Below are positions 1 to 49,505 of a DNA stretch of 49,505 nt, one piece after another. Where the stretch lies: assembly GCA_002050035.1 (NCBI GenBank), contig MVCR01000010.1, positions 1 through 49,505 on the forward strand. Direction: 5' to 3'. Numbering within the stretch: position 1 is the stretch's first letter; every line of letters begins with the position of its first letter. Made by a program: the position numbers and the translations under genes. The notes under the pieces are model-generated. The model was not told the origin of the DNA, did no database searches, and saw only the letters and a list, made by a program, of their open reading frames with translations. Origin of the DNA: Planctomycetales bacterium 4484_113 (GTDB taxonomy: Bacteria > 4484-113).

Positions 1-596
1 AGCGCCACTTCCGCCCGCTTCCGCTCGGTAATATCCTCTCCGGAACTGAGAGTTCCGACGATGTTTCCCGCCGCATCGTAAAGCACTGCATTGTGCCAGG
101 CAATGAGTCGCTCTTCCCCGCTGCTCGTCACTACCGGATTCTCGAAGTACTCGAGCGGCTCGAGTTCCCCTCGCATCAGCTTCCGAAAAACCCGGCTAAC
201 AGCGTCGCGAGCACTCTCGGGAAGGAACTTCTCGAACCAGTTCTGTCCCAGAACCTCCTTCTCTTCGCACCCCAGCAGTGCACAGCCCTTTCGGTTTATG
301 AGGGTAACCTGCCCGTTGCGGTCTAGGACAATTACTATCACCTGCACTACATCCAAGTAGTTCCGTATGCGTTCATCTTGCTCGCGCAGCTCCTTGTCCG
401 CTCGCTTGATCCGTGCGAGCCAGGTTTCAAGCTGAGCAATGCGCTTGTGCGCTTGCTCAAGCTCAGAGGTGAGATCGTCTTTGGTCTTCTTCCGAGAGAG
501 CGACTCAAGTAATCTGGATTCAGAATGCAGAGAAGCAACTGGTCTGGCAGGGGCGCTTCCTCTGAGTCCATTCCGCGCCGCAAAGGTGCGCTTCAT
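1..596 (-). CDS. PAS-domain sensor protein, N-terminal portion (gene continues past the left window edge)
   Basis: Absent from the ORF track because no stop lies in the window. My reverse-strand translation from ATG 596-594 stays open to position 1. It reads MKRTFAARNGL..., then a coiled coil (ELEQAHKRIAQLETWLARIKRADKELREQDERIRNYL), then a PAS core VIVIVLDRNGQVTLINRKGCALLGCEEKEVLGQNWFEKFLPES...LIAWHNAVLYDAAGNIVGTLSSGEDITERKRAE. Confidence 0.8.
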   Translation of the reverse strand, partial: MKRTFAARNGLRGSAPARPVASLHSESRLLESLSRKKTKDDLTSELEQAHKRIAQLETWLARIKRADKELREQDERIRNYLDVVQVIVIVLDRNGQVTLINRKGCALLGCEEKEVLGQNWFEKFLPESARDAVSRVFRKLMRGELEPLEYFENPVVTSSGEERLIAWHNAVLYDAAGNIVGTLSSGEDITERKRAEVA

Positions 597-687
597 CTTG
601 GCATCTGGTGGTTTGGGGTCCTCGAATCATTGGCTCGTGCAGACCGTGTGTCCTTCACGTGACGCAATCCGCGCGGGAAGCACCCTA

Positions 688-762
688 TCGGGGTGGGCGG
701 ATTCGAACCGCCGACCTCCTGCTCCCAAAGCAGGCGCGCTAACCGGACTGCGCTACACCCCG
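688..762 (-). tRNA. tRNA-Pro (anticodon TGG)
   Basis: The reverse complement folds as a 75-nt cloverleaf: CGGGGTG-TA-GCGC-AGTCCGGTTA-GCGC-G-CCTGC-TTTGGGA-GCAGG-AGGTC-GGCGG-TTCGAAT-CCGCC-CACCCCG-A. The anticodon loop has U33, TGG and G37. The C1:G72 pair is typical of bacterial tRNA-Pro. CCA is not encoded. Confidence 0.93.
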
Positions 763-913
763 CGATTTCCATTATACAAGGTATGAGCAGAAGCGCCCGT
801 ATCCGTTGACGGCGTCGTCTGTCTTTGGCGTTTGAGCAGATGCACCGGGTGCCTGTTGTCTAGCGGCAAATCGTCAGATCTGCGGGCTCTCGCCCCGTGC
901 GCTCTGCAAGCCC

Positions 914-942
914 TTGCGCGTGGAGGACATTTGCCCTAGAAT
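914..942 (+). promoter_or_regulatory. Putative sigma-70 promoter of pepP-efp
   Basis: TTGCGC (914-919), 17-nt spacer, TAGAAT (937-942), 38 nt upstream of the pepP ATG. Confidence 0.5.
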
Positions 943-980
943 AGAAGATGCAGTAAGGAGTCTGTCTGTCCGCATCAACT

Positions 981-2063
981 ATGAATTACCAATCAAGAAT
1001 CGATGCCCTGCGTCATACGCTCGCTTCGCTGCACCTCGATGCTCTGCTGGTAAGCTACCTTCCAAACATCTTCTACCTCTCCGGTTTCACTGGCACAACC
1101 GCGTGGATTCTCGTAGGGAAGAAGCAGCTCCTGTTTCTTACCGACTCTCGTTATCACGAGCGATTTCGGGAGGAGGTGTTCCCTGAGTATGAGCTCGTCG
1201 ACTTCTACCAGGAGTCGGTGGGTGCCAAGCTCTCCGAGGTGGCAAAGCGATTTGGCTGGCGCAGAGTCGGCTTCGAGGCGCAGCATCTGTCCTACGCCGA
1301 GGCGGAGGAGATGAGGCAACAGGCGGCGGAGTGTGAACTCTCTCCGCGGAGCGGTATCATCGAGAGTATGCGCCTATGCAAAGACGAAGAGGAGATCACG
1401 CGTATCCGGGAAGCCATTCGGATCAAGGAAGAGGTTTTTCAGGAGTTGATGGGCGCACTGACCACTGGAGTTACCGAAGCCGATATGGCAGCGGAATTTG
1501 AATACCGCATTCGCAAGCGCGGGGTACAGGCAGCGAGCTTCTCGCCCATTATCGCCTTCGGCCCCAACTCCGCGAAGCCACATGCCGGATTCTCGGAGCA
1601 GGAGCTTATTCCCGGGGTGCCGCTGACATTCGATCTCGGGGTCGTATACGAAGGCTACTGTAGCGATATGACGAGGACGGTTTTCTACGGTGGCGCCTCC
1701 CCGGGATGGGAAGAAATCTACGGTATTGTGCGGAACGCGAAGGAATCTGCTGCGGCTGCGGCGGCGCCGGGGGTTGCCTGTGCTGAGGTCGACCGTGTGG
1801 CTCGCGACCTTATAACCGCAGAAGGTTACGGGTCGAACTTCGGACACGGTCTGGGGCATGGAGTAGGGGTTGAGGTGCACGAGCAGCCGCGGGTGAACAG
1901 TCGCAGCAAGGAAGTTCTGCAACCGGGGATGGTCTTTACCATCGAGCCGGGCATCTACGTGCCGGGGCAGGGAGGCATCCGCATCGAAGATATGTACCTC
2001 GTCACCGAGCGTCGCGTTGAGCGGCTGAATGCTCTGGGCACCGATGTCGTTGTCATTAAGTAG
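981..2063 (+). CDS. pepP: Xaa-Pro aminopeptidase / dipeptidase, M24B family
   Basis: 360-aa ORF. It has a creatinase-like N-domain (IFYLSGFTG) and pita-bread metal-site motifs (FDLGVVYEGYCSDMTRT, HGLGHGVGVEVHEQP, GIRIEDMYLV). It lies directly upstream of efp, as the Xaa-Pro aminopeptidase gene does in Bacillus. Confidence 0.88.
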   Translation: MNYQSRIDALRHTLASLHLDALLVSYLPNIFYLSGFTGTTAWILVGKKQLLFLTDSRYHERFREEVFPEYELVDFYQESVGAKLSEVAKRFGWRRVGFEAQHLSYAEAEEMRQQAAECELSPRSGIIESMRLCKDEEEITRIREAIRIKEEVFQELMGALTTGVTEADMAAEFEYRIRKRGVQAASFSPIIAFGPNSAKPHAGFSEQELIPGVPLTFDLGVVYEGYCSDMTRTVFYGGASPGWEEIYGIVRNAKESAAAAAAPGVACAEVDRVARDLITAEGYGSNFGHGLGHGVGVEVHEQPRVNSRSKEVLQPGMVFTIEPGIYVPGQGGIRIEDMYLVTERRVERLNALGTDVVVIK

Positions 2064-2076
2064 TATGTGAGAGGAT

Positions 2077-2640
2077 ATGATCACGCCCAATGATTTCCGG
2101 AACGGAACCACCTTCTCCCGGGGGGGAGTGCTCTACATGGTTCTGGGATTTCAACATGTGAAGCCCGGCAAGGGGCCAGCCTTTGTGCGAGCGAAGATCC
2201 AGAATCTCCGCACCAGAGCTATCACGGAAGAGACCTTCCGCACTGAGGAAAAGCTACAGGAGGTGCGTATCGAGCGGCGGGAGATGAGTTATCTCTACCC
2301 TGAAGGCGATACGCTCGTGCTAATGGACAACGAGACTTTCGAGCAGACTCCCGTTTCACGAGATCTGTTCGGGCGCTTAGTGGATCTGTTGCGAGAGAAC
2401 CAGACGGTCTTTGTGGATGTGCACGAAGACGAAGTACTTGCGGTGAGTCTACCGCCGGCGGTAGTGCTGGAAGTCGCGGAGACCGAACCAGGTGTGAAGG
2501 GCGATACCGCGACCGCAGCGACCAAGCCGGCGAAACTCGAGACCGGTGCAACCATTCAGGTGCCGCTGTTCGTGAATCAGGGCGATCGCGTAAAGGTGGA
2601 CACCCGGAATTTCACCTATATCGAGAGGGAGAAGGGCTAG
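2077..2640 (+). CDS. efp: Translation elongation factor P
   Basis: 187 aa. N-terminus MITPNDFRNGTTF...FQHVKPGKGPAFVRAKIQNL carries the conserved KPGKG loop. Three-domain length is typical. A purine-rich GAGAGGA sits just upstream of the ATG. Confidence 0.95.
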   Translation: MITPNDFRNGTTFSRGGVLYMVLGFQHVKPGKGPAFVRAKIQNLRTRAITEETFRTEEKLQEVRIERREMSYLYPEGDTLVLMDNETFEQTPVSRDLFGRLVDLLRENQTVFVDVHEDEVLAVSLPPAVVLEVAETEPGVKGDTATAATKPAKLETGATIQVPLFVNQGDRVKVDTRNFTYIEREKG

Positions 2641-2718
2641 AGGGCTCGTTTGTTTGATTTCCCCAGTTTGGGGTAAAATAGGACGACTGAAACATAAACA
2701 ATACTGGGGAGTAGGACG

Positions 2719-4656
2719 ATGAAACGCATCCTTATGTTATTGATTGCAGTGGCTCTGATGGGCCTGGCTTTCGCGTGCGGGGGAGGGGGCGGTGGTTCTA
2801 CGCCCTCGCCGACTCAGACGCCGACGCCAACGGAAACGCCAGGCGAGCCGGGCAACCCGGTCTTCTCTGTAGTTCTCACAGCCAATCCTGACCAGGGGCC
2901 AGCGCCTCTGCTCGTGAATTTCTCAGCATATGCCTACGGTGGCGCAGCCCCATACACCTACGAGTGGGACTTCAATGCAGATGGAGTGTTCGAATCGAAT
3001 ATGGTTAACCCCTATTATCGTTTCGATTCGAGCGCAGTGGTGAAACTGCAGGTTACCGATGCTAACGGGGATGTGGTCACGGCGACACGCTCCATTACGA
3101 TTACAGCAGGCGGCGAGCCCTCGTACGGCGTGGCGCCGCTGGAGGTGAAATACACTGTTTCGGCGACCTCCGGTACGGCTCCGCTTACGGTTGAATTCGA
3201 GGCAATCGCTACGGGTGGAAGGCCGCCCTACAGCTATTCCTGGGATTTCGAGGGCGATGGTATCCCGGACAGCTTCAGCCAACATGTCATCTACACTTAC
3301 AGTTCCCCGGGACCCAATCCTGATCCCACTGGGCATCCAGGCGAGCATTACTACTCGCCTTCGCTAACGGTCAGTGATAACCGGGGTGTTCAAGTTTCCA
3401 CTCTGGATGACCGGGATGGCGATGGCGAAGCCGACTGGATAGTCAAAGTGAACGTTACACCTCCTTCAGCTCTTTCGCCATATATCCGGGCGAATCCTCC
3501 GACCGGGCAGGCGCCGCTTTCCGTTGAATTTATGGGTGGCGCTTCCGGTGGAGAACCGCCCTACGAGTTCAAGTGGGATTTCGGTGATAGCGAAGTTACC
3601 GACTGGAGTCCGAACGCCGTGATCGACCACATCTATCTGGATGCCGGCACCTATCTGGTGCGGCTGACGGTGAAAGATGCTCAGGAGACGACGGACACTA
3701 GCGGTCCAGTAATGGTGACGGTCTCAACGGAGCCCACCTTCAACGTGCGCATAGAGGCCGACGTGACCGAAGGGCCGGTTCCGTTGAATGTTCAGATGAC
3801 GGCGTTCACGGAGGGCGGCAAGCAGCCGGTTTCGTACAACTGGCAGGTGTTCACTGACATATACCCCCAGGGGTCCGAGCCGATGATTGTGGATCCGCCG
3901 GCGGTACCAGCTCCTCTGCTCGACAGCAATGCAGTTGTCGTGCCTTCAACCACTTCCGAAACGAATCCGGTGATTACCTTTGCCACCTACGTCGGTGAGC
4001 AGGTGCAAGTGAACAGGATGGGTACGGCAAGCACGGTTGCCATTCCCAATCCCTATGTGGTGCGTCTGATCGCAACTGATGCTAACGGTGTGCAGGCGTT
4101 CAGCAACCTGATCCGAATTTCGCCTCAGGCTCCGCAGCCTGCGAGCCTTTATTCGGCCTTCCGCTATCCCAAGGCTGCCGACTCCGTATTCAGCCCTGGC
4201 ACCAGCAGCGCCTTTACCGCACGCTCCAACTCCGCGGTGGCGGTGCATCCAAGCGGCATGGTTTTCCTCTTCGGAGGGGAAAAGGTGAACTCGGCAGGAG
4301 AGTTCGAAGGCTTGGTCAACCAGCTCGATGCTGCATGGGCGCTCAATATCAGTGGAACTGACCGTTCTTCAGCTCTTTCCGACAGATGGAGCTTCCCCAG
4401 CGGTGGCTGGACGCAGCTCAATACGCTGCAGGGACCACCCTATCCGTTTGACGCTGCGGGCAATCCAACGGTGGCCAATCCGCCTTCGTCATGTATGTCG
4501 TGCCCCAGCGAGCAGCCGTGTCCCCGCTGCGACCACAGGATGGGGAACGATATCCAGCGCTCCGAGCCGTTTGTTAACCGCGGTTCGGCGGCTGGCACCT
4601 TGATTCATGAACCGTGGGACGGCAATCCTGGCGGCTACGGCGCCCCTCCTGGGTGA
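2719..4656 (+). CDS. Surface lipoprotein with multiple PKD repeats and the first Kelch blade; probably the 5' part of a gene interrupted by an in-frame TGA
   Basis: Signal peptide plus Cys (MKRILMLLIAVALMGLAFAC) followed by a G/S/T/P linker. Repeated PKD signatures are present (PYTYEWDFNADG, PYSYSWDFEGDG, PYEFKWDFGDSE). The C-terminus starts a Kelch-type blade (MVFLFGGEKVN). It ends at TGA 4654-4656, in frame with the next ORF. Confidence 0.8.
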   Translation: MKRILMLLIAVALMGLAFACGGGGGGSTPSPTQTPTPTETPGEPGNPVFSVVLTANPDQGPAPLLVNFSAYAYGGAAPYTYEWDFNADGVFESNMVNPYYRFDSSAVVKLQVTDANGDVVTATRSITITAGGEPSYGVAPLEVKYTVSATSGTAPLTVEFEAIATGGRPPYSYSWDFEGDGIPDSFSQHVIYTYSSPGPNPDPTGHPGEHYYSPSLTVSDNRGVQVSTLDDRDGDGEADWIVKVNVTPPSALSPYIRANPPTGQAPLSVEFMGGASGGEPPYEFKWDFGDSEVTDWSPNAVIDHIYLDAGTYLVRLTVKDAQETTDTSGPVMVTVSTEPTFNVRIEADVTEGPVPLNVQMTAFTEGGKQPVSYNWQVFTDIYPQGSEPMIVDPPAVPAPLLDSNAVVVPSTTSETNPVITFATYVGEQVQVNRMGTASTVAIPNPYVVRLIATDANGVQAFSNLIRISPQAPQPASLYSAFRYPKAADSVFSPGTSSAFTARSNSAVAVHPSGMVFLFGGEKVNSAGEFEGLVNQLDAAWALNISGTDRSSALSDRWSFPSGGWTQLNTLQGPPYPFDAAGNPTVANPPSSCMSCPSEQPCPRCDHRMGNDIQRSEPFVNRGSAAGTLIHEPWDGNPGGYGAPPG

Positions 4657-4707
4657 ACTGTCGGTTACCCTGATTGTCCCCCGGGTTGGGGATTAGGAAC
4701 GCCAGCA

Positions 4708-5712
4708 ATGGGAGCTCTCGGTGTGCCGGTGATCTACGTGTTCGGCGGTCGCGACGAGAACGGAAACGCGCTTGACGTGGTGCAGAAGTACTATCCGCCG
4801 ACCTTCGGCACTGAGGACGTCTATCCGGTTTGGGATATACCCCAGTACTCTGGGCAAATCGTCAACAACCAGACCGATATCTGGACCAGCTACTTCGCGT
4901 TCCATGACCGCGATATGTGCCCGCAGAGAGGTCAGTGTCCGAATCCACCGATGGTTCCGGATCGTCCGAAGGGTCAGCGACCGGCGATTCCGCTGAACCC
5001 GCTTCCAGAGCCCTTGTACGGAGCGCAAGCGGTTACCGTTGAAACCAACGGCAACGTTGTGCCGCCGACCTGGCCTCAGGGGCCCTACAACTACATCTTC
5101 ATTCTCGGTGGTATCAACGCAGATGGTGCAGTTGTTCCGACGATGCGGTGGTTCAACACCGCGGTGGAGCCGCAGCAAAGGCAGGGCGGCGGTCAGGAGC
5201 TTGCGCAGGGCGACTACTCGCCCGTCGTGGATATGCCCGTTGAGCGTGCGTATTTCAAAGCATTCGTGATTCCACCCAGACAGTCCATCGATCGCAAGTG
5301 GCAGATAGTGGTCTTTGGTGGTTTTGACCAGAGCGGTAACTACGTGGCTCAGGTCGACCGCTACAACTTCACCGATACGAATAATCCGGTAATGGGCTAC
5401 TGGGAGACCATCGGTTCGGTACCCGAACCTGCGGCTGGATTAGGGGCAGGCTGGGAAGATAACGCCACGCGTGGTATTATCTTGCACCAGATGTCGGGAC
5501 GGACCGTAGAAGGTGTTACCGGGAGCGTCTTCGATCTGCTGGAAGACGGACCCGTTTCCTACGCACCGGTCAGCCTGATTCCGCGTGGCTGGATCGAAGC
5601 TACGCACGTGACAAATCCAGGATTGATGGGTCCTGGAGCACCCGACTACTATCTCATTAGTGGTATCACAGAGCAAGGACCTACCACAATCGTGGAGCAC
5701 TATCGTCCGTAG
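4708..5712 (+). CDS. Kelch-repeat beta-propeller protein; probably the 3' part of the preceding gene
   Basis: Repeated Kelch-like strands are present (VIYVFGGRDENGN, YIFILGGINADG, QIVVFGGFDQSGN). It has no signal peptide of its own. It shares its frame with 2719-4656, and the 51-nt gap contains no stop other than the TGA. Confidence 0.7.
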   Translation: MGALGVPVIYVFGGRDENGNALDVVQKYYPPTFGTEDVYPVWDIPQYSGQIVNNQTDIWTSYFAFHDRDMCPQRGQCPNPPMVPDRPKGQRPAIPLNPLPEPLYGAQAVTVETNGNVVPPTWPQGPYNYIFILGGINADGAVVPTMRWFNTAVEPQQRQGGGQELAQGDYSPVVDMPVERAYFKAFVIPPRQSIDRKWQIVVFGGFDQSGNYVAQVDRYNFTDTNNPVMGYWETIGSVPEPAAGLGAGWEDNATRGIILHQMSGRTVEGVTGSVFDLLEDGPVSYAPVSLIPRGWIEATHVTNPGLMGPGAPDYYLISGITEQGPTTIVEHYRP

Positions 5713-5750
5713 AACTGTCACTAACAGCTGTTTGAGGAGGACTTAGACCG

Positions 5751-8432
5751 ATGAGGACATTGAACTCGTTGCTGGGCATCGTGGCGACCATAGTTCTGAT
5801 GACGGCATGCGGAGGCGGAGATGACACTACAGTGCCACCTCCGCCTGCTGGCGCTGTTGGCGGCGAAGTGCTGATCTCATCCTTCGTCGCCTCGCCATTG
5901 TCTGGCCCCAGTCCGCTCGGAGTCAACTTCAGTGTGACCGTGGCCGGAGGTAAGCTTCCGATGACCTACCTCTGGGATTTCAATAACGACGGTTCCTACG
6001 ACTACGCGATCAACAGTATCGGATCTCGTACTGCCCAGGCGTATCATCAGTTTTTTCTGCGATCGGAAGATGTCACTGAAGGTATCTCTACCTACGAGGC
6101 CGTGGTGAAGGTAGTTGACGACGATAACGTGGTGAAGGTCAGCGACCCGCGCACGATCACCGTGACCGGGGAGAATCCTTTCCAGCTAGATGTGCGTGTC
6201 GTTTCAGACTACATAACCAATATCAGCGATTCCGGTGCCGAGTACGGCTATCTCTCAGGTAAGCCTGTGTACTTCCGCGTGGACGTAATACCTATGGGCG
6301 CGGATTCGGGACCTTACACGTTCGCGTGGGACTTCGATGGTGATGGCACGACTGATTCAACCCTGCAGAACGCGCAATACACCTTCACCTTGGTGGGGGA
6401 TGAGGAGACCATGGAGTTCCGCCCGCATCTTCTTGTGACCGATGCGAACGGCATACGGGTTTCTTGGGAACCTCCGGCAACGGTGACCTACACGGTCACG
6501 CGTGATATCCCGCTACCCGTGGAACCGGGCGTGCCCGAGCTTATCGTCAACACCTCGCCACCGACCCACAGCGGCGACGTCATATACGTGTACTACGACA
6601 CAACGAGTGAGAATGCGGAGGAGCGCGAGCCGCATCTCAGTGCCAGTGCAACGGTGGACGTTGCCCATCCGGGGGTTCCACCGTACGAGTATGATTGGGA
6701 TTTCACTACTGACGGCGTAGTTGATCGTCGCACGCCGGCTGTTGCGGTTCCGTATTTCGATCCTGACCTTGATGTGGTGGTCAACCCGTATCGTCTTCCC
6801 ACCGGTCAAGCCAACGGCACCTTCACGCTCTCCCTTCACTTCAAGGACGCTGCAGGGAATAAGATCGATCGTGTGTGGAAGGTCGAAGTCGTGGATCGGG
6901 CTTATGTTCACGTGATCAACCCGCTGGACGTAACAGTCTATGTAGACCTTGACGGCAACGAGACCTTCGACACTACCTCCGGGACGCCTCTGGATGCGCA
7001 GCAGTACAGAACCGTGAACGCGGAATCGGCTAACGATAGTGAGGGGCTCATCGTAAAGGTGCGCGCTACGGCTACTGGCTCTACCAACAAGTACAACTTC
7101 CAGCTGGATATTCTGGGAAACGGGGTCTGGGCGGAGGACAGTGACGGCGACCTGATACTGGATTGGGATCCTCTGCACAGCGGAACCAGAACGCCGGTTG
7201 ACCTTGATCCAGATGACGAGTCGGATCAGGATGCAACGGTCGAGCTTGGCAGCGTAGCCGGCATTGAGAACAATCAGGTTACCTACACCATTCACTTTCC
7301 CGGCACACGGTTGCCCGGCTTCTTCGGAATGCAGCTCCGGACGGCAGCCATGGAGGGTGGTCTGGAGAAGGGGACACTGATCAAGCAGATCCCCATCTCC
7401 CTGGTAGTCATAAACCCCCGGGATTTCACTGACGGCAGTGACGAGCCAATTCCAAGAGTTGATTTCGGAATGGTGGGCGTGGGAGTTGCCGGCAACGACC
7501 GGTATGCCTTCATTGCTGGTGGTATGGATGGGAATCTCGCGCTGCGCGATGTCCAAATGATTACACAGCCCTACAACGTTGATGATGGCATATACGATGT
7601 GGAGTACGAGCTTACAAACCTGCCACCAATGATGGTGGCTCGCGGTCAGTTCGGGTTGGGCGCGACCACTCTATCCGCCGATACTATCTACGCGCTGGGT
7701 GGCTACAACAACACTGACAAGACGCTCTCGATCATCGAGTCCTATGGTGGCGGGCATCCGTGGCAGGGCGAAGGTACTATTCGCAACAACGACACCAGGA
7801 TGCGCTACTTCAGTCTGGCCTCCGGTGTATCCTACGGTGGAACACCGGTGATAATGCTTTCGGGCGGTCTTGTTGGAAACCCAGACCGTGAAACCGTGTC
7901 CAGCACTGTGTGGAGATACACCCCCCCCAACGGCTGGGCCAGCCTCTACTCACCGATGCCGACTCCTCGCTATGACTGCGCATCTGTGATTGCCACAATG
8001 GGCAATTACATCTACCTCTATGTGATCGGAGGTCGTAGCATCGAGGGTTCAAGCCTGCGGACTGTCGAGCGGCTGAATCTGAACACCGGCGGCTGGGAGG
8101 CGCTTCCGGATATGCACGCGCCGCGAGCTGGTACCGGTGCGGTCGTCATCAACGGTCGCATCTACGTCTTTGGCGGTGAGGTGTATCCTGCTGGTGGAGC
8201 CGGTGTGCCCACCCTGGTGGCTTCGACCGAAGTTTACAACCCGGTGCGTGGAATCTGGAGTTACTCGGTCCCTGCTGTCACCGGTGCAGGAGTGGCTCGG
8301 TTCGGCATCTGCTCCTTCCCCAGCTGGGCTGGCAGTCCTCCTGATACGGTGTGGATTTACGGCGGAAGAACGGAAACTGGCGTTAGCACGCAGCTCGTGG
8401 AGCTGTTCTACGAGGACCAGAAGAACCTCTGA
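5751..8432 (+). CDS. Surface lipoprotein, PKD repeats + C-terminal Kelch beta-propeller
   Basis: GAGGAGG Shine-Dalgarno. Lipoprotein signal MRTLNSLLGIVATIVLMTAC. PKD signatures MTYLWDFNNDG, YTFAWDFDGDG, YEYDWDFTTDG. Kelch blades FIAGGMDGN, IYALGGYNNTD, YVIGGRSIEGSS, IYVFGGEV, WIYGGRTETG. Confidence 0.85.
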   Translation: MRTLNSLLGIVATIVLMTACGGGDDTTVPPPPAGAVGGEVLISSFVASPLSGPSPLGVNFSVTVAGGKLPMTYLWDFNNDGSYDYAINSIGSRTAQAYHQFFLRSEDVTEGISTYEAVVKVVDDDNVVKVSDPRTITVTGENPFQLDVRVVSDYITNISDSGAEYGYLSGKPVYFRVDVIPMGADSGPYTFAWDFDGDGTTDSTLQNAQYTFTLVGDEETMEFRPHLLVTDANGIRVSWEPPATVTYTVTRDIPLPVEPGVPELIVNTSPPTHSGDVIYVYYDTTSENAEEREPHLSASATVDVAHPGVPPYEYDWDFTTDGVVDRRTPAVAVPYFDPDLDVVVNPYRLPTGQANGTFTLSLHFKDAAGNKIDRVWKVEVVDRAYVHVINPLDVTVYVDLDGNETFDTTSGTPLDAQQYRTVNAESANDSEGLIVKVRATATGSTNKYNFQLDILGNGVWAEDSDGDLILDWDPLHSGTRTPVDLDPDDESDQDATVELGSVAGIENNQVTYTIHFPGTRLPGFFGMQLRTAAMEGGLEKGTLIKQIPISLVVINPRDFTDGSDEPIPRVDFGMVGVGVAGNDRYAFIAGGMDGNLALRDVQMITQPYNVDDGIYDVEYELTNLPPMMVARGQFGLGATTLSADTIYALGGYNNTDKTLSIIESYGGGHPWQGEGTIRNNDTRMRYFSLASGVSYGGTPVIMLSGGLVGNPDRETVSSTVWRYTPPNGWASLYSPMPTPRYDCASVIATMGNYIYLYVIGGRSIEGSSLRTVERLNLNTGGWEALPDMHAPRAGTGAVVINGRIYVFGGEVYPAGGAGVPTLVASTEVYNPVRGIWSYSVPAVTGAGVARFGICSFPSWAGSPPDTVWIYGGRTETGVSTQLVELFYEDQKNL

Positions 8433-8484
8433 GCTTAGCCCTGAACGGTAAGCACAGGGTCAAGCGGACTGAGGTAGAGATGTG

Positions 8485-8515
8485 CTGGCTGGTGTGGTTG
8501 TCTGGCTGGCGTGGT
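8485..8515. repeat. Imperfect tandem direct repeat in a convergent intergenic gap
   Basis: CTGGCTGGTGTGGT (8485-8498) and CTGGCTGGCGTGGT (8502-8515) match at 13 of 14 positions with a 17-nt period. Confidence 0.5.
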
Positions 8516-8574
8516 GCCTTGGACGGAGCAGCAGGAGCAGGTGAAAGCTGCGTCGTGCGGGCTGATCCCTCGGG

Positions 8575-9180
8575 TTAGACTAGTTCTGCGAGCTCATCCG
8601 CCATCCGGTGCAGGTAGGCATCTTCGGGCGCGGCTTGGAGTCCCTTCTGGGCACGCTCCTTCGCAAGCTCCCACCTTTCCTGGCGCAGGGCTAGCTTCAC
8701 GGCGAGTCTCCAGGGCGCTGGCAAGTGGGGAATCAGAGCGAGCGCGCGATCGAGGTGGAACTCCGCGTCTGTCCAGTAGCCCTTCTGTGCTGAGGACAGT
8801 GCGAGGTTGAAGTGCTCCATGCCTCTTCGCTGGATGCCGTGCAACTCCGCGATTTCCTCCTCTAGTTCCCGTCGCTGCTCGCTCCCGTGGGGCAGTGCTT
8901 CTGCAAGCTGCGCCGCTTCCTCAAAGCGGTGCTGGTAGAGCGCCGCGCGCGCGGAAATGAAGACGGCTTCCTCTTCGAACTCCGGGTTGGTGCGACGAAG
9001 TTCTTCGACCAGTCCCCTCGCATGTTCGAAGTTATGCCGTGTGACTGCTTCCATCGCCTGCGTCGCAAGGCGGTTCGCCCGCTCGTAGAGAGCGTAGTAG
9101 GTGGTCAGGGAGGTGCCGCAACTGGGGCATTCCGCAGGACGGTCTGCCAGGGGCGTGTGGCATACGGGACATGCTGTCAT
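8575..9180 (-). CDS. Zinc-ribbon + TPR-like helical protein (last gene of the Hsp70 module)
   Basis: N-terminal MTACPVCHTPLADRPAECPSCGTSL supplies two CxxC pairs. The rest is helical repeats with a TPR-like A/L/E-rich pattern. I chose ATG 9180. An alternative TTG at 9225 would overlap the Hsp70 stop as TTGA. Confidence 0.65.
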   Translation of the reverse strand: MTACPVCHTPLADRPAECPSCGTSLTTYYALYERANRLATQAMEAVTRHNFEHARGLVEELRRTNPEFEEEAVFISARAALYQHRFEEAAQLAEALPHGSEQRRELEEEIAELHGIQRRGMEHFNLALSSAQKGYWTDAEFHLDRALALIPHLPAPWRLAVKLALRQERWELAKERAQKGLQAAPEDAYLHRMADELAELV

Positions 9181-9221
9181 CTCACGATAGTGCAACTTGT
9201 CGTCCCGATCCGTATTCCGCT

Positions 9222-10970
9222 TCAATACGAGTAGTCGGCAATGAGGTTGGTGGCTTTCTCAATCAAGCCCTCGAGCGCCTCCAGTTCCTCTTCCTTAAGC
9301 GCTTGCTTGAACTGATTGGCCAGGTCACCCAGTTTCGCCAGCTCGAGGTCATCGATCCGCTTCTCTTTCTTCTCCCCTTGTCGGATGAGCTGCAGCAGTT
9401 CTTTGAGTGTGTTCTCGGCTTCCAGCAAAACCTTGGACTTCTCGCGTTGCACGAGCATACTTCCGGTGTACTTGCTCACGTCCCGCTGGGCAAGAGTTAC
9501 CTCTTCAGCAGACAGTCGTTTCTTCGATGCCTTGATGGTGATGGATCGACTGGCGCCGGTCTTGCGATCCTTCGCCGTGATCTTCACAATGCCGTTGACG
9601 TCGTAATCGAAGGAGACCTCCACGAGTGATTCGCCCTTTGGCGCTGGCGTAATACCGCTAAGGATGAACTCCCCGAGTGATTCGTTTTCGCTTGCCACTT
9701 GGCTCTCGCCTTGAAGCACATGAATCAACGCTTCAGTCTGGAAGTCGGTGGTGGTGCGGTAGAGGCTCTTGCGCGAGCAAGGGATGGCGGTGTTGCGTGG
9801 AATGACCGTGCTAAACTTGTCGCCCTCGGTTTCGATGCCGAGCGTAAAGGGAGCGACGTCGACGACTACGAATTCCTCGAGTGAGCCGCGTTTGATCCCA
9901 GCCTGGATGGCTGCGCCGATGGCTACGCACTCTTCCGGATTGATGTCCTTCAGCGGGTCCTTATCGAGCTGCTCACGCACCAGTCGCTGCACCAGAGGGG
10001 TGCGCGTCATGCCTCCCACCAGAATGACCGCGTCGATGTCCCCTGGACTCAGATTAGCATCTGAAAGCGCGAGCTGTATGGGTTGTTCGGTTTGCGAGAC
10101 CAGATCCGTAACCAGCTCCTCGTACTTGGCGCGAGTGAGCACCTCATGCAGATGCAGTGGTTCCTCCGCCTCGGTGTAGATGAAAGGCAGGTTAATCTCC
10201 GTTTCCAGAAGCGATGAAAGGTCGATCTTCGCGTTTTCCGCCGCCTCCTTCAGGCGCTGAAGAATCGCCCGTTGCTGAGAGACGTCCGGGATGTTCCGCA
10301 GGTCGATCTTCTCTTTTTCCTTGAAGCGAGCCGCGAGATAATCGACGATGCGGTAGTCGAAATCGTCGCCACCCAAGTTATTGTTGCCGGTAGTGGCAAG
10401 AACCTTGAAGGCTCCTTCGACCAGCCGAATGATCGAGACATCGAAAGTGCCGCCGCCGAGGTCATAGACTAGGATGGTCTTCGCCTCGCCGGTCTTGTCG
10501 AAGCCGTAGGCGAGGGCGGCTGCGGTGGGCTCGTTAATGATGCGTTCCACCTTGAATCCCGCAATCTCGCCGGCGTCCTTGGTCGCCTGCCGCTGGGCAT
10601 CAGTGAAGTATGCCGGCACCGTTATTACGGCTTCGTCAACGACGCTGCCCAGGTAGGTTTCGGCATCGAGCTTGAGCTTCTTCAGGATGACGGCGGATAT
10701 CTCCTGCGGCGTGAATTCCTTCTCGCCGACAACGATGCGGCGGTCAGTGCCCATCAGCCGTTTGACGCTGGTCACTGTACGCTCGGGATTGGCGACCGCC
10801 TGGTTCTTTGCCGGTTCGCCCACCAGAAGCTCACCGGTTTCAGTGAAGCCAACTATAGAGGGTGTGAGGAACTTCCCTCGTTCGTTGGGCATGAGTTGCG
10901 GCTTACCGTCAATAATGGCAGCCACTTCGGAATTCGTCGTTCCGAGATCAATTCCTACAATCTGACCCAT
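9222..10970 (-). CDS. Hsp70-family ATPase (DnaK paralogue, short lid)
   Basis: 582 aa. Motifs MGQIVGIDLGTTNS, ITVPAYFTDAQRQATKDAG, ERIINEPTAAALAYG, VYDLGGGTFDVSII, ILVGGMTRTPLV. Interdomain linker FVVVDVAPFTLGIE, followed by a beta-sandwich substrate domain and a shortened helical lid. GGGAGAG Shine-Dalgarno upstream. Confidence 0.92.
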   Translation of the reverse strand: MGQIVGIDLGTTNSEVAAIIDGKPQLMPNERGKFLTPSIVGFTETGELLVGEPAKNQAVANPERTVTSVKRLMGTDRRIVVGEKEFTPQEISAVILKKLKLDAETYLGSVVDEAVITVPAYFTDAQRQATKDAGEIAGFKVERIINEPTAAALAYGFDKTGEAKTILVYDLGGGTFDVSIIRLVEGAFKVLATTGNNNLGGDDFDYRIVDYLAARFKEKEKIDLRNIPDVSQQRAILQRLKEAAENAKIDLSSLLETEINLPFIYTEAEEPLHLHEVLTRAKYEELVTDLVSQTEQPIQLALSDANLSPGDIDAVILVGGMTRTPLVQRLVREQLDKDPLKDINPEECVAIGAAIQAGIKRGSLEEFVVVDVAPFTLGIETEGDKFSTVIPRNTAIPCSRKSLYRTTTDFQTEALIHVLQGESQVASENESLGEFILSGITPAPKGESLVEVSFDYDVNGIVKITAKDRKTGASRSITIKASKKRLSAEEVTLAQRDVSKYTGSMLVQREKSKVLLEAENTLKELLQLIRQGEKKEKRIDDLELAKLGDLANQFKQALKEEELEALEGLIEKATNLIADYSY

Positions 10971-11012
10971 AATCTCTCCCTAATGATGACAAGTCAATGA
11001 TGTTAATATGAA

Positions 11013-11678
11013 TCACGGGTTCTTCACCACCACCACCTGTGCGGGGCGAAGCACCTTGCCGTGCTGCTTGTAGCCGGCGAGCACAATCTGGGCAATAGTC
11101 CCGTTGGGTTTTTCTGGATCCGTCACCGTTGACAGCGCCAGGTGCTGCGCTGGATCGAACCGCTCTCCCGGCTCCATGCGCTCGATGCCGAAGCGCGCTA
11201 ACCGCGAGAGCAACTGATCGCGAATGGAGCGGACGCCTGTCAGTACGCTCTCGGGGACTTTAGCCGATTCGTCCTCAGCGAGAGCCACCACCCGATCGCA
11301 GGAGTCAGCAACATCCAGCAATCCTTCCAGCGCTGATTTCAAAGGTTCGATGGTTGCCAGCTCACTCAGTCCTTTGGCAACCGAGTGCAACTCCCGCTTG
11401 AGTGCGGATAGCTCGGCCGCATACTCATCAAGACCTACCGCCTCAATGGCTGGCAGCCGCAGGTTCTCAACGTTGCGCTGCAGGCGAAAGAACTCGATGC
11501 GCAGGCGGTTCAGCTCGGTCTGGTACGTGAGGAGGTTGAACGTTTCCGCTGCTTCCGGTTGCGCCCCGCCTGCTTGCCCCTTACCCGCTGGACCAAGCTC
11601 TATATGATAATATCTCTCGGAAGAGAAGTCAACGCGAGATGCCAGCTCCCTCAGCCGTTTTCTCGTCGACGCTCGCAT
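11013..11678 (-). CDS. grpE: GrpE-like nucleotide exchange factor
   Basis: 221 aa. A long N-terminal helix is followed by the GrpE C-terminal signature ...GIERMEPGERFDPAQHLALSTV...GTIAQIVLAGYKQHGKVLRPAQVVVV. Its ATG directly abuts the TAA of the upstream gene (11679/11678). Confidence 0.8.
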   Translation of the reverse strand: MRASTRKRLRELASRVDFSSERYYHIELGPAGKGQAGGAQPEAAETFNLLTYQTELNRLRIEFFRLQRNVENLRLPAIEAVGLDEYAAELSALKRELHSVAKGLSELATIEPLKSALEGLLDVADSCDRVVALAEDESAKVPESVLTGVRSIRDQLLSRLARFGIERMEPGERFDPAQHLALSTVTDPEKPNGTIAQIVLAGYKQHGKVLRPAQVVVVKNP

Positions 11679-14600
11679 TTAAACCACCGAAATGTCTCCC
11701 AACCGGAAGTAGAAAGTGATGCTGTCAGTCAGCTTGGCAAGGCTTTCTTCTGGTGGTGTTTCCATCTGTTTCAACTGGCTGTAGTCCGGGCCTGGGACTC
11801 GGAGATTCAATCCAAGTTCCTCAAAAACCGATCTCGCCCGCTGCTCTCCGAGGACTGTTCTGCGCACCTCATCTGCGTCCACGGGGTTGAACGCGAAGAT
11901 GTCTATCCGCTCTCGCTTCTTGTCGTTGGTGAGGTTGGCGTAAGAGTCCTCCAGCAGCATGAAGTCGGCTGCGTGTCGTTCGGGATTGAATATCTTCACC
12001 AGTCGGAAGTAGCTCTTCTCAATCTGTCCCTTAGTGGCACGCTTGTCCAGACCCAGAATCCAGTAGAACTGATTTGCTCGCTGGAAGTAGTCCACCATCT
12101 CTTCGGTCTTCGCAGTGTAGACATCTTCGGTTTCCTGGCGTTGGGCGACGAAAACATCAGTGAGCAGCTTCTCCACCTCCCCGATGGCGACCGTCAAATG
12201 GGCGTACTGCTGGGGATTCCTATCCACCATCTGCTGCCAGTGGGTCGTGAGTTTGTTCCAGTAGACTGCCGAATTGTCGAAATCGTCCACCATCATGTAG
12301 GCGATGGCGAGATTCTGCACTATGCTGGGGTTGTCGGGATCGTAACTTGCGGCTTTTTCCCATTCACCTATGGCGGATGTGTGATTGCCCTTCCGCGAAA
12401 GGGTGTAGGCGTTAAGGTCAAGTGTCGCGGCGTACAGTTTTCTCAGATGCTTGAAGTCAGGCGCGAGCTCCTTCAGTGTTTCCCATGTTTCCATCGCCTC
12501 CTGAGCATATCCGGCTTGCAGGAAGGCAGTGCCGATGTCGAGGAGCTGTGAAATCTTGGTCTCAGTATGAGTTGGGCGTTTCAGGCAGGCTTCGAGGAGC
12601 TGGCGCCAGTATGCCACCGCCAGTTCGCGGTCGCCCTTGAGGGAAGATGCCTTTCCCATGAACCACAGCCGCTGCAACTCTTGCTTCTGAGTGCCAGCAA
12701 GCTTGCTCAGGAGGGCGAGAGCGCGGTCGTACTGGCCGTCGTGGATGAAAAGGGCCGCAAACGGGAGGAGTGCCTTGTCCTGCTCTGGGAAAGTGAGGTT
12801 GGCGAATGCTCCTCCGCCCGCTGCATCGCGATCCGCCAGGAAAGCGTTGATCAGCAGGGGGATGTCGTCCGGCAGCAGGTTGCCTCGCCGTTTCAGATCC
12901 AGGAATACGCGCCATGCTCTCTCCAGCTGTTTGTCCGCCAGGTAGCAGTACGCTTGGCTACGTTCCAGCATCGGCGCGTCATCAGACCAAGTGATATCAC
13001 GATAGTAGATGAGTGCTGGCGCATACTTGTGCAGGAGGTGGTAGGAGTACGCCAGATATATCTTGGTCTCGATGTTCCGTGGCAGTATCCGGTGAGCGGT
13101 TTCCAGTATCTGCGCCGCCATCTCGTAGTTGCCGTCGAAGAAGAAAGTCTGCGCGTAGTAATGAAGGATGTCCACCAGGACAGTCCGGAGCAGCCGATCC
13201 TCACGGTTCACGTCCACCGCTTCGAGCGAGTCTCCGAGTGCCTTGGTCCAGTCACCTTCGGCTGCGGCTCTGCACACGTCCACAGCCAGGATGTAGGAGA
13301 AATTGCGCTGTTCCGCCCGCCCGCTGGGATTCTCGCGATAGACCTCGGCAAGCTGCTCGCGCGCCTGTTCCTGCTCGCCTGCGCGCCAGTGCGCCAGTCC
13401 GATCTGTATCTTCAACCAGCGGTGGAAAGCGCGGCTTTCTTCGTCCGAAAGCACCTCTCGATAGAGCTCTATCGCCTGATGGAACTCGCCAGCCAGTTCT
13501 GCGTTCAGCCCCTGACGCAGTCGCAGGAGGTATCCGGGGATAGAATCGCTTTCCGCCTGCAGTTCCTGCAGCAGCGGGCCAGCTTTCTTTGGCTTCATCT
13601 CCTGCTGGAGCGCCGCTACCTGCCAGTAGCGGACCCGCGGCTCGAGTTCAGGCGCGCGGATCTCGGAGAACATCTTGGTTGCTTCTTCGGTCTTCCCTTC
13701 AGTGAGTAGGATCTTGGCGAGCTGGTAGGTGTTCTCCTCGGAAGGCTCATACTCATTGGCGAGCTCGAACACGCGCGCCGCCTGCTGATAATTGTGACGC
13801 TCAAGATAGAAGCGTCCAACGTCTTGCAGAAGCGCCAGCTGACCTGCGCTGTTAAGCTCCTCTGCCAGCGCTTCTGGCTTAAGCTCAAAGCACCTGATTA
13901 CCAGATGCAGACGATACTTGTAATCAGGATTTACGGTCAGCACCTGATGCAGCAAGAAGAAAGCTATCTTCTCAGGGCAATTGAACTTCTCGAACTCGAA
14001 GCGGCGGTAGCAGAGCTCCAGCTTCAGCTCCGGATCAAATGTGAATCCCTCGGGTGGAGAGATCGCCACATCGGAAAGGACACTGATAAGGCGGATATTC
14101 TCTTCGCGTTCTTCAATGCTCTTGCGATAGAGTTCCAGATAAACTTCAATCGCGGACGGGTCGCGCCGGTCGAGTCTGAGGTAGCATTTGGTGCGAGCAT
14201 CGAGCAGCGCTTCGTGCGCGGGGCCGGAGACCGTGGGTAAAGCCACTTCGATGAACTCAAGCGTCTTGCGGTCGAAGTTGCCATTCTCGATTCGATGCTC
14301 GGCCAACAGGCGGGCGATCTGCCGCCTGAGAGCATCTTCCTCCACCATCGGATATGCGCGCTCATAGATGGCAAACGCCTTGGGCTGCCTGGTGTCGTAG
14401 GTCAGGTAGCTGGCAGCCAGCAGTGGCATTACCTGGGTGAACTCCGGGTCATAGGAAAGGGCGTCCTCGTATATCTTCTGCGCCTGCTCATCGGTGCGCT
14501 TCTTCTCCAGGTAGCTTTCGGAAAGCAGGTAGTATATGCGCGGTTGCTTTCGCTCCGGCCAGGAACTCAAATACTGCTCGTAAACCCGGCAGGCGAAGTC

Positions 14601-15653
14601 GTCCCGGCGATCCTCGCCAAGGAAATGCTCGGCGAGGAGCAGTGTGATGCGCTTCGTGAGCAGGTTGTTCTTCAGTGCTTCTTCGTATGCCGTTAGCGCT
14701 TCTTCGCTGAAATTGCCCTCTTCGGCGAAAGCAAGTGCCAGGAACGCCAGCACGTTCTTATTGAAGTAGCCAGCGCGGTAGATCGCCAGCAGGAGATCCT
14801 TCTTGTTGAGGAATTCCTTCCGCGTTCGCAGGAGGTAGGCGCTGAACTGTTCCAGATACTCGCGCCCCAGCAGACCCAGGCGCAGCGCGTCCTCTATGTA
14901 GCCTATTGTCTTCGGCGTGATATCCTTCTTCTCAATGTAGTACTCTGCAAGCAATCTCAACGCCTGTTCATGCTCGATGCCACGGTCGAGGCACTCCTTA
15001 TACACCTGCGCGGCGAACTCGCTTCGTTCATTGTTCACCACCAGATGTTCAAGCAGAATGCCGGCAAGCTTCATATCATCCTTGCGCGTGGGGTAGGCGA
15101 TGCGATAGACCGAGATGGCCTCGGCGTCCCTTCGGTTTGCCTCAAGGAACTCCTCAGCCAGCAGCGTGCTTCCTCCCTTCCAGAGCGTGAAGGCTTTGGT
15201 TGCCGCCAGTACAATGTGGTGCTCGGCTTCTGTGAGCCTGCGCTCTCTCTGCGTCACCAGCCTCTTGGCGTAAGTGAGCAAGAATCCGCGTTCGGTTTCG
15301 GTTTCTTCTGCCAGCAGGCTGACTATCTCCGTGGCTTCAGGAGTAAGCAGGTCTTCTGCGTCAATGAAGGCTATGGCTTCACGCAGAATGTGCTCATCCG
15401 GCTTGATCTGGTGGCACTTAAGGACGGTTCGGAGTGCTTCCGGCTTCTTCTGTCCTATCTGGGCGCGAGCGAGAAGGGTATAGTACTCCGCATACTCATC
15501 GCGTCGGGACTCATCAATTGGCTCGGCGTAATCCTGAGCCATCTTGAGAAGAACCCGCTCTGCATCTGCAGGACGACCGCGACTGAGCAAGTCAGCGGCG
15601 CGCTTCAAGCCCTTTTGGGTCTTCTTACCAGTGAAAAGTTGTATGATGCTCAT
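11679..15653 (-). CDS. Giant all-helical TPR-like repeat protein with a C-terminal J-like domain (HPD replaced by NPE)
   Basis: 1324 aa. Most of the length consists of TPR/Sel1-like helical hairpins with Y/A/L-rich 34-residue periodicity. Residues near the C-terminus, FYWILGLDKRATKGQIEKSYFRLVKIFNPERHAADFMLLEDSYANLTNDKKRERIDIF, align by eye with J-domain helices I-III. It has no G/F region and no CxxCxGxG zinc finger. Confidence 0.8.
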   Translation of the reverse strand: MSIIQLFTGKKTQKGLKRAADLLSRGRPADAERVLLKMAQDYAEPIDESRRDEYAEYYTLLARAQIGQKKPEALRTVLKCHQIKPDEHILREAIAFIDAEDLLTPEATEIVSLLAEETETERGFLLTYAKRLVTQRERRLTEAEHHIVLAATKAFTLWKGGSTLLAEEFLEANRRDAEAISVYRIAYPTRKDDMKLAGILLEHLVVNNERSEFAAQVYKECLDRGIEHEQALRLLAEYYIEKKDITPKTIGYIEDALRLGLLGREYLEQFSAYLLRTRKEFLNKKDLLLAIYRAGYFNKNVLAFLALAFAEEGNFSEEALTAYEEALKNNLLTKRITLLLAEHFLGEDRRDDFACRVYEQYLSSWPERKQPRIYYLLSESYLEKKRTDEQAQKIYEDALSYDPEFTQVMPLLAASYLTYDTRQPKAFAIYERAYPMVEEDALRRQIARLLAEHRIENGNFDRKTLEFIEVALPTVSGPAHEALLDARTKCYLRLDRRDPSAIEVYLELYRKSIEEREENIRLISVLSDVAISPPEGFTFDPELKLELCYRRFEFEKFNCPEKIAFFLLHQVLTVNPDYKYRLHLVIRCFELKPEALAEELNSAGQLALLQDVGRFYLERHNYQQAARVFELANEYEPSEENTYQLAKILLTEGKTEEATKMFSEIRAPELEPRVRYWQVAALQQEMKPKKAGPLLQELQAESDSIPGYLLRLRQGLNAELAGEFHQAIELYREVLSDEESRAFHRWLKIQIGLAHWRAGEQEQAREQLAEVYRENPSGRAEQRNFSYILAVDVCRAAAEGDWTKALGDSLEAVDVNREDRLLRTVLVDILHYYAQTFFFDGNYEMAAQILETAHRILPRNIETKIYLAYSYHLLHKYAPALIYYRDITWSDDAPMLERSQAYCYLADKQLERAWRVFLDLKRRGNLLPDDIPLLINAFLADRDAAGGGAFANLTFPEQDKALLPFAALFIHDGQYDRALALLSKLAGTQKQELQRLWFMGKASSLKGDRELAVAYWRQLLEACLKRPTHTETKISQLLDIGTAFLQAGYAQEAMETWETLKELAPDFKHLRKLYAATLDLNAYTLSRKGNHTSAIGEWEKAASYDPDNPSIVQNLAIAYMMVDDFDNSAVYWNKLTTHWQQMVDRNPQQYAHLTVAIGEVEKLLTDVFVAQRQETEDVYTAKTEEMVDYFQRANQFYWILGLDKRATKGQIEKSYFRLVKIFNPERHAADFMLLEDSYANLTNDKKRERIDIFAFNPVDADEVRRTVLGEQRARSVFEELGLNLRVPGPDYSQLKQMETPPEESLAKLTDSITFYFRLGDISVV

Positions 15654-15683
15654 CGCCCGCCGGTTCCACCCCTGCCTGTTGCC

Positions 15684-15692
15684 ATTATAACA
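15684..15692 (-). promoter_or_regulatory. Extended -10 promoter (TGTTATAAT) of the Hsp70 module
   Basis: The reverse complement of 15684-15692 is TGTTATAAT. It ends 30 nt upstream of ATG 15653, inside the 109-bp gap that follows the toastrack gene. Confidence 0.55.
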
Positions 15693-15762
15693 GAAAGCTC
15701 GTGTTGGGGGTGTGCTGGGAGCATCCTGCGAGGCGTCGGGAGAGCGGGCTTTCAGTCCCTGC

Positions 15763-16767
15763 TCAGGGCTCGAAGGAAAGTGAAATCGAGCTCAATGCTC
15801 CTTCTATTGTAACCTTCGCATGCGGCTTCTGGCGGTTATAGCTGGCGCTTTCCCAGTGGTCGTCTTGCCGGGTGAGTCCTGCCTCTGCGAAATTGGCGGC
15901 GGAAAGTGCGGATGTTGATTCCAGATAGAGCGGCGTATCCTGCGGGAAGCGGATGCGCACACTCGCCGCCCCAGAACTGATTCCCACGCGATAACCGGAG
16001 TCTCCGACTTCCGGGAGGGCGATGTCCACGGAAGCCGCTCCCCCGTTGATCTGCAGCGACCTGAGAAGGGTATGCGTCAGCCTGGCATCCACCCGCGAAG
16101 CTCCTGCGTTGAGCTCAAGATCAAGGGGAAGATCCGATGGGAGATGGACAGTCATCTCCTGCTTTCCCGGGAAGGGATGAGCGAGCGAGGTGGAAACGCT
16201 TTCCCGCTGCGGAATCTCCACGTACGCTGTACTGCCCTTCACCTTCATTGATACTTCCGGTTCTCCCCGTGAAGTAAGGTAGTCGATCTCGGCAACGCAG
16301 TCCGAATCCGCCACCATCGAATCGATGACAACCACCGCTGCGCCAGCGTCTACTTGGGCGACCAGCTCGGCCACACCCTCCTCTCGCTCGAGGAGGTAGT
16401 GGTAATTTCTCAACTCAGCCGAGCCCTCTAAGCGTGGTGTGGTAACTAAGCGACCGCTCTGCAGCATCGTGAAAGTGGGCCACATTGGCTTTCCCACAAG
16501 TACCCACGCAAACGCTACGACGAGAATGATGGGAGTTACATAGACCAGAAACTGCAGAGGGGTCCGGCGCACCAGGATGTTGAGACCCCAGATGATGAGG
16601 AGAATCGGCCAGAGTCTTAAAAGCTCGTACCAGATGGCTGAGCTGAAATAGCCCAGGTTGATTCCCAGCCAGGTAACTCCGACCAGGATAATCAGCGTTC
16701 CCCAGAATAGGCTCTCGCCGTGCGATCGCACCCGTCTGTAATGGTGTTCTGGATCTAGGTGGTTCAT
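15763..16767 (-). CDS. LiaF/toastrack (DUF4097/DUF2154-like) membrane protein
   Basis: I chose the start at MNHLDPEHHY (ATG 16767), which forms an ATGA overlap with the PspC stop. The longer track ORF, reaching 17031, overlaps pspC and was not used. It has four N-terminal TM helices. The C-terminal repeats LNAGASRVDARL, INGGAASVDIAL, ISSGAASVRIRF and IEGALSSISLSF are typical of the toastrack beta-helix. Confidence 0.75.
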   Translation of the reverse strand: MNHLDPEHHYRRVRSHGESLFWGTLIILVGVTWLGINLGYFSSAIWYELLRLWPILLIIWGLNILVRRTPLQFLVYVTPIILVVAFAWVLVGKPMWPTFTMLQSGRLVTTPRLEGSAELRNYHYLLEREEGVAELVAQVDAGAAVVVIDSMVADSDCVAEIDYLTSRGEPEVSMKVKGSTAYVEIPQRESVSTSLAHPFPGKQEMTVHLPSDLPLDLELNAGASRVDARLTHTLLRSLQINGGAASVDIALPEVGDSGYRVGISSGAASVRIRFPQDTPLYLESTSALSAANFAEAGLTRQDDHWESASYNRQKPHAKVTIEGALSSISLSFEP

Positions 16768-17201
16768 TTCTCGTCCCTCCGTTCGGAAGAGTTGTGCGGG
16801 AGCTTGCCGGCAACCAGCAGAATCCCCAGCACCAGAAGTGCCACCGGCGCGATAAGTCCTGTGGCCGCGCGCAGCCAGCTTTCTCCGAGCAGGAAGATGG
16901 TCCCCAGCACGATGAGCAGGACACCCCAGAATACTCCTGCGCTGATGTGAACACCACGGGACTCCGGATGATAGGTTTCTGCATCTCCTCTGGCGGCTAT
17001 CGCCCAAGGTTCGCCTGGTATGATGACCCATGCAAGCAGGTAAAGCAGCGCAAAGACCGTGGGACTAACCACGACCATTACCAGCCAGATAACGCGCAGT
17101 ATATTCGGGTCGAAGCCGAAGTGGCGGGCCAGTCCGCCGCACACGCCACCCAGCCATCGGTTACTGCGGGACCGATACAGTTTTTCGCTCTGTGTCTTCA
17201 T
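16764..17201 (-). CDS. PspC-domain membrane protein
   Basis: 145 aa. KLYRSRSNRWLGGVCGGLARHFGFDPNILRVIWLVMVV matches the PspC domain signature. Additional TM helices follow. Confidence 0.85.
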   Translation of the reverse strand: MKTQSEKLYRSRSNRWLGGVCGGLARHFGFDPNILRVIWLVMVVVSPTVFALLYLLAWVIIPGEPWAIAARGDAETYHPESRGVHISAGVFWGVLLIVLGTIFLLGESWLRAATGLIAPVALLVLGILLVAGKLPHNSSERRDEK

Positions 17202-17202
17202 A

Positions 17203-18432
17203 TCAAACCAGCTTCAGCTCGAAGTTCGCCGCGTTGTTACTCACTTGCAGCTTCAATCTGCGGTCGCTGCTTTCGTATCCCTGTGAGATGTAGCGTTCGT
17301 CTTCCCTGTGGATGGGGAAGTCGGTCAGGTTGTGATGGCCCAGGTGATTAACGACCTGGGCATCGAAGGCGAATCCCTCCGGTGCCTGTAGCTCCAGCTT
17401 GGCAGCGTTGTTCATCAGGTTCATCGTCACTTCCGGGAGCCGCTCCCCGAGGCGAATCTGCGTATGCGCGGCGTTGTTCTCTAGATGCACTTCCTCCACC
17501 GCGAGTTCCGTGAGTTCAAGCTCGCACTTGGCGGCATTTGCCTCCACATCCAGTGCCAGCGGCAACTGGCGATTGAGTCGCACTTCCCACACACTGCCGG
17601 CGAGGATGGGCAGACGTGAGCTCACGTGTTCAGCGATGACTCGCAGATGGGCGACCTTCTTGCCGTCCCGCTCGGAGACCTGCAGCTCGAAACGCGGCTC
17701 GCAGCTCCCTCGATCGGTGATGATTTCGATTAGCCTGTCGGTAGTGCCGGCAACTTTCATCCTTCCGGCGCTCAGGTGCAGTTCGTAGCGAAGGCGGTCC
17801 ACATCCGCCGGCAGGTTTACGGAGAAGTGCCCTCGACCATCCTTGTAGCTCGCATCTAGGGGGATCCTCTCAGCCGTAGCATGCGCTTCCTCTGATCCTT
17901 CCTCCACATCGGGAGGTGTGGGCTCCTCTTCGGATGATTCGCCGCCTGCTCGCTCAGTTGGCGCGGGTGTCTCGTGGGAAATGGGTGCGGTTGAATCGTT
18001 CACCCTAGAAGCCGCTTCGGCCCTCACGCCCTCGTCATCCTTGACTGCGTGAGCCGTTCTCCCTTCAGCCTTAATGGTCACGCTGGCGGCGCCCTCAGGT
18101 GAGGAGACCACGTGCAACCTCTCTCTCTCGTGCGTTGCCTGAGTAACACCGAGTATCAGGAAGATACCGAGGATGATGAGCAGCAGCGGCCAGAAGTCAC
18201 CGAGCCGTCCCAATGGTGGCAATGGCAGCAGGTTGTCCGCCAGCAGAATGATGCCTACCAGCATCATCCCTACCGCGTAGGCGGTGCGCTCGCTATCCAG
18301 CAGGATGACGCCATACAGCACGAGCAGAATGGGCCAGTAGACCGCGAGCGCCAGGGCGCTGCCGAAGAGGTATGCCGAAAGACTCAGCACACCGATGACG
18401 ATAAGGAGAATCCCCAGGGAAACTCGGTTCAT
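17203..18432 (-). CDS. LiaF-like membrane protein with acidic linker and C-terminal toastrack domain
   Basis: 409 aa. Four TM helices at the N-terminus (LGILLIVIGVLSL...), an E/P/S-rich linker, then repeats ANAAKCELELT, NNAAHTQIRL, NNAAKLELQAP, NNAANFELKLV. ATGA overlap with the upstream gene (18429-18432). Confidence 0.75.
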   Translation of the reverse strand: MNRVSLGILLIVIGVLSLSAYLFGSALALAVYWPILLVLYGVILLDSERTAYAVGMMLVGIILLADNLLPLPPLGRLGDFWPLLLIILGIFLILGVTQATHERERLHVVSSPEGAASVTIKAEGRTAHAVKDDEGVRAEAASRVNDSTAPISHETPAPTERAGGESSEEEPTPPDVEEGSEEAHATAERIPLDASYKDGRGHFSVNLPADVDRLRYELHLSAGRMKVAGTTDRLIEIITDRGSCEPRFELQVSERDGKKVAHLRVIAEHVSSRLPILAGSVWEVRLNRQLPLALDVEANAAKCELELTELAVEEVHLENNAAHTQIRLGERLPEVTMNLMNNAAKLELQAPEGFAFDAQVVNHLGHHNLTDFPIHREDERYISQGYESSDRRLKLQVSNNAANFELKLV

Positions 18433-19214
18433 CTTCCTCCTCCTTTGGCGCGGCTGGCTCTATCGTCCGCCGCGTCTGCGTCTTCACTTGGGGCTAACCT
18501 CTGTAGCAGCCGACCACGCGTGCTGAGCATCCGCACTTCGCCGGTAACATCCTCCACAATGAGCTCCCATTCCTGTGTCGAAAGGATCAAGTTCCCGTCG
18601 TCTCTCCGGAGCGAGATTCCACCTTTGCGACGGGTAACGGCATCATATCCTTCCTTCGTGGGCCGCAGGGTGATGCCATAAGGCTCCTCCAGGGTCAGCT
18701 CCGATATGTCCTCGGGCAGCGCGAGTCGTGCGCTATCAGAAGTGGTGCGGAAGGCTATCACGGCTCGAGCAGGGCTCGTCAGGGTCACAACCACTCCCTC
18801 TCCGTGCTTGGAGCGTGCTGTTTCCACGCGCACTTGCCGCTGCCGCCCGGCCCAGCTCAAGACGAGATGGGGTGGAGGTGCTTCGATTTCTACTTCCTGC
18901 GTAGCCTCGCTTAGGACGAGCACATGCACCGTGCTGCGTAGCGACGACTTCCCGCCGCCCTCGCGCTTCAGTTGCGGCGTTACCTCCTCCGGTTCTATGA
19001 GGCGCCAGGCATCACCCGGCTGCTCGCGGCTCCGTTCCTTCTGGCGCTTCGCGCCATGCTGTCCAATCCGGATCTGGACGCTATTGCTGGGCGATCGTGA
19101 AATTCCATAGCGGGCATAGTGCAGTTGCTGCCCCCCGCTCAGATGAGCACACCGGTTAACGAGCAGCCCGACAAGAAGAATCAGCATCAAGCCGAACATC
19201 TCTCTCACAGTCAT
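18429..19214 (-). CDS. Single-pass membrane protein of unknown function
   Basis: 261 aa. N-terminal TM anchor MFGLMLILLVGLLV, then a charged beta-rich domain in which I recognise no motif. ATGA overlaps at both ends place it in the operon. Confidence 0.55.
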   Translation of the reverse strand: MTVREMFGLMLILLVGLLVNRCAHLSGGQQLHYARYGISRSPSNSVQIRIGQHGAKRQKERSREQPGDAWRLIEPEEVTPQLKREGGGKSSLRSTVHVLVLSEATQEVEIEAPPPHLVLSWAGRQRQVRVETARSKHGEGVVVTLTSPARAVIAFRTTSDSARLALPEDISELTLEEPYGITLRPTKEGYDAVTRRKGGISLRRDDGNLILSTQEWELIVEDVTGEVRMLSTRGRLLQRLAPSEDADAADDRASRAKGGGR

Positions 19215-19768
19215 ACTCCGTCCTCCTTTCGGTCCCTTCGCGTGTGGTACCAGACGAGAAACGCGCCCAGAGCCACGGTGGAAACCGAGAGTATCAGGTC
19301 AGAGCCCTTCGCCGGCAGATAGCGTCCGAGCTGCCCCAGGAAGAGGGTCATTACTCCGATGATAACCAGCAGCATCCCGAGAAACCACTGGAAATCCAAC
19401 TGGCGTGCTGACTTCGATTCCTCTTGCACTAAGGGGGAGAAGTAATCCCAAATGCTGAGGACGTATGCCAACGGCTGGAAGAAAGGACTGCCGGCATCAA
19501 GTGCTACTAGGAAATAGACGAGTAGGAAAGCGCCCTTGTACATCTGCCCGCGCAGAAGTTGCGCCAGTCCCGGGATCAAGAGCCCGATCCAAGTCGGTCC
19601 CTCCTTCTGCGCTGCCCCTTCAATCGGTCTCCTCGCATCATGTCGGGCACAGCGCGGGCACAGATGGCGCTCTCCTTGCTGGATCACACATTGGCTGCAG
19701 AGCGGCTTTCCGCAAACGCTGCACTTGAAGGTGGCCTCGGTTTCCGGATGATAGAAGCATCTGGCCAT
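19211..19768 (-). CDS. B-box-type zinc-finger membrane protein
   Basis: 185 aa. The N-terminal CFYHPETEATFKCSVCGKPLCSQCV...HLCPRC is a B-box-like Cys/His cluster. Three or four TM helices follow, including LIPGLAQLLRGQMYKG. Its ATG directly abuts the upstream TAG. Confidence 0.65.
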   Translation of the reverse strand: MARCFYHPETEATFKCSVCGKPLCSQCVIQQGERHLCPRCARHDARRPIEGAAQKEGPTWIGLLIPGLAQLLRGQMYKGAFLLVYFLVALDAGSPFFQPLAYVLSIWDYFSPLVQEESKSARQLDFQWFLGMLLVIIGVMTLFLGQLGRYLPAKGSDLILSVSTVALGAFLVWYHTRRDRKEDGV

Positions 19769-20356
19769 CTACAGCATTCCCCCAGGTGCGTCGGCGAAGT
19801 AATGTTCATCCTCGGCATCCACCTTCACCGCCGTATCGTCACTGCTCGCGGAATCTCTCTCTCGATGTTCTGGCGAGAGTGAGTCCGCTGAAGAGCCGTC
19901 GGCTGTACCTACGCTCCGGGTCAACGCCCGCAGCCCCTCACGTGCTTCCTTCTGCAGTTCGGTAACCTTCTGCTCGGTTCGGTTGAGGAAGCGCGACAGC
20001 GCAGGCTCATACCGCGAAAACAGTGCGAGTATGAGAATGATCAGCACGAGACTCGCCGCGAAGGCGTAACGGGGAGCGAGCACCCATCGCTCTGCCAGTC
20101 GCTCCCACCAGTTGGCTTCATAGCTGCGCTGCCGCAGCTTGTGGAAAAGTCGCGCGTTCAGTACCGGTTCGTCTGGCGGAAGCTGTCCCAGTGTCTTCCT
20201 CGTGACCTGTCGGAGCCGCTGTAGCTCGGTGAAATACTCCTCCGCTTCCTGTGAGGACGATAGCAGATCGGACACTTTGCGCGTGCTCTCCAGATCCAGT
20301 GCATCGTCGGCGTACTGGGAAATCAGATCCTTAAGTATTGAGCTGAGCAACGCCAT
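19769..20356 (-). CDS. Membrane-anchored anti-sigma factor (non-zinc type)
   Basis: N-terminus MALLSSILKDLISQYADDALDLESTRKVSDLLSSSQEAEEYFTELQRLRQV fits the anti-sigma N-domain pattern without the Cys/His ligands. One TM helix (AFAASLVLIILILALF), then an acidic tail. I used ATG 20356; the track ORF starts at a TTG at 20368. Confidence 0.65.
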   Translation of the reverse strand: MALLSSILKDLISQYADDALDLESTRKVSDLLSSSQEAEEYFTELQRLRQVTRKTLGQLPPDEPVLNARLFHKLRQRSYEANWWERLAERWVLAPRYAFAASLVLIILILALFSRYEPALSRFLNRTEQKVTELQKEAREGLRALTRSVGTADGSSADSLSPEHRERDSASSDDTAVKVDAEDEHYFADAPGGML

Positions 20357-20609
20357 CACCTCCAGCAAAGCACAGAGCCAAGGAATCGTTGTGCTCCATA
20401 GCCGCCAGCACGTGTTCCAGCCATTTGGCGCGAGCGTGCGACAATCCCGCTACGATTGGCCGCAGCCGCTGCAACTGAGCAAGGTAGGCTTCCGCTTCCG
20501 GCGACCTTGCCATCAAATCCGCCACTCTGCGCGCCAGGTCTCGGTCGAGGACGTTATCTGCGTACTGCGATATCAGCTCTCTTAGTCGCGCGTTAAGCAA
20601 GGCTATCAC
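20331..20609 (-). CDS. Soluble anti-sigma-like N-domain paralogue
   Basis: 92 aa with a GTG start. (V)IALLNARLRELISQYADNVLDRDLARRVADLMARSPEAEAYLAQLQRLRPIV parallels the N-domain of the next gene. It has no TM segment. It overlaps the sigma gene by 17 nt and the next gene by 26-38 nt. Confidence 0.5.
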   Translation of the reverse strand: MIALLNARLRELISQYADNVLDRDLARRVADLMARSPEAEAYLAQLQRLRPIVAGLSHARAKWLEHVLAAMEHNDSLALCFAGGDGVAQLNT

Positions 20610-21057
20610 CTCCGGTGAGACACATGTTCAAGAGCTCTTCATCTTCCAGCACCGCACGGTCGCGGAGACCGGACGGCAGTTCGTCTAGGAGTCCCGTGAG
20701 TACGCCTCGCAGCTCTTCCATTCCCCGCTCCTGCTCTCGGACCGGCAGGTTGTGCAGGTCTGAACCGTCACCGGTTGAGGCTCTGCGCTCGCGCTGTAAT
20801 TTCCGCTCCAGCATCCGGCATTCGTTTACGAGAATGCGCACCATCCAGGGGTAGAACCGCTCGCGGTCCCGAAGCCGGTTCAGGCTGCGAAACACCTTGT
20901 AGTAGGTCTCCTGCAACACGTCTTCAACCCAGTGCCTTTCTCGCAGGTTAGCGGCTGCGATGCGCCTGAGCCGTCCGCTGGTCAAGCGGATCAGCTCCTG
21001 CCAGGCAGTATCGTTCCCGGCCATACATCCCAGAAGTAGCGATGACGGTATCTCCAC
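20593..21057 (-). CDS. ECF-type sigma-70 family factor, apparently short at the C-terminus
   Basis: 154 aa. Sigma-2 region WVEDVLQETYYKVFRSLNRLRDRERFYPWMVRILVNECRMLERK. Sigma-4 begins at LLDELPSGLRDRAVL, but the ORF ends 17 residues later. The start is GTG 21057, with an alternative ATG at 21024. Confidence 0.7.
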   Translation of the reverse strand: MEIPSSLLLGCMAGNDTAWQELIRLTSGRLRRIAAANLRERHWVEDVLQETYYKVFRSLNRLRDRERFYPWMVRILVNECRMLERKLQRERRASTGDGSDLHNLPVREQERGMEELRGVLTGLLDELPSGLRDRAVLEDEELLNMCLTGGDSLA

Positions 21058-21359
21058 GACTTAATCTGCTTCCCGTTTCTTTGCCGCATCATAGACCTCG
21101 GGGGCGATGGCCGCCGGTACTGCGGTCTGCCCGCGCTCATTCGTATTGATGCTGCCTTTGCCCATTAGGTTCCGCAGACCCCAATTGTAGCTTTCAAGCT
21201 GCGATCGTGCTCGGAATCGCCGGAAGAGAAAGGAGACACTCGTGCTCCGTTTCCGCCGCCAGCCGGGAAAAGCCCGGTGCAGCTATAATCGGAGCGCACC
21301 GCATCATGGTGCAGTTTCGGCAGCGATTCTGCCCACGGGGCAAGAAGGAGGTAAGGACG

Positions 21360-21614
21360 ATGAAACTGAATGTGCTGGCGTTTGCTCTGGCGGCGGGGAT
21401 AATCTTCGCCATCTACTTCTTCTGCCTGGGGCTTTGCGCCTGGCAGTTCGATTGGGGCACACCGCTGGTCGAGGTCGTGGGCTCTCTCTACATCGGTTAC
21501 GCGACGACGCTTCTCGGCTCGGTAATCGGTGCCATCTGGGCGTTCGCTGATGCCTTCATCGGGGCGCTCATCCTTGCTCTCTTATACAACTGGATAGCGC
21601 CCTCCAGAAACTGA
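21360..21614 (+). CDS. Small two/three-TM membrane protein
   Basis: I chose the internal ATG 21360, preceded by GAAGGAGG. The 84-aa product MKLNVLAFALAAGIIFAIYFFCLGLCAW...IGALILALLYNWIAP is hydrophobic. The longer track ORF upstream looks non-coding. Confidence 0.6.
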   Translation: MKLNVLAFALAAGIIFAIYFFCLGLCAWQFDWGTPLVEVVGSLYIGYATTLLGSVIGAIWAFADAFIGALILALLYNWIAPSRN

Positions 21615-21676
21615 AGCTGGCAGAGGGATGCAGAGCGCTGAGCCTTTGCCTGATAGAAGAAGACGCGAAGCAGCTC

Positions 21677-22702
21677 TTATCCCAGCAGTTCGTTAAGGTG
21701 GACGAGTTCCGGAGGAACCATGCGGTTCTGCTGCAGTGCTTCGGTCATTGGCACTGCGCCGATTTCTAGTCCGCGTACAACCACCATCATGTCAAACTGC
21801 CCGCTCTCGCAGAGCCCAACTGCCTTGATGCCCATTCTGGTAGCTAGAACGCGCTCTGCTGCGGTGGGCGGGCCACCTCGCTGAAGATGTCCCAGCGTCA
21901 CGTCCCGTGTTTCCAAACCCGTGCGTTTCTCGATTTCCTGCGCCAGCCATTTGCCGATACCGCCAAGGCGCACGTGACCAAAAGCATCTCGCTCCTCCTC
22001 CTCGACTACCTGGCCGGCTAGTTCCTGGGGCACCGCTCCCTCTGCGACCGCCACGATGGAGTAATCAGCGCCTTCCTGATGCAGGCGCTTCAGTTCGGCG
22101 CACACGGTATCGATGTCGAAGTGCTCCTCAGGAAGCAAGATGATGTCCGCGCCTCCGGCAAGGCCGCCGAAGAGCGTCAGCCAACCGGAATCGCGTCCCA
22201 TGATTTCGCAGACCATTACGCGATGATGGGAATGGCCAGTCGTCCGCAGGCGGTCGAGCGCCTCCGTGACCGTGTGCAACGCCGAATGGAAGCCAACGCT
22301 GTAGTCGGTAGCTCCCAGGTCATTGTCGATGGTCTGCGGTATTCCTACTACCTTCACGCCATGTTCGGCGAGACGGTGCGCCACGCCGTTCGTATCGTCT
22401 CCGCCGATCGTGATGAGCGCATCGACCTTCGCCTCGCGAAGCTGGCGAATGCATAGCTCAGGCCCCCCCTCGGTATTGAACGGATTGGTGCGGGAACTAC
22501 CGATTATAGTGCCGCCGACGGCGATGAGCTCGCGCACATCCGTAGGAACCAGCTCGCGGAACTCCCCGTTTAGCACCCCTTTCCAGCCGTCGAGGAATGC
22601 AACCACCTGATGATCCCTCTTAGCGGCGCGCAGGACGAGCGCCCGCAAGGCAACATTGGTGCCTGGAGAATCACCGCCACCTGTAAGGACGCCTATGCGC
22701 AT
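21677..22702 (-). CDS. pfkA: 6-phosphofructokinase (GGDD motif leans towards the PPi-dependent type)
   Basis: I chose the start at MRIGVLTGGGDSPGTN (ATG 22702), with a GAGGAG Shine-Dalgarno. Motifs ITIGGDDTNG, GIPQTIDNDL, MGRDSGWL and LGHLQRGG are present. Asp in GGDD is usually linked with PPi use, but Q in the PxTIDND motif matches neither the classical G nor the classical K. Confidence 0.88.
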   Translation of the reverse strand: MRIGVLTGGGDSPGTNVALRALVLRAAKRDHQVVAFLDGWKGVLNGEFRELVPTDVRELIAVGGTIIGSSRTNPFNTEGGPELCIRQLREAKVDALITIGGDDTNGVAHRLAEHGVKVVGIPQTIDNDLGATDYSVGFHSALHTVTEALDRLRTTGHSHHRVMVCEIMGRDSGWLTLFGGLAGGADIILLPEEHFDIDTVCAELKRLHQEGADYSIVAVAEGAVPQELAGQVVEEEERDAFGHVRLGGIGKWLAQEIEKRTGLETRDVTLGHLQRGGPPTAAERVLATRMGIKAVGLCESGQFDMMVVVRGLEIGAVPMTEALQQNRMVPPELVHLNELLG

Positions 22703-22785
22703 ATCAACTCCTCGCATTCGCGATATTGAGGGCGAAGAACCATGCTGTTCACTGGGCGCGGAGCACCCGGTTCTCAACTCGCCGT

Positions 22786-22815
22786 ATTATACGGCAACGG
22801 CACGTGCTTCCGCAA
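22786..22815 (-). promoter_or_regulatory. Putative promoter of pfk
   Basis: The reverse strand reads TTGCGG (22815-22810), 18-nt spacer, TATAAT (22791-22786). The -10 sits inside the inverted repeat CCGTA-N3-TACGG. The implied 5' UTR is about 75-80 nt. Confidence 0.5.
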
Positions 22816-23156
22816 TGTAGTCGGCGTGAGTCCGAGGACGCATCGATTCAGGGTCGCAATCGGCATTGCGCGGCGGAGCGCGTGTGCTTCCATTCGCTTG
22901 GACGTTGCGCCCCCCTTCACTAGCTCGCGGCAATTATTTGTGCTTTGCTGGTGCGGGAGGGATGGGTGGCAACAGCCTGTTTTGCCAGATGCATAGGGAA
23001 GGTCAGAGACTGTCTTTGATGACAGAAGGGCTGTTGTGGGATCGCTGCCGGAAGTGAGAGTTGTCGCCGGGGAGCTGCTGTCCGGTGTGAGGTTGAGGAA
23101 ATCGGGCGGAAGAAATGTGAGCTGGGAGATATGCTTGAGAAGCTGTTCACGAGGTG

Positions 23157-23185
23157 TTGCATTAGTGTTGGGGCGGTGGTATAAT
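23157..23185 (+). promoter_or_regulatory. Putative extended -10 promoter of the kor operon
   Basis: TTGCAT (23157-23162), 17-nt spacer, TATAAT (23180-23185) preceded by TGG (TGGTATAAT). It lies about 140 nt upstream of korD. Confidence 0.55.
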
Positions 23186-23323
23186 GTGGCTCCATTGGAG
23201 GAGGGGTGTTGTGCTTCCCGGGACGAGAGGAATGGCGGGGGGTCACATTGGTTTGAGCGGCAATAGTCGGCGGTGATTTCTGGTAATGAATGAAGTTGTG
23301 TATGGAGAAGTGGTGACACCATA

Positions 23324-23641
23324 ATGGGTACCTCTCGCCTGGATATCAAGGAGCACGGCCAGCAGGAGTTTCCTACCGGCAAGCGTGGCAAGTCGATCTA
23401 CATCGATTTCGCGTGGTGCAAGGCCTGCGGGATTTGCATCGAGTTCTGCCCGAAGGAAGTCTTCGACTACTCGGCACTGGGGCAGCCGGTTGCGAGCCGT
23501 GCTCAGGACTGCACGCTGTGCATGATCTGCGTGCATCGTTGCCCTGACTTCGCAGTGACCATCGAGCCATCATCAGGTAAGGTTCCGGAACCCGCTGCAG
23601 AGAGACCTCAAGTGCACGCAGTTGCTTCCAGGCGGGCTTGA
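23324..23641 (+). CDS. korD: 2-oxoacid:ferredoxin oxidoreductase delta subunit (2x[4Fe-4S] ferredoxin-like)
   Basis: 105 aa with two cluster motifs, CKACGICIEFCP and CTLCMICVHRCP. It is the first gene of the delta-alpha-beta-gamma set. Confidence 0.85.
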   Translation: MGTSRLDIKEHGQQEFPTGKRGKSIYIDFAWCKACGICIEFCPKEVFDYSALGQPVASRAQDCTLCMICVHRCPDFAVTIEPSSGKVPEPAAERPQVHAVASRRA

Positions 23642-23646
23642 CAGCT

Positions 23647-24777
23647 ATGGCGCAGACACTCCTTCTTCAGGGCAATGAGGCTTGCGCTGAAGGCGCGCTG
23701 TACGCGGGCTGCCGCTTCTACGGCGGTTACCCGATAACACCCTCCTCGGAAATTGCGGAGTACCTCGCGCGCAAGCTGCCGCTGGCAGGCGGGACATTCG
23801 TGCAGATGGAGGATGAGATTGCATCCATTGCTTCTATCATCGGCGCTTCTATGGCTGGCGTGAAGGCAATGACTGCGACCAGCGGTCCGGGATTCTCTCT
23901 GATGCAGGAGAATCTCGATCTTGCGGCGGTCACGGAAACACCGGTGGTCATCGTTGATGCGATGCGCGGGGGGCCTTCGACGGGTATGCCAACCGCCACT
24001 GGTCAGGGCGATTACATGCAGGCACGGTGGGGCTCGCATTCCGACCATCCTGTGGTGGTGCTGGCTCCTGCTGGCGCGCAGGAGATGTTCGACCTCACGG
24101 TCAAAGCTTTCAACATAGCGGAAGCGTTGCGCCTGCCAGTGGTTCTGCTGCCAGAGGCAGTAGTCAGTCACATCCGCGAAGCTGTGCGCATCCCCGACCC
24201 GGGCGAAATGGAAGTGATCGACCGCTATCAGCCAGACGATTACGAGGGGAATGGCTTCTTTAGGCGAGACGAGAGGGGTCTGGCGTATCCTCCCGTTCTG
24301 GGCAGTGGGTTTCATCCGCATTACACCGGTCTGGCGCACGCAGAGGACGGGTTTCCCTCCAACGATCCGGGAGTGGTCCGGAAATTTGTGGAGGGCTTGA
24401 ACCAGAAAGTGGCAAAGAACCTCGATCTGGTGACTGACTTCGAGGAAGAGGCGGTGGAAGATGCAGAAGTGATTCTCGCCTCCTTCGGCGTTACCGGTCG
24501 CGCCTGTCAGCATGTGGCTCGCCTGCTGCGCAAGCAGGGACATCGCGTTGGCTACTTCCGGCCTCGCATCGTGTGGCCGTTCCCCGAAGCGCGGGTGCGG
24601 GAGCTTGCGCACACTGCGGACACTTTCGTGGTGGCGGAGCTGAACCTCGGTCAGATGCGGCTTGAGGTAGAGCGCATCGCCTGCGGTGAGGCGCGGGTTG
24701 TTGGCTTGCACAAGGTCGACGGCAGTATGCTGGAGATACACGAAATCCTGGTCAAGGTAAACGAGGTGCTTCCCTGA
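23647..24777 (+). CDS. korA: 2-oxoacid:ferredoxin oxidoreductase alpha subunit
   Basis: MAQTLLLQGNEACAEGALYAGCRFYGGYPITPSSEI is the conserved alpha-subunit N-terminus. I used ATG 23647; the track ORF starts at a TTG at 23638. The 2-oxoglutarate assignment is inferred only from the D-A-B-G gene order. Confidence 0.85.
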   Translation: MAQTLLLQGNEACAEGALYAGCRFYGGYPITPSSEIAEYLARKLPLAGGTFVQMEDEIASIASIIGASMAGVKAMTATSGPGFSLMQENLDLAAVTETPVVIVDAMRGGPSTGMPTATGQGDYMQARWGSHSDHPVVVLAPAGAQEMFDLTVKAFNIAEALRLPVVLLPEAVVSHIREAVRIPDPGEMEVIDRYQPDDYEGNGFFRRDERGLAYPPVLGSGFHPHYTGLAHAEDGFPSNDPGVVRKFVEGLNQKVAKNLDLVTDFEEEAVEDAEVILASFGVTGRACQHVARLLRKQGHRVGYFRPRIVWPFPEARVRELAHTADTFVVAELNLGQMRLEVERIACGEARVVGLHKVDGSMLEIHEILVKVNEVLP

Positions 24778-25607
24778 TGCCGGAGGTGTTTGTCAAGGAG
24801 TTCGCGCGTACGCAGCACCTGCCGACCATATGGTGTCCGGGCTGCGGTCTCGGAACGAGTATGCGCATACTGATGAAAGCTCTTGCTGACTTGGAGGTGG
24901 ACCGTAACCGGCTGGTAGTGGTTTCCGGCATCGGCTGCAGCTCGCGGATGGTAGGTTATCTGGATTGCAACACTGTGCACACAACGCACGGACGTGCTCT
25001 GGCGCTGGCAACCGGCATCAAGCTGTCGCGTCCCGAGTTGACAGTGGTCGCGGCGATGGGAGACGGGGACGCCGCATCGATCGGAGGCAACCATCTCATT
25101 CACGCCGCTCGTCGCAATGTGGACATCACGACGCTGGTGCTCAACAACTCCAACTACGGAATGACCAGCGGTCAGACTTCGCCGATGACTCCTCACGAAT
25201 CGGTAACCACCACCGCGCCTTTCGGCAACTTGGAGCACAAGTTCCATCTCTGCGATATGGTCAAGGGCGCAGGTGCAACCTACATCGCCCGTGCCAGCAC
25301 CTATCACTATATGCTCGCGATCCGCCTGGTGAAGAAAGCGCTCAAACATCGCGGTTTCTCCTTCGTTGAGCTGCTCACACAGTGTCCGGTTTACTTCGGA
25401 CGCTTCAACCGGATGTCGAATCCCAGCGATATGCTCCGGTGGCTGAGGGACAATGCGGTCAAGTACGTTCCCGGCAAGGAGAAGGAACTGCGGGACGAGC
25501 AGTACTACATCGGCGAGCTCTTCCGTGATGAAACCAAGGTCGAATACGGCGAGCTGCTCCGGCAGTTGCGGGAACGCGTGCGATCCTGGGAGGCGAAGCG
25601 AAGCTGA
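24777..25607 (+). CDS. korB: 2-oxoacid:ferredoxin oxidoreductase beta subunit (TPP-binding)
   Basis: WCPGCGLG near the N-terminus. TPP motif AMGDGDAASIGGNHLIHAARRNVDITTLVLNNSNYGMTSGQ. TGATG overlap with korA. Confidence 0.9.
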   Translation: MPEVFVKEFARTQHLPTIWCPGCGLGTSMRILMKALADLEVDRNRLVVVSGIGCSSRMVGYLDCNTVHTTHGRALALATGIKLSRPELTVVAAMGDGDAASIGGNHLIHAARRNVDITTLVLNNSNYGMTSGQTSPMTPHESVTTTAPFGNLEHKFHLCDMVKGAGATYIARASTYHYMLAIRLVKKALKHRGFSFVELLTQCPVYFGRFNRMSNPSDMLRWLRDNAVKYVPGKEKELRDEQYYIGELFRDETKVEYGELLRQLRERVRSWEAKRS

Positions 25608-26167
25608 TGAGTGCACTAACCGGCAGGTATGAGATCCTTCTCTCCGGCTCCGGCGGGCAGGGCATCATCCTCTCCGGAATCGTGCTGGCGGAAGCCGGCA
25701 TTGCGGAAGGGCGGAAGGTTGTGCAGACCGCTTCCTACGGTCCGGAGAGCCGTGGGGGGGCAAGCCGGAGTCAGGTGATTCTCTCACGCGAGGAAATCGA
25801 CTATCCGGGTGTGATCAGCCCGAATTTCGTATTCGTGCTCACTCAACTCGCTGCCGATAAGTATGCACACACGGTTTCTCCGCAGGGCTTTGTGCTCGCG
25901 GATTCAAGCTGGGTGGAAGCGGTGCCGCAGAATCTGCCGGCGCCCATCATCGCGCTTCGCCTGAGCGAGGAAGCCGCCAGCCGGTTTGGAATGGCTCTCT
26001 TCGCTAACGTGATCGGGCTTGGTTTTTTCATCGAGCGAAGCGGTGTCCTGCGTGCGGAATCCGTAACGGAAGCACTGGCGCGCCGTGTTCCCAAGCACTA
26101 CCGAGAAGCGAACCTCGAAGCGTTCACCTTTGGCCGCGAGCTGGCAAAGCAGCAATCTGGTCAATGA
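25607..26167 (+). CDS. korC: 2-oxoacid:ferredoxin oxidoreductase gamma subunit
   Basis: 186 aa. ILLSGSGGQGIILSGIVLAEAG...SYGPESRGG is the gamma-subunit signature. TGATG overlap with korB. Confidence 0.88.
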   Translation: MSALTGRYEILLSGSGGQGIILSGIVLAEAGIAEGRKVVQTASYGPESRGGASRSQVILSREEIDYPGVISPNFVFVLTQLAADKYAHTVSPQGFVLADSSWVEAVPQNLPAPIIALRLSEEAASRFGMALFANVIGLGFFIERSGVLRAESVTEALARRVPKHYREANLEAFTFGRELAKQQSGQ

Positions 26168-26405
26168 GCGAGTGTTCTGAAGCAGGTCTAACAGTAGGAT
26201 AGCACAGCCAAGTAGCATGCGAGCATCTCCATTAGCCAGTGTGATGGGGGCGTTGCATTGACCAGCCTGAGCCCTGCCTGAATGATAGGCGGTATCCCCG
26301 TTTCTCTCTGTTCCTCCAAGCGCGCTTGATCCTTTGCGGCAAGTGGTGCCCAGTGGGCTAGCCGTGGCTAGAGGGAACGGGAGCAGCCTATACACGCGTA
26401 TCGTG

Positions 26406-26435
26406 TTGACAAGATATTGCCTCTGCTGCTATACT
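26406..26435 (+). promoter_or_regulatory. Near-consensus sigma-70 promoter with no gene close downstream
   Basis: TTGACA (26406-26411), 18-nt spacer, TATACT (26430-26435) preceded by TGC (extended -10). The next credible start codon is at 26884. Confidence 0.6.
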
Positions 26436-26840
26436 GCATGCTGTATCATTGTCTGGTGGCGGCTATTGCGGCAGATAGAGGCCATATATCAATGGAGACG
26501 GGATACCACTTCTTGCTCTGGGCCGGGAAGCTGCAGGGGCGTGCAGCCACCGGTCGCAGGCGCGACTTGGGGGCGTGGCTAGCGCTTGTCACCAATCAAC
26601 TGAACAAAGACTGCCGGGGGAATCGGCACCCCTGCGTTCAGATGGAGCGGCTGGAACTACGAGATGCTGATGCTGCGGGGGTTCTCGTCGGTAGCGGCAA
26701 CCCGCAGGTTGCGTGCGGCGGTGCGTCCACGCATGCATTATCGGGCTGCGCTGGTTATGGCAGAATCAGGCATTCCGAAGCGGTGAATCAGGTATGCGCG
26801 GATTGTCCGTGGCGTCGCATCTCGTCTACGCTTGCTCGTG

Positions 26841-26865
26841 GGTGGTGTGCAATGGGCACACCACC
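26841..26865 (+). promoter_or_regulatory. Perfect 10-bp hairpin abutting the ribosome-binding site of the 26884 gene
   Basis: GGTGGTGTGC (26841-26850), loop AATGG, GCACACCACC (26856-26865). AGGAGG (26868-26873) and ATG 26884 follow directly. There is no U-tract, so it is not a classical terminator. Confidence 0.45.
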
Positions 26866-26883
26866 TCAGGAGGAAGGAAGCAA

Positions 26884-27471
26884 ATGAAGAAACGGAGAAT
26901 GCCATTGCTGGGTGCTTTCTTACTGCCTCTTCTGGCATGTTCCGTTCAGGCCGCGCGGTTACGGACTTCCGGTTTCTGGGGGATATTCGCGACCAAGCGG
27001 CATTCAGGGTGGCGACCGGAAAACCTGCTGGGTGCGCAGCTCTCGGTGGATCTTCCCTCAGATACCGAAGTTGCGCTGACGGCCGTGCGGAAGCAGGAAA
27101 CCAACGTTCCATCCTACCTCGCCCGTGGTAAGCAGAAGCGTATACATCTTGAGGGCGAGCTTGCACGCGCAGGAGCTTACTTCCCCGGCTATTTCCGGGA
27201 TACAAGATTGAGTCGCGCGTACCTCAGCGTCAATGCAGCTTCGAGGGTTCGTCTTTGGGGAAGCATATCGGACAGCGAGTGGAATATAGCCGGCGACCCG
27301 CTGAATACGCGCGCCAGCTTATTGGGGTCGGTTCTGCTTCTGCTGGCGGAGCCGTGGCGAGGGCTCAGCCGGGATCTCTCCAGCCGGTCATCGCGCCTTC
27401 AGTGCAGAAGAGTGTGGGCACTGGCGGCGCGCAGTTGCTTTCTGACAAATCTGAGAGGAGGAATGAAATGA
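26884..27471 (+). CDS. Hypothetical lipoprotein
   Basis: I chose ATG 26884, after the AGGAGG Shine-Dalgarno. Signal MKKRRMPLLGAFLLPLLAC. Third-position GC is high through the ORF. The Arg/Ser-rich C-terminal third looks odd. ATGA overlap with the next gene (27468-27471). Confidence 0.45.
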   Translation: MKKRRMPLLGAFLLPLLACSVQAARLRTSGFWGIFATKRHSGWRPENLLGAQLSVDLPSDTEVALTAVRKQETNVPSYLARGKQKRIHLEGELARAGAYFPGYFRDTRLSRAYLSVNAASRVRLWGSISDSEWNIAGDPLNTRASLLGSVLLLLAEPWRGLSRDLSSRSSRLQCRRVWALAARSCFLTNLRGGMK

Positions 27472-29909
27472 GGCATCACTTGAACAAACTTGGGGTGTGG
27501 CTTGTTGTAGCTCTACTCTTGGCACTGGTTTCTTGCGGGGGCAAGGGGAAGCCGGCGATCTCAACAACTGCGCCCCCAGGGACAGATTCGCAGTCGGAAG
27601 CGACGACTAGCTCAAAGGCTAAGGTCGATGTTGCCGGTGCACTGGCGAAGCTGGATGCCCTCGCAAGCCCGCCGGGGGTGGAGGCAGCAAGGTTCGCCGC
27701 TCTGAAGAGTGCTCTGCGCTCGGCATTGGCGTCTCGTGGATGCGGGAGGATTGTCGCTGCGGCAGCGACAGGGGATGCCAACCGGCCATGGGCGATTGAG
27801 GCGGGGCTTACCGATGATGGTGACTTTCAGTTGCGTTGGCGCGGTGCGAATCTGGGGGATTACAGCAACGACGGCGTCGTGGGGATTGCGGACGTAACTC
27901 CCCTGGCAGCGCACTTCGGAGCGACTCCGCTTTACGACGATGAAGGGCTACCAGTGGCATTGGGCGATAACGAGTATCTCGCATATGTTGACGGCGACGG
28001 TGATGGGGTGGTGGGAGTAGGTGATATCACCCCGCTGGCATCGCATTTCGGAGCCGTGCTCGCCGGTTACCGGGTGTATCTGGGACTGCAAGCTGAAGGC
28101 GAGAGCGCGATTTCCTGGAGCGAAAGCTGGCTGACGCCGCCGGGAAGCCCCGATAGCTTGTGGACGGTGCCGTTCAATCCTTCCCGTGAGAGCGGTGAGT
28201 TGCAGCGCTACAGTTTCGTCGCCCCGAAGGTGGACGATTTCAAGGGGGCGGTCTATTTTCGCGTCGTAGCCACCGATGGTGTGCACGAGGGGGCTGCCGA
28301 TGCGCTGGCAGACCCGCTGAACGTGGATACGACGCCAGACGCGGAACCGCCCAGTCCGGTTGTAGAACCTCCGCTGCTGACAGCGATTCCAGGTGATGGC
28401 AGCGTGGCTCTGAACTGGAGCGCGTGGGCTGATACTAAAACGCCGCCGGTTATCTATACGCTCTATTGGGCAGACCATCCGATAGTTCGCACTACGGAGG
28501 CGCAGGGCGTGCAGGAAGCCGGTAGCGTCACCGAAGCGGTGGTCTCGGGATTGCAGAACGCGAGACCGTTGTGGTTCCTTGTTCAGGCGCAGGATTCTAT
28601 GTCGCCGCCAAACAGCGCGGCTCCGCTGGGACCGGTGGTGGCGACTCCGAATCCGGTAGGGATCTATGAACTGCCTCCGAGCGGGCTTTATGAGTTGCCG
28701 GGCGGTATCGGAACCTCCACGCGGATGCAGAATCATCCAAGCCCCGGCAGCGGCTTGAACAACCCTCTCTATGAGGATGGAGCGCCGGCGATGGTCTGGG
28801 TAAGCTGCACTGAAGTCAAGAACACGATTCTCACTTACGGTTACTTCAGCAAAGGGCGCTGGGTCACCTACGAGATCAATCCGAGCGCACGCTGCCGGCG
28901 TCCTGGTTTTCTCCTCTTTGGCGACCATCCCTATGTGGCGGCGGCGAATCTTGATGAGCCTTCGCTGGACCTCTACGTGGGCGATCCAGCCGGCAGCGCA
29001 TGGGAACGCGAAGTTGTGGATGCTACCTCCGATGAGATTCTGCGGGTGGCGGTGGGTGTTGGCAGCCTACCTGATGTCAGCGCACCGGTGCTTGTGGTCG
29101 CCTACACCACCGCATCAGGAAGCAGCCATGAGTTGAACGTGGCGTGGCGGCAGCTAGACCGGATTGGCGATTGGCACCTGCAAAGAGCGGTGGCTTCCGA
29201 CTCCTGGATGCTTGATGTGGTGGCACCGGTGACCGTTGAGGGCGAAGATGGGTTAAGTGTGCTGTTCACGCATGGCGAAGTCGACCTGGATCATTTGCAC
29301 TTGGCTACTCTGCTCTCCGGTGCTTACCTGGCGACAGCGAGCGGTCCTTGGGAAGTCAACCCAATCGCGGTTCCCGATTTGCTGCCCGGAGATGAGAACC
29401 CGGTGTTCTTGCACACGCGAGCGGAGCCCCCGTTTGGCGCGGGAATACCTTTCGCTATGAGCCAGGTTAGGGAAACCACCATTTTCGATCAAACGGTCGT
29501 TGTCGGCTCGGACATCATTTCTGCTGAGCTGCGATGGAACGCTGGGGTTGGCGAGCTAACCGGTGCTGAGGTGGTATTCGAAGGCACTACCGACCTGAGC
29601 GACTATGCGGATGGCGAAATCGGTGTTGATTGGGCGGTCTTTCCGTCGTTGGCGGCTGAGGACGACATTGTGCTCGCGCGTGGGCAGGGCACAGTCCTTT
29701 TTGCGAGCGATCCCGAGTTCAGGATTACTTCCGGGCTTGTTGATGCGAGCATCTGGCGATACGTAAACGGGACTCTGTCGGAGCTCTCGATCCCCGGCGG
29801 TCGCGAGCTGAATGCCTTCGCATCTCAGCTTTTCTATGTGAAGCAGGTTAATGCGGACTTGACCAGCCTGGATGTTCCGACGGGTCCTCTGCTTTACTAT
29901 CGGGAGTGA
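27468..29909 (+). CDS. Large surface lipoprotein: dockerin-like Ca-binding repeats + FN3-like domain + beta-rich C-terminal region
   Basis: I chose the start at MRHHLNKLGVWLVVALLLALVSC (ATG 27468, GAGAGGAGG Shine-Dalgarno). Two EF-hand/dockerin-type repeats are present: DYSNDGVVGIADVTPLAAHFG and DGDGDGVVGVGDITPLASHFG. An FN3-like segment follows (LTAIPGDGSVALNWSAW...VIYTLYW). About 430 aa remain unassigned. Confidence 0.75.
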   Translation: MRHHLNKLGVWLVVALLLALVSCGGKGKPAISTTAPPGTDSQSEATTSSKAKVDVAGALAKLDALASPPGVEAARFAALKSALRSALASRGCGRIVAAAATGDANRPWAIEAGLTDDGDFQLRWRGANLGDYSNDGVVGIADVTPLAAHFGATPLYDDEGLPVALGDNEYLAYVDGDGDGVVGVGDITPLASHFGAVLAGYRVYLGLQAEGESAISWSESWLTPPGSPDSLWTVPFNPSRESGELQRYSFVAPKVDDFKGAVYFRVVATDGVHEGAADALADPLNVDTTPDAEPPSPVVEPPLLTAIPGDGSVALNWSAWADTKTPPVIYTLYWADHPIVRTTEAQGVQEAGSVTEAVVSGLQNARPLWFLVQAQDSMSPPNSAAPLGPVVATPNPVGIYELPPSGLYELPGGIGTSTRMQNHPSPGSGLNNPLYEDGAPAMVWVSCTEVKNTILTYGYFSKGRWVTYEINPSARCRRPGFLLFGDHPYVAAANLDEPSLDLYVGDPAGSAWEREVVDATSDEILRVAVGVGSLPDVSAPVLVVAYTTASGSSHELNVAWRQLDRIGDWHLQRAVASDSWMLDVVAPVTVEGEDGLSVLFTHGEVDLDHLHLATLLSGAYLATASGPWEVNPIAVPDLLPGDENPVFLHTRAEPPFGAGIPFAMSQVRETTIFDQTVVVGSDIISAELRWNAGVGELTGAEVVFEGTTDLSDYADGEIGVDWAVFPSLAAEDDIVLARGQGTVLFASDPEFRITSGLVDASIWRYVNGTLSELSIPGGRELNAFASQLFYVKQVNADLTSLDVPTGPLLYYRE

Positions 29910-30064
29910 TTTCAAGATGCGTTCGCCGATACTGATCGCTGAAGCTTGTCCGGTTGAAGGCTCGGGCGGGGACGGTATGAGCGAACCTTCAGCCTTCTGG
30001 GTGCGGGGAGCGTGCTCTCCCGGTCGGAGAAGTTCGCCTTGGGCTTCGAAGCCCTAAGGAGGAG

Positions 30065-32677
30065 ATGCTGATGTACAGCAAGAGGCGCATTCGCTTCCTG
30101 ACCGCGAGCACTCTGCTTATCTGGCTCATCAGCTTCCTCATCTTCGGGGCGCTGCTGCTGCGCTTTGTGCATATCCAGCTGGTAGTTATCCACCCCGAGC
30201 AGGCGTGGCCCCTGGCTTTCTTCATCTCCTTCACCCTACTAGCTCTCTCCTCCGCCAGCTTGCTCCTGGCGCGGCTCTTGGAGCGGGAGCAGGAACGGGT
30301 GGGCGCTCTTGAGCGCGAGTTGCAGGCGGGTTCAGCGAAAATGGATCGCAGCCAGCGGACTCTGGACACGCTTCTTGGACAGGCCGATTCAACAGTTCTC
30401 ATCTTCGATGCTTCCGGCAATACCGCATACGTGAATCCCGCGCACGAGCGCATTCTCGGCTACTCGCCGGAAGACTACCAAGAAGACCCGGAACTGGGCG
30501 ATCGCATTGTCCTGCCCGAAGATCGCGAGAAGCGGGCGGAGTACTTCGACAAGATATCGCGCCTGGAAGCCCCTCCCGATCCGGTAACCATCCGCTATCG
30601 CAACCGCAGCGGCGACTTGGTCTATCTAGAATACCGCGCCTCCACCATCCTCAGCCGGATAGGCGAGACCATCGGCGTGCTGGTGGTAGGGCGAGATATC
30701 ACCACGGAGCGCGAAGCGGAGGAGGCGCTGCGGCGCTCACGCTATGAACTGAGCATTCACAATCGGTTGGCTGAAATCTTCCTTACAGTTCCGGATGAAG
30801 AGGTATACGGTGAAGCGCTGCAGCTCATACTCGAGGCGACGGAGAGCGCATACGGGATCTTCGGCTACGTGGAGGAGGATGGTTCTCTGGTTTCTCCTTC
30901 CTTATCGAGGAAAGTCTGGGATCAGTGCCAGATTCCTGCGAAGTCGGTCGTTTTCCCGCGTGAGCAGTGGGCTGGCATCTGGGGCAACGCTCTCCTGGAC
31001 AAGAAGACCTACTATTCTAATGAGCCTTTTTCCGTTCCCGAGGGACACATTCCCATCGAGAGAGCGGTGGCAGTGCCACTAGTGCATCAGGGGGAAGCGA
31101 TTGGGCTTTTGATGGTCGGCAACAAGGCGACTGACTACGAGGAGAAGGACATAGCTCTGCTCGAGAGCGTCGCTTCCTACAAGGCTCCCATCCTGCGCGC
31201 TCGCTTGGAGAGAGACCGCAGGGATAGCGAGCGGAAGCGAGCCGAGGAAGCGCTGAGGGAATCTGAGAAAAGATACCGCACGCTGTTTGAGGGTGCCGCC
31301 GAAGGCATCCTGGTCGCCGATGTTGAGACCCGCAGGTTCAAGTATGCCAACACCGCCATCTGCAAGATGCTGGGTTACACGAAAGAGGAGCTGGAGTCAA
31401 TGTCCGTTGAGGACATTCATCCGGCGGAAGTACTGGAGCACGTGATTTCGGAGTTCGGAGCTCAGGCGAGGGGGGAGAAGAACCTAAATCCTGACGTTCC
31501 CGTGGTGCGCAAGGATGGAACCACTTTGCGCGCGGATATCAAGACAGCCCTGGTGGAGATCGACGGGCGGAAGTGCAACGTAGGTTTCTTTACCGATATC
31601 AGCGAGCGGAAGCACTTAGAGGATCAACTACGGCAGGCACAGAGGCTGGAGTCCATCGGTCGCCTTGCGGGTGGTGTCGCCCACGACTTCAACAATCTAC
31701 TCACGGCTATCAATGGCTACAGCGATCTCTTGTTGGATCGGCTGGAAGAGGGGAGTCCTCTGCGTGAGGACCTTCAGGTGATCAGGGACGCCGGCGAACG
31801 TGCCGCTGCTCTCACCCATCAGCTCCTCGCTTTCAGCCGCAAGCAGGTGCTGGAGCCAAAGGTTCTGGACCTCAACTCTGTGGTCGCCCGTGTTGAGCGG
31901 ATGCTGCGGCGGGTTATCGGGGAAGATGTTGACCTTGTCACGGTGCCGGCTCCAGAACTTGGAAGCGTGGAAGTTGACCCCACGCAGATTGAGCAAATCA
32001 TCCTGAATCTTGCGGTCAATGCTCGTGATGCGATGCCGGGCGGCGGCAAGCTAACCATTGAAACGGCGAATGTTGAATTGGACGAGGAGTATGCAAAGCA
32101 GCATGTTGGTGTGACTCCCGGAGCCTATGTGATGCTGGCAGTAAGTGATACCGGAGTTGGGATGGACGCCGAGACGCAGAGGCGTATCTTCGATCCCTTC
32201 TTCACCACCAAGAAGAAGGGTGAAGGCACCGGGCTCGGTCTCTCCACCGTTTATGGCATCGTCAAACAGAGCGGTGGGAACATCTGGGTTTACAGCGAGC
32301 TCGGTCAGGGCACCACATTCAAGGTCTATCTGCCAAGGGTGGATCGACCTGCTGATTCGGTCAGTGTGCAGCGGGCTTCTGCGGATTCTGCCTACTCCGG
32401 GCGCGAAGCGCTTTCGCTTGCCGGACGGCATCGCCATCCCATTCACTTGATGGTGACTGATGTTGTGCTTCCGGATATGCATGGCCCCGAGCTAGTGAAA
32501 AGACTGAGCTCTTTGCGTCCGGATATGAGAGTCCTCTATTGCTCTGGCTACACGGACAACGCCATTGTCCACCACGGCGTCCTGGATTCGGAAACGGCGT
32601 TCCTGCAGAAGCCTTTTACCCCGCAATCGCTGCTGCGAAAGGTGCGCGAAGTGCTGGGCGGGGCTCGGGCGGGGTAG
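30065..32677 (+). CDS. Hybrid sensor histidine kinase (TM - PAS - GAF-like - PAS - HisKA - HATPase - partial receiver)
   Basis: AGGAGG Shine-Dalgarno. N-terminal TM helices. PAS segments (VLIFDASGNTAYVNPAHERILGY; GILVADVETRRFKYANTAICKMLGY). H-box GGVAHDFNNLLTAINGY. N/G boxes NLAVNARDAM and DTGVGMD...GTGLGLSTVYGIV. C-terminal receiver-like HLMVTDVVLPDMHG...LYCSGYTD...FLQKPF. Confidence 0.9.
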   Translation: MLMYSKRRIRFLTASTLLIWLISFLIFGALLLRFVHIQLVVIHPEQAWPLAFFISFTLLALSSASLLLARLLEREQERVGALERELQAGSAKMDRSQRTLDTLLGQADSTVLIFDASGNTAYVNPAHERILGYSPEDYQEDPELGDRIVLPEDREKRAEYFDKISRLEAPPDPVTIRYRNRSGDLVYLEYRASTILSRIGETIGVLVVGRDITTEREAEEALRRSRYELSIHNRLAEIFLTVPDEEVYGEALQLILEATESAYGIFGYVEEDGSLVSPSLSRKVWDQCQIPAKSVVFPREQWAGIWGNALLDKKTYYSNEPFSVPEGHIPIERAVAVPLVHQGEAIGLLMVGNKATDYEEKDIALLESVASYKAPILRARLERDRRDSERKRAEEALRESEKRYRTLFEGAAEGILVADVETRRFKYANTAICKMLGYTKEELESMSVEDIHPAEVLEHVISEFGAQARGEKNLNPDVPVVRKDGTTLRADIKTALVEIDGRKCNVGFFTDISERKHLEDQLRQAQRLESIGRLAGGVAHDFNNLLTAINGYSDLLLDRLEEGSPLREDLQVIRDAGERAAALTHQLLAFSRKQVLEPKVLDLNSVVARVERMLRRVIGEDVDLVTVPAPELGSVEVDPTQIEQIILNLAVNARDAMPGGGKLTIETANVELDEEYAKQHVGVTPGAYVMLAVSDTGVGMDAETQRRIFDPFFTTKKKGEGTGLGLSTVYGIVKQSGGNIWVYSELGQGTTFKVYLPRVDRPADSVSVQRASADSAYSGREALSLAGRHRHPIHLMVTDVVLPDMHGPELVKRLSSLRPDMRVLYCSGYTDNAIVHHGVLDSETAFLQKPFTPQSLLRKVREVLGGARAG

Positions 32678-32769
32678 CTGTCGCATGCGAAATCCCCTGC
32701 TTGCTTGGCGCGCCCAGGGGGTGCTCGTGGCGCCAGCGCCGGCCGTTCGGAGGAGGGACTCAGTACTAG

Positions 32770-33831
32770 TTACCGGTTGAACTTCACCAGAATGATGTCC
32801 CCGTCCTGGACTGTGTAGTCCCGCCCTTCGGTTCGCCACCGCTTCTCTTCGCGCGCAACCTTCTCGCTGCCGGCAGAGATGAATTCCTCGGCGGGAATGA
32901 CATCCGCTCGGATGAAGCCTTGAGCGAGATCGCTATGGATGGCTCCGGCTGCATCCAGGGCGGTGGCGCCAGCAGGTATGCTCCACGCCCTCAGTTCCTT
33001 CTCATTGAAAGTGTAGAAGACGATATGGTCCAGAGCCTTCAGTATCGAACGTTTGAGCGGCGGTACCAGCGGTTCGTTGATGCCGTAAAGCTGGCGGAAC
33101 TCATCCCGTTCTTCGTCGCCTAGTTCCGCGAACTCCACTGCGAGCTTCACCGGTATGATATGCGAAGTTCCCACCTCCTCGGAAATGAGCGCCGAGATTC
33201 CTTCCCTCAGCTCTTCCTTCGCGTAAACCTCCTCGTCCACGTTGATCACGATGAGTTGGTTCTTCAGCGTCAGCAGGGCGAGGTCTCTTAGCTGTTTCTT
33301 CTCATCCGTCGTCAGCTCGTTATGCAGAAGCTTGCTTGCTTCCAGAAGCTCCGCCACCCTGGAAAGCAACTTGTATCGAGCATCCTGCTCCGGTTTCTTC
33401 GTTCCCCGGAGTCGTTGCTGGTGTTTCTTCAGGGCATTCTCGGCAATCGCCAGATCCAGGATAAGCAACTCATCACCGAAAGCCCTCGTCGCTTTAAGAA
33501 CCCGCTCCGCTTCTGCCACACTGAACCCCTGCACCACCATGAGGAGCAGGTCTGCCTGTTTGATTTCAGGGAGAATCCGGTTGAGCAGCCGTGAGGGCGT
33601 GCCTGATGTGAAGCCTGGATAGTCCTTCACCTCTACGGCAAGTGGGACGTACTTGGGTCGCTTCAAGATCTGCTGGAGCGATTCCAGACGGCTGTCCGGC
33701 AACGAAACTGTGCCCACTGGTGGCGTGAAGGTGTCGGAAAGCGTTCTCTCCTGCGGAGCCGTGCCGGTGAGCAGCTCAAACAGCAAGCTCTTACCGGTGC
33801 CCTCCGGACCGACTATCGCAATGCCGAGCAT
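32770..33831 (-). CDS. ychF: YchF/OLA1-family P-loop ATPase
   Basis: I chose ATG 33831, 7 nt after GGAGGT; the track GTG at 33840 lies inside the Shine-Dalgarno sequence. P-loop GPEGTGKS, DYPG, YchF-type NVDE specificity motif, and the C-terminal TGS-like ...FYTFNEKELRAWSIPAGATALDAAGAIHSDLAQGFIRADV... Confidence 0.8.
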   Translation of the reverse strand: MLGIAIVGPEGTGKSLLFELLTGTAPQERTLSDTFTPPVGTVSLPDSRLESLQQILKRPKYVPLAVEVKDYPGFTSGTPSRLLNRILPEIKQADLLLMVVQGFSVAEAERVLKATRAFGDELLILDLAIAENALKKHQQRLRGTKKPEQDARYKLLSRVAELLEASKLLHNELTTDEKKQLRDLALLTLKNQLIVINVDEEVYAKEELREGISALISEEVGTSHIIPVKLAVEFAELGDEERDEFRQLYGINEPLVPPLKRSILKALDHIVFYTFNEKELRAWSIPAGATALDAAGAIHSDLAQGFIRADVIPAEEFISAGSEKVAREEKRWRTEGRDYTVQDGDIILVKFNR

Positions 33832-33864
33832 AGTTTTCACCTCCCCGACTATGCTTCTGGCTTC

Positions 33865-33873
33865 ATTCTAGCA
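33865..33873 (-). promoter_or_regulatory. Extended -10 (TGCTAGAAT) for ychF
   Basis: The reverse complement of 33865-33873 is TGCTAGAAT. It ends 33 nt upstream of ATG 33831. Confidence 0.5.
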
Positions 33874-33934
33874 GAGTTGACTCGATAGATCGCTTGACCG
33901 TGCTTCTGCTGCCGGTAGCAGCGCGGCGGCGAGA

Positions 33935-33943
33935 TGCTAGAAT
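33935..33943 (+). promoter_or_regulatory. Extended -10 (TGCTAGAAT) for metK
   Basis: TGCTAGAAT at 33935-33943. AGGAG (33959-33963) and the GTG start at 33972 lie downstream. The in-frame ATG at 33942 falls inside this -10 element. Confidence 0.5.
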
Positions 33944-33971
33944 GGGTAGATTCCCAGTAGGAGTTGATACT

Positions 33972-35192
33972 GTGAAAGACTACCTTTTTACCAGCGAATC
34001 TGTTACTGAAGGGCATCCAGACAAGGTCTGTGATGCCATTGCTGACGCGATTCTGGACGACATTATCGCCCGGGACGCCGAATCCCATGTGGCCGTGGAA
34101 GTTCTCGCCACTACCGGGCTGGTGGTGGTTTCTGGGGAGGTTAGCTGCGGATGCTATTGCGATATGAACGGCATCGCTCGCAGCACCATCCAGGGCATCG
34201 GTTATCATTCGGCGGCGTTCGGTTTCGACGGTGCGACCTGCGGGGTGTTTGTCTCGGTAGATGATCAGAGCAGTGATATCGCAGAGGGAGTCCGCAAGTC
34301 CGAAGAGGAACGTCTGGGCACGGCTGAGGATGACTTTGACCGTCAGGGCGCTGGAGATCAGGGGATGATGTTCGGTTACGCCTGCACCGAGAGCGAACGC
34401 TTTGCCCCTGGGGCGTATATGCCGCTTCCCATCTTCCTCGCGCACCGATTGGCGCAGCAACTCGCGCAGGTGCGCAAAGATGGGACCATCGATTTCATCG
34501 GTCCCGACGGGAAGACCCAGGTGACCGTGCGCTACCGCGATGGCGAGCCGGTCTGTATTGAGCGCGTGCTCATTGCCGCCCAGCACCTGGAAGGCGTGCC
34601 CCCCGACAAGCTGAAGCAGGCGCTGCTGGAGACGGTTGTCCGACCGGTGATTCCGCGCGAGCTCTATCCCACTGATGGACTTAGCGGCGATCGTGTGCTG
34701 GTAAATCCAAGCGGGAAGTTCGTGAAAGGTGGGCCGCTGGCGGATACCGGTCTCACCGGACGCAAGATCATCGTGGATACTTACGGCGGGTGCGCGCATC
34801 ACGGAGGCGGCTCGTTCTCTGGCAAAGACCCCAGCAAGGTTGACCGCAGCGCCAGCTACTACGCACGCTATGTAGCGATGAACCTGGTCGCCGCGGGAGT
34901 GGCGGACAAGCTGGAGCTGGAAGTTGCCTACGCGATCGGTCGTGCGCGTCCGGTGAGCATCGCTGTCAATGCGTTTGAGACCGAGCGTGTGTCAACAGAG
35001 CGAATCGAGCAGTTCCTGGAAAGCCGCGAGGTGTTTGACTTCCGTCCCGCAGCCATCATCCATCAGCTTGAACTCAAGGCGCCCCTCTATCGGCAGGTGT
35101 CGGCCTATGGTCATTTCGGTCGCACCGACCTGGATCTGCCGTGGGAGCGGATCAATCGAGTGGACGAGGTCAAGCAGGCTCTTCTGCAATGA
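33972..35192 (+). CDS. metK: S-adenosylmethionine synthetase
   Basis: (V)KDYLFTSESVTEGHPDKVCDAIADAILD, then ...GAGDQGMMFGYA..., ...GGGSFSGKDPSKVDRSASY... I chose GTG 33972, 8 nt after AGGAG, because the MetK core starts right there. Confidence 0.93.
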   Translation: MKDYLFTSESVTEGHPDKVCDAIADAILDDIIARDAESHVAVEVLATTGLVVVSGEVSCGCYCDMNGIARSTIQGIGYHSAAFGFDGATCGVFVSVDDQSSDIAEGVRKSEEERLGTAEDDFDRQGAGDQGMMFGYACTESERFAPGAYMPLPIFLAHRLAQQLAQVRKDGTIDFIGPDGKTQVTVRYRDGEPVCIERVLIAAQHLEGVPPDKLKQALLETVVRPVIPRELYPTDGLSGDRVLVNPSGKFVKGGPLADTGLTGRKIIVDTYGGCAHHGGGSFSGKDPSKVDRSASYYARYVAMNLVAAGVADKLELEVAYAIGRARPVSIAVNAFETERVSTERIEQFLESREVFDFRPAAIIHQLELKAPLYRQVSAYGHFGRTDLDLPWERINRVDEVKQALLQ

Positions 35193-35225
35193 GCTGGATT
35201 CCCTCTGCTCAGATGATCAACCCTG

Positions 35226-35234
35226 TGCTAGAAT
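35226..35234 (+). promoter_or_regulatory. Extended -10 (TGCTAGAAT) for lgt
   Basis: TGCTAGAAT at 35226-35234, with only 12 nt to ATG 35247. Confidence 0.5.
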
Positions 35235-35246
35235 CTGGACTCAGCT

Positions 35247-36248
35247 ATGTTCAACCCTGAAGCATTCTCCATCTTCGGGTACGCCATTCGCTGGTACGGC
35301 ATCGCCATGGCGCTGGCGCTCTTGGAGGGAGCCTGGCTGGCAGCGTGGCTGCTGCGTCGTCGTGGACGCGCCTCCGAGTACATCTGGGACGGCGTACTCT
35401 GGGCGGCCATCCTGGGCATCATCGGTGCCCGTGTGGGCTACGTTATCACCAGTCCTGGTGAGTTCATCGCACATCCGATTGAGGTCTTCGGGATAAACCA
35501 GGGCGGGCTTTCTTTCCACGGTGGGATTGTCGGCGGCATCTTGGGCTGCTGGCTCTACTTCCGCCGCTCTCCATTGCGTTTCATTGAAGTTATGGACGCG
35601 GCGGCTCCCGGCGTCGCTATTGGGATTATGCTGGTGCGCTTCCTGGGCAATCTATCCAACGGCGATATTCTCGGCTACAAGGTCAGCCGCGAGGTCGTTC
35701 CCTGGGCGATGAACTTCCCCTTCGACCAGTATCACGAGTTCGGCGCGAAAGCCACCGAAGTCATCTATCGCCATCCCGCAGAGATATATGGCGGTCTCGT
35801 CGGTCTCATCGTGCTCATCATCGTGCTCGTAGTCTGGTTTCGCAAGACCGCACCGGGTACCAACTTCTGGACTTTCATCCTGAGTTATTCCCTCGTCCGC
35901 TCGCTCATCGAGGAGCCTTTCCGCCACGTGCCTCATTTCTTCATCGACGCCGTGAATACGCATTACGGCATCGGCGGAATCACGATGACGCAGTGGGTTT
36001 CCATCCCGCTCATCATCCTTTCCATCTGGGGTCTCATTGTGGTCAGGCGCAAAGGACGCCCTGAAGACTGGGACACGGTACCGGAGTGGCATCCGCCGGA
36101 GCGGCATGCGCGTGTTGGCGCGAGTGAAAAGGAGGCGGAGGAGCGCGAGGCGAAGCCCCGTCGCGTACGCCGCCCGATTCGCCCCACAGCGCAGCCGCGC
36201 CGACGCAAGTCCTCCGGAGCAACTCCGAGGAAGCCCTTCACCAAGTAG
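35247..36248 (+). CDS. lgt: Prolipoprotein diacylglyceryl transferase with a basic C-terminal tail
   Basis: MFNPEAFSIFGYAIRWYGIAMALA..., ...GARVGYVI..., GGLSFHGGIVGG, polytopic membrane profile. The extra 70 aa or so form an R/K/P-rich tail. Confidence 0.88.
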   Translation: MFNPEAFSIFGYAIRWYGIAMALALLEGAWLAAWLLRRRGRASEYIWDGVLWAAILGIIGARVGYVITSPGEFIAHPIEVFGINQGGLSFHGGIVGGILGCWLYFRRSPLRFIEVMDAAAPGVAIGIMLVRFLGNLSNGDILGYKVSREVVPWAMNFPFDQYHEFGAKATEVIYRHPAEIYGGLVGLIVLIIVLVVWFRKTAPGTNFWTFILSYSLVRSLIEEPFRHVPHFFIDAVNTHYGIGGITMTQWVSIPLIILSIWGLIVVRRKGRPEDWDTVPEWHPPERHARVGASEKEAEEREAKPRRVRRPIRPTAQPRRRKSSGATPRKPFTK

Positions 36249-36324
36249 GGGGAAATGGCGGGAGCATCCGCGGCGAAATCTGGCGGAGTCCTGCAGCAGA
36301 GTAAGCTCAGAGTTCTCGCTGGCT

Positions 36325-36909
36325 TCAGTCCAGAGTAGGCAGTGATTCCAGGAATGCGATGTAGTTAGCAGGTAGATTGCGCTCGCGGGCTCCCGCAAGC
36401 ATCAACTCTTTTAGCTCGGTACTGGGTCGGCTCGGCTCCTTCTCCGGAACCGAAACGGCGTAGGTGAAGGCTGCGTACTTCAAGCCCCCACGATCCTGCA
36501 CATAGATGTTCCGACGGTGGTAGCGGTTGGGGATTCCCTTGTAGTGGTCCAGGCGCGAGAGATCCTGCCCCGAGACGTCAATAGTCACTCCCCAGACTTC
36601 ATCTTGTCTTTCTAGAGAACGCACGATGCTCGCCAGGCCGGTTTTCCTGGGGGGAAAGTACCGGGGAAACACCAGGCTGTGCCGCGGCACCTGGGCGATC
36701 ATCTCCAGGTGCGGCTTGTCCAGATAGCGTTTCAGAACCTCGCTCAGCAGCAGCTCGTCGTAAACGAACAGACGCATGACCGGTCCCGCTGGCGCCAGGA
36801 AAGCATCCGTCTCCTGCTTCTCGTCCAGTTCCAGCAGCCGCTTGAGGACCTTGTCCGGACTCTCCTCCTCGACGGTAACTTCTGATTCTTCAGCGAGCGG
36901 TTCCTCCAT
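36325..36909 (-). CDS. Gamma-glutamylcyclotransferase (AIG2/GGACT)-like protein with an acidic N-terminal extension
   Basis: RLFVYDELL...VWGVTIDVSGQDLSRLDHYKGIPNRYHRRNIYVQDRGGLKYAAFTYAV fits the GGCT-fold pattern FVYGTL...V.G.ly.l....l..LD..EG....Y.R..v.V. Confidence 0.55.
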   Translation of the reverse strand: MEEPLAEESEVTVEEESPDKVLKRLLELDEKQETDAFLAPAGPVMRLFVYDELLLSEVLKRYLDKPHLEMIAQVPRHSLVFPRYFPPRKTGLASIVRSLERQDEVWGVTIDVSGQDLSRLDHYKGIPNRYHRRNIYVQDRGGLKYAAFTYAVSVPEKEPSRPSTELKELMLAGARERNLPANYIAFLESLPTLD

Positions 36910-36915
36910 CGATGG

Positions 36916-37668
36916 TCACTCCCCGGATGTTGGGATATTCTCGTAGAACTTTATCACAATCTGCCACTTGCCAAAAGTGAGCAGGAAGTACGCGATATCT
37001 TCTTCCGTGATGCCCGGCCGGTTCAGGATAAGCTCGAAGCTGGCGATGGCTCCGCGGCGCACCACATCCGGCATTCGAAACTGCGCCTGCATCCGGCTGA
37101 GATGGGGATACAGCGCGTGCTCCGGCGAGAGCTCTGCCAGCTCCCAGCTTGCACCATTCGTAGCGACAAGCCTGCACGCTGCCTTGCCGTCGCTCTTCAG
37201 CTCGAGCGGCGTCCTGTTCTCCAGCCGGAACAGGAATATCGTGTAGTTCTCGAATGCGGGATTCTTCAACTGCAGTCGCGTGACATTCGCGCTCAGACTG
37301 CCGGAGGGATGAAAGCCAAAGCGGGAGAACTCCCGCCCTTCTCGCCTCAGAAGCTCCCTCAGGTGCTGCTCCGCGAAGGGCAACTTGTCCACTTCGCAGA
37401 GCCGCGTCACCTCTTCCAGCATACTCTCAACTACCACCCGACGGTCAATACCGGTGAGAGGATGCACGGAATCAGCAAGCATTGCCTTCCAACGGGCGAT
37501 GGCAGCCAGTCCGCTCTGAACGAAGGCGCTTTCAAGCTGAATCTCCCGTTGCTCGCTGCGAGCTTCATTTGCCAGCGCGGGCAAACCGATGAGAGGGAGA
37601 AGGATGACTGCGAGTACGATGGCGGTGAAGCCTTTGCGGAAGAGGCTGTGAAGGCAAAGCTGCCGCAT
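36916..37668 (-). CDS. Secreted/anchored protein of unknown function
   Basis: Signal-like MRQLCLHSLFRKGFTAIVLAVILLPLIGLPALA. I recognise no motif. It starts 10 nt after the dnaA stop, or abuts that stop if the GTG at 37677 is used. Confidence 0.55.
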   Translation of the reverse strand: MRQLCLHSLFRKGFTAIVLAVILLPLIGLPALANEARSEQREIQLESAFVQSGLAAIARWKAMLADSVHPLTGIDRRVVVESMLEEVTRLCEVDKLPFAEQHLRELLRREGREFSRFGFHPSGSLSANVTRLQLKNPAFENYTIFLFRLENRTPLELKSDGKAACRLVATNGASWELAELSPEHALYPHLSRMQAQFRMPDVVRRGAIASFELILNRPGITEEDIAYFLLTFGKWQIVIKFYENIPTSGE

Positions 37669-37677
37669 GAAGGGCAC

Positions 37678-39030
37678 CTAGAAGAGCTTCCGAATGACCC
37701 GCTGGACCATCTGCTGCAGGTAGGGATCCTCATCCATCGCCTGCGCTATCTTGGTGACACCATGACTCACCGTGGAATGATCCCTTCCTCCCACTTCTTC
37801 GCCGATCTGCGCCAGGGTCAGGTTCGTGCGCTTGCGCCCGAGGTACATAGCGATCATCCGCGCATCGGCAACCTTCTTGCGCCGGTCGCGTCCCATCAGC
37901 AGGTTGTGGTCGACGCGGAAGACTTCGCAAACTGCGTCGATTATCTGCTCCATGGAGATATAACGGTATCCGCTCTGCCCCTTGACGAAGTCCGCCAGCA
38001 CGCGTCGCGCCGCCTCGATGGTCAGCTTGGCGCCGGAGAAATCGCTGAAAGCCAGCAGGCGAATCAGCGCTCCTTCCAGCTCTCGGATATTGCTGCGCAC
38101 GTTCTCCGCCACAAACGCGAGAATCTCCGGTGCGACCTTGCGTCCTTCGAGCTCTGCTTTCTTCTGCAATATCGCCAGGCGTGTCTCCGCCTCCGGTGGA
38201 CCAATGTCCACCAGCAGCCCGCTGCCGAATCGCGAGAGCAATCGGGCTTCGATGTTCTTCAGTTCCTGCGGCGGTAGATCCGCGGTGACCACAATCTGCT
38301 TACCGGCGTCCACCAGACTCATGAAAGTATGGAAGAACTCCATCTGAGTTTCCACTTTGCCAGCGATGAACTGGATGTCGTCGATGAGCAGCAGGTCACA
38401 CTGCCGGTAGCGCTGGTGGAATTCATTCATCCGACCGGTGCGCACTTTCTCAATGAAATCGGATGTGAACTTCTCGCTGGTCACGAAGATCACGCGGTAC
38501 TCGGGATGGAGTTCCAGCGTGCGATGTCCTATGGAGTGCAGGATGTGCGTTTTGCCGAGGCCGACATCGGCGTAGACGAAGAGGGGGTTGTAGGCGAAGC
38601 CGGGACGCTCCGCCACTGCCTTGGCCGCCGAGTAGCAGAATTGATTCGACGGCCCCACGACGAAGTTCTCGAAAGTGAAGCGCGGGTTTAGAAGAGGACG
38701 CGCCTGCCCACGTGCCGTAGCCGCCAGTGCTCCCAGCGAGGTGAATGGATCCAGGGGGCTGGACTGGTCGGGGATAACCTCGCTGGGCTTGACGACGACC
38801 TCTACAAGCTCTCCTAAGGCAGCGGAGAATGCTTCGTTAAGCCGACTGCCGAATTCCTCCTGCAACCACTCCACCTGCTTCTGCCCGCCCCCAACCAGTG
38901 TCACGCGGTTTCCTGTGATGCTCTCTATTTCCAGCGGCTCGATAAGCAGGTCATACTTCGGACCGATGATGACCTCGCGCAGGCGTTCTTTCACCTGTTT
39001 CAGCACTCCTGTTGCACGAGCATCAGTCAT
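37678..39030 (-). CDS. dnaA: Chromosomal replication initiator DnaA
   Basis: FENFVVGPSNQFCYSAAKAVAERPGFAYNPLFVYADVGLGKTHILHSIGH (Walker A), LLLIDDIQFIAGK (Walker B), sensor motifs, and the domain IV DNA-binding region ...ARMIAMYLGRKRTNLTLAQIGEEVGGRDHSTVSHG. I used ATG 39030; the track ORF starts at a TTG at 39060. Confidence 0.95.
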   Translation of the reverse strand: MTDARATGVLKQVKERLREVIIGPKYDLLIEPLEIESITGNRVTLVGGGQKQVEWLQEEFGSRLNEAFSAALGELVEVVVKPSEVIPDQSSPLDPFTSLGALAATARGQARPLLNPRFTFENFVVGPSNQFCYSAAKAVAERPGFAYNPLFVYADVGLGKTHILHSIGHRTLELHPEYRVIFVTSEKFTSDFIEKVRTGRMNEFHQRYRQCDLLLIDDIQFIAGKVETQMEFFHTFMSLVDAGKQIVVTADLPPQELKNIEARLLSRFGSGLLVDIGPPEAETRLAILQKKAELEGRKVAPEILAFVAENVRSNIRELEGALIRLLAFSDFSGAKLTIEAARRVLADFVKGQSGYRYISMEQIIDAVCEVFRVDHNLLMGRDRRKKVADARMIAMYLGRKRTNLTLAQIGEEVGGRDHSTVSHGVTKIAQAMDEDPYLQQMVQRVIRKLF

Positions 39031-39053
39031 CAATAGCGTCCTGCCGGACCGAC

Positions 39054-39189
39054 TTATCAACAGAAATAATAGGTTATCCCCAGAATCGCCGGCGGTGACG
39101 CGCCTGCAGGGGGATACACGCCGTTATGGCGGTGAGTTCCGCCGTTTCCAACTATCGCGAGGTTAAACTCTATCAACAATCTATCCCCC
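39054..39189. promoter_or_regulatory. Cluster of DnaA-box-like 9-mers flanking a -10-like element upstream of dnaA
   Basis: TTATCAACA (39054-39062), TTATCCCCA (39074-39082), GTATCCCCC on the reverse strand (39110-39118), CTATCAACA (39170-39178) and CTATCCCCC (39181-39189), compared with the consensus TTATCCACA. The reverse-strand TATTAT (39071-39066) lies between the first two boxes. Confidence 0.5.
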
Positions 39190-39298
39190 TGCGGCACCTC
39201 CTCCGCCGAAGCGCCGTCTTTTGGGGTAAGAATCTTACCCTACTTCGCCGCTGCCGCGCAAGTCCTTTGTCAAGCACCCTTGGCGGCGAAAAGAAATT

Positions 39299-40258
39299 TT
39301 ACCTATTCCCCACGCGCTCACGCCAGTATTCCAGCAAGTCCTTGAGGCTCTGCTGCAGTGCGATCGCGGATTCCCAGCCGAGCTCGCGCTTGATCTTGCT
39401 GGCATCGCCCTGCAGCACCATAACATCCGACGGTCGGAGCCTTGCTGGGTCGACTTCCGTCCTGACTTCCACGCGTGCTTCAGCCAGCAGCATCTTCAGC
39501 ATCTCCTCGATGGTGATCGTCCGACCGGAACAGACGTTGTACACTTCGCCGGGAGTGCCACGCGTCGCGACCAGGTAATACGCCCGTACCACATCTCGGA
39601 CATCGCAGAAGTCGCGCTTGGCTGAGAGATTGCCAACCTTGATTACCGGCTCGCGTTTTCCCGCTTCGATTTCCGCGATCTGCAATGCGAAGTTGGAAGT
39701 TGCAAAGACACTGCCGCGTCGCGGGCCCGTGTGGTTGAACGCGCGCGTGCGCACGACTCGCAACCCGTAGCTCTGGAAGTACTGGTAGCCCAGAAGATCC
39801 TGGGCAACCTTGCTCACGCCGTAGGGGCTGAGCGGACGGAGCGGCGATTCTTCGGTGAGTGGAAGCTCATCCTCCTCCACCTTGCCGTACTCCTCACTGC
39901 TTCCGGCGATGTGGATGCTGGCATCCAGCTCCAGGCTGCGGACTGCTTCCAGGATACTGAGCTCGGCGCCCAGGTTATTGAAGAGCGTGTAAGCCGGATA
40001 GCTCCAGCTCGTGAGCACGTAACTCTGAGCCGCCAGGTGAAAGATAAGCTGTGGCTGCACGCGCTCCAGCAACCTCCGCACTGCACCGGTGTCGATGAGC
40101 TCGCAGTCCAGGAGCTGCACTTGCCCGCGAATGGCTTCCAGGTTGTCCAGCGGCGAGCGCACGCGCTTGGTGCCATGGACTTCCAGCCCTTCCGATAGAA
40201 GCAGCTCCGCCAGATGGCTTCCGGCAAAGCCCGTAATGCCCGTAATAAGAGCTTTCAT
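39299..40258 (-). CDS. NAD(P)-dependent sugar-nucleotide dehydratase/reductase (GDP-mannose 4,6-dehydratase/Rmd-like extended SDR)
   Basis: MKALITGITGFAGSHLAELLL (Rossmann motif GxxGxxG), GSSEEYG, catalytic YGVSK, RAFNHTGPRRG. Confidence 0.8.
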   Translation of the reverse strand: MKALITGITGFAGSHLAELLLSEGLEVHGTKRVRSPLDNLEAIRGQVQLLDCELIDTGAVRRLLERVQPQLIFHLAAQSYVLTSWSYPAYTLFNNLGAELSILEAVRSLELDASIHIAGSSEEYGKVEEDELPLTEESPLRPLSPYGVSKVAQDLLGYQYFQSYGLRVVRTRAFNHTGPRRGSVFATSNFALQIAEIEAGKREPVIKVGNLSAKRDFCDVRDVVRAYYLVATRGTPGEVYNVCSGRTITIEEMLKMLLAEARVEVRTEVDPARLRPSDVMVLQGDASKIKRELGWESAIALQQSLKDLLEYWRERVGNR

Positions 40259-40692
40259 TTCGCTATTTCCTCCACCATATAGGTGAGTTCAATGTCGGGA
40301 ATCGTCTCGCCATCGCGGAAGCGCAGCTCCTCCCCTTTTCCTCCCAGGCGAATCCTCACGGGCTTGCCGTGCCGCCATTCAGCTCGCGGAAACACGACCA
40401 GCGAGTAGCCGCTGTCCTCCAGCGAGACCCCGAAGTCCACAGGCAGCTCGTCCTGCGTCACGCGGATGCGTCCGGACAGGGAATCGCTATCGAGGGGTCG
40501 GGGGAAGCTGATGCGCACAGCTTCGTCAGCACCGATGGTAGTTGCCGGCTGGCGATTCAGCACTCCACTCCCGGGAACAGAAGGGGGGATACCGCCACAT
40601 CCGGCGAGTACACCGAGAGCCATCAGGCACATCGCCCACCGGATCAGGCATTGCCTGCATCTTCTCCGTGGTGTGCGCTCGGGGAGAGCCAT
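40255..40692 (-). CDS. Small lipoprotein with an Ig-like (SbsA/Big_5-type) domain
   Basis: Signal ...MCLMALGVLAGC. Then IGADEAVRISFPRPLDSDSLSGRIRVTQDELPVDF...LVVFPRAEWRHGKPVRIRL. ATGA overlap with the downstream SDR gene. Confidence 0.6.
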   Translation of the reverse strand: MALPERTPRRRCRQCLIRWAMCLMALGVLAGCGGIPPSVPGSGVLNRQPATTIGADEAVRISFPRPLDSDSLSGRIRVTQDELPVDFGVSLEDSGYSLVVFPRAEWRHGKPVRIRLGGKGEELRFRDGETIPDIELTYMVEEIAK

Positions 40693-40702
40693 GGCGCTGG
40701 AT

Positions 40703-40708
40703 ATTATA
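40703..40708 (-). promoter_or_regulatory. -10 element (TATAAT) 10 nt upstream of the lipoprotein ATG
   Basis: The reverse complement of 40703-40708 is TATAAT. The ATG is at 40692. Confidence 0.4.
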
Positions 40709-40760
40709 GACGAAAGTCATATGTAAATCCTCGCTTGCGGTTCAGTTTTGCTGATACTTT

Positions 40761-40769
40761 TGTTAGAAT
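40761..40769 (+). promoter_or_regulatory. Extended -10 (TGTTAGAAT) for DUF488-mtnP
   Basis: TGTTAGAAT at 40761-40769, 15 nt before ATG 40785. Confidence 0.5.
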
Positions 40770-40784
40770 GGGAGCAGTGGGAGT

Positions 40785-41270
40785 ATGAGCGCGAAGAACT
40801 ACTACACGGTGTTGACCATCGGACACTCGGGACTGGAACTACCCCGATTCATCGATCGTCTGCAGCGAAGGGGAATCGACCTCGTGGTCGACGTGCGCTC
40901 GTATCCCTATTCCACCTTCGCTGAGTGGTTCAACCGTGACCGCATCGAGAACAGCCTGCGGCGTCAGGGGATTGAGTATGTGTTTATGGGAAGCCAGCTC
41001 GGCGCTCTCACCGAAGACGGGCGTTTTGACTACATCCGGCGAGAGAAGGACCACGCGTATCAGACCGGTATCAGCCGCCTGCTGGAATATGCGCAGCGCT
41101 ACCATGTGGCTGTGATGAGCTCGGAAGGCGACTACCGCCTCTCGCACCGTCATCATCTCATAGCCCAGACTCTGCTCAGGCTATCGGTGAACGTGGTCCA
41201 CATAACTGAGGATGACGCTGACGAGAATGCAACGGCAGATCTTTTTCATTCGGTAAAGGAGGAAGCATGA
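40785..41270 (+). CDS. DUF488-family protein
   Basis: 161 aa. YYTVLTIGHSGLELPRFIDRLQRRGIDLVVDVRSYPYS... matches the DUF488 N-terminal pattern (T.GHS......F...L....I..l.DVR..P.S). Confidence 0.7.
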   Translation: MSAKNYYTVLTIGHSGLELPRFIDRLQRRGIDLVVDVRSYPYSTFAEWFNRDRIENSLRRQGIEYVFMGSQLGALTEDGRFDYIRREKDHAYQTGISRLLEYAQRYHVAVMSSEGDYRLSHRHHLIAQTLLRLSVNVVHITEDDADENATADLFHSVKEEA

Positions 41271-42070
41271 ACGTGGAAGGGGCGGAGATTGGCATCTTCG
41301 GTGGCAGCGGTTTCTACTCCCTGCTGGAAGATGCGCAGGAACTCACCGTTGACACGCCGTATGGCAGCCCCACAGCTCCCCTGACTCTTGGCGAGATCGA
41401 AGGACGCCGAGTCGCGTTCCTCCCGCGGCACGGTCTGAAGCACGAATACCCGCCGCATCGCATCAACTATCGAGCCAATATCAGTGCTTTTAAGCAGCTT
41501 GGCGTCAGCAGGGTGCTCGGTCCTTGCGCAGCAGGCTCCTTGAAAGCGGATGTAACTCCGGGCAGCTTCGTGCTCTGCGACCAACTGGTGGACCGCACGC
41601 GCCATCGCGAGGACTCCTTCTACGACGGTCCCGAGACCACGCATATCTCCTTCGCCGATCCGTACTGCCCTGAACTGCGCAAGGTGACCTACGATGTGGC
41701 AGCGGGTCTAGGCATCGATGTCCGTGAGCGTGGCACGGTGGTAGTGATTGAAGGGCCGCGTTTCTCCACTCGCGCCGAGAGTAAGTGGTTCCAGCGGCAG
41801 GGCTGGGAAGTCATCAATATGACCCAGTATCCGGAGGCTCTGCTCGCACGCGAGATGGAGATGTGCTACCTCAACATCAGCCTGATTACCGACTACGATG
41901 TCGGGCTCGAAGACGATCCTAACGTCAAGCCGGTTACACACGAAGAAGTCATCCGCGTATTCAACGAGAACAACGAGAAACTGAAGCGGCTGCTTTTCGC
42001 TTTGATCCCGCAGATACCGTCCAAACCCTCCTGCACCTGCCAGCGTGCCCTTGAGGGCGCAAGGTTCTAG
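41267..42070 (+). CDS. mtnP: S-methyl-5'-thioadenosine phosphorylase
   Basis: IGIFGGSGFYSL...TPYG...VAFLPRHG..H..PPHRINYRANI.A.K.LGV..V....AAGSL...EGPRFST.AES...R..G...INMT. ATGA overlap with the DUF488 gene. Confidence 0.85.
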   Translation: MNVEGAEIGIFGGSGFYSLLEDAQELTVDTPYGSPTAPLTLGEIEGRRVAFLPRHGLKHEYPPHRINYRANISAFKQLGVSRVLGPCAAGSLKADVTPGSFVLCDQLVDRTRHREDSFYDGPETTHISFADPYCPELRKVTYDVAAGLGIDVRERGTVVVIEGPRFSTRAESKWFQRQGWEVINMTQYPEALLAREMEMCYLNISLITDYDVGLEDDPNVKPVTHEEVIRVFNENNEKLKRLLFALIPQIPSKPSCTCQRALEGARF

Positions 42071-42232
42071 TCTGGCGGCGTCAAAGCGTTTCTTGGGGTG
42101 GCGCACAGGTGCTGGCTCAAGGGCACGTTCTTGCGCTGTCGGTTCGAGCCAGTGCTTTTCCCTCAGGGCTTGCCAGGGCGAATCGTTTGCTGCAAACAAG
42201 CGGGGACACACTGGCAATTGCTCCTTCCGATG

Positions 42233-42241
42233 TGTTAGAAT
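42233..42241 (+). promoter_or_regulatory. Extended -10 (TGTTAGAAT) for the beta-eliminating lyase gene
   Basis: TGTTAGAAT at 42233-42241, leaving a leader of about 70 nt before ATG 42318 (GGGAGG Shine-Dalgarno). Confidence 0.5.
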
Positions 42242-42317
42242 GAACACAGTAAGTCCTCGAGGAAGCTCCAGCCCAGCCATCCCGATAAGTTGAGAGCTCA
42301 TCAATTCGGGAGGTGTT

Positions 42318-43733
42318 ATGGGCAAACTGTATGACCTACACTGGCAGATGCCGGTTGACCCGGCGAAACTCAAGAAGACCGCTCCATTCAAGGTCAAGAG
42401 CGTGGAGCCGGTGCATCTCGTCAGTCGTGCACGTCGCCGCACGGCGCTTCAGCGTGCACACTACAACATCTTTAATCTCCGCAGCCGCGATGTTTACATC
42501 GATCTTCTCACCGATTCCGGCACCGGAGCGATGAGTCAAGAGCAGTGGGCTGCTCTGATGATGGGTGATGAGGCCTATGCCGGCAGTGTTTCCTTCGACC
42601 TGCTGCGGGAGACCGTGCGCGACCTGTTCGGCTTCGAGCATGTGCTGCCAGCGCATCAAGGTCGTAGCGCCGAACTCGTGCTGATGAGTCATTTCGTCAG
42701 CAAGGGCAAGACGGTCCCCGGCAATCTGCATTTCGACACGACCTCTGCTCACATCTTCTTCCAGGGCGGTCGGATCCGCGAATTTCCGCAGAAGCGCATC
42801 TTCGACCTCGATGACACCAGCGTGTTTAAAGGCGATATCGACCTGGATCGCTTCTCCGCCTATCTTGCCGGGCACGCAGGACGGGTGCCGCTCGTTATCA
42901 TCACCGCTACCTGCAACAGTGGGGGCGGGCAGCCGGTCTCGATGGCTAACATCCGCGAGGTGGGGCGGCTGTGTCGGAAGTATCACATTCCTCTCTTTGT
43001 TGACTCGGCGCGCATAATGGAGAACGCGTATTTCATTCGCACCTACGAGCCGGGCTACTCGCGTCGCTCCATTCGCAGCATCCTGCGCGAGCTTTACTCG
43101 CATGTGACCGGAATGATAATGAGCGCGAAGAAGGACGGGTTGGTTAATATCGGCGGTCTCATCGCGACGAATGATGGCAAGCTTTACGATGCGCTCAAAC
43201 AGTACACGATTCTCTTTGATGGTTTTCTGACCTACGGCGGGCTGGCGGGGCGTGACCTGGCGGCTGTGGCGACGGGTCTGAGGGAAGGGGCGGATCTGGA
43301 CTACCTGCGCTTTCGGGTGAGCCAGACCGCTTACCTGGCAGCGAGATTGCATCAGCAGGGCATCCGGGTGATGCTGCCTCCTGGCGGGCACGCGGTCTAT
43401 GTGGATGGGCTGGCTTTCTGCCCGCATCTCCACTGGCAGCAGTATCCGGGACAGGCGCTGACACTCGCTCTCTATCTGGAAGGTGGCGTTCGCGCCTGCG
43501 AGATCGGAACCATCCTGCGCGGTCGTGACCCCCGAACCGGACGCGATCGTTTCAACGGACTGGATCTGGTGCGTCTTGCCATTCCACGAAGGGTGTATTC
43601 CTTCGATCAGCTTGACTATGTAGTTTCGGTGCTAGATCGGCTGCACCGGAAATCGGAGCGCATTCGCGGCGTAGTGATTACGAAGGAGCCGAAGGCGCTG
43701 CGCCACTTCACCGCGCGTTTTGCTTTGAGCTAG
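42318..43733 (+). CDS. Beta-eliminating lyase (tryptophanase / tyrosine phenol-lyase family, PLP-dependent)
   Basis: 471 aa. YIDLLTDSGTGAMSQEQWAALMMGDEAYAGS, HQGRSAELVL, FDTTSAH, PLP-lysine context MSAKKDGLVNIGG, FLTYGGLAGRD. Confidence 0.85.
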   Translation: MGKLYDLHWQMPVDPAKLKKTAPFKVKSVEPVHLVSRARRRTALQRAHYNIFNLRSRDVYIDLLTDSGTGAMSQEQWAALMMGDEAYAGSVSFDLLRETVRDLFGFEHVLPAHQGRSAELVLMSHFVSKGKTVPGNLHFDTTSAHIFFQGGRIREFPQKRIFDLDDTSVFKGDIDLDRFSAYLAGHAGRVPLVIITATCNSGGGQPVSMANIREVGRLCRKYHIPLFVDSARIMENAYFIRTYEPGYSRRSIRSILRELYSHVTGMIMSAKKDGLVNIGGLIATNDGKLYDALKQYTILFDGFLTYGGLAGRDLAAVATGLREGADLDYLRFRVSQTAYLAARLHQQGIRVMLPPGGHAVYVDGLAFCPHLHWQQYPGQALTLALYLEGGVRACEIGTILRGRDPRTGRDRFNGLDLVRLAIPRRVYSFDQLDYVVSVLDRLHRKSERIRGVVITKEPKALRHFTARFALS

Positions 43734-43779
43734 TCTGCCCACACTTATGGCTCGGTGGGGGCGACGAAAGGGAGACCAT

Positions 43780-45102
43780 ATGGCGAGGAAACGAGTTGTT
43801 TTAATCGGCGCTGCAGGTCGTGATTTCCACGACTTCAATACCGTTTTTCGTGAGAACGAAGAGTTTGACGTGGTCGCCTTCACGGCGACGCAGATTCCGG
43901 ATATCGAGGGACGCGTCTATCCGCCTTCGCTGGCGGGAAAGCTCTACCCGCGGGGCATACCTATCGAACCGATGGACGACCTGGAGAAACTCATCGCCGA
44001 GCTGGAAGTGGATGTCTGCTACTTCTGCTATTCCGACATTTCCTACCAGGATGTGATGTCGGTGGGAGCACGCGTGCTCAGTGCCGGTGCCGAGTTTGCG
44101 TTCCTCGGTCCGTTTGAGACGATGCTTCCAGCGAGCAAGCCAGTGATTGCCGTGGTGGCGGCACGCACCGGTTGCGGGAAGAGCCAGACCGCACGCTTCC
44201 TCACGCGTGAGCTTAACGAGATGGGCCAGCGGGTGGCAGTGGTACGTCATCCGATGCCGTATGGCAACCTGGAAGCGCAGCGGGTGCAGAAGTTCGAAAC
44301 CATTGAAGACCTCTCACGCCAGCACTGCACTATTGAGGAGATGGAGGAATACGAGCCTCACATTACGGCGGGGAATGTCGTTTTCGCGGGTGTGGACTAT
44401 GCCGAGGTGCTTGCCGCGGCGGAGGAAGCGGCAGATGTGGTGCTCTGGGACGGCGGCAACAACGATACTTGCTTCTTCCGTCCGCGTCTCACCATCACCC
44501 TGACCGACCCGCATCGCGCGGGACACGAACTCTCCTATTACCCCGGCGAGCTCAATCTGCGCTTTGCCGATGTTGTGCTAATCAATAAGGTGGACACTGG
44601 GGACTCGCAGCAGATAGCCGCCATGGAACGTAATGTCCGTTCGGTGAATCCGCGAGCGCAGATACTCCACGCGAGATCACCCGTCGTGGCAGAGCATCCA
44701 GAGCTGATTCAGGGTAGGCGAGTGCTTGCGGTAGAGGATGGCCCGACGGTGACTCATGGGGGGATGAGTTTCGGTGCCGCCTATATCGCCGCCACGGAGC
44801 ATCAAGCGGCGGAAATCATCGACCCCCGCCAGTATGCTACCGGCAGCATTCAGGACGCCTACAGGAAGTACCCACACCTGAAGAACGTGCTGCCGGCGCT
44901 GGGCTACTCGGAAGCGCAGCTCACCGAGCTTGCAGAGACGATTGCGCGTGTTCCCTGTGATGCCGTGCTGGTAGGAACCCCCATTGACCTCTCGCGGGTA
45001 ATTGGGATTCAGCAGCCCACGGTGCGTGTGCAGTATTCGCTTGAGGAAGTGAAGCCAGGTGCTCTGCGGTCGGTCTTGGAGCAGACGCTGCTGTCGGGAT
45101 AG
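43780..45102 (+). CDS. COG2403-like P-loop protein (cyclic 2,3-diphosphoglycerate synthetase family)
   Basis: I chose the start at MARKRVVLIGAAGRDFHDFN (ATG 43780). Walker A VVAARTGCGKSQT. The length and N-terminal motif match my memory of the COG2403 family. Confidence 0.55.
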   Translation: MARKRVVLIGAAGRDFHDFNTVFRENEEFDVVAFTATQIPDIEGRVYPPSLAGKLYPRGIPIEPMDDLEKLIAELEVDVCYFCYSDISYQDVMSVGARVLSAGAEFAFLGPFETMLPASKPVIAVVAARTGCGKSQTARFLTRELNEMGQRVAVVRHPMPYGNLEAQRVQKFETIEDLSRQHCTIEEMEEYEPHITAGNVVFAGVDYAEVLAAAEEAADVVLWDGGNNDTCFFRPRLTITLTDPHRAGHELSYYPGELNLRFADVVLINKVDTGDSQQIAAMERNVRSVNPRAQILHARSPVVAEHPELIQGRRVLAVEDGPTVTHGGMSFGAAYIAATEHQAAEIIDPRQYATGSIQDAYRKYPHLKNVLPALGYSEAQLTELAETIARVPCDAVLVGTPIDLSRVIGIQQPTVRVQYSLEEVKPGALRSVLEQTLLSG

Positions 45103-45122
45103 CATACAGCGAAGGGAAGAGA

Positions 45123-45148
45123 GAAGGCGGCTCTTCCGAGCCGCCTTC
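45123..45148. terminator. Bidirectional stem-loop terminator between convergent genes
   Basis: Perfect 11-bp stem GAAGGCGGCTC (45123-45133), loop TTCC, GAGCCGCCTTC (45138-45148). The flank is T-rich on the hup (minus) side. Confidence 0.7.
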
Positions 45149-45177
45149 ATACGCTGCAAATCAGTGGCCGGTTAAGG

Positions 45178-45465
45178 CTACTTGCGTACCGCGTCCTTGA
45201 GGCTCTTCCCGGCAGTGAACCTGGGTACGCGTGTCGCCTTGATGGTGATACGCTTGCCCGTTTGCGGGTTAACGCCCATGCGCTTCTTGCGATGCGCCAC
45301 CGCGAAGGTTCCGAAGCCGGTGAGCTGCACCTTGTGGCCCTTCTTGAGGGCGTTAGTGATTTCCATCACCGTCGAGTCAACAATCGCCTTTGCCTTGGTC
45401 TTCTCGACCTTGGCCCGCTTGGCCACTTGGGCAATCAAGTCGCTCTTGCGTATCGACTTAGCCAT
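45178..45465 (-). CDS. hup: HU/IHF-family DNA-binding protein
   Basis: 95 aa. MAKSIRKSDLIAQVAKRA...VQLTGFGTFAVAHRKKRMGVNPQTGKRITIKATRVPRFTAGKSLKDAV. AAGGGGG Shine-Dalgarno. Confidence 0.93.
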   Translation of the reverse strand: MAKSIRKSDLIAQVAKRAKVEKTKAKAIVDSTVMEITNALKKGHKVQLTGFGTFAVAHRKKRMGVNPQTGKRITIKATRVPRFTAGKSLKDAVRK

Positions 45466-45492
45466 ATTAACCCCCTTGGTTAAGGATACTCT

Positions 45493-45501
45493 ATTCTACC
45501 A
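45493..45501 (-). promoter_or_regulatory. Extended -10 (TGGTAGAAT) for hup
   Basis: The reverse complement of 45493-45501 is TGGTAGAAT. It ends 27 nt upstream of ATG 45465. Confidence 0.55.
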
Positions 45502-45623
45502 CACTCTTCCCTGCTTAACAAGAGGTTTTGCCAGTGCTGGAGCGGAAATCTTTGCCCAGCGCGATTCTCGCCTTCTCCTGCACCCGAACGTGCGGCGTCG
45601 ACGTTGTCCGCGCTGCCATAGGG

Positions 45624-45629
45624 TATAAT
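45624..45629 (+). promoter_or_regulatory. -10 element (TATAAT) 7 nt upstream of the GTG start of the TPR lipoprotein gene
   Basis: GGGTATAAT ends at 45629. The only plausible start that preserves the signal peptide is GTG 45637. Confidence 0.4.
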
Positions 45630-45636
45630 CGGTGAT

Positions 45637-46059
45637 GTGAGATCCGTTAGCCTGCTGCTCGTCTTTGGTTATGTGCTTGGGCAGTTTCTCTCCTGCAGCT
45701 CGCCGGCGCAAAACCAGCTCAACCGTGCCAATACGCTTTTCGCCGCACACCGCTATGAAGAAGCGCTGGCGGCGCTGGACAAGGGGCTCAACTGCGAGCC
45801 CGATTCGCCGGTGCTTACTTTCCGCCGGGGGCAGGTGCTGGTGAAGCTTGAGCGGTGGGAAGAAGTCAAAGCAGCCTTCAGCCGGTTTCTTGAGCTAACC
45901 GCTGACGATGCCGACTCGTGGAGTTCCGAGCGCTGGGAAGCTGACTTCTATGTGAAACTGGCGAAGCAGGCGCTGGGTGAAGAAGTCCCGCTTGAACATC
46001 GCGAGAAGTTCAAAGAGAACCCGGACACCATGGGCGGCATCCACGTAGTAACCAATTGA
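45637..46059 (+). CDS. Small secreted/lipoprotein-like TPR protein
   Basis: 140 aa. Signal (M)RSVSLLLVFGYVLGQFLSC. TPR-like helices ANTLFAAHRYEEALAALDKGLNCEPDSPVLTFRRGQVLVKLERWEEVKAAFSRFLEL. Confidence 0.6.
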   Translation: MRSVSLLLVFGYVLGQFLSCSSPAQNQLNRANTLFAAHRYEEALAALDKGLNCEPDSPVLTFRRGQVLVKLERWEEVKAAFSRFLELTADDADSWSSERWEADFYVKLAKQALGEEVPLEHREKFKENPDTMGGIHVVTN

Positions 46060-46060
46060 G

Positions 46061-46825
46061 ATGGACGCTCGCCAGCAAATCCTGGGAGTCATTCCGGCTC
46101 GCTTTGGCTCCACGCGCTTCCCCGGCAAGCCACTCACCCTCATTGCCGGCAGGAGCCTGGTGGCGCGGGTTTACGAACGGGCGCGTCAGGCAAGTGAGCT
46201 ATCCCGCGTGCTCGTTGCCACGGACGACAAGCGCATTGCTGAGCACTGCGAGGAGCTTGGCATTGAGGCGGTGATGACTGCGCAGACGCATCGAAGCGGT
46301 ACCGACCGAGTTGCCGAGGTTGCCGAACGCTTCCCGGCCTTTGGCTACGTGAACATCCAGGGAGATGAGCCAATGATCCCGCCGGCGGCAATCGACTCTC
46401 TGGTGCAGACGGCGCGAGCGGCGAGTGCGGGCATCGCCACGCTGGTATGCCCGATTGCCCCTCAGGAGAATGCATTGCTCGAGGATCCCAATGTGGTCAA
46501 GGTGGTGCAAGCGCTGGACGGGCATGCGCTCTACTTCTCGCGGCTGCCTGTTCCATTTCCCCGTCATCCTGAATCGGCGCGCTACTACCAGCACATCGGC
46601 ATTTACTACTTCACTCGTGAAGCGCTGCAGGATTTCGCCGCGCTTACGGCAACGCCGCTGGAGCTGACCGAGTCTCTGGAGCAGTTGCGGGCGTTGGAGC
46701 ACGGCCGTCGCATCCTCACGGTGGAGTTCCCTTACCGTCCGCTTTCCGTCGACACTCCGGATGATGTGGCGCTCGTAGAAGCACGCCTTGCGGAAGAAGA
46801 CAGGAAAGACCATCAACCGCAGTGA
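46061..46825 (+). CDS. kdsB: 3-deoxy-manno-octulosonate cytidylyltransferase (CMP-KDO synthetase)
   Basis: ILGVIPARFGSTRFPGKPL..I.G.SL...VYERA...V.VATDD.RI...C...G......T...H.SGTDR.AEV......Y.VNIQGDEP. Its presence implies an LPS-containing outer membrane. Confidence 0.9.
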   Translation: MDARQQILGVIPARFGSTRFPGKPLTLIAGRSLVARVYERARQASELSRVLVATDDKRIAEHCEELGIEAVMTAQTHRSGTDRVAEVAERFPAFGYVNIQGDEPMIPPAAIDSLVQTARAASAGIATLVCPIAPQENALLEDPNVVKVVQALDGHALYFSRLPVPFPRHPESARYYQHIGIYYFTREALQDFAALTATPLELTESLEQLRALEHGRRILTVEFPYRPLSVDTPDDVALVEARLAEEDRKDHQPQ

Positions 46826-48063
46826 GTGCATTCCTCTCCAATCTGAAGATTGCGTGGCGCAACCTGTTGGCTAACAAGATGCGCTCGTTGCTCACGCTTC
46901 TCGGAATGATCATCGGTGTAGCGGCGGTGATGTCCATCGTCAGTCTCGGCGAAGGGCTTAAGCTCTTCTTCGCCAGCGAGTTCACAGAACTAGGGAATGA
47001 CGTCATCTACATCATGCCCAAGGAGGTAATGCGCTCAGGGCAGATAGCGGGCGAGGGCGGGGTGAAGAATTTCACCATTGACGATGTGGATGCACTCAAG
47101 CGCAACACGACGCTGCTTTCAACTGTGCAGGCGGGAATGCGCGTGATTCGTGAGGTAAACTACGAGGGCGAAACCTACATGGCTTTCGTGGAAGGAGGAG
47201 ATCCCGATTACTTCAATATGCCGTCGATGGTAGTTGAACACGGCGAGGGATTCACTCAGGGAGATATGAAGGGGCGGAAACGGGTGGCCGTTATTGGCGC
47301 TGGCGTTCGCAAACGCCTCTTCCCCTCCTTCGAGAGTCCGCTCGGTCACGTGATCAAGATTGGCGGCAGCAACTTCACGGTTATAGGCGTGCTCAAGCAG
47401 AAGGGGGGGTTCGGCGGCGGTCCCAGCGAGGACGATTTCATTATCGTTCCCTTGACCACGATGTATGAGCGCATCACCGGCACGGACGAAGTATTCTACA
47501 TCTTGGCACGGGTGAAGGATATAACGAGGCTTGAGGAGGCGAAAGCGGAGGTCAACCGCGTGCTGGCGGCGCGGCGGCACCTCAAGGACCCGACGAAAGC
47601 CGACTACGAGCTGATGACTCCCGCCGACTGGATGGAGTTCGGCACTCGCTTCGTCAATATCCTGGTGATGGTTTTCGGCGCTGTGGCGGTGGTCTCACTC
47701 CTGGTCGGTGGCATCGGCATTATGAACATTATGCTTGTGACCGTGACCGAGCGCACGCGCGAGATAGGCCTGCGCATGGCGCTTGGAGCAGGACGAGTGA
47801 CGGTGCTCGGTCAGTTTCTCTTGGAGGCGGTTGTGCTCACGCTTCTCGGCGGCGTAATCGGGCTGGTTGCCGGATGGGGCTTGGCGCTGGTAATGAGTGC
47901 TCTGCTGACGAAGTTGATTCGAGCTTCCTGGACTCCCGCGATTCCCGTGAACATCGCGGCAATTGCGCTTCTGGTGAGTATCGGTATTGGCGTTGTTTTC
48001 GGCGTTTATCCCGCCTATCGCGCCAGCCAGCTCGATCCCATTGAGGCGTTGCGCTATGAGTGA
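46822..48063 (+). CDS. MacB/FtsX-type ABC transporter permease
   Basis: 413 aa with a GTG start in a GTGA overlap with kdsB. N-terminus AWRNLLANKMRSLLTLLGMIIGVAAVMSIVSLGEG, a periplasmic MacB_PCD-like domain, and the FtsX C-terminal core GGIGIMNIMLVTVTERTREIGLRMALGA...YPAYRASQLDPIEALRYE. Confidence 0.88.
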   Translation: MSAFLSNLKIAWRNLLANKMRSLLTLLGMIIGVAAVMSIVSLGEGLKLFFASEFTELGNDVIYIMPKEVMRSGQIAGEGGVKNFTIDDVDALKRNTTLLSTVQAGMRVIREVNYEGETYMAFVEGGDPDYFNMPSMVVEHGEGFTQGDMKGRKRVAVIGAGVRKRLFPSFESPLGHVIKIGGSNFTVIGVLKQKGGFGGGPSEDDFIIVPLTTMYERITGTDEVFYILARVKDITRLEEAKAEVNRVLAARRHLKDPTKADYELMTPADWMEFGTRFVNILVMVFGAVAVVSLLVGGIGIMNIMLVTVTERTREIGLRMALGAGRVTVLGQFLLEAVVLTLLGGVIGLVAGWGLALVMSALLTKLIRASWTPAIPVNIAAIALLVSIGIGVVFGVYPAYRASQLDPIEALRYE

Positions 48064-48081
48064 GCAGCGAGCGATTTGGCA

Positions 48082-49326
48082 ATGAACCTGCAGTTCGTGA
48101 ACAGTGTGCGCATGGCTTGGCGAAGTCTTATGCAGAACAAGATGCGCTCGTTGCTCACGCTGTTGGGAATGATCATCGGGGTTGGTGCTGTCATCGCCAT
48201 TGTCAGTCTGGGTGAGGGATTGAAGACATCCTTTATCGGCGAAGTTGGGTCCTTCGGGAACACCTCGCTTTACATTGTGCCCAAGGCTCCGACTCAGCGC
48301 GGTCGCTCCTATTTTGCGGGCAGAGTGGAGCTGTTCAAGCGTGCGGACGCCGAAGCCCTCGCGCGCGAATCCACGCACATCTCCAATGTCTTCCCCGGTC
48401 TGAACCGAGGCGTTACCGTGAAGTACAGCAATCGCACCATGAGGGTGACCGCTGAAGGCGTGCTGCCGGATTACTTCTACGGGCCGCTCACCGAACTTGA
48501 TGCAGGACGACCGTTCAACGAAGCGGAAGAGAAGGGCGCCAGCCGTGTCGCCGTGATTGGCTACGACGTGCGCAACGACCTCATTCCCGCCTTCGAGGAC
48601 CCCATCGGCAAGACGATAAAAGTGCGAAACCAGAACTTCACCGTTGTCGGCACTCTCAAGCAGAAGGGCAGCATGGGTGGCGGGTCGAGCTCAGACAAAC
48701 GAATCTACGTCCCCCTCAGCACGATGCAGCAGCGCATCGCCGGCAGCGACGATATCGAGTACATCATCGCGCTGGCGAAGGACATGACGCAGGTCGAAGC
48801 GGCGAAGGACGAAGTGCGGCTGGTGATGCGCAAGCGCCGGCGGGTGAGCGATCCCACCCAGGACAACTTCGAGATTTACACGGTCGAGGACTGGATTGGC
48901 TTCGTGAAGCAATTCCTGAATGCCCTGGTGATGGTGTTCGGTTTCGTCGCCGCGATTGCGCTCCTCGTTGGCGGCATCGGGATTATGAACATTATGCTGG
49001 TCACCGTCACCGAGCGCACCCGCGAAATCGGCTTGCGGATGGCGCTGGGGGCGAATCGCATCGCCGTATTGAGTCAGTTCCTGGTTGAGGCGGTGGTGCT
49101 GACACTGGTGGGCGGTGCCATCGGGCTGCTTTTCGGCTGGGGCGTCGGTATCGGCGTGGGTCTCTGGCTGTCGAAGCTGATGAAACTGTCATTCACCGCC
49201 CATGTGCCGGTGCACATCATCCTCCTCACCATCGGGCTTTCCGTCGTCCTGGGGGTAGTTTTCGGCGTCTTCCCCGCCTTCCGCGCCTCGCAGATGGACC
49301 CCGTCCGCGCCATGGGATACGACTAG
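48082..49326 (+). CDS. MacB/FtsX-type ABC transporter permease (tandem paralogue)
   Basis: I used ATG 48082; the track ORF starts at a TTG at 48076. Same architecture as the preceding gene: AWRSLMQNKMRSLLTLLGMIIGVGAVIAIVSLGEG ... GGIGIMNIMLVTVTERTREIGLRMALGA ... FPAFRASQMDPVRAMGYD. Confidence 0.88.
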   Translation: MNLQFVNSVRMAWRSLMQNKMRSLLTLLGMIIGVGAVIAIVSLGEGLKTSFIGEVGSFGNTSLYIVPKAPTQRGRSYFAGRVELFKRADAEALARESTHISNVFPGLNRGVTVKYSNRTMRVTAEGVLPDYFYGPLTELDAGRPFNEAEEKGASRVAVIGYDVRNDLIPAFEDPIGKTIKVRNQNFTVVGTLKQKGSMGGGSSSDKRIYVPLSTMQQRIAGSDDIEYIIALAKDMTQVEAAKDEVRLVMRKRRRVSDPTQDNFEIYTVEDWIGFVKQFLNALVMVFGFVAAIALLVGGIGIMNIMLVTVTERTREIGLRMALGANRIAVLSQFLVEAVVLTLVGGAIGLLFGWGVGIGVGLWLSKLMKLSFTAHVPVHIILLTIGLSVVLGVVFGVFPAFRASQMDPVRAMGYD

Positions 49327-49348
49327 GAGAGCTTGACGAGCCGCTCCC

Positions 49349-49505
49349 CTACCACCAGCGCGTATCCTGTGGAGCCGTGTCCTGCTTATGAGCCGCGAAA
49401 GGCACCGTGTCATCCTCGCTCAGATTCGCCTGGCGGATGATGGTGGCGAGGGTCATATCGTCGATGAGGAAGTGCTGGGAGCGCTGCTTGGAGGGGCGCA
49501 CTCCC
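49349..49505 (-). pseudogene. 5' fragment of a 16S rRNA dimethyladenosine transferase (rsmA/ksgA)-like gene that stops before the SAM-binding motif
   Basis: My reverse-strand translation, open to the right edge, reads ...GVRPSKQRSQHFLIDDMTLATIIRQANLSEDDTV, then PFAAHKQDTAPQDTRWW and a stop (TAG 49351-49349). The first part matches the RsmA N-terminus (K..lGQNFL.D...l..Iv..a.....d.V). The expected (L/I)EIGPGxGxLT motif is absent in all frames. Confidence 0.4.

Follow-up and report, generated by a model that had tools for sequence, protein, structure and literature searches.

The four genes at positions 8575–15653 of the window (the whole 49.5-kb stretch of DNA analysed here) are best explained as the grpE-dnaK operon of this lineage, most likely its principal Hsp70 system, extended by two lineage-specific accessory genes. 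The principal role is read from genomic context, and we hold this explanation with roughly even confidence. One accessory gene encodes a giant TPR protein (TPRJ) with a J-like domain that lacks the catalytic HPD motif, the other a small zinc-ribbon and TPR protein (Zn/TPR protein).

Table 1. Features of the Hsp70 locus (positions in the window)
Feature	Position	Strand	Basis or remark
Zn/TPR protein, zinc-ribbon (CPxC...CPxC) + TPR, 216 aa (201 aa with ATG at 9180)	8575..9225	-	Pfam
DnaK-type Hsp70, 582 aa, distinct short subfamily	9222..10970	-	Pfam HSP70, 628 bits
GrpE, 221 aa, nucleotide-exchange factor	11013..11678	-	Pfam GrpE
TPRJ, 1324 aa, cytoplasmic TPR solenoid + C-terminal J-like domain + conserved tail	11679..15653	-	Pfam
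J-like domain, aa 1190–1256	11886..12086	-	Best conserved part of TPRJ
NPE tripeptide at catalytic HPD position	11979..11987	-	Alignment to J domains
Extended -10 promoter-like element TGTTATAAT	15684..15692	-	30 nt upstream of first start codon; read directly

Layout and recurrence of the locus

All four open reading frames were confirmed in the window. They are tightly packed on the minus strand in the order (5′ to 3′) TPRJ, grpE, hsp70, Zn/TPR. The ATG of grpE directly abuts the TPRJ stop codon (11679/11678 junction), grpE and hsp70 are 42 nt apart, and the start of the Zn/TPR gene overlaps hsp70 in a TTGA or, with the alternative ATG, comes after a 41-nt gap. The shared direction, spacing and junctions are all as described in an earlier note on this DNA, and the extended -10 element that it assigned to the locus is indeed promoter-like and kept in relatives. 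TGnTATAAT is found 24–39 nt upstream of the TPRJ start in all eight genomes of the window's clade, as well as in loci L023 and L027, and in several window-clade genomes it lies directly 3′ of a terminator hairpin. A generic -35/-10 scan did not report the TGTTATAAT element, which has no -35 match, and no canonical CIRCE is found upstream of the window module. PADLOC models gave no meaningful match for any of the four proteins. Judged from sequence, the four genes are a conserved, tightly coupled unit with their own TGnTATAAT element.

With TPRJ as the query, the neighbourhood proves to be conserved: the four-gene order recurs across the whole lineage, in several metagenome contigs and in 18 GTDB species whose MAGs carry the label UBP7 or UBP7_A, and is kept down to 32–39% identity of TPRJ. 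By this comparison the arrangement is not due to chance. In a sister clade, the order is hrcA-dnaJ-TPRJ-grpE-hsp70-Zn, all in one direction, and the dnaJ immediately upstream encodes a canonical class-A DnaJ with HPD, G/F region, Zn fingers and the customary basic helix II (K22, R26, K27 and K48). In L017 and L023 the module and groEL-groES point away from each other, and a CIRCE-like inverted repeat lies between them. At about 19 loci dnaJ comes straight after hrcA, and at none of them does another grpE-dnaK follow; L037, which has no module within 9 kb, is one of these. No second Hsp70 is found in the window or in loci L001–L046, which are mostly module and hrcA regions. More distant TPRJ homologues stand alone, apart from grpE-hsp70. 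In two contigs, TPRJ homologues belong to a different operon, together with a PF13941 ATPase.

The locus resembles the Firmicutes-type hrcA-grpE-dnaK-dnaJ operon, whose classic order is found in the unrelated reference locus L047, in that grpE lies directly upstream of a DnaK-type Hsp70 gene, hrcA, class-A dnaJ or groESL adjoin in sister clades, and a CIRCE-like repeat lies near groES. It differs from that housekeeping layout, as the earlier note had recognized for the genes of the window. Two genes are extra, and the order is hrcA-dnaJ-[TPRJ]-grpE-dnaK-[Zn/TPR] in the sister clade; in the window, a sigma/LiaF operon stands in front of TPRJ-grpE-dnaK-Zn. This upstream operon had been described as an ECF/PspC/toastrack envelope-stress operon; it does adjoin the module, but its proteins score as Sigma70_r2 and LiaF-TM. 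The sigma/LiaF neighbour exists only in the window's clade, which weakens the proposed envelope-stress link.

The four proteins

The Pfam scan bears out the TPR, DnaJ, GrpE and HSP70 domain calls. TPRJ matches many TPR families and, at residues 1196–1251, the DnaJ family with 33.1 bits (gathering score 27.8). Its translation contains neither a G/F region nor a CxxCxGxG finger, as had been noted. The homologues fall into 17 clusters of 1314–1338 residues, and some 20 representatives at 50% clustering span 1295–1334 residues. Between two genomes with EF-P at 66% identity TPRJ is 61% identical, and the J-like domain is 68% identical to that of a distant clade, versus 22–48% in the rest of the protein. 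The AF2 model of the C-terminal 284 residues has a pLDDT of ~90 across the J-like helices, and Foldseek matches the domain to J domains such as 2och (TMt 0.78, rmsd 1.6 Å). A comparison with PDB J domains gives a match at E = 7e-5 and aligns it to the J domains of DNAJA3 and DnaJ. Thus, by profile score and predicted structure, the C-terminal region is a genuine J fold, albeit one without HPD.

None of the 37 TPRJ family members has HPD at the catalytic position and all have xPE instead (NPE in 24, DPE in 6, GPE in 4, SPE in 2 and TPE in 1). Of the basic DnaK-contact residues of helices II/III in E. coli DnaJ (R22, K26, R27, K48 and K51, as listed in PMC8215388), TPRJ keeps R27 only; the remaining four are replaced by E, F, M and E (R22E and K26F among them), which are invariant in the family. 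P34, R36 and Y25 are also retained, and helices II and III are joined by a loop that is six residues shorter. In all systems examined, replacing the H or the D of HPD has abolished stimulation of the ATPase (PMC8215388). With HPD replaced by xPE and four of the five basic contacts lost, the J-like domain is therefore probably no classical trigger of hydrolysis.

The Hsp70 has the IDLGTTNS, DLGGGTFD and NEPTAAALAYG motifs, so its description as a 582-residue protein with intact ATPase motifs is correct. It scores 692.3 with the NCBIfam DnaK model NF001413 (cut-off 648) and 678.1 with TIGR02350 (below the cut-off of 822.55), and HscA models score far lower (485). Among PDB entries it matches Geobacillus DnaK best (549 bits), and residues 1–497 are ~60% identical to that protein without HscC-type indels. 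The Pfam HSP70 model is aligned to position 588 of 599; the lid, previously thought to be shortened, is essentially complete, and mainly the disordered C-terminal tail is missing. By sequence, all ATPase, linker, substrate-binding and lid elements are in place, and the DnaK positions R167, Q378, P419 and D477 are conserved. Orthologues are named ‘molecular chaperone DnaK’ by NCBI, and between two genomes that share 66% identity in EF-P the protein reaches 83.5%.

The window Hsp70 nevertheless differs from housekeeping DnaK. Its linker (EEFVVVDVAPF) has VVVD where DnaK has VLLL, and its J-docking strip (R-L-V-E-G-A-F-K) carries R206 and K217 and is basic, unlike the acidic E206/D211/E217 type. 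The replacements of E206 by R, K or Q and of E217 by K, together with the linker, are found in 92 of the 93 members of the short subfamily. In place of a disordered tail, there is a conserved C-terminal end (...LIADYSY; ...D[YW]xx in the subfamily). The best 119 database relatives all belong to the short family and the first DnaK of canonical type has rank 120.

An assignment of this protein to the HscC type was rejected on account of its ~60% identity to Geobacillus DnaK, the absence of HscC-type indels in that comparison and the adjoining grpE. HscC has lost the GrpE signature, carries NBD deletions and an SBD-beta insertion, and shares ~28% identity with DnaK (PMC8215388). The two are alike in being short, and E. 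coli HscC also has private co-chaperone genes nearby. Its partners DjlB and DjlC have HPE and are tail-anchored, like the Zn/TPR protein in L017, L023 and L027, which has a membrane tail anchor there; in contrast to them, the J-like domain of TPRJ has no His. HPE J domains make up ~1% of J domains (PMC10410713).

GrpE matches PF01025 with 101.4 bits (gathering score 25.8) over profile positions 50–165, and its C-terminal beta domain is present. The N-terminal 100 residues are divergent, and the scores with all NCBIfam GrpE equivalogs are below cut-off. grpE is found directly upstream of hsp70 in every related locus, and from this adjacency the Hsp70 presumably retains its dependence on GrpE, whereas the specialised HscA and HscC have lost dependence on a nucleotide-exchange factor (PMC8215388).

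The Zn/TPR protein has TPR_2/TPR_19 and weak zinc-ribbon matches in Pfam, and its four cysteines are invariant. The AF2 model (pLDDT 81.5) consists of a ribbon followed by nine helices, for which Foldseek finds generic TPR matches only. A Hep1/Zim17-type escort protein was considered and rejected: the Pfam scan (E <= 0.1) returns DUF2089, DZR and Zn_Ribbon_1 and no zf-DNL. A homologue is encoded 0–75 nt past hsp70 in every module locus and also in L021, which has no TPRJ. The Zn/TPR protein thus appears to be the most persistent companion of the short Hsp70 subfamily and a second accessory factor.

Role of the operon and comparison with known systems

The Hsp70/GrpE pair is favoured as the lineage's main DnaK/GrpE because hrcA-dnaJ or groESL adjoins it in relatives, though not in the window, and because hrcA-dnaJ never comes with a grpE-dnaK of its own. 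The excess of Hsp70 identity over that of EF-P, the passing score with NF001413 and the retention of GrpE point in the same direction, and the standalone distant TPRJ homologues fit a factor that uses a generally available DnaK. Other observations count against a main DnaK. The basic helix II of the sister-clade DnaJ would face a strip that is now basic on the Hsp70; the R22E and K26F changes of the J-like domain resemble co-adaptation with the Hsp70 and could mean insulation from a different DnaK system; and, besides the scores below the TIGR02350 and GrpE equivalog cut-offs, the lid and tail of the Hsp70 are unusual.

If the locus is the main DnaK operon, GrpE and Hsp70 would run an ordinary ATP/ADP cycle, with HPD-dependent ATPase triggering supplied by a canonical DnaJ, which is encoded next to the module in the sister clade and would be encoded elsewhere in this genome. 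TPRJ would dock its J-like domain on the J site of the Hsp70 and would probably be an adaptor or regulator rather than a classical trigger. It could bring DnaK to, or hold it at, the targets of the TPR solenoid, or it could gate the access of DnaJ, a role that would resemble that of HPD-less Pam16, which regulates Pam18 and mtHsp70. The Zn/TPR protein may position the chaperone or bind the acidic-aromatic C-terminal tails of Hsp70 and TPRJ.

Mitochondrial Pam16/Tim16 is comparable: it is a J fold without HPD whose system also includes a J protein that does carry HPD, along with an Hsp70 and a GrpE-type exchange factor. By analogy, this likeness suggests a regulatory, and not a stimulatory, role for the J-like domain. 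The two have no sequence relationship, and Pam16 is small and pairs with Pam18, whereas the J-like domain ends a TPR solenoid of 1150 residues. The claim that the module is self-contained is not borne out, given that no family member has HPD and that a canonical DnaJ gene lies upstream throughout the sister clade.

A dedicated, insulated machine is less probable, though a serious contender. Here, the short Hsp70 and GrpE would be paralogues that serve only TPRJ and the Zn/TPR protein and a narrow set of clients, and a separate canonical DnaK elsewhere would work with DnaJ in general proteostasis. The charge-reversed J-docking strip (E206R/K, E217K) and VVVD linker of a distinct short subfamily keep such a paralogue in play, and R22E and K26F match these changes in the Hsp70, while the neighbouring DnaJ does not have them. 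That canonical-type DnaK appears only after 119 short-family relatives is also in its favour, and there are precedents in HscC with its HPE proteins and in SglK-GrpS(-SgmC) of Myxococcus xanthus, where a homologue of GrpE is encoded upstream of SglK. With this latter pair, private bacterial DnaK/GrpE partnerships are already on record. The SglK system, however, has no hrcA, dnaJ or groESL linkage, whereas here hrcA-dnaJ lies directly upstream in a whole clade, never with its own grpE-dnaK, and groESL adjoins the module in another clade. Moreover, conservation of the Hsp70 is very strong and its NF001413 score is above cut-off, the known specialised HscA and HscC have dispensed with GrpE, and there are TPRJ homologues a long way from any grpE-hsp70 pair. 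The distinct Hsp70 with its altered docking surface speaks for the dedicated machine proposed earlier, and the context and conservation favour a main DnaK.

It is unlikely that the xPE domain is a fully functional J domain, which would make TPRJ a large class-C J protein that stimulates the DnaK ATPase and delivers TPR-bound clients, a bacterial analogue of p58IPK/DNAJC7. The J fold is confidently predicted, P34, R36, Y25 and R27 are retained, the E of xPE keeps the carboxylate of D35, HPE J domains exist (DjlB/DjlC), and DnaK positions R167, Q378 and P419 are conserved. But no family member has the His, its place being taken by N, D, G, S or T, and replacing H33 abolishes stimulation in all systems examined, in addition to the lost contacts and the shorter loop. 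The proposed likeness to DNAJC3/p58IPK and DNAJC7/TPR2 holds for the order of domains, a TPR array and then a C-terminal J fold, and human p58IPK is the best Foldseek match of the C-terminal 284 residues. This match is weak (E = 0.04, TM = 0.2), and TPRJ is about three times larger, has xPE for HPD and has lost most of the basic helix-II/III contacts. Nothing indicates common descent over convergence. The earlier note was aware of no bacterial counterpart to TPRs with a C-terminal J domain, but bacterial proteins that combine TPRs and a J domain are known: ‘DnaJ-TPR’ ranks among the twelve architectures most common in J proteins (PMC10410713), and cyanobacterial Sll1384 has both in one protein and works with a DnaK (PMC9948308). 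Unlike in TPRJ, the J domain of Sll1384 is N-terminal and has HPD, its C-terminal TPR part is small, and its gene is not in an operon with grpE-dnaK.

A bolder proposal, which we consider speculative and improbable, is that the Hsp70 represents a fourth bacterial type beside DnaK, HscA and HscC, marked by the basic J-docking strip, the VVVD linker and the conserved acidic-aromatic C-terminus. HPD triggering would have been exchanged for an HPD-less J-like domain on a 1300-residue TPR scaffold, and the TPR proteins (the scaffold and the Zn/TPR protein) would read the C-terminal tails of Hsp70 and TPRJ, a counterpart of the eukaryotic EEVD-TPR wiring with its own GrpE and insulated from DnaK-DnaJ. 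Finally, that TPRJ and the Zn/TPR protein are functionally unconnected with DnaK and owe their operon position to a lineage-specific accident is very improbable: TPR proteins are ubiquitous, distant TPRJ homologues are not beside grpE-hsp70 and those in two contigs share the operon of the PF13941 ATPase, but translational coupling (stop/ATG, TTGA) and gene order persist to 32–39% identity, the conserved domain is a J fold, whose sole known partners are Hsp70s, and the Zn protein tracks the short Hsp70 subfamily even without TPRJ.

Meaning for bacterial Hsp70 networks

By the prevailing view, the wiring of bacterial Hsp70 networks runs almost wholly via J proteins that bear HPD, and J-like regulators lacking HPD, like the docking of Hsp70 on TPRs, count as features of eukaryotes or organelles. 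The locus described here encodes a length-conserved family of ~1300 residues, the best conserved element of which is a J fold invariably devoid of HPD; its operon also encodes GrpE and a DnaK-type Hsp70 of altered J-docking surface. TPRJ and the Zn/TPR protein are probably two undescribed accessory factors of what is likely the main DnaK operon. Were this just a housekeeping operon with two passengers, the finding would be of modest weight, a matter of annotation in a candidate phylum. Should the J-like domain bind the Hsp70, the operon would offer a simple bacterial system for the function of J-like domains, for how the specificity between J proteins and Hsp70 gets re-coded, and for whether bacterial TPR scaffolds select Hsp70 clients.

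Gene order, genomic settings and candidate regulatory elements

The module comprises four tightly packed, co-directional minus-strand genes, as the earlier note had read them, and Pfam matches HSP70, GrpE, DnaJ and TPR in the expected proteins. The stop codon of the gene for TPRJ, a TPR protein with a C-terminal J-like domain, abuts the ATG of grpE, and a 42-nt gap lies ahead of the Hsp70 gene. For the gene of the zinc-ribbon/TPR (Zn/TPR) protein there are two possible starts, one in a TTGA overlap and the other at the ATG at 9180, after a gap of 41 nt.

Coordinates of the module genes and of other features in the window or in the loci named
Feature	Position	Strand	Remarks
TPRJ, 1324 aa	11679-15653	-	Pfam: many TPR families and DnaJ
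GrpE, 221 aa	11013-11678	-	Pfam GrpE, 101 bits
Hsp70, 582 aa	9222-10970	-	Pfam HSP70, 628 bits
Zn/TPR protein, 216 aa	8575-9225	-	Pfam TPR and weak zinc-ribbon matches
Promoter-like element TGTTATAAT	15684-15692	-	30 nt 5' of the TPRJ start
Upstream operon	15763-21057	-	Sigma70_r2 (ECF-like), proteins of 199, 185 and 261 aa, two LiaF-TM (409 and 422 aa)
PKD/Kelch-repeat protein, 893 aa	5751-8432	+	Convergent to the module
Pyruvate:ferredoxin oxidoreductase, three subunits	23638-26167		
dnaA	37678-39060	-	Bac_DnaA 217 bits, Bac_DnaA_C 84 bits
CIRCE-like inverted repeat	L017:9260-9286		TTAGCAGTT-N9-GACTGCTAG
CIRCE-like inverted repeat	L023:4688-4714		TTGGCAGTC-N9-GACTGCCAG
Operon headed by TPRJ homologue	L025:8001-15589		
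Operon headed by TPRJ homologue	L029:6988-14561		
DUF6754 block	L021:16732-21426		About 5 kb downstream of GrpE-Hsp70-Zn
DUF6754 block	L025:15579-19900		Directly downstream of the TPRJ/PF13941 operon

The four-gene order recurs in 18 GTDB species and in metagenome contigs. A word-index search with TPRJ gave 17 clusters, 16 of them full-length (1314–1338 aa) and one partial (917 aa). All 18 species of the GTDB scan are uncultured MAGs (titled 'UBP7', 'UBP7_A', 'Planctomycetales bacterium' or 'bacterium'), and a tblastn map places TPRJ, GrpE, Hsp70 and Zn/TPR in every locus long enough to contain all four. In the window clade (TPRJ 56–61% identical), the Sigma70_r2/LiaF-TM operon lies upstream of the module. 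The second clade (TPRJ 39% identical) has hrcA-dnaJ-TPRJ-grpE-hsp70-Zn on a single strand, an order confirmed in five more metagenome contigs; in the third clade (loci L017 and L023) groEL-groES is divergent from TPRJ, and in locus L027 the module follows an SRP54-like gene. The reported position behind an envelope-stress operon on the same strand thus holds for the window clade, but this operon is kept only there and is absent upstream of the module in the other clades.

In both main clades, nearly every locus has a homologue of the PKD/Kelch-repeat protein (29–44% identity) at this position downstream of the module, a synteny as persistent as the module itself. The window also contains genes for a pyruvate:ferredoxin oxidoreductase and, since it carries dnaA, probably lies near the chromosomal replication origin.

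All eight genomes of the window clade, as well as L023 and L027, have the sequence TGnTATAAT 24–39 nt ahead of the first start codon. It stands directly 3' of a terminator hairpin in several genomes, and in several relatives this hairpin ends the Sigma70_r2/LiaF-TM operon. Because the element is kept at the same place, in several cases right after a terminator, it supports the extended -10 promoter proposed earlier as a candidate promoter of the module's own. A generic sigma-70 scan did not report the element, as it has no -35 match, and the counts in the generic sigma-70 and terminator scan were not above chance. In L003–L005, a palindrome, TTCCnGGGAA, is located ~10–25 nt upstream of the TPRJ start, between TGnTATAAT and the start codon, and L008 and L018 have CGTTACGGAACG at this position; the palindrome may act as an operator or form a hairpin in the 5'-UTR.

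Control of the module by a canonical CIRCE was dropped, the consensus being present neither in the window nor in any locus. A CIRCE-like variant, TTAGCAGTC-N9-GACTGCTAA, adjoins groES in L017 and L023 only. These repeats, in which GCAGTC replaces GCACTC, lie in the groES/TPRJ divergent intergenic region, 48–72 nt from groES, and their type may be this lineage's HrcA operator. A role of the module as a defence system was also dropped, as PADLOC models found no defence family among its proteins.

The J-like domain of TPRJ and the Zn/TPR protein

The C-terminal region of TPRJ scores as a J domain (Pfam DnaJ, aa 1196–1251, 33.1 bits against a gathering score of 27.8). Its AF2 model (pLDDT about 90) predicts a J fold, with a Foldseek match to 2och (TMt 0.78, rmsd 1.6 Å). 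This segment is the best conserved part of TPRJ, with 68% identity to a distant clade versus 22–48% elsewhere. Fold searches with the C-terminal TPRJ model gave generic TPR and J matches and no specific relative.

When aligned to solved J domains, TPRJ has NPE at the position of HPD and a helix II–III loop six residues shorter. Among 37 TPRJ family members, the tripeptide (xPE) is NPE in 24, DPE in six, GPE in four, SPE in two and TPE in one, and HPD in none. Only R27 remains of the basic residues through which DnaJ contacts DnaK (R22, K26, R27, K48, K51), the other four positions being occupied by invariant E, F, M and E, respectively. In HPD, H33 hydrogen-bonds the L391 carbonyl and D35 bonds R167 and Q378, and no system tested retained ATPase stimulation once H or D was replaced (PMC8215388). 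HPE variants, DjlB and DjlC among them, make up ~1% of J domains (PMC10410713), so the glutamate of xPE may be tolerated. Judging from the aligned residues, the absent histidine is the critical departure of TPRJ from J domains and, by the family's defining feature, TPRJ is a bearer of a predicted J-like domain and not a J-domain protein. The proposed C-terminal J-like domain on a TPR solenoid therefore stands as to fold and repeats, with NPE in place of HPD.

In every module locus the Hsp70 gene is directly followed by the Zn/TPR gene, as it is in L021, which has GrpE-Hsp70-Zn without TPRJ. A word-index homologue search gave only three clusters, and the spread of the protein was taken from the loci instead. 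The AF2 model (pLDDT 81.5) consists of a zinc ribbon and nine helices, and a fold search with it returned generic TPR relatives only. In L017, L023 and L027 the C-terminus is a hydrophobic transmembrane helix (e.g. ...LLIVLILELVLLLTR), apparently a membrane tail anchor; this helix is not present in the window's orthologue.

Standing of the Hsp70/GrpE pair

We give an even chance to the Hsp70/GrpE pair being the lineage's principal DnaK system. Throughout the second clade, the pair adjoins hrcA and a canonical class-A dnaJ (its product has HPD, a G/F region and three or four CxxCxGxG motifs), and in the third clade it adjoins groESL. In roughly 19 hrcA loci dnaJ directly follows hrcA, never with a grpE-dnaK of its own; L037 has hrcA then dnaJ and no module within 9 kb. 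An unrelated reference locus, L047, displays the classic hrcA-grpE-dnaK-dnaJ order, to which hrcA-dnaJ-[TPRJ]-grpE-dnaK would most simply be related by local rearrangement. The Hsp70 scores above the cut-off of NCBIfam NF001413 (692 versus 648) and below that of TIGR02350 (678 versus 822), matches Geobacillus DnaK with 549 bits and about 60% identity, and is 83.5% identical between two genomes in which EF-P is 66% identical. It also keeps GrpE, unlike HscA and HscC, specialised Hsp70s that lost NEF dependence (PMC8215388).

That the pair is a dedicated paralogue is rather unlikely, but would agree with the distinct short subfamily (578–605 aa) to which this Hsp70 belongs. The subfamily has the linker [DE][DE]LVVVDVAP[FY] and a conserved C-terminus (...ADYSY, ...SDWG[LMV] or ...LSDADI), and in 92 of 93 members E206 of the J-docking strip is replaced by R/K/Q and E217 by K. 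Segment 206–221 is the main J-binding region and K26–E217 a key contact. The J-like domain has R22E and K26F, while the neighbouring DnaJ keeps K22, R26 and K27; together with the altered strip, this could reflect an Hsp70 that has co-adapted with TPRJ and is insulated from another DnaK. Of the best 120 of 8000 Hsp70 matches, 119 are members of the short family. The one canonical-type match (P0137) comes from a lepA-hemN-hrcA-grpE-dnaK-dnaJ locus that resembles no locus of the UBP7-like lineage. Codon bias, as an expression proxy, is not distinctive for the Hsp70 within the window (ENC 45.0). Of the self-contained, non-canonical module, the distinct short Hsp70 is borne out, but the canonical dnaJ adjoining it in a sister clade speaks against self-containment.

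TPRJ beyond the lineage and a proposed mechanism

With the C-terminal 284 aa of TPRJ as query, HMMER found 15 representatives at E < 1e-30; about 20, of 1295–1334 aa, have the layout of TPRJ. The distant ones carry xPE too and end in ...D[WY]xxx. TPRJ stands alone in L024, L026 and L028. In L025 and L029 a homologue with GPE or TPE heads a different, translationally coupled operon with ORFs of 145 aa and about 100 aa, a 616-aa PF13941 'MutL' protein (412 bits), which is an actin/Hsp70-superfamily ATPase, and a 377-aa protein; here the TPRJ-type scaffold may partner an ATPase other than Hsp70. Since distant homologues stand alone or in a PF13941 operon, TPRJ is best read as an autonomous factor of older origin, which UBP7-like lineages took into their grpE-dnaK operon. 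L021 and L025 also have in common a block of DUF6754, three unannotated ORFs and an RNase_H_2-domain protein.

The closest known systems include the housekeeping hrcA-grpE-dnaK-dnaJ operon, Pam16-type J-like regulators, HscC-DjlB/C, SglK-GrpS and cyanobacterial Sll1384. They also include p58IPK/DNAJC7, which have the architecture of TPRJ but carry HPD and are a third of the size. The statement that no bacterial counterpart had been described was too strong, because private DnaK/GrpE pairs and TPR+J proteins have already been described in bacteria. Our literature search found no description of a TPR family with a conserved length of 1300 aa whose J-like domain invariably has xPE, of an operon joining it to GrpE, a short DnaK subfamily and a zinc-ribbon/TPR protein, or of the altered J-docking strip of the short Hsp70 subfamily.

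In the mechanism that we propose, GrpE and Hsp70 would run a normal nucleotide cycle, with HPD-dependent triggering supplied by DnaJ. The Zn/TPR protein would be a second adaptor, membrane-anchored in some clades, and may recognise Hsp70 and TPRJ by their acidic-aromatic C-terminal tails, a docking suggested only by motif resemblance. In some clades both tails contain W. Co-variation of the two tails was considered and rejected, as the pattern breaks in one sub-clade (L009, L010, L013, L015 and L016), where TPRJ ends in ...PDGxLV and Hsp70 in ...SDWGM. The J-like domain of TPRJ would occupy the J site of Hsp70 without classical triggering, and TPRJ would thereby tether or gate DnaK at whatever its ~1150-aa TPR solenoid binds.
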